Shown here: positions 1 through 61,133 of the stretch, piece by piece
Numbering within the stretch: position 1 is the stretch's first letter
Layout of the letters: each line of letters begins with the position of its first letter
DNA from: Asterionella formosa
Taxonomy: Eukaryota
Reading direction: 5' to 3'
Length of the DNA stretch: 61,133 nucleotides
Assembly: GCA_002256025.1 (NCBI GenBank)
Contig: NKIB01013264.1
Location: forward strand, 1 to 61,133
Program-made: the position numbers and the translations under genes
The notes under the pieces: model-generated
Seen by the model: the letters and a program-made list of their open reading frames with translations, nothing else
What the model was told of the DNA's origin: nothing
Databases searched by the model: none

Positions 1-1639
1 CTGTTAGTGCCCTGCTGTAATGGTAGGTCCAACAAGTTGTGACTTGAGGCCGTTCCAGCAGTACTTTTTACTAGGTTAGTATGTATCTACGTAGATGGTA
101 CAACCACGTTGTACCAGTACCCATCAATACTGTGGATATCTGATTCATCAGTTGCAGTAAGCAGTAAGTCACCAATTACCCGGAGAACCCGAGCAATCTC
201 GTTCCCGTATTAATCAGCAGCATTGAAATGATAACGTCGTCACAATAAGCAAAATTACTACTTAAAGCAAACGCACTTTAAGCAAAACGATCCTATACAT
301 TACTTAGAGCATCGCCACCGCATTGACCAAATACCAAGCCAATTGAAGTTGCGGGTCATCACACGTCATGATGTGTTGTGTTGGTCGAAAAAGCAAAAAT
401 ATTTTAGCCACCGCATTGACCAATACCAAATATTCTTTGGTCTTGATCGAGGATGACCCCCTTATCGACCAAATATCTGGTATTTGGTCGATTAGACTCC
501 GATTGTAGCCAAATAAAAGGAGCATTTCTATTGGTTTAGATTGTGGCTCGCGCCGGCAACATAACGTCAACTGTTTCATTGATCCACAAACGCTTACAAT
601 ACACATTTACCTTACTCTCTTGATGTAGACAAATGATAAACTTAAGTACAAAAACCTTTGAATAATACCGGCAGCTATCTATAAAATATTGTCCTTCGAG
701 TCTTTGACGATCCCAATAAGATATCGTCATCCATTGTTGTCAAAGCAGGATGCTACATGAGAAGGAGCCGCAGGACCCGCAGAAGGAGCAGGAGCAGGAG
801 CAGGAGCAGCAGCCAACGAGGATGATTCATCGTCGGTTTCAGACAGAACCAAAGTTGGATTATTTTGGCGCTGTCAAGAGCAACAATCGATAGCGATATG
901 CGAGTTTTGTCAAGGCAGCATTGTTCCTCGTGTACCGTGATGGGTCATTGTTGGCAGACTGCTGCATGTCCCTGGCTAGTATCGATATCTTCTTCCCTTG
1001 CATGCCAGCCATGGGTATATTGTGTAACAGTTTACTGTGTCGATGGTTGATTAATCAGCCGAAGAATTTCAAAAATGTATCCAAGAGTTGTGCCATTTAA
1101 CGAAGGGTTTCACGCCAATAAAGGCAATGTCGTTTAATGGAAAAAATGACGGAGGGATTAGGTGTGATCCAATTGCATCTCAATAATTCAAGTGCTTCCA
1201 GTACTCCACTGTCCCACCTGTCATCCACCACTGATGATTTTGATGTAGCAGATGATTCCAAATGAAGGAAAAATAATATAGATTACATGTCAACGCTAGT
1301 ATGATTGATTAGAAAGCTAGGCTATCACTCTAGCTAATTGGAAAAACAGAAGGTTTTTCTATTCTAGAATATCAATATACAAATGCATAGTCATATTAGT
1401 TTTTGATGGGCAGTTTAGATAGGCATAGTACTAGCTGCGTAAGAATAAGGAATTTGCAGGAAACGTGGTGCTACAATTATTCAAAAAACTACAGGTACAG
1501 ACTACCGGTAGCTAAGCGACTTCCTTTGATCCTCCGCCTCCTCCTTCGGTTGCCTTTTCTCGTTTTCTTCCTGTATAGGCAAGTTTAACTGGTATGGGGT
1601 TCGGAGTCAGCTATAAGTCTGTCCAACAGATGTAGCATA

Positions 1640-2480
1640 AGCAGTGTAGTTCGTGAACCTTTCCATATAGCTGTCGGATTATCCAAGAAGCACGTAAATA
1701 GATCATCTATAACATTCAATAAACGGTGCTAGGTCAGCGTCAATCGCCACCGTTGTGGGTTCTGCTGGTTCACAAGTTGACCTACTAGTGTTGAGGTACC
1801 TTGGCTTGATGACGTATTTTTGTTGATGTGGGGATTCCAGTGTGGGTGTGGACTCTGAGTTCCATAGGTCGCAACGTAATAACAAATTTCATGTGTTGCA
1901 TGCTAGTTCAGAGACATCGCTCCACATGCTCGGGTTTGGTGCTCCCCCGAAGTCATTCTTCGTAAAGCGAGAAGCGCGATATCACTATGGCCTGTGACGC
2001 TGTGAGACCCGATGTATGAAAGCGGCGATACGCTGCTTTAAAATCTAATTTAGTCATTAGAATTCGAGTGTCTGGATAGATTCTTCGTAAATCCACTATG
2101 TAGTGAATGAATCGTCGCAGTGTGGTGCTGTATCTACACGGTGTCAGCGTGTCAAATATGACGCGTGCGTCGACAGAAGTCCCTGGGGAGAGCTCGAATG
2201 ATTGGTTGTGGTTCAGCCGGTCTTTGGGTATTATTTCCTCATGTGCGCCGTTGATCGTGGCTTGCGTCACTAGACCTATCGCTACAACAGCATGTGGTGG
2301 TAGGCGCATATTTTCTGGCGGGAGTGGGAGTTGCCAGCCTCTGTCGACTTCTTTGATTAGAAGTTTCGTGACTATTTCACGTTTTAGTTTCGCTGATGTG
2401 TGGTTGCCTCGCACGACCACGGCGAGCTCCAAGTCGCGTCTGCAAATAAAAGCTATCATATTTCCATGATGCATAATAGG
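1640..2480 (-). mobile_element. Degenerate reverse transcriptase relic, DIRS/tyrosine-recombinase retrotransposon-like
   Basis: ORF 1953-2474 has KEVDRGWQLPLP...KDRLNHNQSF...RILMTKLDFKAAYRRFH. Downstream frames read FGGAPNPSMWSDVSELACN (~1895-1952) and CFLDN (~1677-1691; degenerate YxDD). Frameshifted; no termini found. Confidence 0.6.
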
Positions 2481-3133
2481 ATTGTGATCATCTGATCATA
2501 ATTTTTCGTTATATCATCTAATAATTTTGATAAATGCCCTTGTAATTTAAATAGTAACCCTTTTGACTACATATATTTAATTATATATATTGTTTCTATT
2601 AGATTCCTGTATTCGAATCTCTTGGTAGGATAATGTACCAGCTAAAGTAATGTAATTTAGCTCTTCATTTCCATCCGTCATCACTCTGATTTTTGCAACA
2701 ACAAGGAAATACTAGCGATGACAAGTGGAATGATTGTTTGCGATAAAGACGTCTTCAATTGTTGGTCATGTGATCATTATATCTTTGATTAATCGTCATG
2801 TGCAGTGAACCTTTGTTCATAATCATTCAATTAAGAGTTTACAGAGAAGAAATCATTCGAACTCCTAATGGTTCTGCACACAGCGCACATTGTGAATCCG
2901 TTTCGTCAACCACCAGCCAGCATTACAATCTCGCCAATCAACTCATAAACAAACACATTCTACTTGTTCTCGTTGACATTTTAAATTCTCACATGATACT
3001 ACATCTAATATTGAGATTCAGCATAGAAAGAGATACGAAAATGTGCGTAACAAACTACTGTCCACATAGCTATAGTAGTTATAGAATGATTCTGATTACA
3101 ATTTCTTTTTCATGTCGCTCGTTTCTGCATCTG

Positions 3134-3600
3134 GCATGCTGTACTGTATTTACTATTGAACTTGTCCGCATCTTTGATACCATCATGAGAGCGAAAGCAA
3201 GTGGCTCTCTTCATTGTTCTTTGCTCGTAGGAAATATTTGATATCCGTATCGTCATTTGCTTGTTGGAACTGTCCGTTGCCTCAAACCTGCTTGGCGTGT
3301 GCGTACACACACTGCCGACTTGTTTTCATTGGTATGCTGTTCTTTTATTACCTGTTGAACTTGTCCGCATCTTTGTTACCATCATTAGAGCGACAAGTGG
3401 GTCTCTTCATTGTTGTTTGCTTCTGGAAACGTCGGTGTCCGTGTCGTCCTCATCAATAGAGGGACAAGTGTTCTTCATCATTGCGGTTTGCCGCTGGAAA
3501 AAATGGTACCTGCGGTATTGTCATTCGCTCGTTGGAACCACTGTCCGTTGCCTCAAACCTGATTAGCGTGTGTGTATGTGCACTGTCGACTTGTGTACAT
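3134..3600. repeat. Imperfect tandem duplication (~200-270 bp)
   Basis: TTGAACTTGTCCGCATCTTTG occurs at ~3155 and ~3355; CTGTCCGTTGCCTCAAACCTG occurs at ~3270 and ~3541. Confidence 0.7.
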
Positions 3601-4276
3601 TATAGGAGTGACTTACGGTAGCTGCTAAAGTGCGTGTTACAATATCATACTCCGTAGTACGATGCAGAATACTACAGTTCCCAATCATCTCATCATGATT
3701 GATAAGATGATAATGTGATATCATGATAGGTTTACATCGATGCATACATCACCAAAGTATGATACATAATATTGAATAAAGTATATCACATAGCTATGAT
3801 GCATTGATCATAGAACTGTGATGATTTCTTAAAATGTTTATGATATAATTTTGATCAAAATATGATCATGTTAAAATAATACAATGACAATAAAATACGA
3901 TAAATATGTACGCTAGTGTTATCGATACATCACAGAATATAAATAAATAAATCATAGTTATGTTACTAAATATATAAATTCGACTTTTAATGTATACAGT
4001 AAAAGCCAACAGTTAATATGATAGTATTATATGGTGGATAGGATCTAAGGATACGGATGCCTTGATATGTACATCACTATAATATGATTTGTGATATGGA
4101 TTGATGCATATCACATACCGGTATCTTCAACAAATAGCCATCACGTTCATTGTCATGTCGTTTTTCCTTGTTATAGCTGTATTTATGCCTGCATGTGTAT
4201 TGTGTAAACACTACGCTGGCGGAACATGCATATTACACTGCTGTGCTCTGTTCAACAATTACTACACTCGGTTACC

Positions 4277-4615
4277 TGTTGGGAAAATGCGAGCTGACTG
4301 CCACAGGACAGGAGGAGTGAAGGGTATAGTAGAAACGAGAGAGAACAGTACGGTAAAGCCGTTACCAAGCTGTACCTGGGCTGACGTGGTAAAAGGCACG
4401 ACGCAAGCAAAAGCAATCAGAGGCCAGGAAATGTTAAAATGCAATGTGAGTAATAAGAGTGTTTCAAGACCATTATCTCGAAACAATCTAGTTAGTAAAG
4501 TGAAAGGTTAAGTTGACGACTTCTTCGTTACTATCAATTTCATCAACTGTATTCGATTGACACAGTACAAGGTTCAAGGCCTACGATACAGTCGATTACG
4601 GTAGTTGAAACAACA
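4277..4615 (+). repeat. Putative 5' LTR of copia element 1 (339 bp)
   Basis: Starts TGTTG and ends CAACA, directly upstream of the leader and gag ORF. Same terminal motifs as the paired LTRs of copia element 2. No partner LTR in the window. Confidence 0.65.
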
Positions 4616-6547
4616 TTGTTTCGAGATAAAAATAAAAAAAAATAAAAACATTAAAACAAAAGGAACCAGCCGTTTTGAGACTCACATAGAAGGCTGGAGT
4701 TTCGACATCTCAATCGCGGAATTGTACATTTTATAGATTTGAATAGCGCAGCTTAAGGCCGCAGCCACCAATCAAGGAACCAACAGCGACAATTTGAAGA
4801 GATTTGACCAACAAACCCCATGAGCGCCACCCCAGACGCAATGAGCAGCGGCAGCTTAGCGAGTGGACGCGGCAGCACTGGTGGGCGAGGGCGAAGGGAC
4901 AACCGTCTGCGCGAGAGCCATGGCGGGCGGGCAAGGACACAAGCAACAAGCAACAACCGTGGCATTTTCAAGGGCAGCACAGAGGGCATGAACGGAAACG
5001 TATTTGAATGCTATGAAGAACAAAGTGACAGACGCCAGTACGCCAAAACGTTAGAAGTTCTAGATGGATATGTGAGGAAAACACTGAAGTACTCTGAAGA
5101 CCTTGCCCCCCCCCCTTTGTTTGCCGACACCATGGCGGTTCCCACGGTAGACATGCCAGATGACCTAGATGATGATGTAGGACTGACCATGAAAATGATT
5201 TTCGCAGAAGAAGTAAAAGCGTAGCTATGTCAAGCGCAATCGTACCCTGAAGAGCAACCTAGCGACAGTGTATGCGGTGATTTGGGGCCAGTGTAGTGAT
5301 GACATAAAGGCAAAGGTCAAAACGCATGATGGCTACAAGGACAAGACTGCCAACAACTTTTTTTTTGGCTTCAAAAACAGATCAAGTCGATTACTTGTTT
5401 ACAGTTCGATCAGAGCAGGAACGGTTTCATTGCACTTTTGGACGCTCAGACCAGCTTCCTCACTTGTTGTCAGTTACAAGGACAGTCCACAGAAGAAGTG
5501 TTTGAAAGGATGAGCTGAGACCATCGAGTACCATGGCGGCACCATGGCGGCACCATGGCAGCAAATTATAAACTGGTACCCTTCCAGGATCAGGACGGGA
5601 ATGGGCGTAGCATTGAAGAGCGAAAGGAGATTGCGTGTGAACGCACCCTCGCAATCGCTTTGATTCGAAGTGCTGACCGCACCAGGTATGGCACCCTCAT
5701 CGCTGACCTATCAAACCAGTATGCAATGGGAAATGACCAGTACCCCACCGATTTGCTGTCAGGCCAAAGCCTGCTCGTCAACTACAGAACTCCAACGAAC
5801 ACCAATGTCAGGACAGATACACCACGCACCCAGCCGACTGGAAGCCCTGAGGCCAGTGCAATGACCTTTGCGCAATGCGGCGAAATCGCAGGCAACAATG
5901 GAGTGGTACACGATGGCATCATCTGTTACAACTGCCAAAGCCTAGGACACTATGCGGGAGACTGCCCTGACAGGCAGGGATCGACAACCTCAGGCACTAC
6001 ATTGACGCAGTATGCATACATGCTTGCACAGGCCGGTGACCCTGGGATTGATCCTAAGTGGATCCTTCTCGACTCGCAGTCGACAATCGCCGTGTTCAAG
6101 AACGCCGACATGCTCAGCAACATCCGGCGTAGCTTTCATGTACTCAGGGCACTCACAAACGGGGGTTACCAGGAGTCCAACATTGGTAGGAGATTTTCCC
6201 AACTTGGTAAGGTTTGGTACAATCGTGAATCAATTGCCAACATCCTCTCCCTTGCTGAGGTGCGCAAGGTATGCCGCGTCACCATGGACTCTGCGGACAA
6301 GCCAGCGATGCTTGTCCATAGACTCGATGGAACTGTGATGAAATTTTTTGAGCACCCCCCAGGACTATATGTCTTTAGTTGTAATAACGATACTAACGAC
6401 AGTGTTACAGGCTATACCATGCTATCCACAGTAGCAGAACAGAAGAAACTATTCTCACGACGTGAAATTCAATCAGCCAATGCAGCCAGAGATTTGTATA
6501 GAAAGATCGGGCGGCCTGCCAAGACAGAATTCCAATCCATCCTACGT
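4277..6547 (+). mobile_element. Ty1/copia (CoDi-like) LTR retrotransposon, 5' part only, frameshifted
   Basis: Gag-like ORF from 4820 (FKGSTEGMNGNVFECYEEQSDRRQY); CCHC knuckle CYNCQSLGHYAGDC; protease motif WILLDSQST; pre-integrase region ARDLYRKIGRP..EFQSILR, then abrupt loss of homology at ~6547. Confidence 0.9.
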
Positions 6548-6899
6548 GCCTGTGAATTAAGACGTTCAAGAAGGTGCATTGGTTGAATATTGATGGATTA
6601 GGGGAATCAGTATTGGGAAACCAACATTCCCGAATGGTGTGGTAAAGCTAAATGGTGTTTTACTTTGCATGACTGGATTGGTTTTTGCAAACATATATAC
6701 CCAAAGGAATTCCTCAAACCTTCATATCCTGACTTTTTAACTTTAAAAAATTGTAGTAAGCAAGCTAGCTAGCTTTATACCTTATGCACAGTGCCATTAC
6801 AATGTCTTTCCATAACATGGCAATATGAATGATTGATATGGCTGGTTTGATGATTACTAGTGAGTTTACAATTATAGTTTCTATGTCAATTTCAATTGA

Positions 6900-8300
6900 C
6901 TTGTCGATTCTTGCATGTTCAAATATATTTGCATTCTCATTGAGGGAAGCATGATGTTTTTCAAAACTGTCCAAGTTGGCTGACCAAGGATCCTGCCCAC
7001 ATGTTGCAAATGCAGCTGCAATCCATCTCCTGGGCTTATTTTCCTAGGTTTATTTCATCAAAGGCAGTCTCAATCATCATTCCAACCAGATCTTCCCTTG
7101 TTACTCTGAGAGCACAACCAACCAGCTCTCTGGCAGTTTTATCAGCTATGGCTTTTTGCCTGAAATCATAAAACTGCTTCTTGATTGCAGCCTTGAGAGG
7201 TATATTCAAAGCAATATCACACACCTGATGAATTGATGTCATGCCTTCTAAGATTTAAACAAGGAAGACTTTACCTGGTACAGGTGATGAATGATTTGTC
7301 TGAGCCAATCTGTAATAATATTTCCAAAATGAGTTTTGGATCGATCTACAATAAGCAAAGACCTTTGACATGGAAACATTTTCAATAGCCAGTCAAGATA
7401 TATAATAAAAGCATATTGAGTCATCCAATGTGATTTGTTGAAAATAACTATTGACTTTGTGTAGTTGCTCCAAGAGGTCATCAGATCTGCTCCAAATGAT
7501 CCAGTATCAATGATGAATGGGGGGAGAAGTTGTGAAGAAAGAAGACTAGCTGTGACTGCCAGTGTGACTCCCTTTTTGTCATTTTCAACTGGAACCAAGG
7601 ACCCTACTCGTTTTGTTCCTTTTGGCACAAGGACCTTGTCCTTACCAGGGTAAAGAAAAGAATGAAAGTCTCATATATGTTGAAAACATATCCACTTGGA
7701 GCTCAATGGCAGTTTTGCAAATAAGTAGTGATTGTCTCCGCAATATCAGCCCATTTAACAGGAACCTTTTGTGTTATTGTATTTACACGCTCAGAAAACT
7801 GAGACCTTGAAATAACTCTTCTAGTCCATGTCCGAAGACTGCCAGGATCTTTTAATAACTTATGAAAATCTTCAGAGTAGTTCTGTCGACCAAACCGATG
7901 TCGCAGTGAAACAATTACTTCTTCAAATGAAGCAGCATCCCCATGCTCAAATCTGGACGAGATCATGTTGGTGACTCGAATCTGCTGGACAAGATATTTT
8001 ATTGGAGGTCCAAGGGTGGATCCCTTTGTAGTATGTGGAATGCGGCAATTAGCGGATCCAATATATAATGTATTGTTGTTTTTCTTTGCTCGTGATGCTG
8101 CCAATTGGGGAGAAATATTTGCATTTCGGAATACAAGTTGCTTCTGGCCTCCACTTCTTTCCAGTTGTTGCACTATTAACAAATACTTTTTCAAATGTTT
8201 TGATTTGATCAAATCTTGTCTCCTGGTTTTACTATGCATGACAAACAAATATTGCTTTCTCAATGGAACAATTTTCATTATACATTCTGGGGTTGCGGAC
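6900..8300 (-). mobile_element. Degenerate pogo/Tigger-like (DDE_1) transposase
   Basis: Consecutive minus-strand fragments: RVNTITQKVP; PKGTKRV...KKGVTLAVTAS...LLPPFII...SHWMT...LLIVDRSKTH; MTSIHQVCDIALNIPLKAAIK (pogo T-S-x-x-Q-P-x-D motif). Broken by frameshifts and stops. Confidence 0.8.
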
Positions 8301-8892
8301 TTGGCAATTGAAATCCATTTGTAAATGTTCTCCTTTCATAACCAGCTCCTCAGAGTTTCTGGTCTTACCATGGACCCAAAAACTTCATCAAACATCTTGA
8401 AACATCTTGAAAGAGAGGTTCCCTAAATCTTGATGTAGATAAAAAGAGATCATCAGTGACCGACAGACCCATGTCATTTCCTTTTCCCAGTAGGAGATAT
8501 AGTTGCAATGCCAAGAACAATAGAAACACTTGAAAACTGAAAACTCAATCTTATCAATAAGATCATCAAGAATTTTCTCAATAATTGCACTTTTGACACA
8601 TCTATTTGCATGATTATTCAATTCAATTTCATGATGCAAGTGGTCCAAACGGGCAGCATTGTGCAGCAGCAGCTTCAGTATTGACATTGAGCATGGTACG
8701 CCATGTAAGATAGTTGCCATGCTTTTCTCATGTTCCCCCCTCTTTATTGCAGGTAATGGCTGGGGAAGTTTGTGCTCTGGCTCTGGAGATAAAAATTTGC
8801 TTTGAAAGTTTGTATCTTATTTGAAATTCCCTTCCTTTTTGCAGATTGTGAAACAGGCTTGGTAAACCAATTGAGTAGTGATGGTTGTTTAA

Positions 8893-9235
8893 AGCAGGAG
8901 GAATGAGGCTGGGATGACTATTGGAGCAATGATGGGAATGCTAGGATGGCGGTGAAGTTGGTGATGATGAGAGAGTCGCCGGAAATAATGGGAAAGCAGC
9001 AAGAATGAAGCTGGGATGGGTATTGGAGCACTTATGGGAATGGAACAGGAATGATGGTGGTGAAGTGATGATGAGAGAGTCGCCGGAAATATGGGAAAGC
9101 TGCAAAAATGAAGCTGGGATGATGGGTATTGGAGCAATTATGGGAATGGAACAGGAAGGATGAAGGTCAAGTTGATGATGATGATGATGATGAGTGAGTC
9201 GCCGGAAATGATGGGAAAGCAGCAGAAATGATTAT
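8893..9235. repeat. Purine-rich tandem repeat, 3 units of ~100-120 bp
   Basis: GAGTCGCCGGAAAT...GGGAAAGC recurs at ~8973, ~9077 and ~9196. Confidence 0.8.
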
Positions 9236-11401
9236 TGAGTGGTTTAAGCAATGATCAGTAAAAAGCAATAAGGCTCCTTGAGTGTTGACTTGAGAGGCAG
9301 GGGCAGTGATGATGGGAAAGCAATGGGAATGTAACTGGCAGTGGAATGATGGATGATGTGTTGAAGATAGTGAAAAAGGACTGGCAAGATAGAGCAGTAT
9401 GTAGTGCCAGCATTGCTTGTGCAATTTGGAGAAAATGACTGAGCAAAATCAGCGAGCCTTGATATTACACTGGTATATACTCCTATGCTGTATTAGGTAT
9501 ACCGGTATGAACATGTACCCCGATCTAACAACAATACACCAGTACCTGTGTTTACAATTTTTTGTACAGGCTACATATACTGGAAAAGCAATACCAGAGT
9601 GCGCTATACCTAAACGTGACAGGTGCGGGGTATCTGGTATCTGGTATCTGGTACCTGGTACCTGGCACTGTAGTAGACGCTGCCGTATTCCTCCTCCTAC
9701 CTGGTACCAGTACCGCTACTAAAACGAAACAGATGCATGCCGCATGATAGCGGGTTGATGGTGAGACAGAAACATGTTACTGGTACTCCTGGTACCTATG
9801 CATGTATCGTGTTACGTCACGATGTAAACCTACACCACCATTACACATGTAAAAATGCTACCTACATGTGAAGATATTATGATTGGCTGAACCCCCAATG
9901 TGGAGCGACTTATGATGCGGAGGGTCCATGTGGAGTTATTATGTCCGTGGAGATATTAAGAGGTTTACGGTAAGATAAACGAAATAAAAAGATGCGTAGA
10001 TTGAACTGTAGATTTCGACGAAGCGAAGGCTATCTGGGAGAATATTGCCTAACGTAACAATTGAATCTGTCGATTTAAAATAATCGCAACATAAACAAAC
10101 TTTTTCGAATTTTCAAACAGTCTTTGGATCCTTTCTGGAAGTCAGAATCTGATTCTAGGAATGCAATCTGATGTTGAAATGACTTTGTGCACCTGATGAA
10201 ATGCCGACGACGTAAATCTTGCATATTGACCTGAGATAAAAAATATTTCATTCTGAACAAGTATATTTTGACGAAATTAGTAGGGAATATGAGAAAAATT
10301 TACTTCGGTTCTTACTAATATATTGTTGTAAGAACCTCAGGTATCATAATATTTAAGACAAAAGAGAAGCAAATTTGAAGAGTAAAAACAGTTTTAAAGG
10401 ATTCTGCTTACACCCATACCATAAATCTCAATGATATAAATCTTTCCAAAGTTTTTGATAATGCAATCAAGGCTGCCACAATTTATCTCATATGGAAAAG
10501 GTAGGATGGATTCAGATGCCATTGCAATAAAATTAGTTTTTGCTTCTCAGACTGTTTATCGTGAATTGGGGTTTCTTCAAAATTTAGCCAACTGAAATGT
10601 TAGAACTCGTTGTAATAGTATCTTGAGAACTTTGATTGTTATTGGGGCAAATGTGATTTAACAACCTTCACACTTGTCAAATTCTTTAACAATAGCGTTA
10701 ATATAAAATCTTAATCATATTTATATACTTATCTTAGTCAGCCAAGCAACGTCTTTTTGGATGAGTCAACGAAAATCTTTGGTACCTTTGGCAACATTTT
10801 GGCACTACTTTAACATTGATCACGAAGGTATTATGAAGGCAAACAAGGAAAATATGACGACACACTCCTCCTATGTATCTTTATTGGAGGATATTAGGGG
10901 GTAGGAATGAAAGTCAAGGGAAAAAGGTACAAGAAATTTGTCCATGAGTGTTTTGCTATGTACGATGAAGGGAACAGGAAGTGCACGAGGAGCAGAAAAA
11001 TTCGACATTGACGCCAGTTGGAGATTAATTAGATGAACAGCACAACAAGAAAGTAGATTTGAGTGATACATTATACAACCAAAAACTTTTTCAAGTGACT
11101 TTGAAACTGACTATTGGATCTCATGGATTGCAGCAATGGGTTTCGAATAGAAAATAAAATATAGACACTTATTTGTGTTTATTATTTTCATAAGAAGCCA
11201 GATCCTTTGTTCGCATATCGGCCAGTCTGTTGGAACGTGCGAAGCACATGAGTTGAATTACCACTGATCGTCAAGTAGATATCAGTAGTCCCAGTCAAGA
11301 TACTTGAAAGTCTGGGCAGCATCAACTTACATCAGCACTGTACTGGTTTAAAATCTTGTTATGGTACACTTATTAATTGTAGAGAGTACCATGAAGTTGT
11401 T

Positions 11402-11741
11402 GGGGAACAATGGCTCAGTTGGTGAGGGTTGGGCACATTGCCTTTTATTTGAAGTTGTGTGGTTCAATTCCCCCAATTATTTTGAGAAGCAATTGTTGGG
11501 TTCGACTCCCATACTCTCGACACAGTCCGCGTGGTTTTTCCGGGAGTGCAAGGAAAAGTAGGTTGCGCTGCCTTCCTTCCGGCAGTCGGAGTTTTCCCTT
11601 AAGCCTGCGGCTAAGATGAAAATCACTTTTCGCGAACGATGGTTGACACACCTACGCTAACAAAACTAGGGAAGCACACATGGTGTGAGTCTCGAAGACA
11701 TGCTATGAAAATTCCACGTGTATTTCCATGGTCATAGAAAG
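11402..11741 (+). mobile_element. tRNA-derived SINE-like element, copy 1
   Basis: A-box TGGCTCAGTTGG (11411-11422), B-box GGTTCAATTCC (11461-11471), second B-box GGTTCGACTCC (11499-11509). Body shared with copies at 17.4 kb and 48.9 kb. Confidence 0.7.
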
Positions 11742-11989
11742 TGTTTGTTGTTGATTCGAGCACCGAGTTCGAGAGACCCTATCCCCCCCCACCTTTTGGC
11801 GGAAATCTAAGTGTTCAGCATGATCACTGTCCCAGTAAGTAATATTCATAGAAAAAATGAGGCCTATATTCAAACAATTCTTGTTATTCCTATCAAAGAT
11901 TGAAGACTGGTCTAATATATCAATCACATGAACGACCTTTTAACTACGTAAAGATGCAGACTGTACTCCAGGGTATATGCAGAGCTGAG

Positions 11990-12113
11990 AGCATCTTCAT
12001 GAGGCGAGAGCATGCTGGAGCATTACTTAAAGAAATTCTCAAACTATCGAGACAAGGCATTCTTCATTAGGCGAGAGCATGCTGTCAGCATCACTTAAAG
12101 AAATTCTCAAACT
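11990..12113. repeat. Tandem duplication (~68 bp)
   Basis: AGGCGAGAGCATGCTG..AGCAT.ACTTAAAGAAATTCTCAAACT occurs twice. Confidence 0.8.
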
Positions 12114-12734
12114 TTATCCTGAGAAGGCTTATAGAAACAGGAGGGTTCGGCAACAAGTAGACCCGGTGATTGCTTCTTACCACTATTTATACTTTTCTTT
12201 CTTTTTTAGTATCTGAATATGTTTTGTAGCAGTAGCCACCCTCATTGGGAGCTCTATACTACGATTAGCTCTATAGTAAGCTACTGCAGCAAGTTGCAGT
12301 AATTTTGCAATTTCTAGCTCTTAGGCACATCAACTTGCGTGCCCATTATTCTAATTCTAATTCCAATTCCAAATTGATACACACCTCATTGATATTCATT
12401 TTAAAATACCTGGCTTGTTTTCCAAATTATAAATGGCTTTAATCTGATTTTGCCAAAATGTTGACTAATCCTGTTTACTTATTTTGGCATTTTGTTGTTC
12501 AAGTAAAACAGGGGAGGAATATAAAATTATTAGACCTATTAATTTAGAAGTGCTACCAATGAACGAAAAGTTTATAATTAATCAAACCAATAATTTAGAT
12601 AAATTATTACGTTAAATTTGGTTTAACTTGTCTTTCAATTCGATGAGTCGTTAGACACTGGACAACTTAGAAATTCAACGTGTAAGATCTATAAAAAGTG
12701 TGATAGTGAAAATTATAACATGTGCTAACTCCGG

Positions 12735-13090
12735 CGCAGTAATACTGTTGTTTATACTATATAAAGTTCACTAGCTCGTTTTGCTGGCTATCAGACTACA
12801 TAAATAAGCTAGGAGAAGTTTTTCCTTATCTGTTTATTGACAGTCTTTATTGCACATCTAGTTAGTTCACCCAAATTGAGTTTGTTGCTCAAAACCAACA
12901 ACTCCACTGTTCCTCTCTCAATATTTCAGATCCAGATATTTCATCTAGATTTATACCGGCATGAATAGTGGGTTGACTCTTAGCCGTTTGCCTTGATCAA
13001 TACATTTCATTACTCATCCTGGATTCGTTGCCTCATTATAGAATCAATCATCCCTTGAAAATCAAATAATTGCTTGAGAAGATACATCCA
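12735..13090 (+). repeat. Dispersed repeat; diverged direct copy at ~18150-18495
   Basis: Shared blocks TTCACTAGCT, CCAAATTGAGT, CCACTGTTCCTCTC, TTCATCTAGATTT and CTTGAGAAGAT in the same order. Confidence 0.7.
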
Positions 13091-13284
13091 TTGTGTTTTC
13101 TCAGTATGATACTCTTCCAAACACTCCCAACATTTTGTGTATGTACTTGTGCGCGCAGTATAGATCACGACAGGCTGGAATGCAAGTCGACTCCCATAAG
13201 CCAGCTCAATGCTAGTTGCATTGATCACTCTCCCTATTCTAGCAATCCAAAGTTCCATTGTTGATATATACCAGCAAGCATGTG

Positions 13285-13396
13285 CATCATGCACTTATTC
13301 CCCTACTAGCTAGGGAAAGAAGTGCATGATGCATCATAGTCATCATGCACTTATTCCCCTACTAGCTAGGGAAAGAAGTGCATGATGCATCATAGT
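13285..13396. repeat. Exact 56-bp tandem duplication of a hairpin-forming unit
   Basis: CATCATGCACTTATTCCCCTACTAGCTAGGGAAAGAAGTGCATGATGCATCATAGT x2 (13285-13340 and 13341-13396). Confidence 0.9.
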
Positions 13397-13609
13397 AGTA
13401 TGATATTTCTGGATAGCAAATCTGTGGGATTCTTGATCGTATTCACATATTCAACTCTGATATCACTGGCATCCACTTTCTCTCTGATGAAGTTTTACCT
13501 GACATCACTGGCTGTGTCTTTCCTTGATCCAACCTGTTTGTTTTTTGATAGAAAAAGAACTCTTTGGTTACCTTCCGCAATTATGCTTGTGGGATAATTT
13601 CATGTGTGT

Positions 13610-14060
13610 AATTTTTGTTGTAACAGATAAGTCGTGAATGTTGTTCCTTTTGACCCGTCGCTTAGGCCAATGTATTCCGCTTTGTTGATACTGGAGACTG
13701 TTACGATATTTCGCCCTTCAAAAATCCGGGTCACTGTAGAGCACTGCCCCCCTATGGTTCCAATGTAGGCATTGGTAATCTTTCATCAAAATTCTTATCG
13801 CCAAACGATGTGTCAACAAGCGACATCTTGCACACTGCTCGTAACTTCAGCGTGTGGTTCGCTCTCTTTATCAGATCGTAAATATCCGAGCAAGCGTTTC
13901 CAAACAGCTACCCAATGTGATTCAGCTGGGCTTTCCAGATGTTGGGATAATTCATGACATGTGTTGGCGCATACTGGACATACTTTTTAATTAAGAATAG
14001 GATTTTTCCAACCATTGAAAGTACGCTGAATGCATCATTATTGCTCCTTCGTTTTCCTTA
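13610..14060 (-). mobile_element. Ty1/copia RT C-terminus / RNase H relic (third copia lineage)
   Basis: Manual minus-strand translation gives VGKILFLIKK..CPVCANTCHELSQHLESPAESHWVAVWKRLLGYL and IVTVSSINKAEYIGLSDG, matching the copia HWxAxKRxLxYL and SSTEAEY motifs. Not in the ORF track. Confidence 0.75.
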
Positions 14061-16111
14061 GAGTAGAACTTGGCTTGTCCTGTGTCATCGCTAGTGTAGG
14101 ATAATGGCCGAATATTCACATGATTCAAATTTCCTAGTCGCCTCAGAACAAGCAGTGTATTGATGCACATATATAAGTATGTCTAAATTTAACTTCGAAA
14201 TGACCTTATCAAGATTCCATAAGAATAGGAACCATGACATGAATGAAGCACATATTGAACATACATTGAAAGGCAATACAAAATCATAGGTAAAGGTATT
14301 TTCTTGCATCTTGAGCTGTTGCACCCTTTCCAAGATTTCATTTTCTCAAGTTTTCTCATTTATTTTTCTACAGTAGATAGAAATAATCATCAAGTAGCAT
14401 AAGGTATCAAGCAAATTACTATGGATTCAATGATGTCTCTACTTTTGTCATGTCTTCAAAATTGCTGAGCTAATGATGACCAAAACAAATTCTAGAGGCG
14501 ATTTCAATTTTTGTTGTCAATATTAATGCAAAACTTTTATAATTTAAAGATTACCTTGTCTATGTTAGGCTAGATATTGGTGCGAAATAGGAATGGTTTG
14601 TTGTCGATTTTCGTGGAGATATTCAGTCCAATCAGTTTGTCATGGTCAAGACAGAGACGATCAATCATCAACGCCCTACTATGGCAGTACAAATTCAAAT
14701 TTGCTTATATATACCAATTCGGTATACCCATGGAAAACTTGTCATGTGCAGATGTAATAAGCAGATACAAAAGAGCAATATAATGTGTCTCTTTGTAGTT
14801 ATATAGTTGTGTCATGATTCTGATTATTTTGTTGTTCTTGATGACAGGTCTCTTTTCGCACTCTTAAAAGGTGTTGCAGTCATGGTAGGGATATTGTTTT
14901 TATCTACTGGTGTATTTGTTGAATTCATATTGACGTTGCTGTGGATGGAGTGTCTTTCGCCATGGTTTCTTGAAATGTTACTTGAATTGATTGAGTGCTG
15001 GGTTCACTGTTCCCTGCTCGTTTGTTCCGCCACTGGACAATGCGCATTTACAGTGTTCTTGATGGTTCCCTTATTGTACTCTTATTTATTGTTGCTGTCG
15101 TGATAGAAACTTCGTTGTCATCTACTGGTATACTTGTAGAATTTGTATTGTAGTTGCTGTGGTCAATTGAGGGATCGGCTTTTCGCCATGATGGACAGCT
15201 GCTGCTGGTTGCAGCTACCAATAGTATGTGACCAGTAGAAGGATACTTGATATGCATACGTTAGAAATATTCAACTGATCATCAAGATGAATAATCAGTA
15301 CATGACAACAATTCATGTACTAAAGTTTGCGATTTCCAAAGATCTACCGCTAATATCACTCTGTCAGTGATACCCAATGAGAGACAATCAACAAATGATG
15401 ATAACCTTGAAAGTGAGAAGATTGAGTCAGCGAGATACTTGATTGCAGCTAGTATACTTTCTGCTTTTTCTGTCAAGACATGGATTAAAAACAAGAAATT
15501 CCCTGTCTTTTAACACCATCATGAACAATCCTGATGAATGTCGTCATTATGCTGAAATTTCCGCCTGTGAATCTTGTGAGATAAATTTTTTCCAATAAAT
15601 TGTTCATCTCACTGAACCTTCCAAAAAGACTACCAAAACTGCAACGATGGATGATAGAGTTGTACACATGTAGCCCAAAGAAATATGTCAAAATTGCTAT
15701 GCCAAGCAACTATAGAATTGATCATTTCAAAAAAGAAAATTCTACATTTTAAATCACTTACGTACTACTATGCATTCGGATTTTGAAATGGTTGTTTCCT
15801 GTATCCAACATATTTTCCCCTTTTTAAGGAATTGAAAAATGGCTCATATCTCGACTTGAAATTGCACTGGATGTTGAAAGTTTATGCCTTTGTGAAATAA
15901 ATTGTGAAAGGAATGAAAGTTATGCAACATATTCTCTCTAACGATTTCAAAAAAAGTATTGAAACTGCTGTGTTTGTCGAAAAATGATTTTCCTCGACGT
16001 GGAATTCCTTCCCGACATTTTCTTCTCTAAAGGAATGGAAGAAGATTCAGCCATTTACATCATGGCAAGAATATTTTGTGTTGAAGGAGACAGTTACAAG
16101 CCAACATCGGA

Positions 16112-16243
16112 AAATCAACTTATTTCCAATTTCAATGAGCATTGCAAGACAATGGAAATCAACTTATTTCCAATTTCAATGAGCATTGCAAGACAATGGA
16201 AATCAACTTATTTCCAATTTCAATGAGCATTGCAAGACAATGG
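16112..16243. repeat. Perfect 44-bp tandem repeat x3
   Basis: AAATCAACTTATTTCCAATTTCAATGAGCATTGCAAGACAATGG at 16112, 16156 and 16200. Confidence 0.95.
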
Positions 16244-16504
16244 CAAATGGGTCGATGCGGATTTTTCCTATCGCATGATCATTTCAAATAAGCTCAAGTT
16301 TAGTAATCTTTCGAGAATCAGCATAAAAACCTATTGGGAATTGTTGAGTGGCTGTATTCCCCGCTGTAATTTCAAAGTACATCAGGATGCTTCATGTAGC
16401 CAACATCAATATGGACTCCAAAATAGCACCTGCAGATGATAACAACGTCAATACAGCGATTACAGGAACAAATAAAAACTCAACAAGAATATGCTACTTA
16501 TTCG

Positions 16505-18050
16505 TTATAAGCAATACAATGATATTTAATCAATTTGGTTATGAATTGATTGATGTTGTATCGCAGTTCAATGTAGTGTCTGTTGTTGACTGGAATACAA
16601 CCGACTGGTGTGTATCATGATATACACGGCATTTTTCGGTTGTCAGGTGATTTCTTGAGGAAACCACCATGGAAGGTTTGCAAACAATCATTACACTCAA
16701 TAAACTTTGGCATGATAATGAGAATTGATTGAAGTTGTATCGCTATTCAATGTTGCATCCATTTTTGGCTAGATCACAACCGATTGTTGTGTTTAATACT
16801 AGCATGCACAGCACCCTTCGGTTGTCAAGTAAATTCTTGAGGGAATCATCACAGAAGGTTTACAAACACTTAAAACATTCAATATACTCTGGCATTATAA
16901 GGCGAAAACAATCACATCATCAAGGCTTGAGGAACAATGTAAGATGGATGTTGTCAAACAATCATTCAAATCGTTGTGTCTATTGTTGGCTGGAGCACCG
17001 ACTGTGGCTGCATGTTCAATGCGTTCAGGGGCACCATTCAGTTGTCACATGAATTCTTGGTGGAAAAATCATCACAGAACATTTGCAAACAAACAAATTC
17101 TGTGGCATGATAATGGAAAAAGACAAATCATAAAGGCTTGAGTAACAATAAAATCATTCAAATCGTTGTCTCTGTTTGAGTGCTGAAGATGGAGCGAAAA
17201 ACGGAGCAAGTGATGATGATGGAAAAAAGCCTATTAATTTTACTGGTACATCACCCAACGAGAAATGAAATACAGGAACGAAATGAAAACAATACTTTAA
17301 AAAATTGAATATGCATAGTCCATAAGTTTTCCATTTAATTTATGACGATATTTATTATACATATTAGATAATAAATTGAAATTATACATTCATATGAAGG
17401 GGAATTGGTTGGGCACATTGTCTTTGATTTGAAGTTGTGTGGTTCGATTAACGCAATTATTTTGAGAAGCAATTGTTGGGTTTGACTCCTACACTACTCA
17501 CCGTCCCAGGCAGTCTTGCCTGTGCTGGTGTACAAGGAAAAGTGGGTTGCCCTCCTACAAGTAGTGTGCCGCCTTCCTAGGCGGTCGGAGTTTCCCCTAA
17601 CGCTGCAGCTACTACTATGCTAACAAAACTAGGCACATGGACTTGCTGGCAGGCCGTGCTACGAAATTCCACATGTAACTCCGTGGTCTTAGAAAGCGCG
17701 TCATAAGTGCTGAGTTTCATTTCTTAAATAATGCATATCATGGTCACCATAAGATGTATCACATGAATAAGATGTTTTCTATTTGCAGACGGAATGACAA
17801 GAATTTATTATACGCTCTATTACTTAAAGGTTATAAGCAATACAATGACATTTATTAAATGCAGTTATGAATTGATTGACATTGTATCGCTGTTGTTGCA
17901 TCTGTTGTTGACTGGATAACAACCGGCTGTGTATGATATGCATGATGGCATCCTTTGGTTGTTGTTGTCAGGTGAATTTCTTGAGGGAATCATCACAGAA
18001 GGTTTACAAACACTCAAGACACTCAATACACTCTGGCATGATAATGACAA
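16505..18050. repeat. ~200-bp degenerate repeat units (16.5, 16.7, 16.95 and 17.85 kb); inverted copy at ~48385-48605
   Basis: Recurring TTCTTGAGG.AA.CA.CA..GAAGGTTT.CAAACA and TGGCAT.ATAA blocks. Confidence 0.75.
17399..17733 (+). mobile_element. tRNA-derived SINE-like element, copy 2
   Basis: Aligns to 11402-11741. Its flanks are contiguous without the element in the paralogous sequence at ~41400-41510. Confidence 0.75.
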
Positions 18051-18806
18051 TCAATTCGGACTTTACATCAGCCATGTTGGGCAGGTTTGTTATATTTAGA
18101 TCACAAGATCTGTTTATAAATGGCTGTGTTTAAGTATCTACTCGCTCAGGTGCAGTATACTGTGGTATACTTCACTAGCTAGGTAGTTTTGCTGGTTAGT
18201 ATGAGACAATAAATTAGGAACAGTTTCTCCCTATCTGTTAATTGCAATTCTATTTTTGTCTTTCTAGCTCGCTCATCCAAATTGAGTACCTTGCTCAATC
18301 CAACTCCCACTGTTCCTCTCAATATTTCTTATCCAGAAAATTCATCTAGATTTTTATAATGCATTGCATGATAGTTGACTCTTTCCATTTGCCTATCATA
18401 CCCTCACCTTCATCTTGGATTCATGGCCTCATTATCGATATATTCATTAGTATCATCCAAATGATACTCAAATATTACTTGAGAAGATTAATCCACAATC
18501 CTCACCTCTCGAGGCAATATTCTAGTAACGTGCACACATACTGGCATCTTTGTCCTTGGCAAACTTGCCGTTAATCGAACGAATCAATTTGATGCGCTCA
18601 TACGACTAATTTTGGAGCCGAGCATCACAGCAGCCACTGAAGCATTGATATAATGCTTGCTTTTGCCAATCATGCATGCATACTATGGGCTACCCGTGAC
18701 CTGTGCCGCATGATGGTCGTCGTTGCACCACACCATCAATTATTCCAGTGTGCGACAGTTCTCATTTGTCGTTGGATTAACTATCGAATTAACAGCAACC
18801 CGAACA

Positions 18807-19658
18807 ATGTCATCATCATCATCATCATCATCGTCCATGATCTTATTAGCCGGCGGCGCCATTGTAGTTGCTGCCCTTGCTGCGCCATTTGTTTTCCCCA
18901 TTCGCAAAAAGCAAGACGACGAATTCATCAGTGCTGATGAAGTGGTGAAGATATGGGATCGTCTCTTTTTGGAAACACAACAAGTCGTTGCTTCGACGGC
19001 CCAACAACTCCAGCAACTCATTCAAATGGGCGCAATTCCAGAATCGCAAGCGAGGAATATCATTGCCAATGCAATTATTGAGTCGCTACCGAAATCGCAA
19101 GCCAAGGTATGCAATGAATTTGGTGTAGATTATGATTGTCTGGAGGAGGCCACATGGGAGTTTATTGAAGAAGCTGATCAGAAGGTGCAAAAGGCGGTCG
19201 AACGCTTTCAATCACTGTTCGCTAATTTTGCGGGAAACAGAGAATTTGTCGGAAAGCGTCCTGCTAAATTGAATACTGTTGCGGAGGGAAGCAACAGCAC
19301 ACCACGAGGTGCCACGGACGTTGACGATGTCGAGACGGAGCTACTTTCAGCAGACGAACTTATCGAAGCTGCCCAAGCCTTTTTCACTGCCGCCACTGCT
19401 GCTGCAAAGATGGTCACGGATGCGGCCAAGACCGATGGATTGGACTTACAGAACCCAGCGGCGGCCCAAGCCCTGGTCCAAGAACTAGGGGCTGTTACTG
19501 AGTCTTTGACGGAAGAGGCCTTGAAGACTTTTGGATTGACCACGGCTAGCTTTCAAGCCGCCATTACAGCACAAGCACAAAATCCAAAGATTGGAAGGGC
19601 CTTGATGATTGTCCAGCAGGAGCATATGGTGGCCATGCAAGCAATGGGATTGGCTTAA
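18807..19658 (+). CDS. Hypothetical protein (283 aa), N-terminal hydrophobic anchor, helical Ala/Gln/Glu-rich body
   Basis: Uninterrupted ORF with coding-like composition. First ATG at 18807 (MSSSSSSSSSMILLAGGAIVVAALAAPFVFP). Confidence 0.8.
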   Translation: MSSSSSSSSSMILLAGGAIVVAALAAPFVFPIRKKQDDEFISADEVVKIWDRLFLETQQVVASTAQQLQQLIQMGAIPESQARNIIANAIIESLPKSQAKVCNEFGVDYDCLEEATWEFIEEADQKVQKAVERFQSLFANFAGNREFVGKRPAKLNTVAEGSNSTPRGATDVDDVETELLSADELIEAAQAFFTAATAAAKMVTDAAKTDGLDLQNPAAAQALVQELGAVTESLTEEALKTFGLTTASFQAAITAQAQNPKIGRALMIVQQEHMVAMQAMGLA

Positions 19659-20069
19659 ACTTTTTTCCTTGTTGCACAAATTAAAGGTTTCGCTTAATGT
19701 GGAAGTAATGTTGTTGCCGTTTCCCCTGAATTTACTAGTTGCTGCATTTTTTTAAATTCATAAATCGAAAGAAAAACGTTTTTTCGTGGCAATTACAAAT
19801 CCATCGCTAGTTCTGGTTGCCAGTCTCCGGTTATGAACTTGGACGACTACCGCCGTCGGCAACCAAATACTGTATTCGTTTGTTGCCTGCAATTCGAGTG
19901 GAAGCGCATATCTACCGATAGCAACATGAGTCTGGATGTCAATAACAATTTGACCTAACACGGTGCTCCCCAGTTCACATAACTTTAGCTGGTATCGTAT
20001 CCCCATTGTGACTACTTGAAGCTAATAAAAATGTAAAATAATGTAGTTGTACTACACAACTGTAGCGAA

Positions 20070-23000
20070 CTAAATCTCAAACCTGCTATCATTATCTCCA
20101 TACGGATCGTACTTTAAATTTTCCGCAACAGTCGCTGCTACTCTCGATGCATAGTAATCGTCGTCGTATGAAGCTTGCATGGCTTCCTTGTAACGACGAT
20201 TTCTAGTCGACGCATCTTGGGGTGGAGGCCTTAATGAAATCTTGGTGGAAGTCTTCTCAATGACCAGAGGGCTTCTGGAGGAAAAAGGGGAAAAAGGATT
20301 ATCACTTTTCCCAAAATTGAAGAAAGAATCATCATCATCATCTACAATAAAAGGATCAAACACATTCTTCTGCTCTATTGACGAAGAGATTCCAACAAAG
20401 TTGTCATTGGCCCGGGGAGAAAAGGGATCCTGATCTTGTGGAGGGTTTCCATTTGAACTAGAAGGAGCCAATGCTGATGACCCACTTTGCGATCGATTAG
20501 AAGATATTTGCTGCGACTTAGGTTGCGGAGATTCATTCGGCATCGCCTTTTGAGACGAGCCGTTAGCGGACATATCCTGCCTTTGTGTGGATCTACTTGG
20601 CGAGGAGTTCATGGGCATCCTTGCGTTAGCTGTAGAAGGTCGCAAGTCCCGTGGAGCCATTAGATCCTCCTCGGTAACACCATCGGAGGCTGACGTGTTG
20701 GCCGAAGACGCAGATGAATCGTCATCACGTGAGGCAACCAAATAATCTGGATCCTGGTCACCCCAGCGGTCTTGGTCAACATCTTCGTGATCAGTGTTTT
20801 GAAAGTACTGCAGAATGGATACAGCTTCTCTCGGTGTACGCGGCGGCGACGTACTGTGAGCAGAGACCACCTGTGGACTGTGCATTTCCTGCCAATCCTC
20901 GATCGCAGTGTCGCGCTCTAAAGGGCCTGGAGGGTAATCATGTTCGCTTCCTGCCCCAGATGATGTCGGGTAATCCAAGGCAGCGCCCGCCTCTACTTGA
21001 TCCAACATTTGTACAGCGGTAAGGGCGTCGTGGAACCGTACCGACTTCTTGTCAATATCGTCTCTCATCATTCCTTGTCCCCGATACGACTCTTTTAAGA
21101 CTGGAGGAGCTCTGTTTGGAGATCCTTTACCGGTTGGGGAATTTCCCCAAATGCACGCTTCGATGGTCTTTGCTCTAACTGAAACAGGCAACGGCTGCTC
21201 AGTCATACTGTCACAGCCTGCTGCACCAAATGAGGTCGGGTCATGAAACAAAGCAGATGAAATAGCAGTTGAACCAGCTTCGCTAGCTCCTGCATTGAAA
21301 CCTTCAATATTCATCCCGACAAGATGATGTAAGCTTGATGAATCAAGGTTCCGATCCATTGTGGTATGAGCTGACCCTCGCATTTGATGCCATTCCGGTG
21401 CTCCACTCAGCTGATAATTGCCTTCCTTGTTTGAAGACTCGAGCCCATCGTTCATTGCAGATTCATGGGTGGAACGATTCCCTTCAATGTCCTGATTTGG
21501 ACTCTTACGACGAGGTGAAATGGTAGAAGTTAAATTCCGTTGATATGCAAATTCTATTTTTCGATCAAAACTGCTTGTTTGATCCTGAACTGCATCAGGA
21601 CCGAGAAATTCAGTTTCCGAATCAGAAACATGAAGATTTAAAGGGTCACTCTCGACTGATAATGCGTTTTCCATCGAACTAGACTTATCAAGAATCGATT
21701 GGAATTGAATAGGCAATTCTGATTTCTTCGGAGTGGCACTTGTATTCCTCGAATCACTCTCGTCATATAATTCTTCTGAGTCTCGAAATTGGAGTTGATT
21801 GAGACCATAATCAGTTCGTATCACTGAATCAGCTGCCAAAGCAGCAAGCGACTTCACCGGAGACTCCGTGGCGAAACGGGGGACCATTTGGCTTGGCGGA
21901 GGACGAATCAAAGCATCTTTAGTTATCGATTCTGGAGCACTCGATATTGTAACCTTTGTCCCCATAGGAGAAGAAATCCCTTTCTCCTGGACTGGCGAAG
22001 AAATCGTGTCACTCGCATCCGATGCTTCTTGACGGGGTGGCCCTATATTGCTTGTTTGACGTGGCTTTGTCACTGGAACTGCTGACCAAGACTGGACCCT
22101 GCTAGAGCCGGCATCTTGTGATCTCTGATAAAATTCTCGTTGCTGCAATGTGGGTATTGATTTATGAGCCCAAGAAGGCTTTTTAGAATCTGATGTAATC
22201 TGACCAGCTGAAGGTGCAACAGAAGATAAGGCAGATTGGGTGGACAGGGGAGAAGGGCGTGTCTTCCAGGAATTCGATGGCAACACTGCTGAAGGCCCGA
22301 TTTTTGGTTCTCCTGGAGATGAAGGACGGTTCATACAGTTCTGTGCTGTTCCTGGAGAAAATGGTACCAAGGAGGGTAGAGCAGCAGAGCCATCGCTTGA
22401 ATACAATGATCTACTTGCCTGCATAGTATGCGCCTTGAAAGATTTCCCATGATCTCCATTCGACGATATCCAAGTTTGCGCAACAACGTTTGTACTGCTT
22501 GAAACACCATTTTTTTGTGATCCACTACTAGCAACTCCAGTTGCTGCTCGCTTCACTGTCGCTCCAAAAGCTGCTCTTAACATGGCCACAGTAGCTGGCG
22601 ATTCGGTTTCAATTACCACGCGATCATCACTTACACACGGCGGAAGCGAATCTGGTTCTTTCCCTGCAAGCTCTGGAGACGGTGGATTCGATTCACAAGG
22701 CCTCGTCCCCTGCGGCTGCCATGGCTCAAGCTTAGAAGAAGACAGTGTCTCTTGCTTTTGAGCCCACGGCGCAGTCTGCCGAGAAATAGAAGAGGTACTT
22801 TTCCGTTCAAGCACTTCAGGAAACTGGGCATTGGTCGGAACTTGTGACTGCTCTGATCTTGTGCCTATTTCATGTCGCATCGATGCTTGCTCCTGCTTTT
22901 GCCAAGGTTGGTCATGCCTCGCATCCTCGGTGAGTCCAACTGTCGTCAATGATGCACTCAACAGATCTACAGGAGGTTGAATATTATGAGTTGAGTTTGA

Positions 23001-24722
23001 CGAACTTGGTTTTTGCCAAGAAGCAAACGACTTCTGCTGGTGCTGCGGAGGAGGCCATTGTCTGGCCGGGGATTTTGGCTTAGTTTCTTGCGCTGTCTGC
23101 TGCGACACTGTTGAGGTTTTTTGCAATGATGGTTGCTTTACCTCAACCCTTTCTTTGCTATCATTCACCTGTAATGCTCGCCATGGTGAGATTTTGCTTG
23201 GCTGTTGAACTTCCTGAGCTGGCGAGCTTTGTCCTTGATGCTGCTGTGACGCTGTTGTTCTTGTCCAAGATACTTTCCCTTGTGCGCCGCCTTGATTGGA
23301 CATATACGCAACTGGAGTATGACTTGCTTTCAACGACATCTGAGCAATTCCCCCCTTCTCCGGAGTAGAACTAAGCAACGGACTAGAAAGCTGTTTCGGT
23401 GGAGGCCACTGGGGTGTTTTTGGCCTGTCTTCCTCAGCCGAAATGAGAGGAGTACTACTCCCGTTGTCCGAAGGAGAAGAAGAAATGAAACTAGGACTAG
23501 CGATTTGTTTCGGTGGCGGCCACTGTCGAGTTCTTGGTTTTTGCTTGTCATCACTTTCGGGATGCGGGTCCGCTTTCCCCTGCCACTTTTTAGAAGCACC
23601 TTGACTGAAGGACTTCATCTTTGTTGTTGCATGCGCACCCACAACATTCTCGTCGATGTCGCGCGATGGACTTGACGCAAGCTTTCTCATGTCGCCAGAG
23701 TCGGAACAACTCGACATACTTGCTTCTTTATTCGTTATATGATTGATCAAAGGCTCATTAACCACTTGAAGCTTCGTCGATGCCGATGGCTTCCGTCGTA
23801 GTGAATCTCGACTCCACGGAGCGGCTGACGTCAAAGGTGGATGTGCGAGAATGCTGCGCTGACTTCGATCTGTTAGTGATAAGTAATTTTGCTGGGGTAT
23901 AGATTCCGAAATGATTGGAGCTAGTTCTGACGATGCTTGCCTTATAGAATTTGTTGTTGATGGTGGTAATGCAGGTTTCGACATCGAATTTACCATCGAC
24001 AACGGCGGCGCCTTCGACGACAGAAAACTCCGACTTCGTTCAGCATGACTTGACGAAATGACTAAATTTTGATTCTGATTCGCTCGTGACGAGCTGTCGT
24101 CGTCGATCCTCATTTCAACAGTAGCATCTTGAATGTGAGTATTAACAGTGGGAGTGGATCTAGTGGATATTAGTGCCACCGCCTCTATCCTGGTTGGAGC
24201 AACAGACCTAGACCTCCAATCCCCACTTAATTTTGTGAAAGAGGTTGAAGTGACTTTTTCGGTAGACGATTCAACTCGATAGGAGGATAATGTCGGAGGC
24301 GAGTCCTCCATCGGCTGTGAGTCAGTCCAATTTGGAAAAGGTCGCGGAGGCGAACCATGTATCATCGAGGTTGGAGAGCATCCTCGTTCCTTGGACCGGA
24401 GTGGTGAAGACATTGGACTTGAACAAGGAGAATCTTTAAGTTGTCGGCGGTCATTAATTCTGTTCCGTCGCTGTGAGAGCGATTCTCCAGCAAGCCGTGA
24501 CGGCGCGGACGCTATTGATCGTTCTTCGGTGTGTAATCCCTTTGCCTTGCCAGCTTCCAAAACATCAACGAGCTTGGTTTTGCGAGTTTCAGTGGGCGCT
24601 TCTTTCGTAACTGAGGCGCTTGTCGACGTGACCGACTGAGATGACATCATCGCCCAATGTCGATGTTTCTTCGTTCGCTGCAGTCGCTCTGCCATTCGGT
24701 CCGATCTGCTCCGGGTCGCCAT
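20070..24722 (-). CDS. Large Ser/Pro/Gln-rich, probably intrinsically disordered protein (~1550 aa)
   Basis: 4.65-kb intronless ORF; first ATG at 24722 (MATRSRSD). Three QWPPP repeats and C-terminal DPF/NPF motifs; no globular domain recognised. Confidence 0.85.
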   Translation of the reverse strand: MATRSRSDRMAERLQRTKKHRHWAMMSSQSVTSTSASVTKEAPTETRKTKLVDVLEAGKAKGLHTEERSIASAPSRLAGESLSQRRNRINDRRQLKDSPCSSPMSSPLRSKERGCSPTSMIHGSPPRPFPNWTDSQPMEDSPPTLSSYRVESSTEKVTSTSFTKLSGDWRSRSVAPTRIEAVALISTRSTPTVNTHIQDATVEMRIDDDSSSRANQNQNLVISSSHAERSRSFLSSKAPPLSMVNSMSKPALPPSTTNSIRQASSELAPIISESIPQQNYLSLTDRSQRSILAHPPLTSAAPWSRDSLRRKPSASTKLQVVNEPLINHITNKEASMSSCSDSGDMRKLASSPSRDIDENVVGAHATTKMKSFSQGASKKWQGKADPHPESDDKQKPRTRQWPPPKQIASPSFISSSPSDNGSSTPLISAEEDRPKTPQWPPPKQLSSPLLSSTPEKGGIAQMSLKASHTPVAYMSNQGGAQGKVSWTRTTASQQHQGQSSPAQEVQQPSKISPWRALQVNDSKERVEVKQPSLQKTSTVSQQTAQETKPKSPARQWPPPQHQQKSFASWQKPSSSNSTHNIQPPVDLLSASLTTVGLTEDARHDQPWQKQEQASMRHEIGTRSEQSQVPTNAQFPEVLERKSTSSISRQTAPWAQKQETLSSSKLEPWQPQGTRPCESNPPSPELAGKEPDSLPPCVSDDRVVIETESPATVAMLRAAFGATVKRAATGVASSGSQKNGVSSSTNVVAQTWISSNGDHGKSFKAHTMQASRSLYSSDGSAALPSLVPFSPGTAQNCMNRPSSPGEPKIGPSAVLPSNSWKTRPSPLSTQSALSSVAPSAGQITSDSKKPSWAHKSIPTLQQREFYQRSQDAGSSRVQSWSAVPVTKPRQTSNIGPPRQEASDASDTISSPVQEKGISSPMGTKVTISSAPESITKDALIRPPPSQMVPRFATESPVKSLAALAADSVIRTDYGLNQLQFRDSEELYDESDSRNTSATPKKSELPIQFQSILDKSSSMENALSVESDPLNLHVSDSETEFLGPDAVQDQTSSFDRKIEFAYQRNLTSTISPRRKSPNQDIEGNRSTHESAMNDGLESSNKEGNYQLSGAPEWHQMRGSAHTTMDRNLDSSSLHHLVGMNIEGFNAGASEAGSTAISSALFHDPTSFGAAGCDSMTEQPLPVSVRAKTIEACIWGNSPTGKGSPNRAPPVLKESYRGQGMMRDDIDKKSVRFHDALTAVQMLDQVEAGAALDYPTSSGAGSEHDYPPGPLERDTAIEDWQEMHSPQVVSAHSTSPPRTPREAVSILQYFQNTDHEDVDQDRWGDQDPDYLVASRDDDSSASSANTSASDGVTEEDLMAPRDLRPSTANARMPMNSSPSRSTQRQDMSANGSSQKAMPNESPQPKSQQISSNRSQSGSSALAPSSSNGNPPQDQDPFSPRANDNFVGISSSIEQKNVFDPFIVDDDDDSFFNFGKSDNPFSPFSSRSPLVIEKTSTKISLRPPPQDASTRNRRYKEAMQASYDDDYYASRVAATVAENLKYDPYGDNDSRFEI

Positions 24723-26863
24723 GACAGTTCCTCGAAAGTCTTTTGCTTGCAATTCTTTGTCTTTAGTAGGCTAAGGGAAATATTTTAAAACGGCAATCAC
24801 GTCAATCAAATTTGGTACATAAGCTGGCGAAGGTCTGTTCAGCGTGTTGTTAATACAGAGGAATCGCCGACGTTTCCCGTTCTTCCTCCTGTGCTGCAGG
24901 TGGTTGTCGAGAGCGACAAAAAGAGTACAGGCGTATTATCATAGCTGTTAATTAGATCGTAAGATGTACTCCGAGTACAGTATAGCAAACCCTGTGGCTG
25001 ACGCCTTGACTTTTGTAGGAGGGGAGGAACTGAGCCAGCAACATCAGCATGGCTGGAAGCATTGGGGACGCATACTACCGATAATATTATAATTTATTGC
25101 GCAAGGAAGATTATGCATATAAAAAGCATAGAGGACCTTCCTTTACGACCGCATTGTTGCAGCGCGCGTAGTATCGAATTGTGCGTTGAGGATGCCATAG
25201 GTATGCTGCCATGCTTTTCAGCCTATCATGCAAACGTGAATGCTGACGAGGGAGGATGCTAAAGTCAAATGACCAACCGTCTTCTTAAATTATGTACGGT
25301 ATATAGAATCAATCGAAACGGATACAGTAGCAGGCAGTCGCGAAGGCGCGCAGGCAGGGGTTTGCATGGTTCCCTGGTTACCTACCTGGCGATTCCAGCT
25401 CCTCCAGCTATCGTCCTGTTGCCACTCGGGAACCTGTGCAAGTTGCGGTATTTTTGCTGAAAACAAAGATTTAGTTATCTTTATCCCATGGCAGAGAAAT
25501 ATTACAACGTGCCCCAGGTAAGCAAAGTCATTCAATAGTTAACAGGCACAGTATGGTGGAAATATGTATGACCAATCCATATGTATGTTGAACGACCCAT
25601 GCATGGATTTATATCGGGCAGCCAACACCTACCTGGCTGGTACCTGGTACCAGACAGCAGTAAAACCAACAGGATATGAAATTAATTAAATAGCACACAT
25701 TAGTAGAATTAACATTTGGTAAACGTTTTTCTCTGTGTCCGGCGATGATTGGATTCGTCATGATTTGCAATGCAGCTGTATATATTGTGTTTCCACTTTC
25801 CTTTACAACCCAGATCGAAATGTTAGTTTAAGCAAAATGACCACAACTTGCTCTGGTAGTCTACTTCTTATTCCCACCATTACAAAATGTACATATAATG
25901 ACTCCTACCTTGGTTGGACCACACTTATCCATAGCTAATACAGAAAGAACTGATAATACATTGCAACACGGAGCAGATGACAAAAAATATTGTAACTACA
26001 GTTTACAAACAATATGTAAATTACGACTCACTATCACTTCATTTCAACCTCAACCAAATGATAGAATGTAGATGAAGTGATTCATGAATATTTAATAGCT
26101 AGCTAGTATTAGAAGCCTCAGTTCTACTTGTTCTGTCGACAATTGTTCATTCATTATTGCTTCATCAGGTGGCTACTTGAACCAAATTCCCTCATTCATT
26201 TCAATAACTAGCAATTCATTTGAATCAAAGTTTCAAAATCAGAACTTGGTACATACTGACATGTATGTATGCGCAGCCATCAGGTACCGGTATTACTCCA
26301 TAATATACTGGTAAGTCATACCCGTCCAGTATCATTCTCTATTTATCTACCGGTACATCAATCTCCACGTCCGGTATTTTATATACAGGTAGACGAACCA
26401 TTATTCCTGGTACTCCGAGTACCGGAGTACCAGGTACTCCACCACCAGGTAAGTACGGAGTATGTAACAGGCCCCAGGAAAGTGGTGGTAGATTCAATGC
26501 ATCACATACCAATCTCAATCTATGGTATGCACCATCAGAATCCATCATCCGTTTTACTCTGTACAAAGGTATTGATTGCAGCAAGCCATTATTAGGTTTT
26601 TTCTGCACCTAAAATTCCAAGAACTGAAAAGGAAGTTTAACTTTGTCTATAGGCTTGTACCAACAACATTTGTCTGTAGGACGAGAAAAAATTCTCAATC
26701 ATTTCCTGAATATTAGGTGCGGAATAACCTTGGGCAGTTTACTTAGCCTGAAATTCCCCAGCTTCTAAGTAATTTTTAGGCTCTAAGTCATTTGTTAAGT
26801 CATTTTTATTTAGGGGCACATCGAATTTTTCGGGCATGAGAATTGCCGATTTTAGCATGACAG

Positions 26864-29005
26864 CCAAGGCATGAAATAGATCACGAGCTTGCTTGGATCT
26901 TTCAAATTGACGTTCAGTGTAGAATGTTTTGTTTTCTTCAACTGTATTTAACATTTGAGAATTTTCTGCCTTAATTGTTGTAGGAGGCTTGAAAACATAT
27001 AGATTCATCCCAATTCTTTCAAATCGAACTGGTTTGTCAGGCAAATGAACAATAAATGCATCTTCTTTCTCAGAGTTGTAGATAATTCTGTATCTATCTG
27101 TCATTTCGGCACAACTGAAGATGTTGGTGATTGCCTTGTCATTGAATAATACTTCTCCCTATTGTGGAAGATCAGCCTTCATATTAGTGACCATGGATCG
27201 ACCATTTGTGGCCAGGTGCAAGTTTCCGTTAGTCGGCACTCGAATGTTTTCAACAATTTTTTGATTGCAAAAGACTGTTACACTTGATTGATTATCCAAT
27301 AGTATCCAGTCTCCCATCTCAGATGCTTGATCAAATTGTAGTTTGATATGAGCTCCCGCCCATCCAACTCGATTGACATTCGCTTGTTGTGAAGCTTGTG
27401 ATGATGGTGGGTTGTTGATATTAACAGAGGTAACCGTACTCATTTCCGATGTAGTAGCCTGTGCATGGCTTTGTTGGGCCTTGTTGATTGCCCATTCCTC
27501 TTTGGGTTTATTCTTTTTGCGACATGACAGTGATTTATGTCCAGCTCTTCCACAGCAGTAACATTTTCCTTCTAACTGTGCAAACGATAAGTTCACATCT
27601 TCATCATCCTTCCCTGCATCCTTTTGTTCCCTGTCTTTATTATGATATCCTGGTTTCTTGTGACTGTTGGGTTTATTTGTTACGTCGAACCTGTGGTTAC
27701 TGAGAACATTATTTGATTCTGTGATACTCTTTGGGTATTGATCATTGCCGAGTGTTCAGCCCGGTCATAATTGATCCATATTTGGCCTTATCTGCATTAT
27801 CGAGGTATAAATAGGCCATAAATTGACTGAAAGCTTGTTCGCGAAATTTATCTTGTAGCTTGATGTCTGTCTTGTTGTACCCATCCATGGCTTCAATGAG
27901 CTTGGTGAGGATAATGGGTCCTTCAATGTGTGACTTGAGCACATCTTGTGCCACACAAAACCTCTTGGTGTAGTCTTGTAGACTTTCTCCTTCTTTTGCT
28001 TTGTATGTAAAAAGCGTTCTCATTGCATCTAAAATGATCGACATTGAATATCAATTTTCTTGAAAATTTATTGCGTGTTCTTTAATTGCCATAAGCAATT
28101 TTATTGGGTTATTTTAGATCCTATTGTAATCGGTTCTCGCTTCAATCTTGTTCTTCATGGCTTTGTTGCATCTTTCCCAGAGCAACGCATATGCCTTGGA
28201 ATTATTGTTTTCGTAGGCCTGTACCCTTTTACTGTAGGTGTCATAATCAGCCTTGAACTCAATCTCATATTGTCGATTCTCTGCAGCGGGATCTTCTTCT
28301 GTTGTTGCAATGCTCACTTGCATTCTTGGCTTCCATGCCGATGTGTTAATTGGTTCTAACAACTTTAGCGCCGTTCCTATGTCGTTGCCATAGTCGAACA
28401 CTTTCTTGATGTAGTTGATGAGGTACTCAGTAGTAGTCTCATAATCAGATGCCTGCTCCACTGATCCGAGGTAGTAGTTATAGTCATTAACTGACTTCTT
28501 GATGGTGTGAGAAGCATTATTGCTCCCTCCCTTGGCTTGAAACTTGCCCTTGGCCTGAGCCTTCTTGGAAAACTTTCCTTTGCCACTCATGATTCGCCTT
28601 GTGCGATTTCTTCAGACTCTGGTTGTCTGGTACCCTCAGATCTTGTCTCCGGACTCTCAACGGTCCACCTGTTGTTGATTGTAATATTACGGCTCTTCCT
28701 TGCCAGCTAATTCTACTAAAACAGTTGAAATTGCGTCCCAAAGCCCTCTATTGCTTTCTTGTATCCTGTAAGGACACGTCAGGGAACAAATAGGCTGTAG
28801 ATATGAACAACGATGTTGCAGTAATCGATTTTAATAGTTCCTAAGAGTTTTAGTAGAATTATGGATTTTACTGGCGATGCAGAGGATTGTTTTCGAATTC
28901 TGAGTTTTCTCTGGTAGTACCATATTCTTTTTTGATTCATTCAATTCAATATGTAGTAGGTAATTCATACCGGAATTTTTCTTTCCTAAAATAATTTCTC
29001 CAACA
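26864..29005 (-). mobile_element. Copia element 2, 5' half (5' LTR, gag, zinc knuckle, protease), inverted
   Basis: Gag ATG at 28590 (YYLGSVEQASDYETTTEYLINYIKK); knuckle CYCCGRAGHKSLSC; protease WILLDNQSS; ends at ARDLFHAL at 26864. Confidence 0.93.
28723..29005 (-). repeat. 5' LTR of copia element 2
   Basis: Reverse complement aligns end to end with 34063-34339 (about a dozen substitutions, two short indels). Preceded by GTCAT on the element strand (ATGAC at 29006-29010). Confidence 0.95.
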
Positions 29006-29904
29006 ATGACCCGCCGGAATGTTTGGACTTTCAAGGAATGGGATCAAGATCAACATCATGGTTTGAAAATTTGATTGTGTGCAGTGATGAGGGTATCACT
29101 CAGAAGAAATTAAAGTATGGCCGATGACAATTAACCTGCCTTGTCAATTGCGTTGGGTGTGGTGTGGCATTGGAGCATGGTAGTGCATTGAATGTCATGT
29201 TGTTGGTGTGAATGATTTAGCTCATAATGATTTCATTTTTTGGAAATCATTCAGTTGCTGCTTTGGCTGGTGGAAAGAACAAATCCGACTGGCGATTCTT
29301 GTTCGACTATGTGAACAGGGGTAAATTACAAAAGGCATTGAGTTTCATTGAAGATAAGTGGAAGCAAGCAAGCATATACAACAATTAACAGAACTTACCA
29401 CTGCTTGGGAAACGTTTTGAGACATGAGGAACATTGCAGCTATAGCTGCTGGAAGGATCAAAGGTGATGCTGGTTCCTTGGATATTTGGATTGTGAGTAA
29501 GATATACATTGTCGAGATGTTCTATTTGAAAAAAATATATAGTTTGATTGTTGGCATTACCGTAATTCTCATGGAAGCGGCCATACAACAATCAACAGAA
29601 CATATCCTAATGAATCAACCAAGACAACAGGCGCAATTTCATGATTCCTGTTTTCAAATAGGGTCTTGTTTCTTTTAGGGTACCAGAAGTGGCTTCTGGT
29701 TTGCGTTGTCATTGTCGATTTACAATAATGAAGTAAAAAAGATATTTGTGATTAGATAACCTACAGAAACAATGCTATTTTAGAACATTGGAAAAGCCAA
29801 CAATTGAGCACTAAAACTTGCTGCCGAGCGCTGATTTGATATAGTACACGTAGAAAATAAATCATAGCATTATAGTTAAAATTTAACGGCTGATTGTCGT
29901 GACA

Positions 29905-30918
29905 ATTCCCGCTCCAGCTGTCGTCTTGCCATTCGGGTGCTTATAAGTAATAATTTGGCTCTAAGTAATTTCTTAAGTAATTTTTATTTAGGGGCAATAT
30001 GGGGCACATCCAATTGTTTGGCAATAAAAATGCCGATTTTGGCATGACAGCCAGAATAACGGCATTGTACCGGCGCTGCAAGAAGGTCAACCTGCAAGGG
30101 TTTCCCAAGCCTTGAACACAAGAATACTCGCAGGCAGTCTCCACCCTCGGTATTGTCTTACTACCTTCAGAAGGCATGTAGCCATCGAGAAGGGTATTGT
30201 TGAGACAATTCCCGCTCCAGCTGTCGTCTTGCCATTCGGGTACTTCTAAGTAATAATTAAGCTCTAAGTATTTTTTATTAGGGGCAATATGGGGCACATC
30301 CAATTGTTTGGCAATAAAAATGCCGATTTTGTCATGACAGCCAGAATAACGGTATTGTACACAGAAATGGTAAAACAAGCGTGAAACAAACGAGAATGAT
30401 TGTAACATGCAACATCAATGAAAATTGAACATGATGTTTGGAGCAACTAAAGTATGAAATGCGATGTAATAAGCAGCGTCAAATGAGAAATAGAAAAACT
30501 GTTTTGGGTTAGAAATGAAGTAAAAATATAGGAGTTTTAATGGAGACATATGCATTGTGACGTTGTAGTACTTACACAGGCAAATACATAACGATGCAGA
30601 TCTCAATCGGGTTCAGCTTTTTCTTCTTTTCTGCATTTTTTCGGTCTTCGATTGTGTGATGGAAAGTCAACAATATTGCCTGTGTAAGTACTACAATGTC
30701 ACAATACATATGTCTCCATTGAAACTCCTATTTTTGCTTCATTTCTAACCAAAAACAATATTTTCTGTTTCTCATTTGATGCTACTTATGGAATATTTCA
30801 TATCACACTTTGGTTGCTCCAAACATAATGCTCAATTTTCATTGATATTGTATGTTACAATTATCTCATGTGTTTGATGCTTGTTTTACCATTTCTATGT
30901 ATACTACTGTTATTATGG
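29905..30918. repeat. Cluster of the dispersed GGGGCAATATGGGGCACATC repeat family, including a ~240-bp-arm inverted repeat
   Basis: 29905-30070 duplicates 30205-30360; 30340-30582 is the inverted complement of 30676-30918. Related copies at 26760-26866, 34860-34915, 43840-44310 and 58270-58680. Confidence 0.85.
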
Positions 30919-33900
30919 GTACACCGTCAATTAAATGATTTCAAGACAATAATTCACATGAATACGATCAACAATAGTCCAGTGACTACCAATGATATCA
31001 AGATTGCCGAGAAAATTTTCGGACCTGACGTCGGAACACTAAAAGGCAAGACAATTCGTCGCAAGCTGCTGCCAGTCATGAACGACTACATCGAGATTCC
31101 TAAAGAGCTTATCAAAGCTCAACGCGAAGTGACTCTTTGCATGGATGGAATGAAAGTGAATGGACAATCATTTCTCACAACAATTTCTCGAAATATTATG
31201 TATAGGACAGCACGATGGGTCAAGAATCAGACAGCTGATGTCTATCGAGATGCTTTGACTCAGGTGTTCCGTGTTTATAATACCGGAGGATTTAAAAATT
31301 ACAACAATCCACTGTGACAACGAGTTTCGACCTTTGATGGCACAACTTTCCAATTAATTTCAAGTCACTTTGAACTACGCAAACCCACAAGAACATGTTC
31401 CTGAAGCGGAGCGAAAAATCGAGTGATTAAAGAACGCGTGCACGCAGCTTATCATCGATTACCTTTCAAACATTTGCCTCAACTGATGATTAAGATTCTA
31501 GTCACAGAATCTGCAAAGAAACTGAATTTCTTTCCGGCAAAGAACAGGATATCCCCGTACTTCAGTCCTCGTATGATTTTTCATCAATGAAACCTGGACT
31601 ATGCTCGACATTGCCAGTATAAATTTCGCACTTATGTCCAAGCACATGACGAACCGGTGTTTTCAAACACTAATGCACCACACAGCCTAGATTGCATTTA
31701 TCTACGCTACAATGACAACGTACAAGGAAGTCATGAATTATTACACCTACCTACAAATTCATTGATCACTAGACGAACAGTTACTCCTCTACCACTTACC
31801 CCAGCAGTCATAAATCAAGTACACGCCCGTGCTGTGTAGGAAAATATGCCAGATGGTCTCAAGATATCAAATCGAATGGGACAAAAATGTTATGATAGTG
31901 CTTGGATTGCAGGAGTGCATTATGAAAATGAAGCATTTGAAGATGCACAAGACAAAGATTATGAAGATCAACAAGCTAGTGACGATGAAAGCAATGATGA
32001 CATTCTCGGAGAAGACTATAATGAAATGACTCCGGATGAAATATATGAAGCAGAACAGCTTGAATTAAACCATATCCAAGAGGATGACCCTGAACATGAG
32101 GGCAACAAAGAAAATAATGTTGAAATGAATGCAGATGAAATCCAAGATGAGGATGAAGAACCAGTAAATGAAAATGAAGAGGCAATGTTAGAAGTGAATC
32201 CAAGCACTGAGGATGACACAGACCCAAATGTTAGAACTGCAAGGTCTGGAAGAGTCTCAAGACCACCATCAAAACTAACTATAGTCCAACATCAATTGCA
32301 TACCCGAGCACACTGTCAAGAAGAATACACAACTGATAATGCGAAAGTGATCACAATGACAATGTGTTATCTGAATGAGATGTCTATTGATATAGAAGCA
32401 TTTCACTTTGTTCAGTCATACAGCTTAAGAAAAGGCCTCCAGAAATTTGGCCAGAAAGGAAGAGATGCTGCGTATAAGGAAATGAAACAACTACATGATA
32501 GAGTTGTATTTGAACCGATCAGGATTGAAGACCTAACAGAGATCGAAAAGCGACGTGCAATGGAAAGTCTAATTTTTTGGTTGAAAAGAGAGACAAGAGT
32601 ATTAAAGGCAGTGCTTGTGCCAATGGCAGTTCGCAACGTGAATACATGGAAAGAGATGAAGCAGCTAGTCCGACTACCATGACTGAATCTGTTATGATAA
32701 CAGCAACAATTGATGCAAAGCAAAATCACGATGTTATGACCGCAGATATACCCAATGCATTTGTGCAAGTGGATATCGATGAGAAATGAAAAGGGGAACA
32801 AATCATTATGAAGATTAGAAGTTTACTTGTCAATATGTTGACAGAACTCAGCCACGAGCCTTATGAAAAATGTGTTGTTTATGAAGGCAATAACAAGGTC
32901 CTATATGTTAGGATGATCAAGGCATTATATGGCATGTTACAGTCATCATTGTTCTATTACAAGAAACTTCGGAAGGATATTGAGTCAATTGGATTCAAGG
33001 TCAATCCATATGATCTATGCGTTGCAAATCGCATTGTTAATGGCAAACAGCACACAGTTACTTGCCACATAGACCATTTGAAATCTAGTCAAGTGGACAG
33101 CAAAGTGAATGATCAATTTTTGGAATGGCTCAAAACGAAATACGCTTCTGACGAAATTGGTGAAGTCAAGGTCATGCGTGGAAATAAGCATGATTATTTG
33201 GCAATGACACTAGATTACTATCTTCTAGGATTGTTGAGGGTGGATATGACCAAATATGTGAAATCAATTATTGATGATTTTCCAGAAAAACTTCAAGGTG
33301 CCGGAAAATTTCCATGGACAGATAAATTATTCACTGTTGATATGAAATCAAAGAAACTTGAACATGAAAAAGCAAAAATATTTCATACTTTTGTTCTGAA
33401 AGGAATCTTCCTATGTAAGCGAGGAAGACAGTACATTCAACCAGGAATTGCATTTCTGGCAACCCGAACTACCAAACCAAATGAAGGTGATCGGGCAAAA
33501 TTAGTCAAGATCATGAATTTCTTGAAAGCAACTCAGAATGCGGTTGCAACTATGAGTGCTGATGACACTCAGAGCATTAAATGGTATGTTGATGTGGCGT
33601 TTGCAGTACACAAAGATTTGAAAAGTCACACAGGAGCTACATTGTCACTTGAAAACGGAATTATTTGTTCTATGTCTACGAAACAGAAAGTGAACACTAG
33701 AAGTTCGACTGAAGCAGAATTGGTTGGTGTCAACGACATTATATCAAAGGTGTTGTGGACGAAATTATTTATTGAAGCACAAGGACACAAGGTAACTACG
33801 AATGTCATTTACCGTGACAACACTAGCGCAATGAGGCTAGAAGAAAATGGAAAAGCAAGTTCAGGAAAACGCACACGACATTTCAACATCAAATATTTTT

Positions 33901-34339
33901 ATATTACTGATCTTATTGAAAGAAAGGAAGTACAAATTAAGTACTGTCCAACGGATGCAATGATTGCAGACTACATGACGAAACCACTGGTTGGAACGAA
34001 TTTTATTCATTTTCGTGAGCAAATTATGAATTCAAAGTGAGCATCCGTGTCCAGCAGGAGTGTGTCGGAGAAATTATTCTAGGAAAGAAAAATCCCGGTA
34101 TGAATTACCTACTACATAGTGAATCGAATGAATCAAAAAAGAATATGGTACCAGAGAAAACTCAGAATTCGAAAACAATCTACATCGCCAGTAAAACCCA
34201 TAATTCTACTAAAACTCTTAGGAACGATTACAATCGATTACTGCAACATCGTTGTTCATATCTACAGCCTATTTGTTCCCTGACGTGTCCTAACAGGATA
34301 CAAGAAAGCAATAGAGGACTTCGGGACGCAATTTCAACA
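30916..34339 (+). mobile_element. Copia element 2, 3' half (integrase, RT, RNase H, 3' LTR), degenerate
   Basis: IAEKIFGPDVGTLKGKT; integrase IHCDNEF and EHVPEAER; RT TADIPNAFVQ, KALYGMLQS and HIDHLK; RNase H WYVDVAFAVH, SSTEAELVGV, DNTSA, RTRHFNIKYF and ADYMTKPL. Copia domain order. Confidence 0.95.
34063..34339 (+). repeat. 3' LTR of copia element 2 (277 bp)
   Basis: TGTCGG...TTCAACA. Preceded by the short purine-rich AGCAGGAGTG and followed by the TSD GTCAT (34340-34344). Confidence 0.95.
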
Positions 34340-35225
34340 GTCATCTTTCTCCTTCTCCTGTAACATCACGCCGAACCGATGCCAACAAAGTTTACAATCA
34401 CGCCCGTGCTGCTTGCTACCTCCACAACCACCACAAGTCACAGTTCTTCCAGCACCATTGGCTCCCGTGCTGTTTTAACTATTGGTTGCTGCTTCTCCAG
34501 GCCTGATTGGACATTTCATTTATTTTGCTTCGACAACATGAGAGAAGTGTAAGTTGGCAATTGTTGATGAACATGCATTGACAATTTTTCAAACGAATTT
34601 TCCATTAACTCAATTTCTTTTTCACTATTTATTCAACTCCCTGATCGTCATTGTTGCTTCTTAACTTTTGATTTCCATTGCTTAAAAACATCATCTCGAA
34701 ATTTTCGATGCTTGTTACAATCATTCTTGTGTGACTATTTTTCATGCATATTTGGGGCTCCATCCATTTTTGATGTGGCTGCTTTCGCATCAAGATTCTA
34801 CTCCTGATGTTGCTCGATGGTCCCTGCTGCTCAAACCTAAAATTAACTGCCGAAAAATCCACTGTGCCCCTATATTGCCCCTAAATAAAAATTACTTATA
34901 GATACTAAAACCTACTTAGACACCCACAGTTCTCATCGAAAAGCAAGACGATATCTACTTATGGTGTGTATTGCTCTTACAGACGTGTACACGCAGGCAT
35001 GCGACCACCTCGGGCATGTATAAATTGCCTTCAGCAAGATCACAATACGCGTAAGCCTTTCCTTTTACTTTGCCATTGTGTCAAACAACAGTAAAGAGAT
35101 TGATGATAAAAACGAGCCGCAAACAGTTTTCCACGCAGCATTACGGCTTACGATCCGACACGCCCATGAATCATTCTTCTTGGCGTTGATAGCAGGTTTC
35201 TCTTTGAAAGCACTATTGTCTTATT

Positions 35226-36122
35226 ATGTCCATGCTTAAGTTATGTCGATTGAGCATAGCTATTATTCAAGTTTACCTTGTCATGCTACCGGTACTCTTC
35301 TCGTCAGCCCTTGCATCATTTTCCTCGCCTGTCACATTGAAGCGACATCGTTTCGCCGTACTCGCTGTCGGTAATGGCTTTGGCTTGGGAAATCTCGAAA
35401 AGTCAGCGTCTAGTACAAAAATGGAGGACATATCTGCACTGCCGTATTTAGAAGTGAAGACGCGACTGCTGGATTTGTTGCCGAAACTGATGGGAAGCTC
35501 AGAAGAATTCAGACTCCTAGAAATATATGTGAATGCCCTAGAAGACAAGTATGCTCCTCCACAGACTCTAGAATTTCTTAATCTCGCCATGGGTGGCGAG
35601 TGGCAGTTGGTAAGTTGTAAAGCTTAGGGTATTACAGGTTCAATGCTCGTATAGTATAGACTAACTCCTGACCAGCTATTTTCAACGAATCTCAAAGGAG
35701 GACCCAAAACAAACTTCAGATTGCGGGATATGTTTCAGATTGTGGAGCCGCAACAGCTTAAAGGCGCCGTGACGAACACTGTTCTCTGGGACTATGCCGA
35801 AGACTCAGTTACATTTGATGCCACGGGTACTTTTTCAGTCAAATGCAATTATTCCATCAATCAGGGTGCCCGTATGAGTATGAATCTTGATGAACATATT
35901 TTGAAACCGTCCCGAGGTAGTAAGATTCCCAGTGATGTGCCTGCATTAGCGGGTCTATTATATCGGGCCATGCCGACCGAGTTTTTTGATCCGAGCAATC
36001 ATGGCATGGATACAACTTATTTGGATGGGAACCTAAGAATTGTGCGAATTACAGGTGCTCAGTTTGAGGGTGTTCGAAATATATTTATCCGTAGGGAAAG
36101 TTTTGACATTATTTCAAAGTAG
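35226..36122 (+). CDS. PAP/fibrillin-family plastid lipid-associated protein, 2 exons (35226-35609, 35676-36122)
   Basis: A 66-bp intron (GTAAG...CTAAC...CAG) joins the ORFs in frame to give GEWQLLFST; C-terminal DTTYLDGNLRIVR. Signal-peptide-like N-terminus ending ALASF; alternative ATG at 35283. Confidence 0.8.
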
Positions 36123-38656
36123 AAGTGAGGACAAGTCTTTGCAGTGCAGCAAGCAGAAAATCCATGTCACTGGCTTCTGGTGAGTCATCAATGCAGTCAT
36201 TGATCTGTGCAGTACCGATGGGTTCAAAACCTCCCCTAGCCATGGACTTGAAAACGTAGTCACTAGTAATGGTACATACCGAATAATGCTTTACCCATTA
36301 GCAGATTTCCTACTGGTTGGAAACACTGGCGCGGAATCAATAAGACTAGTCTGAACTAGCAGATATATCTAAAGTTAAGTTGTGGATGACAGCTATGTGT
36401 AGTACAAAGTTATCCAGCTACAACTCACTTACCAGTACTCGATTTATTTGTGGGTGAGAAATGGGCAGGATGCATGGAAATATGTGAGATGATTCTGGAA
36501 TCAAAAATCATGCCACAAGGCGTAGGTGACACTGTACGTGCCAGGAAGTATGATGAGCTAATGATCATTCCTTATAGCTAGTACTTCATGGTGGTGCTAT
36601 CTACAGATCAATTAGGTCTTGTCTTGCTACAAATCCAGAGTACCAACGGCAGTCAGCTAGGAGTACTTGGAGCTTCTTATATCCATGGCAAGCTAGTGAT
36701 ACTACTGGTATACTTGATAATCTACCTCTCTCTCTGACTCTCTAGCCTCCTAGCTATTGCCCTAAGGACGTCAGTTAGGAGGTAGTAGGTGTATGAAAAG
36801 TTATAATTATTTAGATGGCGATCATTAATTGTGAGCTAAAGGATTAGTATATCTAGATTGGCTCATGTTCAGTCCATTCACCAAAGGCTGAAATTCCGAG
36901 GGGTTCGTTTCACCTAGTTACTGAAGAGTGGTAGGAGCTTGTTAGACTCTAGGTCTGTGTAAAATAGATATCCCTAGATGTTTCAAAAATATTATGTAAA
37001 TACACCAAGTGTATCAAGTAAATCTCTACATTGAGAGTAAGATTAAGTATAGTTTTTCCTTGTAGAATGGCCTATAAGGCTTAGACAGGACTTAAACTAG
37101 CTACCTATTTTATGTAGGTCTGCCTAGCAACATACCTACTATTGTACCATATGTCACTCTAGAATTAGACCTGGTAACCAAAAATAATCTTCTTAAGGCA
37201 AGCTTCTAACAGGAGAGAATCAACTAATACCTAGAAAGAGAAAGCTATTCAAGAGCATGCTTATTGAGCAGACCATTAACTAGACCTAGCAACAAAAAAA
37301 GGAATTATGGTGGGTAGTGAGAGCTGTCTTAAAAAGGAATAAGAGGTTGAGGATATTTCCTTCCCCCTGCTCTGTATAGAATTTACATCCTTTTATTGTC
37401 GATGATTTTTGCTTGTCACTCCAAAGACCTGGTCTCATATATTTTAGCTCCGGTTTCTCGCACATGTTCTTGGTCACATTGGCACCATCAAGAACTTTAT
37501 ATGAATTCCACAGGGGCGGCCAGACGAGATATTCGTAGCAGTGATAACTTGATCACCCTCTCCTAGGTACTAATCTAGTCCACGTCTGCAAATATAAAGA
37601 ATGATATTTATAAGATCTCAGGTATCATATGCTAACTGGTACAGAATTTTTCGCCACATAATACTTATTTCGTCATGTGTACGATAAAAATATAGTATAA
37701 GTATATGATCATGTGAAGCATACTTATAATAAACAACAAACCCTATAAATATCAAAACATTATTCTATTATGTACATTCTGTCATCATAAATATATCATA
37801 ATATGATCGTAATTATAATCGAATCACTGTTGAAAATAGGTTGAAATGGATAGCAATTTACTGTTACAACTAGAAATGATTTTATGTTTCTATATTCTGT
37901 GCGGATTCACAATATTCCCCTTTTTTGTTGTCTCAATGCTCTTGGTTCATGCATCCCACCTCACTTCAATGCTCTTGATGCATGGCTGATGCCTCCTGCC
38001 TTCCTTCAATGCAGTTGATGCATGATGCCTCCTGCCTTCCTTTCACTCTGATTCTGAAACTAGTCTGACTCCTGCTTGCTGCAATTCCCCTTTCCATTTG
38101 ATCTGATTCTGAATTCGCATGCGCTATTCTGTTCTCATTTCCATTTGATTTCCTAATCATACTTACAATGAGAAGGAATTCCCTGTTAGTCATGCTTTGA
38201 TTAAACCTCAACATTGCAGTTCCATTTTATCATGCTTCACTTACCAGAAATCGATGAAGTTTTCGCATAATTCAGTAAAATGACGTGTCAGTCAATATCG
38301 CATAAGTACACATCAACAAATTTTCGACCAATTACATTTATAAATTGTTACAACAAAAATGTTTGATTCAAATTATCCTGAAAGATTAAAAAGATGGATG
38401 TGTCAGTTATGTTTTAACAGTTGAGCATTAATCCAACAAGAGCACATACCAATTTTTTTTGTCCACGTTGGTGGTTTCCCACCAAATGCGAATTGAGCTA
38501 TTGAATCACTTGAGAAGGAAGTAATCATTCTTTTTTCTTTGTAAAACCAACAGTTGATCATCCTGGCATGTGCCCTTGACGTGCCATAGCTAGATTCCAT
38601 TACCATTTCCATTTTCAATCCTTCTAAGCCGCAACGTTTATCATTATGTTATAGCG

Positions 38657-38735
38657 TCAGTTCAGTTCAGTTCAGTTCAGTTCAGTTCAGTTCAGTTCAG
38701 TTCAGTTCAGTTCAGTTCAGTTCAGTTCAGTTCAG
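38657..38735. repeat. (TTCAG)n microsatellite, ~15-16 units
   Basis: Perfect pentanucleotide run. Confidence 0.97.
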
Positions 38736-39479
38736 TTTCCTTTTCCTTTTGATGTGACCGCTGCTGAGACCTTTCATTTCAGGAAGTTTATCGGGTCGGT
38801 AGGCATGAAAAGGAGCTTTTAAACATGATTTCAAATGTAGTAGCCATGTATACCTATAAAAATAATGTAAATGTATAAATAAATATGCAGTTGAACACTT
38901 GCATATTTCAAAGACACAATATTCAGAAATTAATAAAGATAAGCCCCAACCAGTCTTTGAAGCACATTTAGGTGCCATAAAAGCTTTCAAGCAGTTCCGA
39001 ATTGAAAATTTGAATTCACTTTTGGTGGAGAAAATGTATGAGTATGATTATGATTATGTGCATGAACATCTGGTTCCCATATAAGTTTCAAATGTGGGTT
39101 TGGAAATCAATGGGTTGGAGGATGATCTGAGTGACAAAGGATGCCCTGTCACCTTGCTCTTCGAAAACAAATTTACAATGACACACATTCACCACAGAAC
39201 AATCTAAACTTATATAGTCACAAGGTTGCTTGATTTAGTTTTCAAGGAAACTGGACTTAGTGTTTACAATGCAACCTCTACAGTAGTGGAATGCATTTCA
39301 TGCTGACAACTTCGAGATACTGGAACTACAATCATATGATGTGTCAATTCGAAGACAAAACTGATGTGAGGAATCCAGCTTATGTCCCTAGCAGTGCAAT
39401 AAAAACACACCTTGAACTCGATCGGAATTTATTGCTGACCTTGCTTAAGAAGAGCTAATATGCGAGCTTCAGAATATTT

Positions 39480-41060
39480 TTTCGTAGTATGAAATTGAAA
39501 CTAAAAGACAAGGAATATAAGTCAAAGAAGGCTGGGAAGGCAAGGCGAAGGGGTTAATGAGAGTCTTGTGGGGAAGAGGGTTGATTGATGGCAAAACACT
39601 ACCTTACAATGATACCACTTTAACTGGATGGCAAGATTCACAGCCATGAAATCGTAAACCTTGATTCAAGTTTGAGAAATAGTGGAATAAGAAAATTTTA
39701 TAGTACGATTTTATTGAAACTCGAATCTAATGGAGCTCATGGAGTCACGCTAGGGCCCAAATGGGCCCCAAAGGAATGACAAGTGAGGACAAATCCGTTG
39801 AGGGACTTTTAGGGGTTGCAGACTAGGAAACAACCGTAGAGATGGCAAGCAAGGGCAAGGAGCCCACATGAGGCTCTTACAGTGGTGTGTGTAGACCACC
39901 CAGTATAGGGAGGAACTGAGGGCAGAGAGGAAAGCCAATCAAGAATTAGAAAGAAAATATGGAAACTGCATGGCCATTTTGGAAGAAATTTTTTAAAGGA
40001 GAGTCCGGAATTTGAAGAATCAATAAAAATGGTAACCTGATTAAGACATGAGGTGAGAGCAAGAAAATGGTCTTGAGAGACGCAGAAAGTACTATATAGC
40101 AAACTGCATTGCCATTTCCGTGAATTTGAATTTGAATTGTGACTCCTGGCAATCCATTGCCAGGATGAAATGTAGGGCGGAATTGTAAGGTAAGATCATA
40201 CCTGGTGGAATGGGGTTAAGGGCTGAGCGGAGTGCTGTTGTTGCATTGGGGTGGCTGGTTGACGCCAAGGTATAACAGTGGTCTAGCAGTAGTGGCAAGG
40301 GAGTTGGCGGAGATGTCTTTTGGAGTAGAGGGATGAGATGAGTGCTTTTCGTTGTTGTGGACCGAAGCGTTGAGTGTGAATGTGTGAAGGGGGTCGAGAG
40401 AAGTGGCCGGAGGGTCAGTTGGGCGAGACAGGGTAAAAGAGATTGAATTACAGTGAAATTATGCAGCAACCAGGCGGGGCTTTCCAGTTTCGACAGAAGT
40501 TTCAAATGTAGACTTGGAGGATTTGAGAAAGGATCTGCATGGGGGATGAGCAGGAGTGAAGGAGACAGTGTCAGCCATAGGAATATCAGGACGAGGAGCA
40601 GCATGGGCGGAAAGCGCCATGGTCAAGGGTGATTGAAGCAGCAGCGCCTTGGGAACAGCGGCTGTAGGCCTTGTACCAGAGTAGTATAAATAATAGAGGG
40701 TAAGTAATCCGGAAAGTTAAATGTTGCGTTTGGAAAAAAGTTCAAGTTTGCGACATATAATGTCAATGTGTACTGATTTCTTGAACGCGAAGAATGGAAT
40801 GATGAGGACATTGGCTGGGACCAAGCTTGGAGTTAGTTGCCTTGAGTCATGTCTACACCAAGGTGTCATGCAGAAATTGCTTGCAGAGAGGGAGTTGCAT
40901 ATATGTGTGCTGCCTGTACCAAAGGGGCATACAGAGCAAAACCTGTCAATGAAGGATAAATGAAGGGGGCACCATGGGAACATGTTAGATCATTTCTATC
41001 AGAGGAACGAAATTTTTGTAGACGAGCTCATCAGTACATGTTGGCTTACCGAATCATGCC
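39480..41060 (+). mobile_element. Relic of an IS630/Tc1/mariner-like DDE transposase, interrupted by ~1 kb of unrelated sequence (~39690-40710)
   Basis: GWEGKAKGLMRVLWGRGLID (~39530-39590); SSLRHIMSMCTDF, TPRCHAEIACREGVAY and RAHQYMLAY (~40740-41050). Confidence 0.6.
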
Positions 41061-41884
41061 ATTGACTCTGGCCAATGTGTCTTGTAATTAGATTACAAGA
41101 TTTTAATGAATGTCAATTGATTGAGCAATTGCTAATTGTTGCAGTGTGATGGTAAACTTTACATGAATACATGTATTGATATATTTATACTTCCAATATT
41201 CTCAATAATCTTTCTGTTATCGGACAATCATTGATTTCGTCTTGGCTGTTTCTGTGTTGAAAAAAGAGGGACTGATGGTGATGAACAAAAAACCATTACT
41301 TTCGCTGGTACATCATCCTATGAGGAAACTTAATACAGGAAAATATGAAAACAATACATGTAGTTGCATATGCATATTCCAAAAAGGGAACTATTTAAAA
41401 TATGATGATAGTTATTATACATATTAGATGATATATTGAAATTATACAATCATCTGATCATCATCATAACATGCATCACACAAATAAGATGTTTTCTATT
41501 CGCAGACGCACTGTTAGCCTCAGACAAAGAAATCAAGATCTAAATTTCCCTTGAAAACTCCAATACGTCAGTCTTCACATCAGTTGAGAGCATAAGTGAA
41601 AACATTACCACTAGTTTAGGCCACTGACATGCGTCACCAGTAAGTGACAAGTCAAGGCCATGGGGGAAATGACAATTTTAGATGGTAAGGGAAAGACATG
41701 GTGAACTACTTGCGACATTACCTTGTGGATTCTTGATTGTAGAAGTCACATCTTTAATTCCCTTCAACACTAACATGTGCGAAAAGAAATACCAGTATAT
41801 TCACATTCATTTTCATGTATACAATGTTCTGGGCGTGGATATCGGGTTAACCAATCATTTTCAAATTTTATTGCGATACATTCT

Positions 41885-42400
41885 GATGTTTTGTTATTGA
41901 TACGTGAAATTCTGGTAAATTGGTGACTGTGTTAACACAAGTTAAAACACGACATGCAATCGCTTGTGCAGCCACTGTTATCTTCCACGGACAAATTAAA
42001 TCCACTGTGACTTCTGACCATTCTAATAAAAATGCATTCCTGGGTGGAAGTTTGCCAAAACCAGCACCAGGTAATTTTGTACGTTTTGACATGCTTCACA
42101 TATGCTTACAATATGTTTCACTCTTGCTTTTAATATAGGATGAAAAAATTCTGTAGCAATTGTAGCATTTCATCTTGTTAACATCTGATGATACCAATTA
42201 ATAATAGGATCCAATAGTTATGTAGGAATAGCAATACGCCAAGTACCTCCTGGATTCTTCACAAAACATATCAAATGTATATCATGAAAATGAAATTTTA
42301 AAGGATGTCTGACCCATGGCGATCAAATAGCATTCATATTGTGTCATGTATATACACAGCAGCCACCAATCCTGGGGTTGCTAATGAAATGGGGATGAAA
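41885..42400 (-). mobile_element. Ty3/gypsy integrase relic
   Basis: GFGKLPPRNAFLLEWSEVTVDLICPW...LTCVNTVTNLPE, with upstream IINWYHQML. Resembles the gypsy integrase zinc-binding/core junction (PWxxVxVDLIGP). Confidence 0.7.
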
Positions 42401-42719
42401 TGCAGTGAAGCTTATGCATTCTTAGGCAAAGAAAGAAATGAGACCGGAATCAGGCCTTGACATATATGGGATGATATATTGAATCCACCTTTGCATTTTA
42501 AAGTATCCCGCATTACAATACTAGCGGCGATATACAGCCCTTAATTATCCTGTAAATAACAAATTTTATTCAGGTAATAATTGAAGTAATGATATGCTAC
42601 CGATAGACTACCAGCTACCATGAAGTACCAAGTACCAGGTACCGGTACCAGGTACCTGATACCAGTACCCTGGCACTGTCCTACTGGTAGATAGAAGATG
42701 CAAGTACTGCTACCAGTTC

Positions 42720-43790
42720 CCAGCAAGTTGCTGTCATTTTTCTGAAATGGACAACGTGACGAAGGACAGGCGCTCAATGCGACAAAATAGAAAACGTCAT
42801 CAACCCTCACTTTGAGTCGACAGTATCACGACTTGTAAGTTACGTAAATAATCATCTCTTCTAAACACGGACACGCCAAAACGAGAGAAATGGCTGAAAA
42901 AGAAAATGACAATGACTGGGGCAATAGAAGGGCAGCCCGAAGCAAAAGTATGCAAGTCTTGATTACGTTGCTTCATTCTCTCCAAACTCAAAATCGTTCT
43001 CTTTTTATGGCCGAAGTGATGAAAACTACCAATAATGAACGGTTCTATATCAATTAGGATTTGAAATAGGTATGCATGCTTGTGGCTGGACTCATGCTGC
43101 TCAGGGTACCCGAGGTAGCACTTGTAAGCGCTTGTATATAATTATTTAGCTTAGATTATTTGATTCTTTTCTATGCATAATACATTTAACGGTATAGCAC
43201 TACGGAGTAGCTGTGTAGTCGTTGTGAGCGGCTGGAGTATGCCATTGACAACGAAAATTGAAATAGCCAAGAGCGCATTTTTTAATGAAATTTATAGATT
43301 CATAGGTCAAAACGACGATGCTATCAGCAGATTTGACACTTTTACAGCAGAAATAACATGATCAATTAAAGCAAAAGATGTGAAACAAGTTATATATTAG
43401 CTTAGATTTGATTGCTTGTATAGACGCCGCTAAATGGATGGAGTCATTGTGAGATGGAATGATGGAAGCATGATGGAGATGAGATTTCAAAATTGTTTGC
43501 TTACCAGTAAGGAAAACGATTTTGAGTTGGAGAGAAAAACAACATAAGCAAGACTTGCTTACTTTGGCTTATTATTGTTTACTTTGCTTCGGGTAGCCCC
43601 TTGTCTATTGCCCTGGTCATTTTCGTTTTTGCTTGACGTTTCCCTGTTTTGAAGAATAACCCAGTATGTCACCAAGTCGTGATCACCATGCATACAGACA
43701 ATTTTAAAGAGTGAATTGAAGATTTCTTCTACGTAATTAAATGCCTGTACTGCATCACATTTTCAATTTCAGCAAAATGAACGCAACTTC
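42720..43790. mobile_element. Old foldback/MITE-like element with ~280-bp degenerate inverted arms
   Basis: 42720-43000 versus 43510-43790 in inverted order: CCCGAAGCAAA/TTTGCTTCGGG, CTCAAAATCGTT/AACGATTTTGAG, TCACGACTT/AAGTCGTGA. Confidence 0.65.
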
Positions 43791-43839
43791 CAGGTACCAG
43801 TAGATTACCTCTTCCAAAAATATAGCAGGCATGCAGCGA

Positions 43840-44820
43840 TTCCCGCTCCACCTATTGTCTTGCTATTCCTGTACTTCTAAGTAATTTTAAGCTCTAAGTA
43901 TTTCTTCAGTAATTTTTATTTAGGGGCAATATGGGGCACATCGAATTATTTGGCATTAAAATTGCCGATTTTAGCATGACAGCCATAATAATGGTAAAAT
44001 ACATAGAAATGGTACAACAAGCGTAAAACACATGAGAGTGATTGTAACATGCAACATCAATGAAAATTGAACATGATGTTTGGAGCAACTAAAGTATGAA
44101 ATGTGATGTAAAAAGTAGTGTCCAATGAGAAATAGAAAAAATTGTTTTGACTTAGAAATGAAGTAAAAAATAGGAGTTTCAATGGAAATGTGGTATGCAT
44201 TGTGACATTGTAGTACTTACACAGGTAACATTGACTTTCCATTACCACACAATCAAAGACCGAAAGAAGAAGAAAAAGCTGAATCCAATTGAGATCTGCA
44301 TCGTTATGATGTGTAGATGATCTGGTTGCTGCAACCTGACACTAATAGCAGTATTTCCGCCACAGTCATTCCTCCCACCAAACAAGCAACCCTGATCATT
44401 CCATTCTGAACGAGCATGATCGCCAGGCTGCTCCAGCACTATTGACTCTCTCTAGCTGAGTATTGTTACGTAGCTTGTGATACGAACTCTTAGTATAACG
44501 ATAGCAAAGCGCGTTAGTACAAGAAAAGCATGCATTGCTTGGCGGGAATATTGACATCATGGTCAACGACTATACAGATCAACAAATAAGATCAACAATG
44601 GCACGACAATACATCTTCAAAGAGTAGGAATTGCTACATACATATGCCCTTGTGTAGATAGTTACAATCGAATCAAAACGACAGTGCGGAACAACAAACA
44701 ACGATGGAAGCGATCAAAACGGACCATGGAAGCAATCAAATCGGAAATTCGACAATCATATCTACGATCACATTCAGTGTTTGAATGTTGTACTCACCGA
44801 TCCGCTCTAACAAGCGTAAG
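43840..44820. repeat. ~1-kb dispersed repeat, high-identity inverted copy of ~57712-58680
   Basis: Long near-identical reverse-complement match; spurious ORFs 44057-44248(-) and 58263-58496(+) are nearly identical. Confidence 0.9.
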
Positions 44821-45239
44821 ACGCAGCAGACAATGGGCTCATAAAAAAGTCGAAAGTTCCTTTAGCAAGCCCGAATTGAGCAACGGCAGGCAGGATAGAG
44901 TGAGAAGGATAATTGTGAGGACGAAATCGGGCATGCATAAAGTACGTAAAATCAATCAATATATTTAATGTGAACGATATGATATAACATTCTGGTCTCG
45001 TAAAAAAAATACTGAGTCTACAGCGATAATATTATAACGTGTTCATAGTAAGCGTTAAAGTTTAGCTTAAACCATGCATGGTTGTTTCGAGTACCACGTA
45101 TGTATGTATGTATGTATGTATTTATTTATGTATGAATGTATGTATGCTAGATGACTATCAGGGTACCAGGTACCGGGAGAACATCCGTGAGGAATCATGA
45201 CATGCATGACAGGAGCAAAAACTTGCCACCAACATCAGA

Positions 45240-45940
45240 TATGCACCGATATCATCGTTCGTCCAACGAAATATGGACGATGCGACTACATGAATCCCTC
45301 GAGAAGACAAGCAATCCAACAACCAACCGCATCCGCTAGACAAAGAATCGCTACTGGCGTCATCACTGAACTGATTTCGCTTCAAACCGGTCATGATGGA
45401 TGACGATCGGCATGGTGAAAGGTGAAATGCCGGAGTCCACTTTTCAGGCGACGACCAAAAACGAGGTGAATTCTAGATATAAATTATTAAAATCTATAGA
45501 GTATATAAAAAGGTTTCCTTAAGTAGACCCTTGCCAATTTCGGCAATCCCAGGGCTGGAAAACCGAGGGGCAATTGGAACTAATTGTAATGCCAAAATGG
45601 GAACCTATGAAATATCTAAAATATATTTTAATGATTGGCAATATCGGACCCATTGCAAATTTTGATCTTAATATATGAAATATTCGAAATATCTTTTAGG
45701 ATGGGCTATAGCGAGCTAAAACTGATATTTACACTCAATGATTGGGCAGTAGGTAAGCGAATGGCCCGACGATAGCTAATTTGTGAACTGCCTCAACAAC
45801 ACCCTTCTCGGTGGCTACATGCCTTCTCGTACACATGTGTACTCGCAGGCATGAGACCACCTCGTGTATTGCCTTCAGCAATCTGTGGCCGGGTTCGGAC
45901 GTGTATTGCCTTCAGCAATCTATGGCCGGGTTCGGACGTG
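45240..45940. repeat. Dispersed repeat modules also present at 57020-57710
   Basis: 45240-45585 is a direct copy of 57020-57315; 45600-45880 is an inverted copy of ~57330-57710. Ends with a 37-bp tandem duplication (45864-45937). Confidence 0.85.
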
Positions 45941-46061
45941 TTGCTATCATCCTCTGTCATGCTGGCACTGTATTCATTTACTCTTGTCGCGTCATTCCGA
46001 TTGTGCGTTTGCTCTGTACAGTAGCGCCATTGCACTTTTGGTTCCTCCAGTCTTCCCAACT

Positions 46062-46832
46062 ATGCATAGAAGGAGAGGAATCGGTGTCAGCCGATCGGCA
46101 GGCCCTAAATTCCAAAAGAAGGCCGATGAAATGAAAGCCACCTCGCTACAGTCAGCCCTCGAAACTGTTGAAAAGCTCGAAATAAAGCTGACAGAATTCG
46201 CCAAGAAGCACGCCAAAGAGATTCAAAACGACCCTGCATTTAGACAAAAATTTCTTCAAATGTGTGCACCCCTGGGAGTGGACCCTTTGCTCTCCAAAAA
46301 GGGGTTCTGGGGCAACGTTCTTGGCATGGGCGATTTCTACTACGAACTAGCTGTCAAAGTAGCAGAGGTCTGCCTTGCATCAAGATCAAGAAATGGTGGT
46401 ATTATTAGTATCGCTGAAGTCAAATCAATTCTTTCCGCGCGGAAGACAAAATTTCAGCTTGGGGATCAGACAACCAAAAAGTACTCTGGTGATGACATCA
46501 AGACAGCAATCCAGAAGTTGAGCAAACTCGGAGGCGGCTTTCGTACTATTGAGGTTGGAAACTCGACTATGATTGTATCTGTTCCAACTGAACTTGACAA
46601 TGACCATATGGAAATCATGGGTCTTGCTCAAGCCTATGCAGGTTCAGTATCAATCGAGCAAGTTCGAGATGGGATAGGTTGGAATGACGATCGTAGTCAG
46701 CGAGCCCTCAATCTTCTCTTAGGACAAGGTATGGCTTGGCTGGACGAGCATAAGGGGCAAATTCTGTATTGGTTTCCTAGTATTTGGAAGGAAGGTGTAA
46801 ATTTAGGCTATGGTACGGAAGGTAATCAGTAG
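46062..46832 (+). CDS. SNF8: ESCRT-II subunit VPS22/SNF8/EAP30 (256 aa)
   Basis: MHRRRGIGV...FAKKHAKEIQNDPAFRQKFLQMCAPLGVDPLLSKKGFW...GDFYYELAVKVAEVC...NGGII...SVPTELDNDH...GMAWLD...YWFPS. ATG at 46062; the ORF-track extension upstream is repeat DNA. Confidence 0.95.
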   Translation: MHRRRGIGVSRSAGPKFQKKADEMKATSLQSALETVEKLEIKLTEFAKKHAKEIQNDPAFRQKFLQMCAPLGVDPLLSKKGFWGNVLGMGDFYYELAVKVAEVCLASRSRNGGIISIAEVKSILSARKTKFQLGDQTTKKYSGDDIKTAIQKLSKLGGGFRTIEVGNSTMIVSVPTELDNDHMEIMGLAQAYAGSVSIEQVRDGIGWNDDRSQRALNLLLGQGMAWLDEHKGQILYWFPSIWKEGVNLGYGTEGNQ

Positions 46833-47559
46833 AATGTTGTTGCATTTTTAAAGTATTTATTCATGTGTTGTCCCGTGAGCCATACAGAAATAAATACCCA
46901 GAATTCTCTTTGTTGAAAGGTGATTGAACCTACATTGAGTGATCAAGGCAATGGATGATCCTCGTTTAGTCATCATGCATGATTCAGTTTATAGGAGGAA
47001 GTCTTTATATCCATACCAGCTATTAGGTTGTTCTACTACCTTCTGGCTCAGTGTTGCCACCATCACAAATCGCCAAACCAATGGAATATCTTGCAAAAAA
47101 AAAACAGATTTCAGCAAAACAGTCAACCATCACTCCAGCAGGAGTGGATGCCAGTGAAGGCTGATGAATACATGGAAGCAAACAAAGGAGAGTTATATAC
47201 ACATGAAAGAACTTCTGAATATAATGCTGATGAATGACCCAATGACCTGTCTATTCCCACCACAACCTCACCGTCAAGAATATTCGAAATGAACTACTCA
47301 GAAATCAATGTCAGCTTCAAAGATACCGGGAAGCTCATCATGGGAACTGCCAATACCACCTCATAGAAGAACATCTGCTCCAAGCCAATCCCATTACAAT
47401 AAGCTGAGATTGCATGAGCTTAAAATTGACGATGAATTTGAGAAGTTGAAGAACGAGCTAGAAATTTAAATATAGAATATTCTAGAAGGCAAGTCGCACA
47501 CGGTTTATCTTGATTGGCACTTCCTTTGTGGAGCGAAAGATGCGTTAAAACTACGCATT

Positions 47560-48350
47560 AATCTTTACACTCTTCCTAGAATGCCAAGTCCCTTTCCCTC
47601 TGTTTCATCCTGCGCCAAATTCATCATCATCCCAATTGGCCTTCTTCCTACTGCAGAAGAGAATGCGGCAAAGAAGAGGGGAAGGTAACAAAGCAGACCA
47701 AACCCATCCTTAAAATTAAGGTTGTATCCCAGATGCAAAGTGCCTTCATAAAGATGTCATTGGTAGTCTTCGCTCAAAATCACGCAGATGACTCTTGTTG
47801 ACGATATTCCATCTTGGATCTCAACCTTGTAGACTCCTTTGTCTGGTTTATTGGCAATATTTGGTCTGTTGTCGAAAATTTCCAGCATCACCGGAACATA
47901 GACACCAAAAGCATCCCTAAGTCGCCTGCTCACATCACTAACAAATAATCCTTGGGACGCAGCGACTTCTAACTTCACCAGTATTCCAAACATTGACTCC
48001 AGAGTGACAATGTTGCCAGTTATTGTTGAGACGACAAGATCGAAGTTATTGGTACCATGGACATCGTCTGCTTGGACCATGATTGTAACAACTTCATCAC
48101 CAATTGCTACCAATTGGATGCATCCCAACAACCCAGCATCAACAACGAATAGGTTTGAGCCGACAGGCTGAACAATATGTAAACCTGAAGCACTTCCCCC
48201 ATGTGGATTTCCCATTTCTTTCTTGTTCTCCTTCTTTGGATATTGCCACGCGGTACCGAGGTAAGCATTCCAATGACTTTGATCAGCGTGCAAATCCACA
48301 AGGAGATATTGCGCGCGGCAACGTCTAATGAAGCAAAACGCGTCCCCCAT
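47560..48350 (-). pseudogene. C-terminal fragment of a DEX1-like (FG-GAP-type, C-terminal TM) gene
   Basis: NLFVVDAG..GCIQLVAIGDEVVTIMVQADDVHGTNNFDLVVSTITGNIVTLES resembles the C-terminal region of plant DEX1 (from memory). After a frameshift it continues into a hydrophobic tail. No 5' exons visible. Confidence 0.6.
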
Positions 48351-48854
48351 CCTGTCGTGTGAATAATGATACAACAATACAACTACAACAAATTCTAATT
48401 ATCATGCAGAAGTGTCTTGATAGTAATGAGTTTTTCAAACCTTCCATGATGGTTTCCTCAAGAATTTACATGACAACCAAAAGATGCCTTCCATATCATG
48501 ATACACAATCAGTTGTTATCCAGTCAAAAGCAGAGACACCTTTGAAAATCGATTAAACATCAGTAAATGTAGTAAAGTCATTCTATTGCTTATAACCATT
48601 AAGTATGATAGCACATTCTTATTGTTAAGGATGAGAGTTGAACATTGCATTTTTCTTGTAGAAAGCAATGCTGTATGCTATGATAATACAAACACTAAAA
48701 TTATGATGACGAAATATTAAAAGTAAGATCATCTTGCACAACAACTTTAACAACTTTAGCATTATCATAATGTATAAAATGATAATCTGTTTTTTAGCCC
48801 ATTCCTACTCCCCTTTTTCAAGGCAAGTATTCATTGTGCTGCCTCCCAACAAGA

Positions 48855-49153
48855 CCTGTGCTTCCCTAGTTTTGTTAGCATAGGTGAGTCCCCAACCACC
48901 TTTCATGAAAGGTGATTGTCTTAGCCGCAGCGTTAGGGGCAACTCCGACCGCCTAGGAAGGCGGCACAAGCTGCTTGTAGGGGGGGGGGGGCAAACCCAC
49001 TATTTCTTGCACACCAGGCAAGATCATGCGGGACAATAAGGAGTGTGGGAGTTGAACCCAACAATTGCTTCTAAAAACATTGCGGGAATCGAGGAACCAC
49101 ACAACTTCAGATCAAAGGCAACATGCTCAACCAACTACCGTTAGCTATTCCCC
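48855..49153 (-). mobile_element. tRNA-derived SINE-like element, copy 3
   Basis: Reverse complement begins GGGGAATAGCT..GTTGGTTGAGCA...GAAGTTGTGTGGTTC and shares the body, including GCTAACAAAACTAGGGAAGCAC. Confidence 0.75.
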
Positions 49154-49245
49154 TCATTATGATAATATATACCGGTAATGCATTGCTACACGTATGATTT
49201 CATGAAATCTAGTCTACGATTAAATGTACCCTTTATTACGTGGTA

Positions 49246-49308
49246 GGGGGATGGCTTAGTGGTGAGTTCACCCTTCTGCGGTGGCGGGTTCGATTCCTGC
49301 ATTCTCCA
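49246..49308 (+). ncRNA. Compact tRNA-like sequence (pseudo-tRNA or head of a second SINE family)
   Basis: Acceptor GGGGGAT/ATTCTCC-A, A-box TGGCTTAGTGG, T-arm GCGGG-TTCGATT-CCTGC, 4-bp CACC/GGTG stem with a CTTCTGC loop. Only 63 nt, no variable loop; a T5 tract follows. Confidence 0.55.
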
Positions 49309-51297
49309 CCTGTCTTTTTCATGTAGTTCCTAGGGTTCCGGGGGGTGCCACTGATGGCAAGATACATTCCGTTATAGACAGACAAATAAAACCGGTACTA
49401 ATTGTGTCCATTAATTTTGAGTCCGAGTGAAATTATTGGATAGCTTTAATGTACTATAAAATTTAATTGACATTTTACCCTTTATTACATAGTGTAAGTT
49501 ACGTCCGTGACAAGGCTTAATTATATTATTAACTATTACTATGTACTGAAATATATACAACCTAAATTTAAACACTATATCAGGTTTTGGTAAATAATGA
49601 ACTCATACAGCATTGAATAAATTCAAATTAGCTAGGTACGGATATTGGTGATATCACGTACTGGAATTCATACAACCTAAATTCAAACAATAAACAAGTT
49701 TATCTATATGTATCTCATGTGAAATAATGAACTCATACAACATTGTATAAAATCGAATTGAATATGGGAAATATAGCTGATATTGTAATGTACATGTAAG
49801 ATATTACGAGTGTGTTTGAAATATTCAAAGATTTAATTATACATAGTACATATATACATGGCTAAATTTTATTGGGACTCCTGAGTACATCTTCATTCTC
49901 ATGCACGCTACCTGAGATGAAGGAACAACACACAGATCAACAGTTCATTACCACTGCACCAATAAGCTTCCATGTGAATAATGACGGTCGGTGCTCGAAT
50001 GTTATAATTTTATAAAAAGGCGGGTCGGTCCCCCTATTACCGGTACCCCGGTAGTTTATTTATGAGGAAATGAAAGGACGAGTCAATGTAATACATATTT
50101 TATAGAAATTAATGTATTGTGGAAAATCCCATTTCTCTGTTCGACCGATATTATAGTACCGGTAAGTAATGTTTTTGGGTCAATTCACACAATAAATGCC
50201 TGTTAGAACATAAGTAACACATTCTTTTTAAGCTATCAGGAAATTTGTATATAAAGAGTATATGTAAGTTCTAAACAACAGCATGTGCACGATTTATTGA
50301 TAAATATTTTCTACGAAATTTGACTCCTACATTACTTACAGGAATATGCAAACCGAACATGGATTTGTGGTGGTAAGTCACGATACAATGACTGGAACTG
50401 CATGTTGTAATCAAAGCAAAACAAGCCTAACAAGGAATTGCTTCCCATTTGTTAATACAGTGAACAAACAAAATGGATCGACTGATACATTGTTTTATGG
50501 AATCATGCGAAAAGAGTATATCGATTTGTGGTAAGTGAAGACAAAATGGAACTGCATGTTGTTGTATACGCAAAACATGACTAACAAGTTATTGCTTCGC
50601 ATTTTTTACAACATGAAATGAACAATAATAATGAAGGATGATTCAGAAACGGAGTACAAGGGAATGGGGGTAGAGGTAGCCCGCTATCAGTAAGAGTGTT
50701 AAATGTCAGAATCAGAGTACAGGGGCAGGGCAATAGACAATTTGCAGTAACAGTGTCAGAGTCGGCTTAGCAGGAAGAAGAAAATAAGAAAGCGAATAGT
50801 GAGGCGGTAGCTAGAAGTGGGAGAACATTGTGTAACAACTAGATGAATGGAAATCTTTTCTATATATAGAAGATAAATTTCAATCCATTTCAACATATTT
50901 TGGACAATTACTATCATTAGAAATACGACGGTATTAATGTAGGTATAAGATGAACGAATACACATTATAGGATGTCATTAAACTAATTCGATGATGGTGT
51001 TGTAAATACAATTAGTAGTTCATGATCATGAGAAGAGCGATTGAAATTCAAAGAGGAATGACGATTTCGACGTGAATTGTTGTTATGCAATCATTGTATG
51101 AATGACATGTACCTATCATACATAGATGGATGTGATCATCATGCGGCAAAAAATTCTGTGGCAGTTATTGTATGATACCCCTGATCTTATAAATACTATT
51201 CTTTATTTCCAGACAAGAAGGTGTAAAACACAGAGTGTATGTATATGTCGACCCTAAGTGAAATGCAGGTACTCAGTCGTCTTACTCCTTCTCCGTA

Positions 51298-52768
51298 CCA
51301 GTTAAAAACTGCATTGACCCACTGTTTTATCCCATTCATTTGATTAATTCGACTAACAATTAGCTCGCCTTTCTCTGAAATTTGTTCGGAAGTATTGATG
51401 TCATAAGGTGTCGGTACATTAGCATCCGGTTCCTAGTTAAATTGATCATCTGGTTCAGAAGATATTTATATTCATCTAGACGTAAAATTCAGTCTCAGTG
51501 GGTCAATGCAGTATATGAAAATTTTAACATACCTGAAAGTAATTTAATATTCGTTGGTGAACACGGATTATCCTGTTTGGTTCAAAGCGAAAAGACATAA
51601 AATGCATGATGCTCAATACATACCGGTACATTAAACCGTTACCAGTACCATTCCTGGCCCTATAGATGTACCAGTTTTGTGCGCAGAGGTACCACCTAAA
51701 AACTGCCTTGAACCTCTATTTCACTACGTTCGATCGATTAGTACGACTAAACGCTGATATATTCATTTCAATCATCTTTTAGATGCTCCAGATATTCACG
51801 AGAGGTGGAGGATTATGATTGGACAAACGAATCAACCAGGTTCCATCGACAACGGAAGATATGATTGTTTGTAATGATGCGTTTATCCATTATAGAGGTT
51901 CAAAGCGGTATATAAAAAGGTCTTAATACCGTAGAATTAATTTATGTTCTACAGGGAAGACGGATTACAACGTTTCATAATGCATGTTCGGCATCAATTT
52001 CCGGTACTACATGCACTTGGTATGATTTCTACAATGGGGCTAAACAAATCTATGTGCGATCTCAATATACATATGATAATAAGGTTTACAAAATTCATGT
52101 ATGTGTACAAATGCCTGTATACTCCGAGGTCGTGGTAAATCGCTAATTTGTCCAAAAAAGGTCCATCGACACTTTCACGTATAAATATTGATTATACAAA
52201 ATGAATGTTCAGTGTAACTCGTTCATACTTAGAGAAGCGCTACATACTCAGCTACAGATGGATCGTTTCAGATTTGTAAACTATCAGAAATTCGTGACAA
52301 AACGTGTTATTATACGTATAGTGGTTCAAAGCGGTAAAATAATTACCGATAAAGGTTCAAAGCAGTTTTTAAGTGGTACCTGGTACCAGGTACTGATAAT
52401 GGTCTGCCTACATAGATACCGGTATTACACAGCCGAGCCGGGTTTCATCAATTTTATTTACAGAATTATTATTGACAAGGTTATGGATGAGACATAAAAT
52501 GCGAAAAATCTATATTTATCGTTGTACACAATATAAGATGAGAACTCCAAACTTGGGATAACCCGTGCTTTTTACTTTTTTTTTCTATCACCACTTTTGA
52601 CCTAAATTAACGAAAGATCGACATCCAATCGGTAGAGAACTAACAGTATGACCCCATCCGGTATATGCTCAAAATACATTCTGGAGCTTAAGAAATAGAA
52701 AATGAACGACTTTTTATAACAAAACGTGTTTTTAATACCATCAGCGGGTCAATGCAGTTTTTTACTGG
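51298..52768. mobile_element. Non-autonomous TIR element (Tc1/mariner/pogo-like, TA TSD), ~1.47 kb
   Basis: TA|CCAGTTAAAAACTGCATTGACCCACTG ... CAGCGGGTCAATGCAGTTTTTTACTGG|TA: 27-bp TIRs with 2 mismatches. Internal partial TIR at ~51496. Confidence 0.85.
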
Positions 52769-53549
52769 TACTAGGTACCAGGTACTGGATATATGGGTAG
52801 CATCGGCCAAAACCCAAGAAAATATTGAATGTCAGAAGTTAACTTTCGGCGAGAAACTGAAGAAAGGATCTTTCGGTTTTCACTATGCCAAATAAACGAG
52901 CTGGCCTGGTAAAATCCACTATTTTCGTGGTCATAGTTTAAAAAAAAGTTCTGTTCGCCAGATCCCATATCCTGACGTTATATAGAGTTGACTTATACCC
53001 ACCCCTACTTTGACCAAAGACTGCATCTAAGCATATGGAAAGGGTGTCCAATGGTGAAAGCTCAGAGTAGCGATATACTTAGCTATTTATTTTAGACTTG
53101 AAAGTACTACGTGTTTGATTAGTCTGAATCTATGTTTTTTAAAACCCTACCTCGAGCTAGGGGTTCAAATACAGGAAGCTTAAAATATGTATGTAGCCGA
53201 ATTCATAATATTCGGCCACCCAAATAATTAAGTTGAGTGATCATATTTGACTATGTTAGCGTTTTTTCTGGTGGCTGTACCAATAATAGGCGTTGTAGAT
53301 GTTGTTGTTGTGTAATTTTTTTAAATAGTGCATTAAAACTTAGCTAATAGTCACACTTGTGTCATTGCTGACATGAGGGGGAAACGGATAATCAAGTGGA
53401 TCAATATCGAACTCGTGGATGACGCCCCTCGATGAGCTCCCATCGTTGGGCAAGGGAAGGCCAAGCTCCATCTTTTGGCAAGAAGGTACTATAATGGTGC
53501 GGATCCCATGCACATATGGACGTATTGACAGTTTATATTCATAATAGTT

Positions 53550-54110
53550 TTTGAGCAAGAGTGTGTCAATGTATGCGGATGTGGCATGGTAGTAAAATAA
53601 ATAAGGATCAATCTGTGGGAGAGATGCGCTCTGGAGAACTTTACAAGTCCATAATGGCCGAATCTACCCCCAATATTTCCTTTTTTCTGTTCTACGAAGT
53701 CTCCGTAAAAAAATTTATTCCTTGAATGCCACCGGCCTAGACTCGAAAGTTCAAAGACTAACTTAGTCGTCCATTATTGATCTAAAGATCTGTCAGAGTG
53801 AATGTGCCTGAAGCGACAGTAAGTTGCATTTGCCCTGACCCAGTACCGACTAATCCTGCCTCAGGGAACTTGGTCCCAACCGATATCCTGCTGATTGAGA
53901 AAGGCCTCAAATTTATGTTGTTCGACAATGTCTTCTGCTGCTGGGAGGGAGATATCCCATTTGGGAATGGATCCCCAAACCACTGTTCCATGCCTTTACA
54001 AAACTTGTTGAGAATATATGGGCAGGTGTTCTTTCCACATATGGCTCCTTGAATGCCTCTCATGCTGTCTGTCGCTCCTGGAAGGTCTTTTTTTTCTTAA
54101 TCAGCGAATT
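53550..54110 (-). mobile_element. Possible 3' coding relic of a non-LTR retrotransposon
   Basis: Minus-strand QQDIGWDQVP*GRISRYW (~53840-53895) resembles the QxxIGWxxxxxGRxSxxW motif I recall from the C-terminus of diatom non-LTR ORFs. Heavily degraded. Confidence 0.4.
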
Positions 54111-54309
54111 GCTCGTACAAGTACTTTAAAAAAAAATTCCACATAGCGGTTTCAACATACTTCATTGGTAGCTAGTCTGACCGGCTCACAAATTCAAAAA
54201 TGATGAAATATTTCAAATTATTTCCATATATTTCTATTACCTGTAACCGTTACAAATTTTCAATCGGAAAAGCACTGCCATCTTTCACAGCAGAATCGCT
54301 TTCAACCAA

Positions 54310-55045
54310 CTTCGACTTGCTGAATGCTGACTTGATTTACTGAAATTTTGAAATTTTCGATGACTGCTGACTTCATTTGCTGACTACTGAGAAATCGCTG
54401 ACTGCTAACTTCAACTTGCTGACTTCAAGCAACCTCCGTCTGTACTGGGTAGGAAGAAACCAACTACCGGTATATGAATCATGTTTACTTTTCATATTTG
54501 AATAACGATGGGAAATCATCTTTCTTTGTGGGAAACTGAAGCGATGCCTACTACATACATATTATTGGGAGTAACACAGTGGTACAAATTTAAAAACTGT
54601 TAAATAGTCATCGATGACTGAAAATAGTAGTCATTGCTATCAACTTACTTATTTTGCTACTGGTATTTACTATTTTAAAAATGCTGTCTTCAACTTGCTA
54701 ACTACTGACTGCGGACTTCCATTTCACTGACTTTTGACTTGATTTGCTATAGACCGTCTTTTCATTCCAGTCTCTCTTCAGTTACTTTCTTCAATCTTCA
54801 AATATTATTCATTAAGTCGTGTTCTGATCATCGAAATCGTGTTCACCTAATACTACTGGTAATGTTATTCCGCAACAACTGGATGACGGTTTGCCACCAA
54901 TCAGTAACTTCTAGTCGTAGTCAGTGATTTAAAGTCATAGTCAGCAGATTCTAGTCATAGTCAGCAAATTCTTGTCGCTGTCAGCGAATTCTAATAATCA
55001 TTATTAACAAGTTCTAGTCGTTGTCGGCAGATTTTTAGTCGTATA
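54310..55045. repeat. Arrays of short GCTGACT / AGTCAGC-containing ~20-bp units in opposite orientations
   Basis: GCTGACT-type units at 54310-54430 and 54690-54750; GTCAGCAAATTCTAGTC-type 20-21-mers at 54900-55045 and again at 56605-56730. Confidence 0.75.
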
Positions 55046-55181
55046 AGCAATCATAAACAAAAGTCTTTTTGAAAATGTCAATGGACTATTAATCGACATG
55101 ACTTAAATAGAGAATCAAGCAAAATTTCGTTCGTCCTACAGATTACTGGAGTGTAGCATGCTGCGTACTGTAGTTCCAATA

Positions 55182-55949
55182 CACTTTTTGCATAAAAGTG
55201 TCCGAAAATGCATATTGAGTTAGTGGGGGAACTCGGGATTACTTTTTTGACTAAATTTGTAGCAAATCAATATAAATTTCTATCAATCATAGAAACTTTT
55301 CCTAACTAAATTTTCAATGACTCTTTTTACTTAGTAATACCAGTAATTGCATGTTTGTTTGTACAGCTGCCTGTGGTAAGTCCATCTTGACCATGACGAA
55401 ATTATTGGTCTGAATGTCTTCACTAATATTGACAATGAGCAATTCCTATTTCGCACGTGTATGTAGACTAACATAGACGAGATTATCGTTCAATAATACA
55501 ATTTTTTGCAATTGTTTTGACAACAAAAAGTTGAAATCGCCGCTGGAAGTTTTTTTTGGTCGTCATTTGCTACGAAAAAAAACGAGACATCGTTGAGTCC
55601 GCGGTGATTAGCTTGATAACTTCTATTAGATAATTATTTCTATCTATAGTAGTACAAATGGATGAGAAAACTTGAGCAATAGAAATCTCGGAGAGAGCAC
55701 AACATCTCAAAATGCAAGAAATACCTCTACCCAATTTTGTAGTGAGTTTCATGTCCACACTAATTGTCGTGGTCCATATTTCTATGGAATATTGATAAGG
55801 TCATTTTACAGTTTACTATAGACATACTTGCAGACATTCAACAATACACTGCGTGTTCTTTACGCGAAAAAAAAACCGGATCGCAGAAATAATCACGAAC
55901 TCCCTGACTGACGGTTAATGCATTTTCGGACACATTTATACAAAAATTG
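55182..55949. mobile_element. MITE with ~32-bp TIRs and TA TSD
   Basis: TA|CACTTTTTGCATAAAAGTGTCCGAAAATGCAT ... ATGCATTTTCGGACACATTTATACAAAAATTG|TA. Confidence 0.8.
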
Positions 55950-57019
55950 TATTCTTTCGCGTACTTTATAAGTGTCAAATCTGTTTGAAGACTTCGTCGT
56001 TTTGAATTGTGCATCTCATCTGAACTACATGAAGCAATACTCCATCGGCGACTTTAATTTCCTTTGTCAATATTAGTGTTATGACCATTTTTTACGATTG
56101 TAGCTATTTACGATTGTATTATCAATGTTGTGTCAGATATTTTTACCAAATAGCATAGTGTTGTTTTTATTTTCCATGGAGAAATTCGTTATTTTCTACA
56201 CGGTCAAGGCGGAGACGGCATGATGCAGGATTCTCCAGTCGCGCACAAGAACTACACTGTAGCGTTATATATACAGAAAGAAATCACAAAATCTAAGCTA
56301 AATACTTACATACTAGCTTGTACAAGGGCTACCTCCTCGGGTACCCTGAAAATATATACAGTATCCTATGTAGCCGTAGTATATATGTGATAAATGATGT
56401 GCATGATATTGCAAATAGGGGCAGTATAGCGGTACCCCGGTAGGCTGTTGCATCTGGCGTGATAGTGACTGTGACCATGTATATAGATATGACATTATAT
56501 ATGCTTATATGTAGTATTGGCAAGGCAATCAGGGGGTAGTGGTTGCGTTCGTTTATGTTTTTACTTTATATGCATAAGGGTTATTCAGAAAATCTATTCT
56601 TATTGGCAAGTTCTAGTCGTTGTCAGCAAATTTTTGTAATTGTCAGCAAATTCTAGTCATTGTCAGCAAGTTCTAGTAAATGTAGAATACGGTTTGCTGA
56701 ACCCGTTCAGCAGTCAGCAAATCCGAGTCGTGTTCAGAGACTTACTCTGCAAATCTTCATCAGTCAAGTAATGAGAGTAACATTTTAATAAATTACTTCA
56801 GGAATAATACTTTCATCGAAAGCTGGCCTATCTTGTCCTGCTGCAGGCATGAGATGATCCATTGGGAGTGCGTCAAAACTGAGAAGGTGAGCATAAAACG
56901 TGTGCTACCGGACCTTCCTGGGCGGGGAGAAAAGTCTCCCCAAAAAGCCGCTGCTGACAGGGCTGCAGAAAATATATGTGTTACAAGCTAGAGGGGAATA
57001 AATGTCAGCGTGGAAAAAA

Positions 57020-58680
57020 TGTATCGATATCATCGTTCGTCCGACGAAATATGGACGATGCGACTACATGAATCCCTCGAGAAGACAAGCAATACAACAA
57101 CCAACCGCACCCGTCAGACCACGAATCGCTACTGCCATCATCACTGAACTGATTTCACTTCAAACCGGTCATAATGGACGACGATTGGCATGGTGAAAGG
57201 TGAATTGCCGGAGTCCACTTTTCAGGAGAAGAACAAAAACGATATGCAATGGTTTCCTTAAGTAGACCCTTGCCGCTTTCGGCAATCCCAGGGCTGGAAA
57301 ACCAAGGGGCAAATGGCGTATGTTGTCTTGCTGAATGCAATACACACCCAAGGTGGTCTCTTGCCTGCGAGTATACATGTGTTCGAGGCTGGGTGGCGCA
57401 AGTAGGTTGACCGTACAAGTGGCGCCCCCGGTGCTGCGAGAAGGTCACCCTACAAGTGCCATCTCAGCCAAGTACACATGTATACGAGAAGGTAAGTAGC
57501 CGCCGAGAAGGGTATTGTTGAGGCAATTCCCGCTCTAGCTATCATCGCATCATTCGCTTACCTACTGCCCACAAATAAAGCATTAATGTCAATTTTAGCC
57601 TACTATTGCCCATCATGCAAAGTATATTTCGTATATTTCCTATCTTCACCTCGAAAATTGCCGAAGGTCCGACATTGCCCATCATCAAAAATTTATTTTG
57701 TATATTTCATACGCTTGTTAGAGCGGATCGGTGAGTACAATAGTCAAACACTGAATGTGCTGATCGTAGATACGATTGTCGAATTTCCGATTTGATTGCT
57801 TCCATGGTCCGTTTTGATCGCTTCCATTGTTGTTTGTTGTTCCGCACTGTCGTTTTGATTCGATTGTAACTATCTACACAAGGGCATATGTATGTAGCAA
57901 TTCCTACTCTTTGAAGATGTATTGTTGTGCCATTGTTGATCTTTTTTGTTGATCTGTATAGTCGTTGACCATGATGTCAATATTCCCGCCAAGCAATGCA
58001 TGCTTTTCTTGTACTAACGCGCTTTGCTATCGTTATACTAAGAGTTCGTATCACAAGCTACGTAACAATACTCAGCTAGAGAGAGTCAATAGTGCTGGAG
58101 CAGCCTGGCGATCATGCTTGTTCAGAATGGAATGATCAGGGTTGCTTGTTTGGTGGGAGGAATGACTGTGGCGGAAATACTGCTACTGGTGTCAGGCTAC
58201 TACAGCGATGTTCATGGTTGCAGCAACCAGATCATCTACGCTACATAACGTTGCAGGTATAAATGGGGGTCAGCTTTTTTCTTCTTCTTTCGGTCTTTGA
58301 TTGTGTGGTGATGGAAAGTCAATGTTGCCTGTGTAAGTACTACAATGTCACAACGCATACCACATTTCCATTGAAACTCCTATTTTTTACTTCATTTCTA
58401 AGTCAAAACAATTTTTTCTATTTCTCATTGGACACTACTTTTTACATCACATTTCATACTTTGGCTGCTCCAAACATCATGTTCAATTTTCATTAATGTT
58501 GCATGTTACAATCATTCTCATATGTTTGACGCTTGTTGTACCATCTCTATGTATATTACTGTTATTCTGGCTGTCTTGCTAAAATCGGCAATTTTAATGC
58601 CGAATAATTCGATGTGCCCCATATTGCCCCTAAATAGGAAACAAATTACTTAGAGCCTAAAAATTACTTAGAAGCTAGGA
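57020..58680. repeat. Composite dispersed repeat (modules shared with 43840-45880)
   Basis: Same modules as 43840-44820 and 45240-45880, in a different order and orientation. Confidence 0.85.
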
Positions 58681-59098
58681 ATTGGGCTGATAAGATTAGT
58701 GCGCGGCTAATACATACCGGTAATCGGTTCATTCACGATGCATTCCCACGCACGACTTCGTCAGTCATCATGATTGATACGTACCAGGTACCAGGTAACT
58801 GGATCACAGAGGGGTCACAGGTTTTGCTTGCATATTCATTCACATTTAGCATTGACCACACCGGCAGCCCTACTGTTGCTTTGCTTGGTGTAAATCTACT
58901 ACCGGTATATGGTTTGTTGACTCATCTGCACCTAAAGGCATCTTCAACAGCTTCACCATTCAACTTCACTTTTCTCTAGTGCAGTTGTTATTTCAGAGTG
59001 GTTCCGCTGTCTCGCCTAGACCTTGTCACTGCTGTGTGTTAGGCGTGCTTTCGGTAATTCATTGCTTGAGTTTACCTGAAACGCTGAAAGCGAGCCCG

Positions 59099-59890
59099 AT
59101 GAATTTATTTCTTGCCTTTTTGGTCGTCGTCTCCATTGCTGACGGCGCTGCATTTGAGTTTCCGAAGTTGAGTTCCATTTTCAAACCCCCTCCTGTTGCT
59201 GCACGCCCGCGAGACTCGGAACTTAGTCGAGAAAAGGCTGAGCTCCTACGTGCAATCTCGTTTACAAACAATGGAAAGACTGCCACCCCATCGCAGCAAG
59301 CGAATGTGCTGTCGATTGTAGACAGTATCGAGAGAAAATCTCCGAGCTTGTCCCTAAACGACACAAACACCCTGGAACGAATCGATGGTGTTTGGTATCT
59401 GCAATACACGTCGCCTAGCATCGTTGGCGACGACGATCAGTTCCCCAACGCATGGAAGCCAAAGTTTGCCAGAGAAGGCGACTCAAACATTGAAACCAAG
59501 AAATTCAATGCTAAAGGTTCAGTATCAGCGGCCGGAATTGTTGTGGACACTTCGAACCGAGTTGTTCAACAAATTTTCAATGTCGAAAAGAGTTCAGTTT
59601 CCAACAACATTGAGCTAGACTTTGGGACGGCAAGAGTGAGTGGCCCCTTTCGAAAATCCCCCAATATCCCGAATCGAGCCATTGTATCCTTTCAGGAAGC
59701 AGACATCGTATTCAAGAATGGATTCACTCTCAGTTTTGGATTCTTATTCACTCTGATTGCGCTGGCAAGAGGTTCCAAAGATAACGGCTGGTTGGAAACA
59801 ACTTTCCTCAGCGACGATATTCGCATCGGGCGAGGAAACAAAGGTACCATGTTTGTTCTCACAAGAGACCCAACAGCCGTGAAACCATGA
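59099..59890 (+). CDS. PAP/fibrillin-family plastid protein (263 aa)
   Basis: MNLFLAFLVVVSIADGAAF (signal peptide with ASAF-like motif); IDGVWYLQYTS; GWLETTFLSDDIRIGRGNKGTMFVL (fibrillin C-terminal signature). Confidence 0.9.
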   Translation: MNLFLAFLVVVSIADGAAFEFPKLSSIFKPPPVAARPRDSELSREKAELLRAISFTNNGKTATPSQQANVLSIVDSIERKSPSLSLNDTNTLERIDGVWYLQYTSPSIVGDDDQFPNAWKPKFAREGDSNIETKKFNAKGSVSAAGIVVDTSNRVVQQIFNVEKSSVSNNIELDFGTARVSGPFRKSPNIPNRAIVSFQEADIVFKNGFTLSFGFLFTLIALARGSKDNGWLETTFLSDDIRIGRGNKGTMFVLTRDPTAVKP

Positions 59891-60247
59891 GGGATTTGCA
59901 CTTCCACCCTCCCTCATAGTCACGGTTAGAAATACTAAATAGGAGGGGAACTGGAATCGAAAAGAAAAAACTGCTACTCTATTTAAATTCTGACATCTCA
60001 AGGCCCTCCTCGAGTTCTAACAAATCAGGCCCTATTCGTCTTGGACTAACTATCAACGATCACCTTCTGTAATAGTTGTCACCACCAAGTTCTTATTCAA
60101 AAAAATAAGTAAAAAACAAAAAATTTATGGATATACTATCGTCATCAATTCACGCCTTGTCCTCTCATTTCGTGCCCCATCAAAATGCACAAAATAAAAA
60201 CCAGCAGCTACCAGTACTTTTCATGTACCCGAAGTAGAACTCATTGC

Positions 60248-60523
60248 TTACACAACACCAGGCTCTAATTCCAGAGTCGTTGATTTCGCTGCCACAGTTA
60301 CCAACAACGGTTCCACCTTGGCAAAGGCATTTGCTGCAGCAGCGTCTGCTTGCTGTTCCCTTTTCAGTCGCTTCGACGTCTCGGCTTCATCAAGCGCCGC
60401 ATTCGCATCATGATTCTCTTGGGCGATCTGTAGCGCAAACGATCGGACGAGCTGCAAACCGCCATAAAAGGCCAGCAGGATAATGATTAACGTCACTGCG
60501 ATCGTCTTGGCATCAATGATCAT
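60248..60523 (-). CDS. Small single-pass membrane protein (91 aa), hypothetical
   Basis: MIIDAKTIAVTLIIILLAFYGGLQLVRSF followed by a charged/Ala helical segment. The stop overlaps GTAAG, so the 3' end may be spliced. Confidence 0.6.
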   Translation of the reverse strand: MIIDAKTIAVTLIIILLAFYGGLQLVRSFALQIAQENHDANAALDEAETSKRLKREQQADAAAANAFAKVEPLLVTVAAKSTTLELEPGVV

Positions 60524-61133
60524 TTTAAGGAAAGATGGAAGCAAAGCAATACTTACAAGGACGTCAACAACGGTGTTTTCAATTATCAAATGGCGGGCGG
60601 TAAGCAATGGCAACAATTATGGATGGTGCAACCAAAGGTGAGCTCTTATTTCAACATTCTCTCAACAATCCAACCAGTAGGTCCAAGTATATAGTTAGAC
60701 CCTACACTGTATAAAGATTAAATTGTTTTGAATACGTACATAAAGAACTCCTAGGGAACTTGCTTTACATACGTGCTCCGACCAGTCTGATATTTTCGCT
60801 CCTGTGTATTTTCTGCCAGCAGCCCTGTCAAGAATATTAGCCCGAGTCACAAGGATTGTGGACTCGATTGTAATCGAACGAGTCGAATATTGCATTGCCA
60901 CGTCAATCAGCTGTCTAACGAGATCAGAGATTGAAGATTTCTATGGAAATGTTAAGTGGAAACTCGAAGAGAGTCTTAGAATGACTTTGCAGGAAGCAAA
61001 GATGCATGGAAAGGAAACATTTAGTTTAGCTTATAATTTAATTTGAGATTTAGATTATCAACCGAGGAAACAGTGTGTTAATTGACAGGAAGGTCAATTA
61101 GTCTATCTAGCAGGAAGGCTAGAAGCAGAGACA

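Follow-up and report, generated by a model that had tools for sequence, protein, structure and literature searches.

How does an LTR retrotransposon begin reverse transcription from its own RNA rather than from a host tRNA? To our knowledge, this self-priming mechanism has been demonstrated experimentally only for Tf1. The opening 11 bases of Tf1 RNA form pairs with a primer-binding site (PBS), and cleavage by RNase H falls between bases 11 and 12 (PMC7175516); for Tj1, self-priming was inferred from sequence (PMC4600332). Within the copia superfamily, Neumann et al. (2019) predicted that plant elements of the TAR lineage prime themselves, and they cited earlier proposals for the elements Houba and Osr-1 (PMC6317226). 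A first-pass annotation of the DNA studied here took as its background that Ty1/copia elements normally use tRNAs; this holds in general, but the prediction for the TAR copia elements runs counter to it (PMC6317226). The fungal GalEa elements, also copia, are described as having no tRNA PBS, and their Conserved Hairpin Site starts at the final A of the 5' LTR (PMC5445492). In diatoms, the LTRs of the copia-like CoDi elements (Maumus et al. 2009) read TG...CA, and their target duplications are 5 bp long (PMC2806351). A PBS, tRNA priming, and self-priming go unmentioned in the paper's main text, and its Additional file 1 could list a PBS. Full-text literature searches, including searches on CoDi, PBS, and tRNA, returned no description of self-priming in diatom LTR elements.

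Here, we describe an element that resembles the Tf1/sushi group in its start region. Like it, the fission yeast elements Tf1, Tf2, and Tj1 have no tRNA PBS, and their PBS, which adjoins the 5' LTR, has its complement in a short stretch within the LTR (PMC7175516, PMC4600332). The likeness may extend to a paired stretch that is taken as the first bases of the RNA and to a structured U5 in between (PMC7175516, PMC4600332). The element itself is of the copia type, and relatives from metagenomes allowed us to ask whether the pairing is conserved, where the RNA may begin, and which explanations fit.

Results

Layout, Boundaries, and Classification of Element 1

The window—the whole stretch of DNA that was analysed—comprises 61,133 nt of Asterionella formosa contig NKIB01013264.1 (assembly GCA_002256025.1). 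Element 1, a Ty1/copia LTR retrotransposon of diatom type, is present as a dead copy with the following features:

4277..4615, plus strand: 5' LTR, 339 bp, TGTTG...CAACA, from end-to-end alignment with both LTRs of the relative L002
4278..4511, plus strand: LTR segment that, as part of an intact relative's 3' LTR, codes for the polyprotein's C-terminal tail, from tblastn
4509-4511, plus strand: stop codon of the LTR-encoded tail, in ORF 4095-4511
4470..4474, plus strand: CCATT, resembling an initiator (31 of the 34 aligned rows read TCAYT), with a proposed transcription start at 4472 or 4473
4473..4487, plus strand: upstream arm, the proposed self-primer and first 15 nt of R, from its complementarity with 4615-4629 and covariation in relatives
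4500..4543, plus strand: first internal hairpin (R/U5), from minimum free energy (MFE) folds, with a conserved TTGAC-type loop region
4546..4602, plus strand: U5 stem-loop, from MFE folds, with an apical stem 4570-4574/4578-4582
4615..4629, plus strand: putative PBS with complementarity to RNA of the element itself, starting on the last base of the LTR
4630..4819, plus strand: A-rich untranslated leader, read from the sequence
4820..6562, plus strand: gag (zinc knuckle), protease, and start of integrase, from ORFs, zf-CCHC, and tblastn, with the gag ATG at 4820

The LTR boundaries are set by full-length relatives. In L002, which is 89% identical, LTRs lie at 98-450 and 5452-5804, and each aligns to window 4277-4615; the L002 LTR starts with TGTTG and ends with CAACA, and the sequence after its 3' LTR is unrelated. 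This relative bears out the earlier placement of the LTR end at 4615. In all five relatives whose contigs contain the end of the 3' LTR (L002, L013, L033, L051, and L062), ...CAACA is followed by unrelated flank. Thus, the final A belongs to the LTR and is also the first paired base. A 5-bp target duplication, CACAG, flanks TGTTG...CAACA on both sides in L062. L002 and L062 also have in common a short purine-rich CCGAGGAGCG immediately 5' of the 3' LTR. At the upstream boundary, RNA contigs from four metatranscriptome runs break exactly at 4276/4277, into another flank or into a pol-PPT context; these contigs are of metatranscriptome origin only (at most 0.10 of words) and of a kind that cannot show RNA ends. 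In four of the contigs, neither a molecule start or end nor a loose poly(A) end was seen. Their continuation past 4276, the empty-site sequence, had no match elsewhere in the window at up to three mismatches.

How much of the element is left? The closest protein in the public collection, P0004 (1642 aa, 89% identical), matches window 4988-6562 with its residues 1-520 and 4278-4505 with its residues 1562-1641 (tblastn). The remainder of the polyprotein is missing from element 1, and 4277-4615 has no second copy in the window, leaving element 1 without a 3' LTR. As P0004 is matched downstream only over residues 1-520 and a 3' LTR is missing, element 1 is a truncated, frameshifted 5' fragment. 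Its gag, protease motif, and first part of the integrase region are spread across three reading frames; this gag-PR-IN part contains at least two frameshifts and ends at ~6546-6562, with indels relative to the RNA contigs at 5222 and 5496. The match of the P0004 C terminus inside the LTR indicates that the polyprotein frame of the family extends into the LTR.

P0004 also carries the evidence for classification. A copia-type RVT_2 domain occupies residues 1072-1306 of its 1642, and ~750 residues, the PR and IN region, separate the zinc knuckle from the RT, although Pfam called no integrase domain. RVT_2 downstream of gag-PR-IN, zf-CCHC, TG...CA LTRs, and a 5-bp target duplication place the family in Ty1/copia. 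Membership in the Tf1/sushi clade of Ty3/gypsy, defined by a gypsy-type RT and the order PR-RT-RH-IN, was considered and rejected, the RVT_2 of P0004 being of the copia type. The closest named relatives of the window's gag, several of them at 52-63% identity, carry names from the diatom Fragilaria crotonensis. Elsewhere in the window, the 1566-aa ORF at 20070-24770 was rejected as a retroelement polyprotein.

An LTR-Internal Arm Complementary to the PBS in the Window and in Relatives

There is no TGG in the sequence read after the LTR, in line with the first-pass observation that no TGG-starting tRNA PBS is present. Each strand of the window contains the 15-mer TTATCTCGAAACAAT of 4473-4487 a single time, on the minus strand at 4615-4629. 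This search confirms the earlier report that 4615-4629 is a perfect 15-nt reverse complement of 4473-4487. The chance expectation in the window is 0.20 matches at up to two mismatches, and two matches were reached in 1 of 100 shuffles.

How widespread is this design among related elements? Metagenome contigs were scanned with a gag-PR alignment, and 376 of 570 candidate stretches encode a relative; the best 80 of these 376 were kept, and 79 loci were used, with the gag N terminus present in 59. The search upstream of gag covered the window and these 59 loci and looked for a 15-mer starting at the A of ACA whose reverse complement lies 60-400 nt upstream with at most two mismatches. Where 900 nt or more of sequence precede gag, 28 of 31 sources contain the design, 23 of them perfectly; the repeat is absent from three such sources, L030 and L031 (one element) and L042. 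Where the upstream sequence is shorter, it was found in 9 of 29 sources. At least 4 of the 20 short sources that lack it (L006, L019, L020, and L057) have an AACATT site near the contig start, so that the upstream arm would fall outside the contig. Arms of 16-18 nt that reach into (T)CA occur in about a quarter of lineages, which equals the chance expectation.

The same search bears on whether the pair in element 1 could be a chance match or an assembly artefact. In favour of coincidence, the window has at 51.3-51.5 kb a perfect 15-nt pair that is unrelated but set in the same context. However, the design appeared in just 1 of 58 downstream coding stretches and in 0 of 31 shuffled upstream stretches, with no perfect case in either control, as against 28 of 31 genuine upstream stretches, and it recurs in independent contigs of many samples. 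We therefore reject this explanation, whose probability we consider negligible.

Could the site instead bind a host tRNA or half-tRNA, with the match to the LTR being incidental? Priming by a tRNA or half-tRNA is known from Drosophila copia and from the plant Osser and Bianca lineages, and our evidence on this point consists of relatives' sequences rather than a host tRNA set. These sequences include 22 distinct post-LTR 15-mers, each complementary to its own LTR-internal partner, which effectively excludes a tRNA or half-tRNA site. Moreover, no site begins with TGG, and the sites are AT-rich, unlike tRNA stems. No tRNA genes were found in the window by ARAGORN or in the window plus loci by a script. 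Taken together, a host tRNA as the partner of the site is very improbable.

Covariation and Folding

Do the arm and the site change together? The covariation alignment comprised 34 distinct segments, each running from 3 bases before the arm to 3 after the site, with 3 identical segments dropped. RNAalifold returned a single consensus helix from these 34 segments, consisting of exactly the 15 pairs, with two-sided changes at 11 of them and one-sided changes at none. Pairing was found in 98.2% of 510 cells compared with 71.6% in shuffles, none of 500 shuffles reaching as high; because the 34 rows were chosen for carrying the repeat, this percentage is partly a product of construction, and the independent figure is the 28 of 31 sources given above. 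When the partner was slid by 1-3 columns, pairing fell to 44-54%. Overall, the LTR/PBS covariation that the first-pass annotation had named among the tests of its reading is strongly positive across family copies (28/31 sources, 22 distinct PBS, and 11/15 compensatory pairs), and it supports minus-strand priming from the element's own RNA as a prediction. Only 1 of the 510 cells holds a G.U pair. This near-absence of G.U fits a site that was copied from its partner.

The sequence enclosed by the helix appears structured as well. Positions 4472-4629 fold at -46.2 kcal/mol (z = -4.27 versus shuffles), and in this fold, the 15-bp helix closes two hairpins. The imperfect U5 stem noticed earlier is present in the predicted minimum-energy fold, with 4546-4559 paired with 4589-4602. 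In 31 of 34 segments, the MFE fold computed without constraints recovers 13 or more of the 15 outer pairs. By eye, single-sequence MFE folds of the relatives contain comparable hairpins, and the apical stem varies among relatives (GGA/TCC, GAA/TTC, and GAG/CTC). RNAalifold found no interior consensus pairs on a MAFFT alignment of 16 segments, in which the apical hairpin was aligned in two registers.

A conserved helix in a structured leader may serve as a structural RNA element only—for packaging, dimerisation, or presenting the initiation site—with another RNA priming elsewhere. Retroviruses have U5-leader and U5-IR stems, which offer parallels. Covariation proves pairing, not priming, and the internal hairpins show that the region is structured anyway. 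What a purely structural helix does not account for is the position of its downstream arm, which in every lineage occupies the exact place of a PBS, from the last LTR base onwards; the sequence after it is neither conserved nor tRNA-like. In addition, RNA helices maintained by selection alone usually show G.U intermediates, in contrast to the single one observed here. We thus regard a helix with a structural role only as unlikely, and Tf1-type self-priming as the better account of these data.

The Same Design in a Distant Element

A second copia element in the window, element 2, belongs to a distant lineage (~27% identical to P0004 in gag) and has been split by an inversion. Its parts are:

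28721..29005, minus strand: 5' LTR, forming an inverted repeat with 34063-34341 at 93% identity
34063..34341, plus strand: 3' LTR, from the same inverted repeat, which keeps CAACA
28458-26862, minus strand: gag, from tblastn with P0004
30937-34028, plus strand: pol, on the opposite strand to gag
28846..28861, minus strand: upstream arm TAATTCTACTAAAACT, 16 nt, after CCA, read from the sequence
28708..28723, minus strand: putative PBS, after ...CAAC, with 15 nt perfectly complementary to the arm

The 16th pair has been lost, as the last base of the 5' LTR is now T where the 3' LTR still reads CAACA. The letters of this arm and PBS are unrelated to those of element 1. The same design, written in unrelated letters and in an element with ~27% gag identity, indicates that it extends well beyond one family. 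A scan of the whole window for the design recovered the 4473/4615 pair and one unrelated perfect 15-nt pair; it missed element 2 because the first base of that element's site is mutated. The unrelated pair (51511-51497 / 51323-51309, minus strand) belongs to a short dispersed repeat.

The Arm Edge and a Proposed Transcription Start

Where would the RNA begin? The outer edge of the arm is sharply defined: CA stands directly 5' of it in 34 of 34 rows, preceded by T in 31, and the window subfamily reads CCA, not TCA. On the inner side, the base 3' of the arm is invariably C, and here too the helix stops abruptly. An Inr-like consensus, TCAH(+1)W, has been proposed for Phaeodactylum promoters (PMC4686930), and the oomycete initiator is TCATTCC (PMC4368664). 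The TCAYT at the arm start fits both as a candidate initiator, in a motif of only five positions.

The distance from the arm start to the last LTR base stays at a constant 124-192 nt, while U3 varies fourfold in length (~175 nt in L062, 196 nt in the window, and ~764 nt in L051). Measured from the arm end, the polyprotein stop of 11 of 12 loci falls within a span of 57 nt upstream to 22 nt downstream; in the twelfth (L060), the frame is broken. This variable stop position, together with reading frames that differ between lineages, indicates that the arm is not conserved for coding. Edge motif, spacing, and lack of a coding role suggest that the arm is probably the 5' end of the RNA, forming the first bases of R. 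Among the 79 metagenome loci, none starts at the arm or ends in poly(A).

Transcription could also start downstream of the arm, which would then lie in U3, and the PBS would pair with the arm in the 3' LTR or in a second RNA (cyclisation or trans priming). The start at the arm is a proposed one, and transcription certainly includes the arm copy of the 3' LTR, as some lineages have their polyprotein stop beyond it. Yet a downstream start leaves two regularities without a reason, the invariant CA/TCA at the outer arm edge and the constant 124-192 nt spacing despite the fourfold variation of U3, and cutting a primer out of the 3' region would separate R from the genome. Pairing with a 3' or second-RNA arm is quite improbable on this evidence. 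A third, PBS-like copy lies just upstream of the arm, with at least 11 of 15 matches in 7 of 17 lineages versus 1 of 210 non-cognate comparisons, and the simple self-priming model gives no explanation for it.

Discussion

A Proposed Mechanism

We consider it likely that the element 1 family starts reverse transcription by Tf1-type self-priming. Transcription would begin at the conserved (T/C)CA, at 4472/4473, so that the RNA opens with the 15-nt arm 4473-4487. The two internal hairpins would fold R-U5, and the arm would then pair with 4615-4629, starting from the last LTR base. The element's RNase H would cut after ...AAU, and the freed 3' OH would be extended through U5 and R; in the 15-nt primer, the final base would pair with the terminal A of U5. 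After strand transfer, the plus strand would copy the attached RNA primer, which would rewrite the PBS in each cycle: the new PBS would be a copy of the parent's 5' arm, while the new LTR arms would come from the parent's 3' LTR. Deduced from the retroviral scheme in general, such recopying would preserve perfect pairing, avoid G.U, and let the PBS track changes in the arm. The LTR boundary, where the site lies, its perfect complementarity, covariation in many lineages, and the lack of a conserved tRNA-like site are observations; from them, we infer where transcription starts, that the RNA is cleaved, that the arm acts as primer, and that the PBS is rewritten.

Comparison with Described Systems

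How does this scheme differ from those already described? The diatom elements are copia by their RVT_2, not gypsy like Tf1, and their duplex is 15-18 bp, not 11, and includes the last LTR base. Cleavage and priming have been demonstrated in Tf1, whereas those of the diatom family are inferred from sequence. The diatom family shares the copia superfamily, as well as the prediction of self-priming from sequence, with the TAR lineage (Houba and Osr-1) (PMC6317226). TAR elements differ in being from land plants.

GalEa differs in geometry. Both halves of its hairpin lie downstream of the LTR, 12-41 bp apart, whereas the diatom partner lies inside the LTR (PMC5445492). The first half in GalEa, the 9-bp CHSeq1, is palindromic, and its authors report having found no complement in U5 (PMC5445492). 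We considered a Conserved Hairpin Site of the GalEa type for the diatom family and rejected it: the partner lies 124-192 nt upstream in the LTR, and the site is no palindrome. CoDi elements resemble the element 1 family in their TG...CA LTRs and 5-bp duplications as described (PMC2806351), a link to CoDi that otherwise consists of diatom-named relatives only. Self-priming itself is known, from Tf1 and from the TAR prediction; what is new is the addition of diatom copia-type elements.

Implications for Diatom Retrotransposons

What would self-priming mean for diatoms and their elements? Copia-like elements are major retrotransposons of diatom genomes. The arrangement described here—(T/C)CA, a 15-nt arm, ~125-190 nt, and then ...CAAC plus the complement of the arm—is a signature of a tRNA-independent start. 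It places the U3/R border and the probable start of transcription in elements of this kind and makes them easier to find and to orient. It also explains why filters for tRNA-type PBS can lose them; the LTRdigest step described for Cyclotella cryptica is a filter of this type (PMC7466962). The diatom family is a well-supported second copia case of self-priming, and its Watson-Crick-only covariation offers a natural test for recopying of the PBS from the primer.

A broader joint reading is possible, which we put forward tentatively and regard as more doubtful than self-priming of the element 1 family itself. A large, old radiation of diatom copia elements, including at least two lineages at ~27% gag identity, may replicate without a host tRNA; its PBS would be rewritten from the RNA 5' end in each cycle, and the third, PBS-like copy, located in U3, would cover the arm copy at the RNA 3' end. 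If this were true, PBS rewriting would explain why the covariation is Watson-Crick only, and self-priming could be ancestral in this branch of Ty1/copia and no rarity. The main class of diatom transposons would then be systematically lost from annotation pipelines in which a tRNA PBS is required.

Other elements and genes in the window

Four metatranscriptome runs contain many RNA contigs that span the upstream flank of the element 1 LTR (window positions 4100-4276); the summed word depth there reaches about 2200 in one of the runs. Past 4276, the RNA contigs that cover this flank carry other sequence. Neither a reading frame nor a Pfam family was recognised in 4100-4276. Element 1 probably inserted here into sequence that is either repetitive or strongly expressed. 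Elsewhere in the window lie the following features:

20070-24770, minus strand: open frame of 1566 aa with a high content of Ser, Pro and Gln
26862-34341, both strands: element 2, a second, distantly related copia element
45855-46832, plus strand: EAP30/Vps36-family protein
47757-48398, minus strand: DEX1 beta-sandwich fragment
51309-51511, 51700-51725, 52354-52395 and 52746-52787, both orientations: short dispersed repeat (GGGTCAATGCAGTTTTT..TGGTACC-like)
58856-59890, plus strand: PAP/fibrillin protein

Element 2 is split by an inversion that places gag and the 5' LTR on the minus strand and pol and the 3' LTR on the plus strand. Its LTR pair forms an inverted repeat (93% identity); the self-complementary PBS design is found in this element as well. 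The dispersed repeat yields two perfectly matching 15-nt inverted copies separated by 188 nt; this pair has no relation to any LTR. The 1566-aa frame matched no Pfam family and does not resemble the retroelement polyprotein. The EAP30/Vps36, PAP/fibrillin and DEX1-fragment frames look like ordinary host genes, and large inverted repeats flank their region (44531-44821 versus 57707-58000, 94-98% identity).

Sequence on either side of the arm

How is the LTR organized around the arm, the 15-nt stretch proposed as self-primer? Most of U3 is traversed by the polyprotein reading frame, both in the window (4278-4511) and in the 3' LTRs of related elements on metagenome contigs (L002, L013, L016, L024, L029, L037, L043, L044, L051, L058 and L075), and the stop lies between 57 nt before and 22 nt after the arm end. 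The U3 of these copia elements is thus largely coding. Immediately 3' of the arm, the motif CCCATCGTAAGAACAGTTTGATTGAC or a variant of it occurs in 27 segments of the 34-segment alignment (L017, L023-L029, L033-L040 and L043-L075; alignment columns 19-28). It forms the first hairpin and is a possible marker of either the poly(A) region or the border between R and U5.

U3 also holds a third, PBS-like copy, 0-20 nt upstream of the arm:

4457-4471: element 1, upstream of the arm
L007, L008, L010, L024, L037 and L053: immediately 5' of the respective arms

At least 11 of 15 positions match in 7 of 17 lineages, versus 1 of 210 non-cognate comparisons. Arm and third copy can pair as a local hairpin spanning the U3/R border, as in L002 (TGTTTCGAGA, a 6-nt loop, then TCTCGAAACA). 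The third copy might mask the copy of the arm at the RNA 3' end.

Follow-up and report, generated by a model that had tools for sequence, protein, structure and literature searches.

Paired LTR and leader sequences suggest Tf1-like self-priming of Ty1/copia retrotransposons in a diatom lineage

Introduction

Self-priming of reverse transcription is described as established for the Tf1/sushi group of Ty3/gypsy elements, with Tf1 and Tf2 of S. pombe and Tj1 of S. japonicus (PMC7175516, PMC4600332). In Tf1, the primer-binding site (PBS) by the 5′ LTR is reported to be complementary to the first 11 nt of the element's own mRNA (PMC7175516, PMC4600332). Among Ty1/copia elements, self-priming of the plant TAR lineage, which includes Houba and Osr-1, is presented as a prediction from sequence only, and priming by tRNA halves is described in the same paper for Ty1/copia lineages (PMC6317226). 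Drosophila copia and the plant elements Osser and Bianca are examples of half-tRNA priming. In the fungal copia element GalEa, a 'Conserved Hairpin Site' is described as replacing the PBS (PMC5445492). Diatom genomes are reported to be rich in copia elements, some of which are stress-activated (PMC2806351). A term search of the main text of that paper, in which the diatom CoDi elements were founded, found no primer-binding site, tRNA or priming, and the sole 'PBS' is a wash buffer. Self-priming is itself known (Tf1/sushi) and is predicted in copia elements (TAR); it is the diatom case for which our full-text literature search found no report on how copia elements prime reverse transcription.

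Here we describe two elements, E1 and E2, from a 61,133-base stretch of Asterionella formosa DNA (the window), together with related loci in public sequence. Like the Tf1/sushi elements as described, they have a putative PBS that is complementary to their own LTR, they probably lack a tRNA-type PBS and they have extra RNA structure in U5, which is predicted in our case. They differ from this gypsy group in their copia-type reverse transcriptase (RVT_2), in an integrase that lies before the reverse transcriptase and in their diatom host. Their duplex of 15-17 bp, which usually takes in the terminal A of the LTR, also differs from the 11 reported for Tf1, and whereas the transcript start and RNase H cleavage are described as demonstrated for Tf1, we infer both for the diatom elements. 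With the plant TAR lineage they share Ty1/copia membership and a 5′ LTR complement at the junction, the TAR criterion being at least 10 bp located 0-5 bp after the LTR (PMC6317226); by the published description of TAR, host kingdom and probably lineage set the two apart. GalEa is described as a copia element that lacks a tRNA-type PBS and has a conserved structure in its place. That structure is a short local palindrome and hairpin just after the LTR, and its authors found no LTR-internal complement, whereas in the diatom elements the partner is located within the LTR, 83-167 nt further upstream. The diatom CoDi elements described to date, Blackbeard of Phaeodactylum among them, resemble ours in being Ty1/copia elements of diatoms.

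Results

E2 is a single element in the window with one break, which separates protease from integrase, and with an inverted 5′ part. Owing to this rearrangement, its two LTR copies lie in inverted orientation to each other, as seen in the repeat-pair comparison of the window. Alignment of both copies placed the 5′ LTR at 28723..29005 on the minus strand (read 29005->28723; 283 nt, TG...C[T]), and the 3′ LTR occupies 34063..34339 on the plus strand (277 nt). The copies are about 95.7% identical, with TG...CA as the termini. The TSD GTCAT is found upstream of the 5′ LTR at 29006..29010 (minus strand, read on the element strand) and again after the 3′ LTR at 34340..34344 (plus strand). A preliminary description of this locus had set the LTR limits by the LTR pair and the TSD; the GTCAT at both ends bears this out, but the inverted orientation of the pair had been overlooked. 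The same description had noted that the 5′ LTR ends in CT and the 3′ LTR in CA, and the LTR alignment agrees: base 28723, the last of the 5′ LTR, is T, in contrast to the A found in the 3′ LTR and in the relatives.

The leader of E2 runs from the PBS to the gag ATG at 28590 (28591..28707, minus strand) and was delimited from the sequence and a gag alignment in which M8, the gag start, is invariant. The inverted 5′ part (26862..28590, minus strand) was recognized from ORFs and translations as remnants of gag and protease, which contain several stops and frameshifts, with a CCHC knuckle among them. This part is collinear with residues 71-576 of orf1 and 26-65 of orf2 of a related public locus, L021. 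The 3′ part, on the opposite strand, holds the integrase, reverse transcriptase and RNase H region (30931..34031, plus strand) and is collinear with residues 69-1104 of L021 orf2. A polypurine-tract-like (PPT) AGCAGGAGTG adjoins the 3′ LTR on its upstream side (34053..34062, plus strand), and a motif of this type is also present upstream of the 3′ LTR in L021 and in a second locus, L016. Both window copies, E1 and E2, are dead, decayed elements. RNA data for the window came from seven runs (six recorded as RNA, one guessed), each containing only 0.09-0.17 of the sampled words and all consisting of assembled contigs, which cannot reveal RNA ends and in which depth differences between LTR and internal sequence are uninterpretable. 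Four of these runs were aligned to the window, and no position at which many molecules start or stop was recorded. Contigs from three RNA-library runs break at 28724, and their continuations beyond it are heterogeneous.

The 15-mer TAATTCTACTAAAAC is present in both LTR copies of E2, and its exact complement follows directly after the 5′ LTR. When up to two mismatches were allowed, TAATTCTACTAAAAC had exactly three matches in the window, at 28708-28722 (+), 28847-28861 (-) and 34201-34215 (+). Shuffled windows gave a mean of 0.25 matches, and three were reached in 0/100 shuffles. We refer to the copy within the 5′ LTR (28847..28861, minus strand) as the putative self-primer site; it is followed by CTTAG, and transcription would start at the A at 28862, which has a C before it. 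The 3′ LTR has its own copy of the site, at 34201-34215. The putative PBS, GTTTTAGTAGAATTA (28708..28722, minus strand), adjoins the last base of the LTR and complements the LTR site exactly. In the relatives, the terminal A of the LTR joins the duplex as a 16th pair. The preliminary description had located this complement directly after the 5′ LTR and its partner 138 nt before the LTR end; the first statement is confirmed by the three exact copies, which exceed the shuffle level, and the second by the LTR limits. Across the whole window, only four perfect inverted complements of at least 15 nt with a loop of 60-400 nt were found: those of E1 and E2, one within a foldback repeat and one at 51308. 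In shuffled windows, a 15-nt complement arose in 0/20 shuffles, the longest being 14. No tRNA genes were found within the window.

E1 has a putative self-primer site, TTATCTCGAAACAAT (4473..4487, plus strand), with its putative start at the A at 4472 and a C before it, and a putative PBS arm, ATTGTTTCGAGATAA (4615..4629, plus strand), which begins with the terminal A of ..CAACA. Its gag-protease remnants (4820..6583, plus strand) are spread over three frames and include a zf-CCHC match. The element is truncated past the protease, and no second E1 LTR was found within the window. The preliminary description had regarded E2 as an independent family whose 15-mers and LTRs were otherwise unalignable with those of E1. 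Neither view holds: the gag-protease proteins of the two elements are 25.7% identical over 315 aa, and both have CCA before the site, CT(T)AG after it and CAAC before the PBS arm. On these similarities, the E1 and E2 families are distantly related rather than independent. A covariance model trained without E1 returned E1 as its top match in 12 kb, at 4472-4634 (27 bits, rough E 2e-4; runner-up E 0.85), a match that needed the filters to be off and that agrees with the model's two ends, not with its interior. With default filters, only E2's own two LTR copies were recovered from the window, the match in the 3′ LTR being at 34214-34341. No relatives turned up among viral contigs, whether the gag alignment or E1 gag served as the query.

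A scan with E2-type gag yielded 21 related loci, 20 from metagenomes and one from a genome collection. Named homologues of the E2 proteins are from Fragilaria crotonensis, Epithemia clementina and Attheya. Eight of the 21 loci were left out of the complement test, their contigs being too short or 5′-truncated: L003, L013 and L014 have a PBS-like arm after ..AAC on contigs that stop short of the expected LTR site, L010 has too little sequence, L018 is 5′-truncated, and L009, L019 and L020 begin inside gag. All 13 testable loci have a perfect complement of 15-17 bp at the LTR/leader junction. It is upstream of gag in 12 of them, and L016 has it in a PPT-LTR-PBS junction at one end of the contig. 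L016 had at first been read as having a motif at position 213 without a complement; that reading was abandoned once the LTR-PBS junction had been located at the opposite end of the contig. The 69,850 locus bases contain no further perfect inverted repeat of at least 15 nt with a loop of 40-400 nt. The LTRs of L021 show 100% identity over 246 nt, and its two ORFs are long (576 and 1112 aa); the architecture therefore occurs in a young copy that is probably active. The 3′ LTR of L021 is cut 18 nt short.

To compare the duplexes, E1, E2 and the 13 testable loci were entered in one arm table. These 15 elements have 12 distinct arm sequences; we count 12 independent sequences, not 15, because L001/L002/L017 and L005/L006 are near-duplicates. 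Every one of the 238 arm pairs in the 15 elements is Watson-Crick, with no G.U pair. With the register fixed, pairing is seen in 194 of 195 cells; sliding the partner by one or two positions lowers this to 67-95 of 195. At least two pair types occur at 12 of the 15 helix positions. In the close relatives L001, L002 and L017, the site has a C->T change relative to E2, and the PBS has G->A to match. The arms are A+T-rich, differ between families and in no case (0/15) start with TGG on the PBS side.

The limits of the helix are well marked. A CA dinucleotide stands at the 5′ start of the LTR-side arm in all 15 elements, a sharp boundary as would be expected if the RNA starts there. The 3′ arm starts exactly at the terminal A of the LTR in 13 of 15, the exceptions being E2, which has T there, and L016, in which it starts one base later. 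At the loop-side end of the helix, a C.C mismatch is present in 13/13 tabulated elements, and the flanks of both arms are conserved among elements. Across elements, the putative start/site and the LTR end are 83-167 nt apart; this distance is not conserved, and the agreement between 138 nt in E2 and 142 nt in E1, earlier read as conserved spacing, is partly coincidence. The whole helix was present in the minimum-energy fold, from putative start to PBS, of all 11 elements folded. RNAalifold predicted this closing helix together with a U5 stem that shows compensatory changes (CCUC/GAGG, CCCC/GGGG and UCCC/GGGA). At one pair of the predicted stem, 4/10 sequences have changed on both sides, and the stem is visible in single-sequence folds too.

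Classification of the elements drew on E2 and L021. The E2 ORF at 32790-34040 matches RVT_2 with E 3.6e-5 and 23.9 bits, under the 31.6 cut-off, and L021 orf2 matches it with 48.2 bits, over the cut-off. The integrase/RT/RNase H region of E2 has 1149 homologues, many of them annotated PF07727. In L021, an integrase SH3-like domain (residues 299-353) is followed by RVT_2 (best-scoring stretch, residues 621-690); no rve core was detected in this domain-order analysis. A Pfam search of the E2 gag pieces and of a 1566-aa ORF gave no matches. The features of Ty1/copia elements (Pseudoviridae) are present, namely an RVT_2-type RT, an integrase upstream of the RT, a CCHC gag, TG...CA LTRs and a 5-bp TSD. 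The gypsy-type RT and the order PR-RT-RH-IN of the Tf1/sushi clade are absent. We assign E1 and E2, both decayed, to a diatom lineage of Ty1/copia LTR retrotransposons. The trait of the Tf1 class, a putative PBS at the 5′ LTR boundary complementary to the element's own LTR (15-17 bp), is found in 15/15 elements. The elements most likely resemble Tf1 in their inferred priming mode, yet lie outside the Tf1 clade.

Discussion

In our judgement, the pairing is best explained by Tf1-like self-priming, and we consider it quite probable that the first 15-17 nt of the element's own RNA serve as primer in place of a host tRNA. Transcription would start within the LTR, at the A of the CA dinucleotide conserved there. 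The opening 15-17 nt of the RNA would then fold back across an R-U5 loop of 83-167 nt and form a perfect duplex with the putative PBS, whose first base is either the terminal base of the 5′ LTR or the one next to it. The element's RNase H may cut the inner end of this duplex, beside the conserved C.C mismatch of the 13 tabulated elements, which we regard as a candidate cleavage boundary only. The freed 3′ end would prime minus-strand DNA synthesis, and the PBS would be recopied from the primer as the plus strand is made. Through this proposed copying, the PBS would take over any change in the LTR site, and for the same reason the arms could differ between families yet stay perfectly Watson-Crick within each element. 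From the standard scheme of reverse transcription, primer copying would also account for the absence of G.U pairs. The preliminary description had already read a duplex conserved in length and position, not in sequence, as a sign of self-priming. The 13/13 loci, the 12 arm sequences, the 238/238 pairs and the covariance match of E1 now support that reading.

The helix could instead be a structure of the leader RNA that acts in packaging, dimerisation, translation control or assistance with strand transfer, with priming left to some different primer. Functional long-range pairings are known in retroviral and Ty leaders, and the predicted fold contains further conserved stems, as such a role would have it. 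Yet the 3′ arm starts at the terminal A of the LTR in 13/15 elements, which is where a PBS must lie, and no other PBS candidate follows the LTR, TGG starts being absent from all 15 arms. Selection for pairing alone should also leave some G.U pairs or mismatches, whereas 238/238 pairs are Watson-Crick, and the 5′ arm begins in 15/15 at CA, an initiator-like dinucleotide. We therefore judge a leader structure with a separate primer to be unlikely.

Even less likely, to the point of being hardly credible, is that a host tRNA, a tRNA half or some other small cellular RNA pairs with the stretch that follows the LTR and that the complement of this stretch in the LTR is incidental. Priming by tRNA halves is reported in Ty1/copia lineages (PMC6317226), so that this reading has precedent. 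It does not predict that each arm matches its own LTR perfectly, and the related elements have 12 different A+T-rich PBS arms, none of the 15 starting with TGG, whereas PBSs complementary to tRNAs are conserved. The C->T/G->A double change between E2 and L001/L002/L017 likewise follows the LTR and not a fixed cellular RNA. As to chance or an artefact of assembly or repeat structure, E2 is rearranged, some public contigs are possibly chimeric, L016 has the order PPT-LTR-PBS and the 3′ LTR of L021 is 18 nt short. Nevertheless, arm and LTR share a contig and are no more than about 170 nt apart, a 15-nt complement appeared in 0/20 shuffles, and the complement is in the same place in 13/13 testable loci from many public contigs and nowhere else in 69,850 bases. 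The shuffles, these loci and the arm table effectively refute this reading, to which we assign next to no likelihood.

If self-priming is the correct reading, a self-primed copia clade in stramenopiles extends the range of the mechanism, which takes in gypsy elements of fungi and vertebrates and predicted copia elements of plants. If the elements do lack a tRNA-type PBS, annotation filters that demand one, of which the LTRdigest annotation step is an example (PMC7466962), could discard them. The complement offers a simple sequence signature with which intact elements can be found and the likely promoter and transcript start can be placed within the LTR. The system also offers a natural test of whether or not the PBS is inherited from the primer. 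We can speculate, prompted by work on silencing by tRNA fragments (PMC7472051), that independence from a tRNA primer could bear on that form of silencing.

A broader proposal, which we find doubtful though worth stating, is that self-priming is ancestral and general in a deep diatom (stramenopile) Ty1/copia clade, with a primer of 15-17 nt, derived from the start of the RNA, that pairs as far as the terminal A of the LTR and a PBS that is rewritten from this primer in each cycle. If this is true, the rewriting would account for the fast and perfectly coupled evolution of the arms and for the lack of any G.U pair. It has been suggested earlier that tRNA priming in LTR retrotransposons arose after hairpin or self-priming, which would be the older mode (PMC3601003). 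Together with plant TAR and Tf1/sushi, a self-primed diatom clade would lend support to that order of events.

Results

E2 and its self-complement

Our analysis confirmed that the 5' LTR of E2, the decayed copia retrotransposon, is followed by a perfect 15-nt complement of a site inside that LTR, as the preliminary description had claimed. The 15-mer TAATTCTACTAAAAC lies within the minus-strand LTR (29005 to 28723), and its exact complement, GTTTTAGTAGAATTA, stands directly after the last LTR base. TAATTCTACTAAAAC was found at three places in the window, 28708-28722 (+), 28847-28861 (-) and 34201-34215 (+), and at no others even with two mismatches allowed; shuffles gave a mean of 0.25 matches, and three were reached in 0/100. 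Across the whole window we also looked for perfect inverted complements, setting a minimum of 12 nt and a loop of 60-400 nt. Four were at least 15 nt long, namely those of E2 and of E1, the other copia element in the window (4473-4487/4615-4629), one within a foldback repeat, and a 17-nt pair at 51308-51324/51496-51512 with a 171-nt loop. No complement of 15 nt appeared in any of 20 shuffled windows. A unit related to the 51308 pair lies about 390 nt beyond it (51708-51719/51892-51903; 12-nt complement, 172-nt loop); both units are without the copia CA/CAACA flanks, and there is no gag nearby.

The 5' LTR (29005 to 28723, minus strand) is 283 nt long and the 3' LTR (34063-34339, plus strand) 277 nt. 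They share about 95.7% identity and TG...CA ends, and GTCAT adjoins each of them on the respective strand (29006-29010 and 34340-34344). This is an old, dead copy: stops and frameshifts interrupt gag, and divergence between the two LTRs is about 4%. The LTRs are mutually inverted, as seen from repeat pairs I1/I2/I6 and from alignment. When the two long ORFs of L021, an intact relative, were mapped onto the window, orf1 71-576 and orf2 26-65 fell on 28503 to 26862 (minus strand) and orf2 69-1104 on 30931 to 34031 (plus strand). E2 is therefore a single insertion, cut once between protease and integrase with no sequence lost, and the inverted segment comprises its 5' part plus approximately 0.9-1.9 kb of upstream flank. 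Both breakpoints (window 26862-30931) adjoin another repeat family, at 26761-26866 and at a palindrome whose right arm ends at 30918, which suggests either transposon-mediated rearrangement or assembly error. Contigs of the RNA-library run X2 join opposite strands, 29006 with 34360 and 29024 with 34361, as would be expected of an unoccupied, un-inverted site, and the inversion may be an assembly error in the window. The palindrome itself (30341-30918) is long and nearly perfect: a 92-nt centre separates two arms of some 240 nt whose pieces are 84-93% complementary. Its repeat family recurs at 29893-30505 (in tandem), 43900-44277, 58276-58636 and 34850-34898, and it could represent a foldback or MITE-like element.

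Elsewhere in the window, large inverted repeats connect 43.9-45.8 kb with 57.0-58.6 kb, and an uninterrupted minus-strand reading frame of 1566 codons (20070-24770) has no Pfam match at E <= 0.01. PAP_fibrillin domains are encoded by a host gene at 35129-36000 (+) and by a second ORF at 58856-59887.

Element class and related loci

The E2 ORF at 32790-34040 has a weak Pfam RVT_2 match and 1149 homologues at E <= 0.001, many of them annotated PF07727, with the diatoms Epithemia clementina and Attheya among those named; homologues of its gag include Fragilaria crotonensis. The copia domain order is seen in L021, where RVT_2 is preceded by an integrase SH3-like domain. The gag of E1 (4820-6583) has a zf-CCHC match, and the element is truncated past the protease. 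E2 had been described as a family independent of E1; with gag-PR 25.7% identical over 315 aa, the two are instead distant relatives. The gag-PR and pol of L021 lie in two overlapping frames (overlap 1995-2007), implying a frameshift, whereas the more distant L016 has one 1601-codon ORF (229-5031); members of the group thus differ in expression strategy. L021 and the proteins P0136 and P0138 are diatom copia sequences inside records titled bacterial MAGs; these bins are probably contaminated with eukaryotic DNA, evidently so in the case of L021. The L021 LTRs are 100% identical over 246 nt, and the 3' LTR diverges 18 nt short of its expected end, possibly at a chimeric join.

Related DNA was retrieved by alignment of 21 gag N-termini. 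This yielded 20 loci from metagenome contigs plus L021 from the genome collection; viral contigs searched with gag contained no relatives. All 12 loci with sufficient sequence upstream of gag (L001, L002, L004, L005, L006, L007, L008, L011, L012, L015, L017 and L021) carry a perfect inverted complement of 15-17 nt with a loop of 65-150 nt, its second arm ending 28-135 nt before gag. The most distant locus, L016 (43% gag identity), also has a pair, of 15 nt, at the distal contig end, where a PPT-LTR-PBS junction reads polypurine tract, LTR (164 nt), PBS arm and leader in order (5074-5252). This junction is either a tandem array with a common LTR or an assembly that ran on past the 3' LTR and into the 5' leader; the L016 leader would be more than 360 nt long. 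The remaining loci fell outside the comparison: in L003, L013 and L014 a PBS-like arm is seen and the contig stops short of the LTR site, L010 is too short, L018 is 5'-truncated, and L009, L019 and L020 begin within gag. Complements had been proposed as a feature to seek across related elements, and 13/13 loci with the needed sequence have one; a control search of 69,850 locus bases, with the minimum for a perfect inverted repeat set to 15 nt and the loop to 40-400, returned those 13 pairs only. In L012 a motif found after the primer site, CTAAGACT, stands in four tandem copies in the R region (144-180).

Arm anatomy, covariation and predicted fold

E1, E2 and the 13 loci gave a set of 15 elements, including the near-duplicates L001/L002/L017 and L005/L006. 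Among them are 12 different arm sequences. The helix is 15 bp long in four elements, 16 bp in nine and 17 bp in two; all 238 of 238 pairs are Watson-Crick with no G.U, and no PBS arm (0/15) starts with TGG. In a fixed register of 13 elements, 194/195 cells are paired, falling to 67-95/195 when the partner is slid by 1-2 positions, and two to four pair types occur at 12/15 positions. The sole unpaired cell is the T that ends the E2 5' LTR. The preliminary description had noted this CT end against CA in the 3' LTR; as A is present in the 3' LTR and in the relatives, the T is a mutation after insertion that shortened the duplex from 16 to 15 bp. The terminal LTR A is the first PBS-arm base in 13/15 elements. 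Compared with its closest relatives, L001, L002 and L017 (gag identity 91-92% for L001 and L002), E2 shows a C-to-T difference in the LTR site and the matching G-to-A difference in the PBS.

The helix is sharply bounded. At its outer limit the LTR arm begins at the A of a conserved CA, the putative transcript start, or one base later (15/15). On the loop side a C.C mismatch ends the helix in 13/13, with a conserved CT(T)AG after it, and (T)TTCAAC stands directly ahead of the PBS arm. Two earlier claims did not hold up: the supposedly conserved spacing from site to LTR end spans 83-167 nt when measured from this A, and the two elements, whose 15-mers and LTRs were said to be otherwise not alignable, share conserved flanks of the arms.

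The minimum-energy fold of RNA from the putative start to just beyond the PBS includes the entire helix in 11/11 elements folded. RNAalifold, given ten sequences, predicted two stems besides the closing helix: one of CUUAGG/CCUA and one in U5, the latter with compensatory changes. A covariance model from these ten, with E1 left out, was run over 12 kb with filters off; its best match was E1 4472-4634 (27 bits, rough E 2e-4; next best 0.85), involving the two model ends only, as the interior is not alignable. Default filters returned only E2's own two LTR copies.

RNA-library contigs

A run search returned seven runs from four studies, six recorded as RNA and one guessed, each with 0.09-0.17 of the sampled words; freshwater and lake-water metatranscriptomes are included. 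Four runs, one per study, were aligned at 88% likeness, all as assembled contigs and thus blind to RNA ends. Contigs span the E2 LTRs, leader and gag, where DNA carry-over is possible, and some bridge LTR end, PBS and leader (for example X2, 28508-28744; X6, 28400-28752). The LTR end is marked by contigs from three runs that break at 28724 and then continue differently. In three runs the 66-nt GT..AG intron of the downstream host gene (35608 to 35675) is spliced out with no mismatches; the RNA in these libraries is therefore genuine and comes from this organism or one nearly identical to it.

Discussion

Self-priming has been established for Tf1/sushi gypsy elements (PMC7175516, PMC4600332). 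For the plant copia TAR lineage it is a prediction, with Houba and Osr-1 the subjects of an earlier proposal (PMC6317226). The fungal GalEa copia differs in that a local hairpin without an LTR partner replaces the PBS (PMC5445492). The text covered by a term search of the founding diatom copia paper (PMC2806351), and likewise that of PMC8147415, has nothing on PBS, tRNA or priming. Our full-text literature search returned no report of self-priming in diatom retrotransposons, though other papers or supplements could contain one.

A chance origin of the complement is excluded. The leading alternative has the helix as a structural part of the leader and the priming done by a different primer. We consider this unlikely, as it leaves unexplained both the exact placement at the LTR edge and the all-Watson-Crick pairing. 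Priming by a tRNA or half-tRNA is highly improbable, being a poor fit to 12 different A+T-rich arms. The observed pattern is the one predicted by Tf1-type self-priming: the PBS adjoining the LTR end pairs with a site in the element's own LTR, that site starts at an initiator-like CA, the arms differ freely from family to family yet always agree within one element, and a tRNA-type PBS is apparently lacking. In such a mechanism, 15-17 nt of the element's own RNA, from the putative start, would prime reverse transcription, and this primer would be copied into the PBS during plus-strand synthesis. Such copying, rather than selection for pairing by itself, would probably account for the total lack of G.U pairs. 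Based upon these comparisons, we infer that E1/E2-type elements use Tf1-type self-priming with a primer of 15-17 nt. The earlier proposal that the duplex at the LTR/leader junction reflects tRNA-independent self-priming thus finds strong comparative support in the complements of 13/13 loci, the 12 arm sequences and the 238/238 Watson-Crick pairs.
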